Assembly (NCBI GenBank): GCA_039621445.1
Contig: CP154954.1
Location: forward strand, 38,661,301-38,681,300
Direction of reading: 5' to 3'
DNA from: Euglena gracilis
Taxonomy: Eukaryota
DNA: 20,000 bases
A model generated the notes under the pieces. The model had not been told where the DNA came from, ran no database searches, and saw only the letters and a program-made list of their open reading frames with translations. Positions 1-20,000 of this stretch are shown in pieces (positions within the stretch are counted from its first letter, which is position 1; the number at the start of each line of letters is the position of its first letter). The translations under genes were made by a program, and so were the position numbers.

Positions 1-420
1 CTTTAGCCTTAAATCCTGGTACAATTGCAAAAAAAAAGCCAACTGATTTTTGTCAAAAACACGGGGGGAATCTGGCTTTTTTTTGAAATTATTTATTTCA
101 TTTATGTTATGCATTTATTTATAATGCAGAATTATGCGGTAATGTGGAATCATACAGAATTATGTGAACAAACCAGTGTAAAAGTGAACAAAGCGGTCAT
201 TTTTTTTCGCCCAACGCTGGCAAAGCAAACCAAATTCAGGTGTATCAGGTGATTGGCCACAACCCGCACCTCTCACACTGATCCGGGCCAGGTGGGGGAT
301 CGTCAAGATGTCATTTGCGGGAGGGGATTTGACAACAAATCCATTCCAAGCCACAATACCACAAATATTGCAAAAGGTCCGATCTTGGCCAGTCTCCCCT
401 TCAATCCTTTGATCCTGCAG

Positions 421-2233
421 GCGTACGGATCTGATGCAGGGGAGAGCGACGATGGGAAGAAAGGGTTGAAGAAACGGCGGCCTTCGCGCCCACGAGGTCC
501 TGGCTGTGTTTGGTTTGTGTTTTGTGTTTTGCGTGATCACGGATTGGAAGCTTTTATTTTTCGGCCGGTGCTGATCCAAATATATTGGCTGCTTTGGTAG
601 TGAAACCCGGGACACTGTCCACATCTTGGAAAAGTTGCCTTCGAGCTTTGAATGGCCATTTTAAAATGCTGCCCTCCCCCCCCCCCCCTTCCAGAGGCCC
701 AGTGGTGAACCGTGGGGTTGTCGCCAGGCATTTGCTTAAGGGATTGCAGTACCCCCCCCCCCCGGGGGGGGGCTGGACTGCAGCTAGTCCAAATTTGGCT
801 AGTGGGTTTTCTAGCAGACCCCCCGGGAGGGGGGGGTCTGCTAGCAGGGCTAGCTAGTGGAAAAAAATTTTCCAGTGACCGGCGCGAAGCGCCGAAAATT
901 TTTTTGGGGACCCCCAAAAATGGCCAAAAATGCCCGTTTTTGCACATTTTTGGGAATTTTTGGAACAAAATCAGCCAAAAACCTGTTAAAAACCTCATTT
1001 TTCCTCTGGCGCACAGCGCCGGAGGAAAAAATTTTTTCTAGTCCGGGGGACCCACGGACCCCCCCCCCCCCCGGGGGGGAGGGGGGGTCTAGCTAGTCCA
1101 CTTTTTCCAGTGTCTAGCCGATTGGCTAGCCAGTACCCCCCCCCTGGGGGTCCTTAAGCAAATGCCTGGTTGTCGCTGAAGCCAGAGGACACCCCATCCC
1201 AGGGGCTCCCCCATCGATGTGCTTTAAGTTTGTCCCAGCTGCCCAAAGGGCGGTTAGACGCAGCAGATGTCCTGCAGGTCTCTGGGTCATGCATTTATTG
1301 AGAACCCCCCCCCCCCGGTGGGGTAGTAGTTGACTCGTTGCTTGTCTGCAGATTCTACACCCACTGGTCGGCAACAGTCACCACAAGCCACTGCAGAATG
1401 TGCTTTTTTTGCGATGCCAGGCACCAGATTCCTGCTGGCACACATGAAAGGTGAGCAGGGGTTTTCTTAGACCCCCCCCCCGGGGTGGGGGGGTCCCACA
1501 GGCCGGCCGGAAAATCGTGCAAAAAAATGGTGCAGGTGGGGGGAGAGGGTCCGGCCGGCTGGGAGCTGGACTCGGCGTGTGCCCAGAAAAAAACCCCCCA
1601 AAAAGCCCAAATCTGCTCAGGGCCTCAGCGTCGCTTTGCTTTGGGTTGGCCTCAGGGTTCACATTTGTATATGAACCCCCCTGGGGAGCAGGGCTCCACT
1701 TAAAGAGCCAGAGCGGACCTGGGGGAGAGTTCCAGCCAGCCATGAGATTTCTTCTGGCCAGCATTTTTTTTCAGCCCAGGATCCCCCTCCCCTGGCGACG
1801 GATTTTATTTTTTTGTTGTTTTTTTGTCTGGCCGCCCAAAGGAGTAATGGATTTTGGAAGGTATTTTGGTGGGCCAAGGGTTGGTTAGCAAGGAGTTGCT
1901 CCGCTCAAAGTTTAAGTCGTCTCACGCTGGGTTGCTTTTCAGGCCGTTTTGATGGAATTGGTGTGTCGGGTCCCAGTTCGACCCCGGCCAGGCCAGTTCC
2001 AGCCTGAGGACCCCGGGGAGGGGCCAGCCAGCAGCTTTCTTCCGGTCGGCTCACATTTTCCCGCCCTGAGCTGGCCGGCCGCCAAGCGGGGGGGCCGGCC
2101 TGGGGCCGAACCAGCGAGGCATTCTGCGGTGCCCGGTACCCCCCAGCCCGCTGCCCCCGGCGCTGCCCCGGTGGAGAGCCGGCTGATGAAACCCACCGCC
2201 AGTTTCTTGCGAAAGACTACCACTCGCGTCTGA
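421..2233 (+). CDS. 3' part of an upstream unidentified gene: exons ~421-496 and ~1992-2233 (stop TGA), low-complexity C-terminus
   Basis: Acceptor CCTGCAG ends at 420, then AYGSDAGESDDGKKGLKKRRPSRPR. GT at 497 and AG at 1990-1991 join in frame to GQFQPEDPGEG...SRLMKPTASFLRKTTTRV*. Both exons are GC-rich. The exact junction is uncertain. Confidence 0.55.
725..1168. mobile_element. hAT-type MITE, family A copy 1 (444 bp)
   Basis: 17-bp TIR CAGGCATTTGCTTAAGG / CCTTAAGCAAATGCCTG; perfect 8-bp TSD GTTGTCGC (717-724, 1169-1176); subterminal CTAG repeats; a second copy at 7420. Confidence 0.93.
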
Positions 2234-2412
2234 CCCCCCTGTCCCCTGGCCGCAATCGGACGATGGCACTGGTGAGAGGAAGAAGTAGCACGCATCTTTT
2301 TATTTGAAAAGAAATTGACAAGTGTCAGATGAAAGGACAGTTGCCCCCGTTTTCTGCATTTGGTCTTGAGGGCATCGGAAAGGCCCATTCCCATCCTAAA
2401 CAGCAATTTCTC

Positions 2413-2584
2413 CCCAACGCACACAACACAACACAAATACACTCACCCACCCACACCCACCCACCAGACAACAAATCATGTGCACAAGAGTGTGAGGTGT
2501 GTGTCTGTATGCATGTGTGTTTTTTTGTGCCCTGTGTGTTGTGGTGTGTGTGTGCGCGCGCGTGTGTGTTTGTTGGGTGTTGGG
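2413..2584. repeat. CA-rich arm followed by a TG-rich arm
   Basis: Low-complexity AC repeats at 2413-2470 and TG/CG repeats at 2490-2584; the outer ends CCCAAC / GTTGGG are complementary. Confidence 0.7.
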
Positions 2585-4743
2585 TGGAAACATTTTTTGG
2601 TGTTGACACCCCAGGGCCAGTGCTCCCATTTTACGGTGCTTTAACCTCGCCAAGTTGGCATGCTGCCTTTCATTTCGCTGTCATGCATCGAGGCAGGGTG
2701 ACTGAGGTGGGTCGTTGGTGCCGGGTAGCACTCTGGGCAGGACCGCAGGACTTTTTTTTGAAGTTTGTTTTTGTTTGGGAGTCCAATGGGTTCAAACCTT
2801 TCCCCAATCACCCTTTCCCCGGTCCCCTTGTTGTGGGACCTGTGCCGCCAGTTTCGCATGTGTGTCGCCTTCAGATCCCCCACCCCGACGGCCCCCCCAC
2901 GCAGGAGGCATCCGTGTGGTGTTTTTTCCCCTCCCGGCTCTTCCTGTTGGTGTCCAAAAGTCCGGACTCACAAAAAGACGAAAGTTTGCGGCGCAGATCC
3001 ATGCCACCCCTTCCGTGTCCTCCAAGCAACTCCAAGTTTGCAGTTCCGCAGTTGCACGCGGTGCGACACCAACGGTTTGTGCCCGAATTCCGGCGTGGAG
3101 CGGCAATGAGGTTCCTGGCCACGGCCGGGACACCGGCTGCCCCCTGGCCCCCTCCCGTCACGACGCATGTCTGTGCATGGCCGCTGCCTCCGTAGCACTG
3201 GGCTGCCCCACTACTGCTCGCGCAGCTTGGCTCTGCTACGCCCCTCATTCCGCCCACCCCGTTCCTGCCCTCCCACCCGAACCTTAGAGTGACCTGGTCC
3301 TTCCCTTATTTGTATTGCGGTTTGCCTTGCAGAGGGTTGAAGAGGTGATTGCTCTGCGGACAAAAATTCCGGGAGGCAAAAACAAATGAATTTTTTTCCC
3401 GGTAGTTTTTGTCCAATGCACCTTTCCCACTCTTTGCTCTTGGCTCTTTGCGAGAGCCACTCTCAGAGGTAGTCAGATTCCATACACAATGAGATGGGGT
3501 TCTGCAATGTTGTCAATTCTTGGGGTTCATTTTGAAATGAAAAAATTCAAAATACAACACCATATTTATATTTTTTTCGGAGTTTTGAGTTGATTTTTGC
3601 TTATAAATCTTCATAGCAACTTGAGATAACAATCACCATTCTCCCTAAAATTTTGAGGTTTCCCATACATTTTTTTTTCCAACCTGATACTTTTCTCATA
3701 TTTTTGCACCTTCATATTTTCCTGTAATTTTTGTCTGCACTGTATTTAGTTTTTCGCTTAATAACATTTCTTTTGGCGGTGGGGGGTCCCATTTTCTCAG
3801 GGGTGTTCTCTGCAAACTTTCGGGTTGGCCTCGTCAGGTCCATCTCACCTCCTCCCCGAAGGATGCCTCAAATGGCGAGCACTCATGCTTTTCATGCTGG
3901 AACACATTTGTGCAGTCAATTTCTTGAAGTGTGAGCCACAGCCATTGGTTGGTGCTTTAATTTCAAGGTGTATCCACAAGGGGACAGCCTGGAAAACACA
4001 GAGATGTTATGGCCATGTATGGATGACACCAGAGCGGGGGGGGGGGAAATGGGTCTTTTTTATGTTTCTTTTTTTTTATTTGGCGAAATTTGTGTTTTTT
4101 GTGGTTTTTTTAAACTTTTTTGTGTTTTTTCCCCAGTGATTTTTGTATTTTTTGTTGCCTATTTTTTGCTCTGAAAAAATCCTCATTTTGGCCTCGATTT
4201 CCCTCGAGACCTAAAATTTTGTCAATTTTTTCCAGCATTTTTGCACTTTTTGGACAACAAAATGTTTTTCTAAGTCCTCTTTTTTTCAGCGCCAAAGGCG
4301 CCAATTTTTTTTCTTTCAAAAAGGTGCTATTTTTGGTATTTTCTTGCATTTTTTTTGGCCATTTTTCAGGGAAAAGTGAGTGACGGGTCCCCCGGCCTCC
4401 CTCCCCAGGGGGTGGGTGGGTGGGGTCTAAACCCCCGTTTTTCCCCCCCCCCCCCCCGCATCAGAGCCTGTATTCAGGCATTAATTTCAGCCAAAAATTC
4501 TCAGATAAATTTATTTTTTTAGTTGAGTTAAAAAGAATTTTAATTTAAGTTTTTTTTAAAAATGTTTTAAGGTATTTTAAGTTTTTTGAGCTTTCAATTT
4601 TCCAAAGGCCGGGCCGCCTTTCTGGGCCACCTGGTTATCGAATGGGGTCCAACATAAAAAAGGTCAAAGAACTCATTTCTTGAGTTTGGGTGGATAGGCA
4701 ATGTTCCAGCGATGTCAGAAAGGCATTTTGGCCAAAAATTTTC

Positions 4744-4915
4744 AGGTACAGGTATAAGGTATATACACACACACATACATATATAGGTGTGTATACACAC
4801 ATATATAGGTATATATATACAGGTACAAGGTATAGGATTTTTAAGGTATAAGGTAGAGGTATAGGTTTTTTAAGGTATAAGGTGTAGGTATAGGTTTTAG
4901 GTATTTTTAAGGTAA
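4744..4915. repeat. Degenerate AGGTAT(A) repeats with TA/CA dinucleotide runs
   Basis: Many copies of AGGTAT/AGGTAC. Confidence 0.8.
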
Positions 4916-5518
4916 TTAAAGATTTTTTCAAGGCGCCTTGACAAAATAATGCAGGCTGCATTTGACTGCAACATTTCATCAATGAGGTTGCATCCCAGTG
5001 AAGAAGGCAGACAAGTGCGATGTCAGGTGCGAGCTCATCAAAGTCATTCCATTTCCTCCACCAGGGGGGCCGACCACCAGAGGACCCATCCTTGCATTAA
5101 CCCCCCTGCAACGATCTTTGCCCCCTGCAACGTTATTTGGGCAGTACCCAAAACCATCAATGGACCGATTGCAAACGTTTCCAAAAGAAATTTGTTGACA
5201 TAAGCTGTTCACAAACATTTATTGCATAATTTTAATGCACCATTTCATCAAATACCAGGGCATTGTGGCAGTTCGGATGATTCCTTGCGCCACCACCGCC
5301 TGATTTCCCAAACAGATGCATGATTTCTCACCGGTTTTCCTTGCGAAGGGGGCAAAGGTATTTGGCCCGACCATTCTCGGCCTTCCCCCTGCCAAGTTGT
5401 TCGGGCACACAATGCTTTAGGGCAGTGCAAAGTTGTTTTGGAGAGGTTTAGGGGGAGGGGGCACGGACCCGCCCAGTGGCCTGGCCGTTTCCGCCTCCCG
5501 CGCCGTGTGTTGCCGCGG

Positions 5519-5535
5519 CCCCCTGTTTGCCGCAG
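5519..5535 (+). promoter_or_regulatory. Putative splice acceptor (spliced-leader trans-splicing or 5' UTR intron) upstream of the ATG
   Basis: Pyrimidine-rich CCCCCTGTTTGCCGCAG ending 35 nt before ATG 5571. Euglenozoan mRNAs are commonly SL trans-spliced. Confidence 0.4.
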
Positions 5536-5570
5536 GGCTCAACCTCGAGGGAGCCCTCCGTTCCCCCGCC

Positions 5571-5713
5571 ATGCCCGGCCGCCTGCTGCCAGCCATCACA
5601 CAGCCCGAGGGCACCGCGGCCCCGGGTCGCTGGGCGCTGCTGGGGCCCCTGGGCCTTTGCCTGGTGGCCGGGCTGGTCGGCTCCGCCCTCCTGACCGGAC
5701 AGCGCATGCCTCC
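5571..5713 (+). CDS. Exon 1: signal-peptide-like N-terminus (MPGRLLPAITQPEGTAAPGRWALLGPLGLCLVAGLVGSALLTGQRMP)
   Basis: ATG in a GCCATG context, followed by a hydrophobic stretch. The exon ends at a nonconventional junction, with a possible 1-nt ambiguity. Confidence 0.75.
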
Positions 5714-8205
5714 CATCAGTGCTTTTCCAAAGAAAAAAGCCTCAAAAAACCTGTCCCCCACCCATGGAAAGCGCCACCTCCCTCTTTTTGTTGTACCTCC
5801 CCCCCCCCATGCCCAATGAACACCCTTGCCCAATGAACAGGGGGTGTTCGGACCGTCTAGATTGTCACCATATACCCTATCTACACAGAAACCGTACCCA
5901 AAGCCCAATGAACACCCCCCGTTCGGACCGTCTGGATTGTCACCTTAGTGTTCATTGGGCTTGGGGGGGGAGGTACCTCCCTCGCGTGTCAACATTTCAG
6001 CACAATTCCTGGCATATTTGCATTTTTTTGTTTTTTGATCTGGCCTCATCACACCGAATGCTTTTCTCCTCCGTCTTGATGATTTGGCGGAAAAGTCAAT
6101 TGGCACCAAGAGTCAATTGGCACCAATTGCAATGCTGCGCTTGTTGCACAATTTCATCCTGGAAAACAAAACAGACGAACAAGGCTGGTGGCCACTCCGG
6201 GGGCCGAACTCACACGTTCAACACCGCAGCGACACACTGATGCCGCCGACCGAGCACTTTGTTCGCGTGGCCCCTGTCACCCAACCCACGGCCGTGGTCG
6301 CCGCCGTCCCCCCTCGGCTGCGAGATGCGGTGGCCCAGGGACCAACAGCACTGGCGGGGTTTCTGAAGGACGCTGACGTGCCCACCGTCCAGTCTCAGGT
6401 TTTTTTGTCTGTGTTGGATGCGGTACATGTGCATTCATTAAACCTCTGCTGCCTGGCCCCCAGATTCTGGAGTAGGTGGGTTTGGGCATTCTGGGTTCTG
6501 GTGGGGGGGGATGTCTCTGCCCGTGGTCCAGATGCCCAAGCAGCCATTTACGTGTACCATTTATCATACCATTTGTTTGCCATTTATTTGTGCCATTTAT
6601 CCGTGACTCACGGTTATTGGCCACAGACCCTCCTGGCCAACCCCTAGGGGAGTGAGACAGGAATTTTTCTTGGAGATACAGCCGAAATCTATGGTATGCG
6701 ATTTTTGGATAAGTTTGTGTTGTGTAGTTTTTGTTGACCCCCCCTCCACAAAGGGTTGGAGTGATGGACTGGATCTCAGAGAAGACTGGTCTTTGAAAGT
6801 GAAGAATGACCCTGTCCCCATTGATATGCCCCCCCCCCCAGACAAGAAGGGGGGCACAAACCACACCGCCAGTTTTTGTACCAAACCTTTTGGCACAGCC
6901 GTATATGAACTGGGTGAGGATTGGTAATTTTCCATGGGCCAAAATCTACCTGCCAAAAAGTGCCACCAACCCCCGGGACCAGGTCACCTGGGTTCCCCAC
7001 CCCCCAAAACCCCATTATCACTGGAACCACTGCTGGTTAACAACCCCGAATAGTGAAATTTTGGCAATTTTTCGGCATAAATCGGGGCGGGGGGGGGGGC
7101 GTGATTTTCAGGGCCAGGTTGCCTCAATGCCAGGAAACGGGGGGACCCCCCTAAGGTATCAAAAGCGCACGAAACCTTCTTCGGACCTGGACTGCCATTG
7201 CTTTGCCCTTGACTCAGCTGACCGCTGTCCCTTCTGTTCTTTTTTTTGCAGCACAGCGACTCGCCCCACGCGTTGGGCTCCTTTGCGATGGTGGCCCTCG
7301 GCAGTGCAGTGGCTTTCGTGTGGGGACAATGCCATCCGGAATGATGTCCCCGATTGTTGTCTTTCCCGCCGCCTCCCAAGGTTGGAAAGTGGTCATGCCA
7401 GCACTTGCCATCATGCAATCAGGCTTTTGCTTAAGGGATTGCAGTACCCCCCCCCCCCGGGGGGGGGCTGGACTGCAGCTAGTCCAAATTTGGCCAGTGG
7501 GATTTCTAGCAGACCCCCCCCGGGGGGGGTCTGCTAGCAGGGCTAGCTAGTGGAAATTTTTTTCCCAGTGACCGGCGCGAAGCGCCGAAATTTTTTTTTG
7601 GGACCCCCAAAATGGCCAAAAATGCCCGTTTTTGGCCATTTTTGTGAATTTTTGGAACAAAATCAGCCAAAAACCTGTTAAAAACCTCATTTTTCCTCCG
7701 GCGCTGCGCGCCGGAGGAAAATTTTTTTTCCAGTCCGGGGGACCCCCGGACCCCCCCGGGGGGAGGGGGGTCTAGCTAGTCCACCTTTTCCAGTGTCTAG
7801 CCGATTGGCTAGCCAGTACCCCCCCCCGGGGTCCTTAAGCAAAAGCCTGCATGCAATGCAGGGCGTCCCCCCCCCCTGTGCGCCACAGGGCCGTTTGACA
7901 CAGCTGGAGTTTTAATCTGCATGCTTGAATCACAGTGCTTCAAAATGAAACACAAAAGGTGTTCTGAAGTGCAAACAACACAAAAATTTTTGTGGTATGT
8001 TTACTGACTGAAAGTCTAGTTTGGATGCGTGGCTGCCTTTCCAACATTTCCCGGTGGCATGGCGGTGATATCTCTTGGGACGCAAGCGACCTCAACCACT
8101 ACCCATGGCGATGGCCTCCGTCGGCGATGAAGGTGTGTGGTTTGACTTTCCATTTATTATTGTTTATTATTTCTATTTATTATTTATTATTTATTACTTG
8201 TTATT

Positions 8206-8272
<67 letters not shown>

Positions 8273-8299
8273 TTTTATTATTTTTTTATGTATTTATTT

Positions 8300-8339
<40 letters not shown>

Positions 8340-11300
8340 CTTATTTATTATTTTTTCTTGTTGGAAAAGTCAGAGGAAACAAATTTGCCATTTTGGTTGT
8401 GAATTCTGGACAACGTTTTCCAGTGGTTATGTCCCCACTCCCTCTTGATGCGTTTCTTTGGACCTCTTCCCCATTCTTTCCTCTGTTTCTCTGCCTGCCT
8501 CCGGCGTTGGCGTTCTGCAAACCTTCTGGCTCTCTCATCTTTTCTTCAGATGAAGGGCCGATGGCCGTGTGAACTTAGTGGGGGGAAGGAACCAGTCACC
8601 CATCTGCCCCCTCAGGGTTTTTTTTAATTTGGAGACTTTGATTTTGATTTTTAATTTGGGGACTCACCCCCCCCCCTGGGGCGGGTGAGTCCCCCCCAAG
8701 GTAGTCAGCCAGATAGTCCCTCGCTCAGAGGCGGGGTTTTGGCTTTTTTTTGGCACAAGGTGCCGATCTTTTTGACCCCAAAATGGGTCCCCACACTGGC
8801 AGGGGGCACCCCCCTGCCCCTGAGTGGGTGGGGGAAGCCAGTTTGTAAAAAAATAAACACTGGCCCAACGCCCGTCTTTGCCAGAGAACCGCAGCGAGTG
8901 GGACAAGCGGGTGTCGGTGCTGGACCAGGGAGCGCCAGGTGTGCTCCCCTCCGGGGGACGCCCTCGGGCGCTATTTGCGATGCGGCCGAACCAGAGAACC
9001 ACCCGATTGCCGACATCCCCACCTCGCAGAAGAGGCACCTTCAGGGGCGAACCTTGCAGATATTTCTTGCAGATATTCCCACATTTTCCACACAAGCAGT
9101 TTTGTTCATTTGTGGGATTTTTGTTTCCAACAGGATTCCGCTTTTAAATGGCAGGTATTTTGGACGCCCAAAAAAATCACTTCGGGGTTTGCTTCTCCCG
9201 GGCACTGCCCCTGGGGGGAGCACCTGTGCCCGCCCAGGCATTCTAGGGTACTCAAGCCCCCCCCCCCCGAGGTTGATCAAATTTGTTTAGCCTGTCATCG
9301 TCACCGCAGCATTCCTTCCAAATAGCTGGAAACTGGCAAACTTGGGCATTGAAGTGGGATAAAAAGCGAGAAAGGAACAAAACCATGAAAATAATTGCGT
9401 GGTGTGGAAACGTTAAGTAATAATCCTATGTGGACTTGGAAAACAGCATTGTGGTTTTGGCATGCATTTGGGGGAATCAGAGCTCTGCGGTTGGCAGCGT
9501 GCAAAAATGTGGAGGAAACCATCGAGCTTCATCGACCACGGGAAAGTATCAGGACAAAGTCCAAAAGCAAGAGAATGCATGGCTTTGTATATTTGCCCTC
9601 TTGTTCCTCAGACACCCGCCATGTGTCGGAGGCAGATTTTGGGAATCTGCTGGTCAAGTTCGTCCAAGAACGTTTTGGGGAGGAGCAGACCAAGCGAATT
9701 GTTGACTCTTTCCGTCGGGTGTGTACTGTTACTCACTGCCCACCTTTTTTAAACACTCCGCATAATTCCTTTTTGTTTATTTGTCATATTTTTTGGTGGC
9801 ATTTAGTCAGAAATGGACATGGCTCAAATTATTATTATACATTTACAATAAATGATTTGCAGTAAATAATAATAATAATAAATGGCAAATAATCAGATAT
9901 ATTCATTGCATGAACAGGGTGGTTCTCAGGCGGCCGGCTTCGCGTTTTCGTGTTGGTTTGTGCATTTGCGCAAATCAACACGGAAAAAAATTGGCAGTGT
10001 GACTACGGGGAGTCGCAGGCATGACACAGTGACCAGCGAGTGGAAATAATGAGTAAGCTGCGTAAATTATGGCGGGTGTAACCCCAGGTATTTTGGCGAA
10101 ATATGGTGTTTTTTGGGGGGGGTCTGGAAATGGGCTCCGCATCTCAAAACTCCCGGGACTTTCCTCCCCGGAATGACAAAAATGCAAAAAAAAAAAAAGA
10201 GGCAAAGGAATGGGACTTTTACCCCCTTCTTGCTCCTTTTATTTAGTGTTATGTGTTTGGTGTGTTTTGCAAAGTGCGGGGAGGGGATGCTGGGGCCTGT
10301 GGGTGTGGTGTGACCAAGCTGGCGGGAAGGACGTAGAGCAAGGAAGGTAAGTGCAGGGTATTTAGCAAGGGATGGGCAGGGGGGGAAGAAATGGGGTGCG
10401 CAGGACGGGCGTTCCCACACAACTTGTGTCCGGGATACCATTGCTTTTCACCTGTCCCACGGGGGTGCCTGACTGGTTTTTGTGAGTGACCCCCCTCCCC
10501 CCTGGGGGGGTCGCTCAGCAATGGTATGATCCGCACAACCAGTTTTGTCACAAAGAACCCGGAAGAAGAAGCACAACCTTTGAAGAGCAAAATTTATTAG
10601 TGGGTGTGAATGCACACACAAACAAATTTTGTTCGTGCGAGCTTTCACGCCCATGAACACAATTTTGTTCATGGACGCCTGTGAACTGACGCCGTCGATA
10701 AACGGCATGACGAAGGGGCCGTGACAGCACGGCGCCAAAAACATATTTTGGGGGGTTTGTCACACCGTTTATCGACGACGTCAGTTCATGGGCGCCAAGG
10801 CGCTCACAAGTATTTGTTTGTGCGCGCATTTGCGCCCACAAACAAAATTTGTTCATGGATTCTGAATGGTCGACACATGGTGTGACAAAATACACAGCCA
10901 TCAAATGCGGGTGAATCGCTGAAGCGCGCATCACGTTTTGTTCGTGAGCACCATGCCCCAAAATGAACCAGTTGCAGAAAATCACAAGGGGTCCATTTGC
11001 GCCTGAGCCCCACACGAACAATGTCCCTTCGTTGTTCTGTTTTCCACCAAGGGTCCGCCCGTTGTTTCGCCCCTGTTCCGCACCGTGCCCCCTTGTGTGC
11101 CAGACGGAGCGGGGCGAGGAGTTCCGCCAGCGGTTCGGCCCGCACCCGTTCATGGAGCAGATCGCCAGCTCATACATCGCAGGACTGGCCAGGACTCCGG
11201 AGAACCTGTTGTGTGGTTTAGACTGGCGGCGCCGCGGCCGACGGTTTTGTGCGCTGCGGCCAATGCCACACCGGAATTCATTTGCGCCACGACCGGTGCC

Positions 11301-14300
11301 GAAAAACTATTCTGTGTCGCAAGGCACCAATTGCATGCTCCACCTCCCCGGCACAGCCCTGGGGCTGACCACCAAACCGGACTGGCCCGCCCCCGCCCAG
11401 ACCTACCCCTGGGCCAAGGTGGTGCAGGAGGGGTGGCCGACCATCCGCGCCGAGCTTGAGGAGGTGTGCCTGGGTGCAGGGGGCGCGTGCCACCACGGCA
11501 CTGGTTCCGTGATTCCATTGGGTTGGGCTTGGCAGGAGGAAAACTTGACCTGGACAAATTTGTGCAGTTAATACTGCCCAAATATGTTTGGATAGTTTCT
11601 AAAATTGCCCAAACTTGCTTTGTTTATTTCAAGCATGTGAAATGCCAAACACCAAATGCACACCCTCCAAATAATTTTGCTCCCCTGAGAAGTTGGTGGG
11701 CCGATCTCATTTGGGCAGTGTTTAAAACCATTGACAAACCAATTTTCCATTTTCAATAAGAGTGATTTTGTGTCAAATGCTCTACTTACCAAGTATTTTA
11801 TCTGATTCGACATCTCTGTTCACTGGACGACAAAACATTGCATTTCGAACGATTTGTTTGTGTTTACCGCCTGGGCATTTTACAGAAATGTGCATCGTTT
11901 TTCATGTTGTTGCTTGTGGGGGGGGCACTGTCATTTGGACGGACAACCATGAGCATGAGTTATTGACCGATGAGGGGTCCCAGGTTCACTTCTGCACAAA
12001 TTTTTCCTTTTCTTTTGTGCAAGCACCGTTATTTGCATTTTTTTTTAAGACAGTGCCTGCAGATGACACTTGGATGCCCCCCCCCCGTGTCCAACAAGCA
12101 TCCATTGTCTGGACAGTTTTCCCTGTCCATTCCGTGTTTGCAGTGAATGGGTGGCTTTTGTCTGTATGGCCAAAATGGTATTTTTGAGGGTTTTTTTTAG
12201 GGTTTTACCTGAATTTTTTTTGACTGAATACCAGCTGGCTTTGAGCTGTTTGCTTTTTTCAAGTTTCTTCCGGTCGGCAGGTCGGCAGCCTGCTGCCCCG
12301 CCCCCCCCCCAAAGCGTGGGGTCCATTTTTCTGGCCAGCTGCCCCTAGTGTGGTTTTTCGACCCCCCCCCCCTCGCAGGTACCCTTGAGAAATTCTCTGA
12401 ATTTCGACCTTGCCATTGTTGAGAGGGACGGGGGTGTCGCCCACCCCCACCCCTTGCATCGCCCAGTGCCCCTGCCAAAACCGTTGTGTGTGTCGGTGTC
12501 GGTCGATTTTTGCACACAAAATAGAACTCCAGTTGGCCCCACTTTTCATTTGCGACTGTCGAATTTGCCCGCCAATTGCATGTTTTCAGTATCAACATCT
12601 GAACAAAATTCATGTTACAATTAGTTGCACCATCAACAATTTTCCCCAGAGGGGGGAGTTTTCCCAAGTCCTGGCCAGAACTGAAGTAACCTGGGGAGCT
12701 TTTGAAGGAATTTAGATACAACAGCTTTTTTTGCAGTTTTTGTGTGTTTTTTTTGTCGCATTTTTCGAGGGTCCCCATTCAGCCCCCCCCCGGGTGTCCC
12801 CCCTTCGCCCATCCCCAGGCCATCCGCCTGGGGGACGAGGGGCTGAAGGCGAAGGGCTCAGTCAGCTGGATGGGGGCGCAGGGCGGCGCCGACTCCTACG
12901 GCACTGAATGGAAGACCCTGGGCCTGTGCGACCGGGGCTACTGGGGCCATGCCGCATGGTGGCGTGGCGGCCACCCCGACCGCGCCGGTACCCCTTGGTC
13001 GGCTCACCTGGCCCTGTGGGGAAACGCTCACACGCCCGTCAAACTGGAAAAGGATTGGGGGTTCCCATTATGTTCCCCGGGACAGTTATTCGAGTGTGCC
13101 GGCCGGATTAGTGCTGAAGAGTGTGAAAAACGTGCGGATGTCACAAAACTTGCAATTTTTTGAATGAATCTGGATGGGTGGTCAGGGACCCCAAATGTGG
13201 TACCCCTTGTCACGGTGGTCTGCGGGGGGGGGGGGGGCATGGGTCGACCCCACACGCGTGAGGGCTGTTGCGGAGCTTCTTTGCTGAGGGGGCGGTTGGA
13301 ACGAACCCGCTGGGGGCGCAACAAATTGGGGCTTGTGGCGGGAGGCCCACCCTGGGGGCCATCCGGCATGCCTTCGACGATGACAACACCCGGCTGTTCA
13401 AGAACACGTGCCGCATCCTTCGCAAATCGAGGTGCGCTGAGTGGGTTTGGTTGCTCCGGTACCACCCCGGAGTTGGATTGTTCTCGCGATGCCAAGGTGG
13501 ATCGTTTGCTGTTCTCTTGATTGAGAGTTTTCTGGTTTCGCTGCACATCTTCATTAAGATCTGTTCGTTGGCTGTGCCACTAGGTTGCCCCCCCCCCACC
13601 CCCGGAGAGAGAAGGGGACCCCCCACCCTTGAGGTGGTCTGGGCGGGTTGGTGTGCCTGGGCCTGGACCTCGGGGGGCGGGGGCTTGGGTATGGGTTTCG
13701 GCACGAAGCGCCAGAAATTTTTTGGGAACGTTTTCAGACGGCCCAATGTTTTTTGGTGCCCCCCCCCCCCTTGGGGTGTCCTGCACTGGGCTTGGTGGGT
13801 TGCCTGGAACCCCCGGAGGGGCCGTAAAAAAAGGAAGTCCGATCAGGTCCCCAAACGTTCTGCAAGGCTGGGAAATGATGTTTCCGTCGGGGCAGTGGTG
13901 CGTTGAGGCATACGCTGGGCCACCAACGCCCCTGCCCCGCGCGGTGCGGGCTGCGCGGCCCAGGGCCCCCATCATGGAGTGCTTCTTCGCCAAGATGCCG
14001 GCGCACACGGCCATCAAGCCCCACTCCGACTACACCAATTTCGTCCTGACCTGCCACCTCGGCCTGAAGACCCCACCGAAGAGCCACATCGCCTGCGGGG
14101 ATGCCCGCCATGAGTGGAGGTGCGCGCACAATTTTGATGCTATCGTCCCAAGAATTTCAATTTATGGTCGAAGTTCGTCTTTATATTTATCCTGCAAGCT
14201 GTCAGTTGCCACCATGGTTGTTGAAATGAGAGAGAACTCCCAAGGCCCACCATGCAGGAACCGGAATGCAAACGTTTTTTTTTTGTGTGTGCGTTTTTTT

Positions 14301-17292
14301 CATGCTTTTTGGGGTTTTTTTTGTTTTGTGTTCCTGCTTTGCTCGGAGTTTTTCCGACCCGCAAAAATTCTACCTTTTTGGTCCTGATATTTTCCCGAGA
14401 CTAAAGTTTTTGCCAAAAAAGGTGTTTTTTTTTTTGGACCTTTGGCCAACAAATTGCAGAAATTTGGAATGGTTTGCAATGGTGAAAGCCATTCCCCCAA
14501 AAAGATGAAAAAATTTTCCAAGTCCTCTCCTGCAGAAACGTGTACATCCTGGGGGAGCTGAAGGAATATACATGCATTCTTTTGCATCTTTTGGCGTCGT
14601 CAAGGGTCAATGTTGCATTTTCCTCCCCTTGCTTTATGGTGAAGGGTCCAATGCTGTCTCCCATCTGCCTGGGCATTTGGCTGAGCCCACATATTAATTT
14701 AGCATCTGCGTGACCCCCCCCCAGGTTTTTGAAAGTGGGTGGGTGGGTTGGGCCGCTGGAACCCTCCCCCCAGGGTGCACCATGGGTCAGTCCGGCGGCC
14801 GGCAATCCAGGCAATTGCTTAAGCACTGACCGACCCCCCCTCCCCGGGGGGGGGTGACTGGTTTTTTCAGAGTGACTGACAGGTCTTTGGCCCGGACTCC
14901 CTCCCCCCCTGGGGGGGGGTCGGCCAGCAGTGGGTCAAAAGTGGCTTGAGTGACCCCGGCGCCTTTGGCGCCGGAAAATTTTTTGGCCTAAAATGGCCTA
15001 AAGTGACTGGAAAGTGGCCGTTTTTCTGAGTGGCCGACCCCCCCCCCGGGGGGGTAGTGACTGGCTGGTTTTTTGAAAATGAGTGACTGACTGGTTTTTT
15101 TTTATAAAAAAGTGGAGTGACCCCCCCCTCCCCCCCCCCCCCCCCGGGGTCGGTAAGCAATTGTATGGTCCGGCCAGTCAAAGGCCATGCTGGGAAAAGT
15201 TTGCAAGAGTTTCTGGCCGATTTTAGGCGAGTTTTGGGTGCGTGGGTTGGTTGGCGTGGGTTTTCAATAAAAGTGGGGGGGGTGGGTTTAAACCCACCCC
15301 GAGGGGGTCTCGGAGTGCCATGGAGTGTCTGGGCAGCCAAAGGCACTGGAGGTCCATTTTTTTTTGCTCAATTTGCCTAAAAGCTTGCCTCTGCAAGGTT
15401 GCTGACTCTTCCAGAAACCCATGCAAATAAAAATTTCTGAAAATGACTGAATTTTTTTTTGCAAGTCCGCACGAAACACAAAGTACGTTATTTTGGGGCC
15501 CTCGAATGATGTGCCGATTTTTAGGTCAAACGTTCCTTCGGTGCCGAACGAATGTCTCTGCACGGCGCTGTGGGGGGACTCTCTGACTGCTGGGGGGCTC
15601 CGACATAAATTCAGTTGGTACCTCCCTGGGGGACAGGCAACCCCGGTTTTTGGTCTCCGGTGGGGTCCGGTGGGATCCGGTGGGTTGCCTTGGGGGGGGG
15701 GGGGGCGGGAAAAAACAGATGTGGCAAAGCGGTTTGGACCGGCTTTTTGCATAGGCACCACCCCTGCCGGGGTCTGCCTGCCGAGAAGAGTTTGATGAAA
15801 ATGCATCGCACCTGAATTGTCGAATTGACGGAGACGTTATCATTCAAAAACCCCATAACCTGTTAGTTTATCAGACTGCTGAGTCGACCTATAGTTGAGT
15901 CGACCAACTAGGTCGGTTGGCTGTACAAGAACTCCGTGCCCATGCAGTGCCACCACATTCATGGCCTGGAGTCAGGGTTTTGGCCTTTTTTTTATTGTCC
16001 CACATGAGTCACCTTTTGGCTCTGTTTAATGGGCCCAGCCAGGTGCTCTCTTTTTGCCCCATCACCACGTGGGACCACCACATGGCGATGCCCTTATAAT
16101 GAAGAAATCCAGAAGAAAAATCTGTGCGTGGAAGAAAATTTCCGGTGGGATGCGGTGGGATCTGGTGGGAAGTCCCCAGTCAAATGGTAAAAAAAAATCC
16201 CCGGTCGGATCCGGTGGCTGTCCTTGCCGGCTGGGGGAGCACTTTTCCCTGGGCTCAATTTTGGTGTCCAGGGGCCTGTGGCGTTCACCCGGGAGTGCAA
16301 AGACCTGTGGTTGCGTCGACCCGTTCAATTCACCATGGGTCGACTAACCCTTGAAGAATTCATGGACCCACGGGGTTGGATAGCCAACGAACACACCCCA
16401 TCAGCAGATTGGATTGCTGAGTCGACTCAACAGGACCACCCCCTGCAATTTGATTTTCCGAGGGTTGGTCGACCCATGGTTCAGTCGACCGACTGAGACT
16501 GCGAACATATTCAGGGGGTCCAACCTCAACGTATTCAGGGGGTCCAACCTCCCCCCCAGTTTTCTGTCATCCCGGATCCCCCAGGTGGTCTGACAACGCT
16601 TTTTTTTCTGTCAGGTCGCTTTCGACTCGTTTTGGCTACTTCAAAAGCAAAAAAAAAAAATCCGTCTGTGTTGGGTAGCTGGATAAAGATCGAAATACTA
16701 CGACCGTATGATTAAAATTTGTATTATTTTGCTCTTTCTGGATTTTTTGTTGCTGTTTTGATTTTTCTGGGCGTAGCTCCAGCTGCAGGACCCATCTGGG
16801 GGGTGTTATACCACCTGTGGGTGGTCGAGGGTGGTCGACCCCCCACCTGGTTTTCTTTCAACCTGGAGGGAGTGTTTCGACCTTGTTCTGACACATTTTT
16901 TGAAGTTTTTCCCCCCTCAATTGCATTTCCTTTTGCCCCTTTTGTGGTGCTCTCTTCTGACAGGGACGGAGAGATGTTCCTGCTGGACACCACGTTCATC
17001 CACGAGGCGGTCAACGAGTCCGATGAAGACCGCTACGTGTTGCCCTCGGCATTGCTGGGGAGGGGGCCCCGCATAACGCCCCAAGCGAGGGACATAGCAC
17101 CGTCCAGGTAGGGGCTGGGGCCAAGGTCACCCAATGCATTGCCATGCTGAGAGGACAATCATGCGGGTGTGGCATCCGGATCTGACGGCGACGGAGATCG
17201 AGGCAATCACTTTCTTGTTTGACTGCGTGGACGACAGCGATATCATCTTGCACCCTGATGGTCTGGCCATGTACGATATGATGAAGGTGTAG
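5571..17292 (+). CDS. Multi-exon gene: plastid-targeted ASPH-family (aspartyl/asparaginyl beta-hydroxylase domain) Fe(II)/2OG dioxygenase, ~441 aa. Exons: 5571-5713, 6245-6398, 7252-7324, 8067-8132, 8885-8938, 9612-9718, 11104-11186, 11367-11463, 12819-12944, 13376-13431, 13964-14119, 16964-17041, 17157-17286 (then GTG TAG, or a further intron)
   Basis: The exons join with consistent phases into 1323 nt of open frame. The product has ASPH-family motifs: YIAGLTTKPDW...WPTIRAELEE, WKTLGL, FFAKMPAHTAIKPHSDYTNFVLTCHLGL, HEWRDGEMFLLDTTFIHEAVNESDEDRYVLIMRVWHPDL. Exons are GC-rich islands in low-complexity introns. The true 3' end is uncertain. Confidence 0.88.
5714..6244 (+). other. Nonconventional intron 1
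   Basis: No GT-AG. The 5' CATCAGTG pairs with the 3' CACTGATG; CAG at +4..+6 and CTG at -8..-6. Removal restores the frame. Confidence 0.7.
5793..5976. mobile_element. Inverted-repeat element inside intron 1
   Basis: ~30-bp inverted ends GTACCTCCCCCCCCCATGCCCAATGAACAC / GTGTTCATTGGGCTTGGGGGGGGAGGTAC. Internal direct repeats: GCCCAATGAACA x3 and GTTCGGACCGTCTRGATTGTCACC x2. Confidence 0.65.
6245..6398 (+). CDS. Exon 2: Ala/Pro/Thr/Val-rich transit-peptide-like region
   Basis: PTEHFVRVAPVTQPTAVVAAVPPRLRDAVAQGPTALAGFLKDADVPTVQSQ; ends CAG|GT in phase 0. Confidence 0.75.
7252..8132 (+). CDS. Exons 3-4 (7252-7324, 8067-8132): stop-transfer helix and basic/PMAMA segment of the presequence
   Basis: Spliced, they read HSDSPHALGSFAMVALGSAVAFVWG|YLLGRKRPQPLPMAMASVGDE. 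Acceptor TTTTTTTGCAG ends at 7251; donor GTGTGT at 8133. Confidence 0.8.
7325..8066 (+). other. Nonconventional intron 3 (contains a MITE)
   Basis: 5' GACAATGCCATCCGGAATGATGT pairs with 3' ACATTTCCCGGTGGCATGGCGGT in the +n/-(n+2) register. Removal rebuilds a continuous transmembrane helix. Confidence 0.8.
7420..7849. mobile_element. hAT-type MITE, family A copy 2 (430 bp), inside nonconventional intron 3
   Basis: TIR CAGGCTTTTGCTTAAGG / CCTTAAGCAAAAGCCTG; perfect TSD CATGCAAT (7412-7419, 7850-7857); colinear and highly similar to 725-1168. Confidence 0.93.
8152..8352. repeat. (TTTA)n microsatellite in intron 4
   Basis: About 200 bp of imperfect TTTA/TTA repeats. Confidence 0.95.
8885..9718 (+). 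CDS. Exons 5-6 (8885-8938, 9612-9718)
   Basis: ENRSEWDKRVSVLDQGAP|DTRHVSEADFGNLLVKFVQERFGEEQTKRIVDSFRR, with AG/GT sites and matching phases. Exon 5 is phase-symmetric, so it is less certain. Confidence 0.7.
10434..10528. mobile_element. Short (95 bp) relative of family B
   Basis: ATACCATTGCT / AGCAATGGTAT inverted ends. The interior and right end (TGACTGGTTTTT...GTGACCCCCCTCCCC...GGGGTCG..AGCAAT.GTATG) resemble 15085-15167. Confidence 0.6.
10543..10890. repeat. Long imperfect inverted repeat (foldback, ~350 bp)
   Basis: Paired arms include TGAACTGACGCCGTCGATAAACGG / CCGTTTATCGACGACGTCAGTTCA, CACAAACAAAT / ATTTGTTTGTG and TTTTGTCACA / TGTGACAAAA. Confidence 0.85.
11104..11463 (+). CDS. Exons 7-8 (11104-11186, 11367-11463)
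   Basis: TERGEEFRQRFGPHPFMEQIASSYIAGL|TTKPDWPAPAQTYPWAKVVQEGWPTIRAELEE, the motif that precedes the ASPH catalytic domain. Confidence 0.85.
11187..11366 (+). other. Nonconventional intron 7 (180 nt, in frame, no stop)
   Basis: CT|GGCCAGGACTCCGG...CCGGCACAGCCCTGGGGCT|GA, with Y|R at both junctions, CAG at +4..+6 and CTG at -8..-6. Confidence 0.85.
12819..14119 (+). CDS. Exons 9-11 (12819-12944, 13376-13431, 13964-14119), including the HxD metal-binding motif
   Basis: AIRLGDEGLKAKGSVSWMGAQGGADSYGTEWKTLGLCDRGYW|DDDNTRLFKNTCRILRKSR|APIMECFFAKMPAHTAIKPHSDYTNFVLTCHLGLKTPPKSHIACGDARHEWR. Confidence 0.9.
12945..13375 (+). other. Nonconventional intron 9
   Basis: CATGCCGCATGG (from +4) pairs 11/12 with CCATCCGGCATG (ending at -6). 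Removal joins GYW to DDDN. Confidence 0.85.
14808..15167. mobile_element. MITE, family B (360 bp), with a TIR related to family A
   Basis: CAGGCAATTGCTTA / TAAGCAATTGTATG (12/14); repeated GTGACTG motif; no clean TSD. Confidence 0.75.
15872..16501. mobile_element. Degenerate MITE-like element with GTCGAC subterminal repeats
   Basis: CAGACT...AGACTG ends with clusters of GTCGAC at both ends; an inverted partial copy at ~18144-18255; no TSD retained. Confidence 0.55.
16964..17286 (+). CDS. Exons 12-13 (16964-17041, 17157-17286), with the distal His, the 2OG-binding Arg and WHPDL
   Basis: DGEMFLLDTTFIHEAVNESDEDRYVL|IMRVWHPDLTATEIEAITFLFDCVDDSDIILHPDGLAMYDMMK. Confidence 0.9.
17042..17156 (+). 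other. Nonconventional intron 12 (115 nt)
   Basis: TT|GCCCTCGGCAT...ATGCTGAGAGGAC|A; an 8-bp stem with one G-U pair in the +4/-6 register and Y|R at both junctions. Removal joins DRYVL to IMRVWHPDL. Confidence 0.87.
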
Positions 17293-17564
17293 GATGTGCA
17301 GTGTGCAGACAGAGTGTGGGAAGCCATGGTTGGTGATAGCTGGAGGCCGAAGTTGAGAAGTACAATGCGCATGATTTTCCTCACTGGAATGTGGAGGTTT
17401 GGCACGAATTTTTGACGTTGATTTGTCAGTTGGGCATGGAAAATATTTAGTTGCATGTGCAATAAATGTTCACCTCCAAAGTGGTTTGAATTTATTGTAG
17501 ATATGTTTCTTCTGGAATCAGGGGGGCAGATTTTTTTTGAGTTTTGTGACCCTGGGGGGTGGTT

Positions 17565-17945
17565 CAGGGTTTTATATAAGGAGGGCGTATATGGTTTAGG
17601 TGGGGGGGTGTCCCCCCACCCCCCTCCCCCTCCTGGCCCGCGGGGGGGGGTCCGCCCCCCCCCCACCTGCCAGGGGGTGGGGGATACCCGGGACCCCCCC
17701 CAAAAAGGGTCAATTTTTTCCTCTGGCGCTTTGCGCCGAAAATTTTTTGCATTTTTTTGGAAAATTTTTGCCCAAAAAGTGCCCAAAATGGCGCTTTTGG
17801 TCGTTTGGGGGGGTCAAAAATTTTCGGTCACCCAGACCGCGCCACTGTTCAGGTGGGGGGGGGTCCCCCCACCCCCCCCCCCTCCTGGCCCGCAGGGGGG
17901 GGGGGTCCAGGCCACCCCCCCCACCTGTCTTTATATCAAACCCTG
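17565..17945. mobile_element. hAT-type MITE, distinct family (381 bp)
   Basis: TIR CAGGGTTTTATATAA / TTATATCAAACCCTG (14/15); perfect TSD GGGTGGTT (17557-17564, 17946-17953); internal duplicated G/C-run block. Confidence 0.9.
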
Positions 17946-20000
17946 GGGTGGTTGGTTGGGTCACGGCCGAGCCCCCTCCGGGGGAGGGGGGGGTTGGGCT
18001 GAGTGGGTGCCCCTTGGTGGTGGGGTTTTGGTCTATTTTTTGGCAGGAAGCAGCGAAAGGATCTTTGGACGCCAAAAGTGGGTCCGGGCCCCTTCCACCC
18101 TCCAGGGTGGGTGGGTGGGTCCGGACCCCGGGGGGTCTTTTTGACAGACTCAGTCGATCGACTCAACATTGAGTCGATCGCTTGAAGGGTTGATGAGAGT
18201 TGATTGGCAGGGGGGGGGGTTCCATTGAGCCAGTCAACTCAACAATTTGCTGTACCCCAAACGGGTTAACCTTCCGAAGATCCTGCAGGGCTTGCTTATA
18301 CAATGGGGATCGGCGCCAGGGGTTAAAAAAAAACCATGCCCCAAATGCATGTTTCCCGCTGTGGTTTTGGTTTTCCCCAAATTTCCCAAAATTAAACATT
18401 AAATAATTTTGGAACATGACGTTCTTTGAAGGAACAAAGTCAGCTTTGGGTGGTATTTAGCATTGAAAAAGAAAATGGTTTCACTTGGTTAGGTCTTTTG
18501 CCATTCTTGCCACACCATGAACCCCCCTCCTTGGAGCCCTCGCCACACTGTGCGGCAGAGGTTTTTTTAGTGCCCAGGGTGGAGGGAGGGGGGGGTCTGG
18601 ACCCATCCACCCACCCTCTGGTCCCCCCTTGGGGGGCTCAGGGGTTCCACCGTTGGGGTCATTTTGGTAATTTTTTTCATCGCCAAAAAAATAGAGCTGA
18701 TTTGGCTGATTTCTGCTGTCCTTACACCATTTTAATGCAAATTCCTTCGTATTGTCCAGTCAGGGGTTGCTTATATTTGGGTTGTGTTTATATTTCGGTG
18801 GTGGCTGAAAATCGGCCAAAGGGTTGCTTGGTTTTTTTGAGGGGGGTTGCTTATATTGGGGGGGGGGGTGTTTCTTGGTGATAATATCTCTCTCCATCAG
18901 CTTTGACAGTTCAGGTGCGATGTCATCATCAAAAGCTCTTTTCGCTGATTTTTTTTGCACTTTCAACAAATTTCCCATTGCCAAAAAGGAAGACATTCAT
19001 CATTCTATTTTTAGTAAAAAAAATCGATGGCTAGCAATTTTAGTCCATCGCAATCTGAAATATTTGTTTAAAATGGAAGTTCTATTGCAGAATTTAAGGT
19101 TCGAAAGGGATCCACACAGCACAGAAAATGTACCAAGGTTTTCCAGGAATCGTCAAGAATTTGCAATTTTCCAAAAAAAATAAAAAAATGGATTGCAAAG
19201 TTTGACCTTTACCTGGCATTATGGATACAAATGACGAGGAAGCAACTGTTAAATTTGAGCATCCCAGTACACCGTCTGTGGAGGTCTTAGGACAGGGCAT
19301 CAAGTGGCTGGCTTTGTTCAGGGGTTGCCCCATATGTGGGGAGCCCTCAATCCTCCCCAGCCCTGAAACCCCCGAAATTACGGCTAACCATCGGCATTGG
19401 AGGCATTTGAATTGAGAGGCATTTGCAGTGGTCATCTACTGCATTTGCTGCATTTGCTGTGCTTCACAACAAATTTTTTTGCCCTTTTGCACATGGGGAG
19501 GGTTGTGTCACCCTCAGCTTCCATTTTCTCTCACAGGCCCACAGAATAATGGAGTGGAATACCATCCTTGGTCCTGGGGACACAGAGGAGGAGTCCCACA
19601 CAGGCCTTTTCTGTCGAAAGGGAAAAAGGAGGACTAGTTTGGCTGACAGGAGGACCAGTTTGGCATCTCAATTGTCAACTCAAGGTTGGGTGCAAAGGAA
19701 TGTCGAATGTTTAAAAACGGTCTCAAATTGTCTGTCTCAAATTGGGCAGTCACCTCAACGGCTTGAAAGAGACAGACGGGCACTTTGCAGCTCAGAAGTC
19801 GTTTGATCGGTTGTTTTTGGTTTGGGGCAAATGTGGGGGTGGAGCACCCGCTGGATGATTACGACGCAGATGGCAAGAAGAGGCCTCCATCCAAGAAATT
19901 CTGCGCCAAATAGCAGAGGGCCAGATACCGGTGTGTTGCAAGTGCATGATTTCATAAATGCATGGATGCTCGTGCATGATGCATTTGTGGTGTGTGTGTG

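Follow-up and report, generated by a model that had tools for sequence, protein, structure and literature searches.

An 8-bp-TSD family of CAGG...CCTG MITEs in Euglena gracilis reproduces the nonconventional intron code and is a candidate source of nonconventional introns

Nonconventional (NC) introns of euglenids follow a code that was recently defined by knock-in as 5'-N3CDG-/-CH'GN5-6|Rexon (Nomura et al. 2025, PMC12501133, partial text). According to the same partial text, the 5' spacer is strictly 3 nt, the 3' spacer is preferably 5 nt with 6 nt tolerated, and the knock-in test showed no need for particular nucleotides on the donor side. Fully synthetic 50-bp introns following the code were spliced in E. 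gracilis, which makes the code sufficient (PMC12501133, partial text). The genome-wide NC consensus of E. gracilis reads CCAGG at +3 to +7 and CCTG at -9 to -6 (PMC11170887), in agreement with the CAG (+4 to +6)/CTG (-8 to -6) consensus on which the initial annotation of this DNA had relied. The published consensus is mirrored: Y ends the upstream exon and also the intron, R opens the intron and also the downstream exon, and C stands at +3 in intron and exon alike. Slidable junctions have been reported for 69.1% of E. agilis NC introns (PMC12501133, partial text) and for 11,653 of the 16,151 NC introns of E. gracilis (PMC11170887). Furthermore, a recently gained, strain-specific NC intron in the E. 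agilis gapC gene has eight-nt direct repeats at its junctions, for which its authors favour double-strand-break repair (PMC4770533, partial text). A MITE origin of NC introns was proposed in 2014 (PMC3935182), as the initial annotation also stated, and the idea has since stood without a named element. The origin of NC introns and the reason for their asymmetric code are stated to be open in the 2025 knock-in study (PMC12501133, partial text).

The window analysed here, a whole stretch of 20,000 nt of E. gracilis DNA, holds three intact MITEs: A1 and A2, which form family A, and B. Their features are as follows.

717 to 1176, no strand: MITE A1 with both TSD copies GTTGTCGC (direct reading, scan, alignment to A2)
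7412 to 7419, no strand: upstream TSD copy of A2, CATGCAAT (direct reading and script scan)
7420 to 7849, no strand: MITE A2 (direct reading, scan, alignment, fold, Pfam)
7420 to 7436, no strand: A2 5' terminal inverted repeat (TIR), 17 nt (17/17 complementary to 7833 to 7849)
7833 to 7849, no strand: A2 3' TIR, 17 nt (complementarity to 7420 to 7436)
7850 to 7857, no strand: downstream TSD copy of A2, CATGCAAT (direct reading and script scan)
7417 to 7854, plus strand: predicted NC-intron span of A2 (published code, PMC12501133, partial text, applied to the sequence)
17557 to 17953, no strand: MITE B with both TSD copies GGGTGGTT (direct reading, scan, alignment, RNA joints)

A2, read directly and by script, spans 430 bp from CAGG to CCTG between exact 8-bp copies of CATGCAAT at 7412-7419 and 7850-7857. 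A1 occupies 725-1168 (444 bp; GTTGTCGC at 717-724 and 1169-1176), and B occupies 17565-17945 (381 bp; GGGTGGTT at 17557-17564 and 17946-17953). The CAGG start and CCTG end are common to all three elements, and so are exact 8/8 TSD flanks. Counted across their outermost 12 nt, the TIRs agree at 12/12 positions in A1, 12/12 in A2 and 11/12 in B; in family A they are perfect over 17 nt, with 7420-7436 of A2 complementary to 7833-7849 at every position. A1 and A2 share 91% identity across 444 columns, and B has an internal core in common with family A, in inverted orientation (66% over 196 nt). Pfam found no family on the ORFs overlapping A2, which has no coding capacity. When A2 is folded as RNA, the TIR stem closes the structure (-246 kcal/mol, z -11.2), and several C-run/G-run hairpins lie inside it. 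With TIRs, TSDs, several copies, lengths of 381-444 bp and no coding capacity, A1, A2 and B are MITEs. The initial annotation had named the same three intervals as intact MITEs with CAG/CTG ends and 8-bp TSDs, a claim that direct reading, the scan and the shuffles bear out.

The scan of the 20-kb window for an exact 8-bp TSD with a TIR of at least 10/12 returned nine matches, six of them low-complexity C/G runs and the other three A1, A2 and B. Among 20 locally shuffled windows, 19 gave no match and one gave a single match. Of 184 CAG...CTG pairs with a TIR of at least 9/12, only A1, A2 and B showed 8/8 flank identity, the next best reaching 6/8. A relaxed CAG...CTG/TIR/TSD scan of the window brought up no more convincing elements, and no other element with the anatomy of A2 outside low-complexity sequence is present in the 20 kb. 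Over B, the word depth summed in the DNA run was about 331,000 (bin 17688-18074) versus about 45 in single-copy bins, a figure that C/G runs inflate. Separately, a metagenome scan with the 17-nt TIR pattern gave 117 loci with one match each; when A1, A2 and B were compared with these loci by blastn, only 20-34-nt matches around the seed appeared, and the loci were set aside as chance matches rather than family copies.

On TSD length and terminal letters, the only features behind the label, the elements are putative hAT derivatives. The hAT terminal pattern is YARNG; B (CAGGG) agrees with it at 5/5 positions and family A (CAGGC) at 4/5, and all three elements carry the 8-bp TSD of hAT. It is possible, if somewhat doubtful, that they belong instead to another superfamily that duplicates 8 bp of its target; Merlin, known from E. 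gracilis, is one such. The single mismatch of family A would suit such an assignment, as would the lack of any transposase among the 145 ORFs of 75 aa or more that were searched with Pfam in the window and the report of two Merlin families with 8-bp TSDs in this species (PMC8101967, partial text). Merlin is defined, however, by an 8- or 9-bp TSD together with a conserved terminal GG (PMC8101967, partial text); A1, A2 and B share the TSD length but begin with CA and end with TG, and three E. gracilis copies in an alignment from the supplement of that paper (partial text) end ...GTACC before diverging. Three terminal strings of our elements were absent from the nine text supplement files of PMC8101967 that were available.

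The ends of A2 and B, taken with one TSD copy, reproduce the NC code. CAGG and CCTG are the letters of the genome-wide E. gracilis NC consensus (PMC11170887), pairing continues after CAG and before CTG (end-pair counts and fold), and the N3-CDG/CH'G-N5-6 spacing is present by sequence in A1, A2 and B, the TSD copies supplying the 3 + 5 nt. The initial annotation had argued that 3 + 5 nt equal one 8-bp TSD, and this geometry agrees with the knock-in code N3-CDG...CH'G-N5-6|R (PMC12501133, partial text). It had also pointed to A2, whose TSD, divided as CATGC|AAT, gives AAT-CAG...CTG-CATGC|A; this junction indeed complies with the code, purine first, and so does that of B (GTT-CAG...CTG-GGGTG|G). 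The first downstream exon base would be A for A2 and G for B; for A1, whose TSD carries a pyrimidine in position 6, N5 would leave a C, and N6 a G with a product 1 nt short. Excising A2 or B at the code offsets would take the element plus exactly 8 nt. For A2 the predicted span (N3 + element + N5, next base A) is 438 nt, the element and one TSD; cuts anywhere inside the TSD are equivalent. The further claim that both junctions share Y|R from TSD position 5|6 fits the mirrored published consensus, but among the three MITEs only one has Y|R there, and insertion alone is therefore no guarantee of a spliceable copy.

Our main reading, to which we give a probability of about 60%, is that 7420-7849 is a non-autonomous cut-and-paste MITE of a CAGG...CCTG family with 8-bp TSDs, whose ends and one TSD reproduce the NC code, and that many NC introns likely descend from such elements. 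In this code a helix starts with C-A-G/C-T-G, the cuts fall 3 nt upstream and 5 nt downstream of it, and the exon opens with a purine. A whole transcribed copy with a purine at TSD position 6 would then be excised with one TSD copy, since 3 + 5 equals the TSD length, and the RNA would return to its pre-insertion sequence. In the most likely history, many euglenid NC introns would descend from 8-bp-TSD elements, and the duplication would have copied the acceptor-side consensus to the donor side (Y|R, C at +3). The gapC 8-nt repeats and the mirrored junction consensus fit a duplication origin. No work linking the 3 + 5 = 8 geometry, the gapC repeats and the mirrored consensus was found in the literature available to us, part of it as partial text.

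The direction of cause could also be reversed. If the NC splicing system and its code came first, transposons that by chance matched the code in their ends and TSD length would be harmless in genes and so spread; the geometric match would be real, but the bulk of old NC introns could have other ancestors. We consider this mimicry or survivorship improbable. That the code alone suffices in synthetic sequences which never belonged to a transposon (PMC12501133, partial text) and that CAGG...CCTG is not the sole end type both speak for it; taken alone, however, it leaves unexplained the mirrored donor-side consensus and also the origin of the 3/5 asymmetry of the code. A2 lies just upstream of the start codon of a gene that contains four RNA-supported NC introns.

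8105 to 19931, plus strand: aspartyl/asparaginyl beta-hydroxylase gene, continuing beyond the window (RNA joints, PF05118, spliced ORF)
11185 to 11364, plus strand: intron NC3, 180 nt (RNA joints; with a +2 shift, CAG at +4 to +6 and CTG at -8 to -6)
12945 to 13375, plus strand: intron NC5, 431 nt (RNA joint; register CAT/ATG, 11/12 end pairs)
17042 to 17156, plus strand: intron NC8, 115 nt (RNA joints; register CTC/GAG; no junction repeat)
19596 to 19890, plus strand: intron NC10, 295 nt (RNA joints; with a +2 shift, CAG at +4 to +6 and CTC at -8 to -6; 11/12 end pairs)

In the leftmost register, the exons of this gene are 8105-8130, 8883-8935, 9609-9717, 11103-11184, 11365-11461 and 12817-12944, followed by 13376-13429, 13962-14117, 16962-17041, 17157-17284, 19535-19595 and 19891-19931. 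PF05118 was found on two exon ORFs, and an alignment of the spliced ORF (338 aa, stop-free) with homolog P0002 has E 6e-75. In a protein search, P0001, which is an unspliced genomic ORF from the same species, was accompanied by distant homologs only, and no spliced protein came up. A (TATT)n array lies at 8153-8355. RNA and DNA were mapped on 8400-20000; the material comprised a raw RNA run, two contig sets that are probably RNA, and a single DNA run. RNA joints place B within a conventional GT-AG intron (17285-19534), and B is uninformative on NC splicing for that reason. No spliced MITE copy was observed in RNA on 8400-20000, where B sits in the conventional intron. RNA contig X1 record 1 has 377 letters upstream of 8883 and, if read collinearly, would begin at 7754 inside A2; these coordinates hint that the assembled transcript retains the final ~96 nt of A2. 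Position 7754 falls in a C7G6 run of A2, a natural assembly break point.

The RNA joints in 8400-20000 define four NC introns, all in the beta-hydroxylase gene. The initial annotation had counted five NC introns in the +4/-6 register, and RNA supports four in this region; the register itself fits all four, NC3 and NC10 by a 2-nt shift that their 3-nt junction repeats permit. CAG and CTG are both present in NC3 alone, the other register letters being CAG/CTC, CAT/ATG and CTC/GAG; NC5 (CAT/ATG) and NC8 (CTC/GAG) are spliced despite falling outside the published CDG/CH'G code. The NC5 joint occurs only in the raw reads of X21 (56+49). NC5 was also considered as a multi-copy element and dropped, as short shared motifs and a G14 run can account for its high DNA-run depth (13044-13430). 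The flank identity at NC introns for which the initial annotation had proposed a test is weak: pooled flank 8-mers match at 14/32 positions, where the local-shift null averages 8.3 (P ~0.03, n = 4), and three of the four introns lie within chance (NC5 4/8, NC8 1/8, NC10 3/8). NC3, with GGACTGGC and GGGCTGAC matching at 6/8, a value reached by 0.6% of shifted pairs, is the only clear TSD relic. The ends of NC3 are not closed in its minimum-energy fold (z +0.29). The earlier interpretation as a whole is partly supported.

The same introns bear on a purely coincidental resemblance. CAG termini are common in hAT elements, and the three MITEs could be ordinary intron or intergenic insertions unrelated to NC introns, their CAG...CTG ends being simply common among 8-bp-TSD transposons; NC introns would then come from double-strand-break repair, as put forward for the gapC 8-nt repeat (PMC4770533, partial text), or from decay of conventional introns. 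None of the four NC introns shows significant similarity to family A, to B or to other window sequence (20 kb compared), their flank identity is at chance level in three of four cases, and no coding exon contains any of the three intact MITEs. We nevertheless regard coincidence as unlikely. It needs three independent matches, namely the CAGG/CCTG letters, a spacer sum equal to the TSD length and the 8-nt repeat that flanks the youngest NC intron known. In addition, the donor-side consensus has no functional need.

Descent of NC introns from such MITEs remains our preferred explanation, and families A and B are concrete candidates that reproduce the code and make the 2014 idea testable. If this explanation is true, the families would account for donor-side conservation without functional need, and Euglena would represent genome-scale intron gain by a non-spliceosomal route. 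A wider version, about which we are rather sceptical, holds that every CAGG...CCTG insertion with an 8-bp TSD in a Euglena transcription unit would be born a seamless intron. The NC pathway would measure 3 + 5 nt, remove the element and one TSD as a circle and religate the target, acting as an RNA-level eraser of one transposon lineage; this lineage would be the source of the majority (~70%) of Euglena introns, and the 3/5 asymmetry would be a fossil of the 8-bp staggered cut of the transposase.

Compared with hAT-superfamily MITEs, A1, A2 and B are alike in their 8-bp TSD, short TIRs starting with CAG, lack of coding capacity and length of 380-445 bp. They differ in having no transposase partner in the window, in the fifth terminal position that family A misses, and in three TSDs that fit the hAT target pattern poorly. 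With euglenid NC introns (PMC12501133, partial text; Milanowski et al. 2014, 2016), A2 and B share by sequence the CAG/CTG (CAGG/CCTG) helix start, the 3- and 5-nt spacers, the purine at the exon start and the end pairing. Unlike those introns, A1, A2 and B are transposons present in several copies and still flanked by intact TSDs, known here from DNA. The NC-intron literature, as far as its available text goes, suggests a 'MITE-like' source, with no family, TSD length or 3 + 5 = 8 argument found in it.

The introners of Micromonas, Aureococcus and Amoebophrya (TIR+DR) offer a further comparison (PMC11282704, PMC7789003, partial texts). An introner-type family has recognisable intron copies, whereas none of the four NC introns in the 20 kb resembles A or B. 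The TSD of introners is 3-5 nt, as opposed to 8 nt split 3 + 5 in the Euglena elements. Furthermore, where introners are removed by a sometimes modified spliceosome at GT/AG-type sites that derive partly from the TSD, the Euglena elements are predicted to use the non-GT-AG, helix-measured NC pathway. In both introners and the model proposed for A2, an intron arises where a non-autonomous TIR transposon inserts, its boundaries with the exons overlap the TSD, and removal takes, or for A2 would take, one TSD copy.

Euglenid nonconventional (NC) introns are best read as having originated from a transposon plus one copy of its TSD. We give this reading a probability of about 0.6, because the geometric identity between MITEs and the NC splicing code combines with published facts. 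Three MITEs lie in the window, and their TIRs and exact 8-bp TSDs bear out the initial annotation's description of them.

MITEs and their TSDs
7420-7849: A2, 430 bp; 5′ end CAGGCTTTTGCTTAAGG, 3′ end its exact reverse complement (17 letters)
7412-7419 and 7850-7857: TSD of A2, CATGCAAT, identical 8 letters on either side
725-1168: A1, second family A copy, 91% identity to A2; exact 8-bp TSD GTTGTCGC, unlike that of A2
17565-17945: B, termini CAGGGTTTTATA.../...TATCAAACCCTG, complementary at 11/12 and different from family A ends; TSD GGGTGGTT

A script that demanded an exact 8-bp duplication adjoining a TIR of at least 10/12 returned nine matches in the window, namely six C-run/G-run low-complexity stretches and A1, A2, and B. 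The same scan gave no match in 19 of 20 locally shuffled windows and one in the other. When 184 CAG...CTG pairs with a TIR of at least 9/12 were examined, 8/8 flank identity was confined to A1, A2, and B. In its predicted RNA fold, A2 forms a rod with the TIR stem closing it (−246 kcal/mol, z −11.2), an energy equalled by none of 100 shuffles. B and family A have a common internal core, inverted, with 66% identity over 196 nt, which, alongside their different TIRs, suggests that modules have been reshuffled among MITE families.

The 8-bp TSD and CAG termini would point to hAT. B fits the presumed hAT terminal pattern at 5/5 positions and family A at 4/5, and "hAT-type" is a reasonable guess for all three. 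A Pfam scan of 145 ORFs of at least 75 aa found no family over A1, A2, or B and no transposase in the window. Merlin is an alternative superfamily, as Merlin elements with 8-bp TSDs occur in E. gracilis; however, their termini are GG and one E. gracilis alignment ends ...GTACC, unlike the ends of A1, A2, and B (PMC8101967). Two further MITE-like elements with C-run/G-run hairpins lie at 14808-15167 (start CAGGCAATTGCTTAAG, end ...GCAATTGTATG) and 10434-10528 (ends ATACCATTGCT/AGCAATGGTAT), so that CATAC...GTATG looks like a second type of end. Neither has a clean 8-bp TSD (2/8 as read), and a 7/8 match appears if the 14808-15167 element begins 10 nt earlier. The DNA-run depth at both was reported as the highest in the window (bins of 91,000 to 230,000).

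It had been proposed that the 3-nt and 5-nt spacers outside the paired intron ends add up to one TSD. The arithmetic itself is trivially right; what counts is that both spacers are real, since a knock-in mutagenesis study in E. gracilis defines them in the code 5′-N3CDG-/-CH'GN5-6|Rexon (PMC12501133). There, changing the 5′ spacer by +1 or −1 is not tolerated, a 3′ spacer of 5 works best although 6 is tolerated, and synthetic 50-bp introns designed to the code get spliced. By sequence, A2 (AAT-CAG...CTG-CATGC|A) and B (GTT-CAG...CTG-GGGTG|G) agree with every item of the code, whereas A1 breaks its purine rule at N5. Removal at the code offsets would take the element plus 8 nt and would restore the target. 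For NC introns of E. gracilis genome-wide, the consensus reads CCAGG at +3..+7 and CCTG at −9..−6 (PMC11170887), so the likeness to MITE ends reaches four letters per side. Judged from sequence, the MITEs here and the experimentally defined code truly share one geometry.

Public data were compared with 8400-20000, namely a DNA run, a raw RNA-seq run, and two contig sets that are probably RNA; 1-8399 was left out beforehand owing to a (TATT)n array at 8153-8355. The + strand gene there has exons matching PF05118 (aspartyl/asparaginyl beta-hydroxylase; Pfam). Ten joints were present in RNA, and the DNA run showed 0/10; six are GT..AG introns and four are not. The joints represent real splicing, because the exons, once joined, encode an uninterrupted 338 aa alignable to a 326-aa homolog (E 6e-75). 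A further exon ending at ~8130, taken from a loose end in the RNA, holds the likely start codon at 8105, 248 nt downstream of the A2 end. The array (~46 units) lies within the first conventional intron (~8131-8882). Exonic differences at 12860 (A>G), 12905 (T>C), and 17022 (G>A) occur in both contig sets, most raw RNA reads, and the DNA run; they represent strain or allele variation relative to the window and not editing. At G/C runs (15692-15709 and 17865-17885), raw RNA reads gave an "opposite strands" joint as well as loose ends of long poly-G/poly-C; homopolymers common to many MITE copies have most likely produced these as sequencing or mapping artefacts.

NC introns of the hydroxylase gene (letters at +4..6 / −8..−6)
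11185-11364, +: NC3, CAG / CTG; joint in reads and contigs
12945-13375, +: NC5, CAT / ATG; joint in raw reads only (56+49 reads)
17042-17156, +: NC8, CTC / GAG; joint in reads and contigs
19596-19890, +: NC10, CAG / CTC; joint in reads and contigs

Five NC introns in the +4/−6 register had been annotated; RNA reveals four over 8400-20000, and the register is possible for all of them, pairing 11, 10, 11, and 7 of their first 12 positions. Two need a 2-nt shift, which their 3-nt junction repeats permit. In all four, the first intron base and the first downstream-exon base are purines and the last intron base is a pyrimidine. NC5 and NC8 fall outside the published code yet are spliced, which counts against the model. 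The CAT/ATG of NC5 departs from the CDG/CH'G motif, and its removal is backed by 105 raw reads; at either end, its three outermost paired letters are those of the CATAC...GTATG end type, and its length (431 nt) is near the 430 to 444 nt of family A.

Flank identity was scored between the 8 nt preceding the CAG-equivalent and the 8 nt following the CTG-equivalent. Matches were 6, 4, 1, and 3 of 8, a sum of 14/32 vs a mean of 8.3 for shifted 8-mers (P ~0.03, n=4), an excess in the predicted direction but thin. NC3 alone reaches 6/8, a level met by 0.6% of shifts, and lengthening its repeat by two positions gives 8/10. Against the model, no resemblance to family A, family B, or other sequence in the window was seen in any of the four introns.

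Independent published facts agree with a duplication origin. Only one NC intron is known as strain-specific, gapC intron 4 of E. agilis ACOI 323; its junctions carry eight-nucleotide direct repeats, the longest of all introns in the study, whose authors explain them by double-strand-break repair (PMC4770533). The NC consensus is mirrored: pyrimidine ends the upstream exon in 49/55 and the intron in 49/55, purine starts the intron in 51/55 and the downstream exon in 55/55, and the downstream exon has C as its third base in 30/55. Intron +3 is likewise C by consensus (PMC11170887). These donor/acceptor pairs would be the same TSD positions, namely 5, 6, and 8. Since the knock-in study reports that the upstream exon's last base carries no nucleotide requirement and leaves the three 5′ spacer bases free (N3) (PMC12501133), donor-side conservation is more readily taken for a copy than for a signal. 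Most NC introns have ambiguous (slidable) junctions, at 69.1% in E. agilis (PMC12501133) and 11,653/16,151 in E. gracilis (PMC11170887).

No MITE was seen as a spliced intron among the joints in 8400-20000, and B is uninformative here because it lies within a conventional intron (17285-19534) that removes it anyway. Record 1 of X1, a probable RNA contig set, has 377 letters upstream of 8883, the second exon start. Read collinearly, it would start at 7754, in the C7G6 run of A2, a typical assembly break point; with A2 and one TSD removed, it would start at 7316, where there is no end mark. As 7754 is a natural break and 7316 is not, these coordinates suggest that the last ~96 nt of A2 may belong to the assembled 5′ UTR. 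A trans-splice site within A2 or slow NC splicing could produce the same picture. Going by the contig, the 5′ UTR either begins within A2 or skips it (7754-8130), and A2 may contribute some 5′ UTR sequence, act as a promoter, or carry a trans-splice site.

The proposed conversion of MITEs into introns is partly supported, by geometry, code fit, and the published repeats and consensus, but 0/4 NC introns are MITE-like; the spliced joints included no family copy, which would have been the decisive link, and one indirect hint, at A2, runs against it. The general idea of a MITE origin is already known, and "TSD-like repeats" have been published (PMC3935182, PMC11282704). The open full-text literature, with a 2024 review searched by term, yielded no named MITE family, TSD length, or 3+5=8 argument. 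What appears to be new is the 8-bp argument, together with the specific elements and the account given of the donor-side consensus.

Follow-up and report, generated by a model that had tools for sequence, protein, structure and literature searches.

Gene structure and encoded protein

The window, i.e., the whole stretch of 20,000 nucleotides analysed here, carries on its plus strand a gene that was modelled with 14 exons and extends from position 5571 to at least 19597 (Table 1). It is taken to be nuclear and, from the intron type and the relatives, to belong to a euglenid (Euglena-like) organism. Eight GT-AG introns are present, seven inside 5714..17156 and the eighth downstream, together with five intervals, termed NC1 to NC5, that lack GT/GC-AG ends. 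In agreement with the initial annotation, excision of these five intervals along with the GT-AG introns yields an uninterrupted open frame in the gene model. The earlier count of seven spliceosomal introns within 5714..17156 is likewise correct, provided that the 54-nt exon at 8885-8938, found via the homologue P0002 and its gene (P0011), is included.

The encoded protein, at least 461 residues long, is Asp/Asn beta-hydroxylase-like (PF05118) and carries two hydrophobic segments in an N-terminal extension. Exon 11 alone matches PF05118 with E = 1.9e-13 and 51 bits compared with a gathering cut-off of 22.6, while the homologue P0002 matches with E = 9.9e-37 and 126.6 bits. Scoring above the Pfam gathering cut-off, the product is predicted to belong to the Asp/Asn beta-hydroxylase family.

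Over exon 11, P0002 shows 71% identity, and it can be aligned across NC2-NC5 without insertions. It comprises 474 aa on a contig of 1621 nt and is therefore regarded as cDNA-like. When exon 11 was compared with the longer proteins in protein collections, two matches were obtained, P0001, which is unspliced, and P0002. A search of the shorter proteins with P0002 for a spliced product of the gene gave 15 matches, of which only P0001 and P0014 stem from the gene itself, neither crossing a junction, and a metagenome scan with P0002 peptides matched 53 stretches, none of which was confirmed.

Table 1. Exons, introns and MITEs in the window. NC, nonconventional intron; a vertical stroke marks the start of the following exon or flank.
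Feature	Coordinates	Strand	Ends or sequence	Remarks
MITE, second copy of the NC2-nested family, upstream of gene	725..1168		TSD GTTGTCGC	TIR 14/14, TSD 8/8
Exon 1 (start codon, first hydrophobic segment)	5571..5713	+		Gene model
NC1, 531 nt	5714..6244	+	CAT-CAG...CTG-ATGCC|G	8-bp in-register helix +1..+8
Exon 2	6245..6398	+		Gene model
Conventional intron 1	6399..7251	+	GTTTTT...TTTTGCAG	No end pairing, dG10 0.0
Exon 3 (second hydrophobic segment)	7252..7324	+		Gene model
NC2, 742 nt	7325..8066	+	GAC-AAT...ATG-GCGGT|G	Helix +5..+10, 6 Watson-Crick pairs; carries nested MITE
MITE nested in NC2	7420..7849		CAGGCTTTTGCTTAAGG...CCTTAAGCAAAAGCCTG	TIR 14/14, TSD 8/8
Exon 4	8067..8132	+		Gene model; YLLGRK matches P0002
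Conventional intron 2	8133..8884	+	GTGTGT...TTTGCCAG	Intron at matching place in P0002-encoding gene (P0011)
Exon 5, 54 nt	8885..8938	+	ENRSEWDKRVSVLDQGAP	Matches P0002/P0011 DNRGEWEKRASMMDAPP
Conventional intron 3	8939..9611	+	GTGTGC...TTCCTCAG	Matching place in P0011
Exon 6	9612..9718	+		Gene model, homologue alignment
Conventional intron 4	9719..11103	+	GTGTGT...GTGCCAG	GT-AG ends
Exon 7	11104..11186	+		Gene model, homologue alignment
NC3, 180 nt, in frame and open	11187..11366	+	GGC-CAG...CTG-GGGCT|G	Helix +3..+7
Exon 8	11367..11463	+		Gene model, homologue alignment
Conventional intron 5	11464..12818	+	GTGTGC...ATCCCCAG	MFE: 7 end-to-end pairs, out of register
Exon 9	12819..12944	+		Gene model, homologue alignment
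NC4, 431 nt	12945..13375	+	GGC-CAT...ATG-CCTTC|G	Helix +4..+10, 7 Watson-Crick pairs
Exon 10	13376..13431	+		Gene model, homologue alignment
Conventional intron 6	13432..13963	+	GTGCGC...GGCCCAG	Present unspliced in P0001, from a different data set
Exon 11 (core of PF05118)	13964..14119	+	HSDYTNFVLTCHLGL	Pfam PF05118
Conventional intron 7	14120..16963	+	GTGCGC...CTGACAG	Identical site and phase in P0015
Exon 12	16964..17041	+		Gene model, homologue alignment
NC5, 115 nt	17042..17156	+	GCC-CTC...GAG-AGGAC|A	Helix +4..+11, one G:U
Exon 13	17157..17286	+		Homologue alignment; P0014 is an allele of exon 13 from another data set
Conventional intron 8	17287..19536	+	GTGTAG...CTCACAG	Following exon (AHRIMEWNTILGPGDTEEES) matches P0002/P0003; site shared with P0012/P0013
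MITE of another family, in conventional intron 8	17565..17945		CAGGGTTTTATATAAGG...CCTG, TSD GGGTGGTT	TIR 13/14, TSD 8/8
Exon 14, start part	19537..19597	+		P0002/P0003 homology ends after EEES

Two kinds of introns with different ends

All eight conventional introns have the form GT...CAG, and seven of their eight donors begin with GTG. Watson-Crick runs in the register described below do not exceed three pairs (n = 8), and the 10-nt end-pairing energy (dG10) lies between 0 and -4.5 kcal/mol. Each of the eight fits the description of Euglena U2-type introns (GT...AG, a pyrimidine-rich end, no terminal pairing); C-rich tracts have been described for Euglena conventional introns in PMC11170887.

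At the junctions implied by homology or frame, the borders of NC1 to NC5 read CA..CC, GA..GT, GG..CT, GG..TC and GC..AC, respectively, none of the five being of the GT/GC-AG kind. The downstream exons start with G, G, G, G and A, a purine in every case, and the introns themselves with C, G, G, G and G, a purine in four of five; a purine at the start of the downstream exon and usually also of the intron is the pattern of euglenid nonconventional introns (PMC4770533).

The ends of all five intervals pair in the +n/-(n+2) register that the initial annotation had proposed. The in-register Watson-Crick runs of NC1 to NC5 amount to 8, 6, 5, 7 and 3 pairs, the last becoming 8 with one G:U, and dG10 ranges from -6.0 to -8.6 kcal/mol. 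Among 20000 random pseudo-introns taken from the window, the rate was 0.0077 for runs of at least five and 0.019 for a paired +4..+6 triplet; the chance rates of the observed pairing lie between 0.0005 and 0.047 per intron. Positions +4, +5 and +6 are fully paired with -6, -7 and -8 in four of the five, and NC2 pairs at +5 and +6 only. Accordingly, the triplets quoted previously have the right letters, but AAT/ATG (7325-8066) is complementary in just two of three positions, +4:-6 being A.G. A missing +4 pair is an exception type that was seen once in 55 introns (PMC4770533). Folding of each whole intron, which had been proposed as a check, closed the ends in three of five cases but not in NC2 and NC3. 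A terminal sequence family common to NC1-NC5 was not convincing: the mean pairwise score was 5.8 as compared with 5.17 for random 30-mers, with 3/40 pairs above the 99th percentile.

Evidence for the individual junctions

Junction counts were made on 51 of the 150 listed homologues. NC1 lies in an unconserved N-terminal stretch where 0/38 homologues are ungapped, and its boundaries can be slid 2 nt leftward; the junction is predicted from frame, motif and helix only. The helix (dG10 -8.6) is part of the whole-intron MFE structure with a bpp of 0.68-1.0. For NC2 (dG10 -6.0, dG15 -13.8), the junction VWG|YLLGRK is colinear with GIGYLLGRR of P0002 and ungapped in 2/40 homologues, and the best GT/GC-AG alternative would entail the loss of 9 aa. 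Its terminal helix is missing from the whole-intron MFE structure, be the nested element kept or removed; prior removal of the MITE was considered as a step that might let the ends pair, but the shortened intron, too, folded without a terminal helix.

NC3 (dG10 -7.1) has a terminal helix probability of about 0.2 in the whole-intron fold (z = +0.42). The need for its removal, as asserted in the initial annotation, is supported by the junction IAG|LTTKP, which is ungapped in 43/51 homologues, but not by the frame: with 180 nt, retention would leave it open and add 60 aa that have no counterpart in P0002. NC4 (dG10 -7.2, dG15 -15.2) shows its helix in the MFE structure with a bpp of about 1.0, the third pair being T:A. 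The junction RGYW|DDDN is ungapped in 36/51 homologues, and GT/GC-AG alternatives would add at least 4 aa. NC2 and NC4 have CATGCC in common at +4..+9.

In NC5 (dG10 -6.5, third pair C:G) the MFE structure closes the ends with a bpp of about 0.9 (z = -1.98), and the junction RYV-L-IMRVW is ungapped in 50/51 homologues, the Leu being present in the same number. The P0002-encoding gene (P0016) has an intervening sequence after the identical RYVL codon, while P0002 itself is without it; its read-through codons start N-C-C, and it therefore does not begin with GT. At the level of database sequences, this pair suggests removal at the NC5 site in a close relative. The P0003-type gene (P0012) carries no intervening sequence there.

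Retention of NC1, NC2, NC4 or NC5 would introduce stops at residues 82, 129, 373 and 420, respectively. Homology appears to fix the junctions of NC3, NC4 and NC5 strongly and that of NC2 through close relatives only. We infer that the exact NC1-NC5 junctions are used in vivo.

Relation to the published splicing code

Complementarity rather than sequence as the hallmark of such introns was already in print in 2016 (Milanowski et al., PMC4770533), and the suggestion that the splice sites are defined by pairing and spacing and not by the particular triplet is not new but restates that of Milanowski et al. It agrees with NC1-NC5 in so far as spacers and pairing are kept, but goes too far with regard to the letters: in the knock-in mutagenesis described in PMC12501133, single substitutions within CAG or CTG eliminated splicing in the backbone under test. 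According to the same text, a 5' spacer of exactly 3 nt and a 3' spacer of 5-6 nt are required, the next exon should begin with a purine, and when the middle pair was exchanged in a compensatory manner, CTG-CAG alone was functional. From these results the code N3CDG/CH'GN5-6|R was derived (Nomura et al. 2025), which is stated there to apply to 61.2% of nonconventional introns (PMC12501133).

NC1 and NC3 (2/5) fit this code letter for letter with CAG/CTG. NC2 (AAT/ATG), NC4 (CAT/ATG) and NC5 (CTC/GAG) miss the CDG/CH'G letters, keep the spacers and the purine, and have helices of 6-8 bp; judged by sequence, they go with the 38.8% outside the code, as family-like and not code-defined members. 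As natural off-code examples with long compensating helices, these three may serve as test cases for that remainder. Downstream of 19597, dozens of candidate introns fit the code and are indistinguishable from one another, which shows how permissive the 3-bp code is by itself.

Taken together, the five introns are assigned to the known euglenid nonconventional class, of which they would be new instances and a clean but ordinary example. In line with the initial annotation, the machinery that removes such introns is still described as unknown in PMC11282704, PMC12501133 and PMC12621601. For E. agilis, nonconventional introns are reported to make up 71.8% of the total and to occur alongside conventional ones in many genes (PMC12501133); a gene with five plus eight introns is thus expected, and its mere occurrence matters little.

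MITEs and the eight-nucleotide spacer sum

New here are three MITEs with CAGG...CCTG ends and perfect 8-bp target duplications (3/3), one of them nested in NC2; their TIRs match in 13-14 of 14 positions. The NC2-nested element is flanked by the duplication CATGCAAT at 7412-7419 and 7850-7857 and is 90-95% identical to 725-1148. When 1029 pairs of 8-mer repeats were scanned without bias, the two copies of this family were the only elements with 12/12 TIRs, the third element (17565..17945) having been dropped by the low-complexity filter on the duplication. Duplications of 8 bp are typical of hAT elements, and by TIR and duplication length the three repeats are classified as putative hAT-like MITEs. 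The MITE end pattern gave 0 matches in a metagenome scan.

Together with their flanks, all three MITEs fit the published code for nonconventional introns, e.g., AAT-CAG...CTG-CATGC|A for the NC2-nested element and GTT-CAG...CTG-GGGTG|G for that in conventional intron 8. Cleavage 3 nt ahead of CAG and 5 nt behind CTG would take out the element along with exactly one copy of the duplication (3 + 5 = 8), so that an exonic insertion in either orientation would be erased from the mRNA without a scar. The equality of the 3-nt plus 5-nt spacers with one duplication supports a transposon origin. In NC1-NC5, 18/40 positions are identical in the duplication register as compared with 10.1 expected (P = 0.008). 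It is conceivable, if somewhat less than an even bet, that the spacers and hence the +n/-(n+2) register are an RNA-level imprint of the 8-bp target duplication, that nonconventional introns are domesticated hAT-like MITEs and that the machinery removing them acts as a defence at the transcript level, adapted to this transposon end. An origin from MITEs as such is an old hypothesis; neither a named element family nor the 3 + 5 = 8 arithmetic was found in searches of the main texts of the open literature. A gapC intron that E. agilis acquired recently carries eight-nucleotide direct repeats at its junctions, interpreted by the authors as a trace of double-strand-break repair (PMC4770533). Since MITE ends and duplications match the motif and the spacer sum of the code, the 'MITE-like origin' becomes a prediction that can be counted genome-wide.

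Interpretation and alternative explanations

We favour, with a probability of about 80%, a single gene containing eight spliceosomal and five euglenid nonconventional introns in which a helix of the intron ends serves as a ruler. Intron base +n would face -(n+2), and the helix would bring the junctions together, with cleavage at the 5' end set 3 nt ahead of the +4 pair and that at the 3' end 5 nt beyond the -6 pair, right before the purine. A study by Guminska from 2021 is said to have described late removal and full-length circular release of nonconventional introns. An earlier paper reports that they leave after the conventional ones, as full-length circular RNA (Guminska 2018, PMC6221363). 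Late removal and circles would point to structure-guided endonucleolytic cutting and ligation instead of the spliceosome.

The initial annotation held that the protein can only be assembled when the five intervals are removed without GT-AG ends. For NC2-NC4, any GT/GC-AG alternative located no more than 60 nt away lowers the alignment score by 22-31 points. The statement is too strong for 5714-6244 and 17042-17156, and one or two of the five (NC5, NC1) might instead be spliced at nearby GT/GC-AG sites, with the end pairing being incidental. For NC5, GT-AG alternatives of the same length (17039...17153 and 17037...17151) score 1243 and 1236 versus 1248 for the model; on the side of homology they are disfavoured only by the replacement of the Leu found in 50/51 homologues by T or RT, and their GAG acceptors follow a purine-rich tract whereas all eight GT-AG introns have a pyrimidine-rich CAG end. 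In the unconserved surroundings of NC1, 11 GT/GC-AG alternatives keep the frame and four of them, scoring 1251-1255, do as well as the model; examples are GT 5753...AG 6229 and GC 5708...AG 6229, acceptor 6229 being a CAG behind C-rich sequence. Their donors GTCCCC and GCCTCC, however, are unlike the GTG donors of the gene, and the perfect 8-bp in-register helix of NC1 has a chance rate of 0.0005 and accompanies an exact fit to the published code. Even though introns with both kinds of motifs exist, accounting for 0.8% of all introns according to PMC12501133, we regard conventional splicing of NC5 or NC1 as unlikely.

More improbable still is the absence of any splicing of the intervals, with the locus being a degenerating copy disrupted by transposon-like insertions or 11187-11366 a retained lineage-specific coding insert. 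Such a view would accord with the MITE-rich window, one MITE lying inside NC2, with the open frame of 11187-11366 and with the protein collections, in which no spliced transcript or protein of the gene was found. It is countered by 14 exons that are open after excision, by 71% identity to P0002 over exon 11 with the family-conserved residues intact, by the stops that four retained introns would cause at residues 82, 129, 373 and 420, and by the site of NC5, where the intervening sequence has demonstrably been removed from the mRNA-like P0002; the 60 residues that NC3 would encode lack a P0002 counterpart at a place where 43/51 homologues are ungapped. An assembly artefact, by which foreign or repeated sequence would have been misjoined into the gene, might be suspected in a repeat-rich region but hardly deserves credence, given that each interval has unique ends pairing with one another in a fixed register, that matching unspliced fragments of the locus occur in independent data sets (P0001, P0014) and that the NC5 site is also interrupted by an intervening sequence in a relative.

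Comparison with known systems

The preferred reading of five helix-guided introns amid spliceosomal ones has its closest counterpart in the euglenid nonconventional introns of tubA, tubB, gapC and hsp90 (PMC3935182, PMC4770533), which likewise lack GT-AG borders. In both, +4, +5 and +6 pair with -6, -7 and -8, CAG/CTG being the commonest letters in that class; the downstream exon opens with a purine, the junctions carry short direct repeats, and nonconventional and conventional introns are mixed within one gene. As in the euglenid class, nonconventional positions vary between relatives while conventional ones are kept (P0011, P0012, P0015, P0016). We see no difference of kind; the host gene is absent from the discussion in the cited papers, and the present case is known from sequence alone. 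Nonconventional introns have been reported genome-wide for E. gracilis and E. agilis in PMC11170887 and PMC12501133, respectively.

Diplonemid noncanonical introns share an interaction of the 5' and 3' ends, and a spliceosome-independent route by RNase III-type cleavage and ligation has been proposed for them (PMC12621601). The host in the present case looks like a phototrophic euglenid, judging by its relatives and by the N-terminal extension with two hydrophobic segments. With tRNA introns of the archaeal/eukaryal bulge-helix-bulge type and with the IRE1-cut introns of HAC1/XBP1 there may be in common that a local helix marks both cuts and that the excised intron can circularise. Removal of an endonuclease-plus-ligase type was proposed for euglenids by Milanowski 2014 (PMC3935182). 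Unlike tRNA introns, however, NC1-NC5 do not have bulge-helix-bulge geometry, their spacers of 3 and 5 nt being asymmetric, and the fold is described as unlike that of tRNA or self-splicing introns in PMC6221363. Finally, introners and MITE-derived introns, as described in PMC11282704, also combine terminal inverted repeats with TSD-like repeats at the junctions; those introns are removed by the spliceosome and obtain GT/AG from the element or its duplication, whereas removal in the gene studied here appears to be guided by structure.

Gene Model and Intron Borders

Joining of plus-strand reading frames by script resulted in a gene of 14 exons, interrupted by nonconventional (N) and GT-AG (C) introns in the order N C N C C C N C N C C N C. 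Taken by itself, exon 11 scores 51 bits against the Asp/Asn beta-hydroxylase family of Pfam, PF05118 (E = 1.9e-13; cut-off 22.6). The five intervals proposed in the initial annotation as introns without GT-AG ends, NC1 to NC5, are exactly the five N introns of this model, and the annotation's count of seven spliceosomal introns within the same span is correct only if the 54-nt exon 5 is included. An eighth GT-AG intron (17287-19536) is located downstream.

Features of the gene and of the mobile elements in the window
Feature	Position	Strand	Basis or remark
Exon 1	5571-5713	+	frame joining
NC1	5714-6244	+
NC1 flanks, duplication register	5709-5716 / 6240-6247
Exon 2	6245-6398	+	frame joining
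Exon 3	7252-7324	+	frame joining
NC2	7325-8066	+
Exon 4	8067-8132	+	frame joining
Exon 5, 54 nt	8885-8938	+	uncovered by alignment with P0002
Exon 6	9612-9718	+	frame joining
Exon 7	11104-11186	+	frame joining
NC3	11187-11366	+
Exon 8	11367-11463	+	frame joining
Exon 9	12819-12944	+	frame joining
NC4	12945-13375	+
Exon 10	13376-13431	+	frame joining
Exon 11	13964-14119	+	frame joining
Exon 12	16964-17041	+	frame joining
NC5	17042-17156	+
Exon 13	17157-17286	+	frame joining
Exon 14	19537 onward	+	uncovered by alignment with P0002
MITE, first family	725-1168		8-bp duplication GTTGTCGC
MITE, first family, nested in NC2	7420-7849		8-bp duplication CATGCAAT
MITE, different family	17565-17945		8-bp duplication GGGTGGTT

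A search with the exon 11 protein identified the homologue P0002, 71% identical over that exon, whose 474 aa on a 1621-nt contig indicate an intron-free, cDNA-like record. P0002 aligns with the model without insertions across NC2 (VWG|YLLGRK), NC3 (IAGL|TTKP), NC4 (RGYW|DDDN) and NC5 (RYVL|IMRVW). With P0002 as query, 4081 relatives were found library-wide at E <= 0.001; from the 150 listed, a set of 51 (P0002 plus P0017-P0066) was aligned and indels counted in 12 residues around each junction. The NC3, NC4 and NC5 junctions are indel-free in 43, 36 and 50 of the 51 homologues, respectively, those of NC1 and NC2, located in the weakly conserved N-terminal region, in 0/38 and 2/40.

Conventional splicing at nearby sites was weighed by scoring all frame-keeping GT/GC...AG pairs up to 60 nt from each junction against the model (1248). 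For NC2, NC3 and NC4 the best alternatives gain or lose 3-15 residues and score 1217-1226, while for NC1 they equal the model (1251-1255). For NC5, a GT-AG pair of equal length (17039/17153) scores 1243 and would replace the Leu of R-Y-[VI]-L, kept in 50 of 51 homologues, by Thr. Intron retention would introduce stop codons for NC1, NC2, NC4 and NC5; the frame remains open through NC3 (180 nt). We infer that the exact junctions of the model are used in vivo.

Several further observations concern the gene itself. The N-terminal extension contains two hydrophobic segments (residues about 21-41 and 106-127, some 65 residues apart; 5571-5713, 7252-8132), a layout shared by P0002 and presumably resembling a class I plastid-targeting presequence of Euglena. 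A named relative, P0005 from the prasinophyte Cymbomonas tetramitiformis (45% identity), would suit a gene derived from a green-algal endosymbiont. Directly downstream of exon 13, the sequence at 17287-17292 is GTGTAG (MMKV*), while P0014 (7 contigs, other data set) reads MMKVW and continues; this TAG/TGG change is an allelic difference within the intron. The conventional intron 8133-8884 contains a long AT-rich tetranucleotide tandem repeat. In 19598-20000, similarity to the relatives P0002 and P0003 ends after AHRIMEWNTILGPGDTEEES and another frame terminates in a basic tail (...DDYDADGKKRPPSKKFCAK*); an additional intron is likely and may be nonconventional with an ACA-CAG start at 19598, but dozens of code-fitting pairs exist.

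Pairing of Intron Ends and the Published Code

The proposed register, base +n opposite base -(n+2), was found at the original borders of all five introns. Helices comprise +1..+8 in NC1, +5..+10 in NC2 (+4:-6 being A.G), +3..+7 in NC3, +4..+10 in NC4 and +4..+11 with one G:U in NC5, whereas in-register runs never exceed 3 in the eight GT-AG introns. End-pairing energies, computed after Gao et al. (PMC11170887) for 10 nt per end linked by seven U, are -6.0 to -8.6 kcal/mol vs. 0 to -4.5 for the GT-AG introns. Among 20000 random pseudo-introns drawn from the window, the +4..+6 triplet was paired at a rate of 0.019, runs of at least 5, 6, 7 and 8 occurred at 0.0077, 0.003, 0.00115 and 0.0005, and 10-nt energies <= -6 at 0.077. 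By these rates the pattern is far above chance, several candidate borders per intron allowed.

Whole-intron folding, suggested initially as a check, recovered the terminal helix in the MFE structures of NC1, NC4 and NC5, with pair probabilities of 0.7-1.0; the helix was weak in NC3 and absent from NC2 as well as from all six GT-AG introns folded (the eight without the two longest). Whole-intron z was -1.98 for NC5 and +0.42 for NC3. The GT-AG intron 11464-12818 forms seven end-to-end pairs (CCTGGGTGCAGGGGG / CCCCCTTCGCCCA) outside the nonconventional register in its MFE fold and is reminiscent of introns described as 'intermediate' in published work.

The known motif position is CAG at +4..+6 and CTG at -8..-6 (PMC11282704, PMC6221363). 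Published introns have +5/+6 paired in every case, +4/-6 unpaired in one, and a purine as first base of all downstream exons (PMC4770533). In E. agilis, 71.8% of introns are nonconventional and many genes carry both kinds (PMC12501133). Mutagenesis revealed that splicing is lost whenever one base of CAG or CTG is altered, that the 5' spacer is strictly 3 nt and the 3' spacer 5-6 nt, and that the purine and pairing past the triplet are needed; 61.2% of nonconventional introns conform to the resulting code, N3CDG/CH'GN5-6|R (Nomura et al. 2025, PMC12501133). The view that pairing and spacing rather than the exact triplet define the sites was already in print, and this mutagenesis narrows it. NC1 and NC3 match the code; NC2, NC4 and NC5 fall outside it.

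The initial identification as nonconventional introns holds, and we assign all five to the euglenid class with a probability of roughly 0.8. The gene is a real, well-formed and ordinary example of this class, its value being limited to the three introns outside the code and to the MITEs with 8-bp duplications described below.

MITEs, 8-bp Duplications and Intron Removal

Scanning the window for inverted repeats with CAG...CTG ends yielded nine candidates, three with perfect 8-bp flanking direct repeats. These three are MITEs with 8-bp target-site duplications, a length typical of hAT elements; all end in 5'-CAGG...CCTG-3', and the two first-family copies share 90-95% identity. Among 1029 8-mer repeat pairs in an unbiased scan, from which a low-complexity filter on the duplication excluded element 17565-17945, only both first-family copies had a 12/12 inverted repeat. 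With their flanks, all three MITEs read N3-CAG...CTG-N5or6|purine and fit the published code. Since 3 + 5 = 8, code-guided excision would take out the element together with one copy of the duplication and leave the exact original target sequence, whichever way the element is oriented. In the same register, the flanks of NC1 to NC5 are identical at 2, 5, 6, 4 and 1 of 8 positions (18/40 vs. 10.1 expected, P = 0.008, resampling). A recently gained gapC intron of E. agilis has eight-nucleotide direct repeats (PMC4770533), and a MITE origin of nonconventional introns has already been hypothesized in print; neither a named element family nor the 3 + 5 = 8 arithmetic was found in the main texts searched.

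NC2 (7328-7334 / 8055-8061, AATGCCA/TGGCATG) and NC4 (12948-12954 / 13364-13370, CATGCCG/CGGCATG) have CATGCC in common at equal distance from the junctions. These two of the three off-code introns may represent one element family with CATG instead of CAG ends, a marginal similarity given 40 comparisons. Further intronic hairpins or inverted repeats (5801-5970, 10585-10854, 16332-16480, 18104-18617; arms of 23-43 nt, 79-96% complementarity) are not flanked by any evident 8-bp duplication. Palindromes made of C runs and G runs (CCCCCCCGGGGGGG) occur repeatedly across the whole window.

Nonconventional introns are excised as full-length circles after the conventional ones, by machinery described as unknown in these sources (PMC11282704, PMC6221363, PMC12621601); the joint action of an endonuclease and a ligase was put forward in 2014 (PMC3935182), that of RNase III and a ligase in 2025 (PMC12621601). 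In the mechanism we favor, the terminal helix would position both cuts: the first lies 3 nt 5' of the +4 pair, the second 5 nt 3' of the -6 pair. A non-spliceosomal activity would then ligate the exons and circularize the intron. Anatomy and pairing statistics were determined on the five introns; the chemistry is that of the literature.

Intron Positions in Related Genes

The gene structure of relatives was deduced from short records running through intron borders. P0016 equals P0002 over DGAVSLFDTSFLHAAVNDADEDRYVL and then diverges (PLAPHH...); the P0002 gene thus has an intervening sequence at the NC5 codon that is gone from P0002 and that starts N-C-C, i.e., not GT, if its phase is that of the window. 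For the P0003 gene, two records on long contigs (P0012, 832 kb; P0013, 510 kb) run uninterrupted through DRYVLILRVWHPEL, so the P0003-type gene lacks an intron at the NC5 site; the GT intron after MMK is common to this gene and the window gene. P0011 contains both GT-AG introns around the small exon, with the NC2 site uninterrupted, and in P0015 the exon 11 equivalent is followed by a GT donor whose phase is that of the window gene. P0015 also reveals an extra intron of the P0002 gene between HS and DYTNFV (exon 11 equivalent) that is absent at 13964-14119. Comparison with these records indicates that conventional positions are conserved and nonconventional ones are not, the same contrast as reported for tubulin genes, in which conventional intron positions are kept and nonconventional positions are not (PMC4770533).
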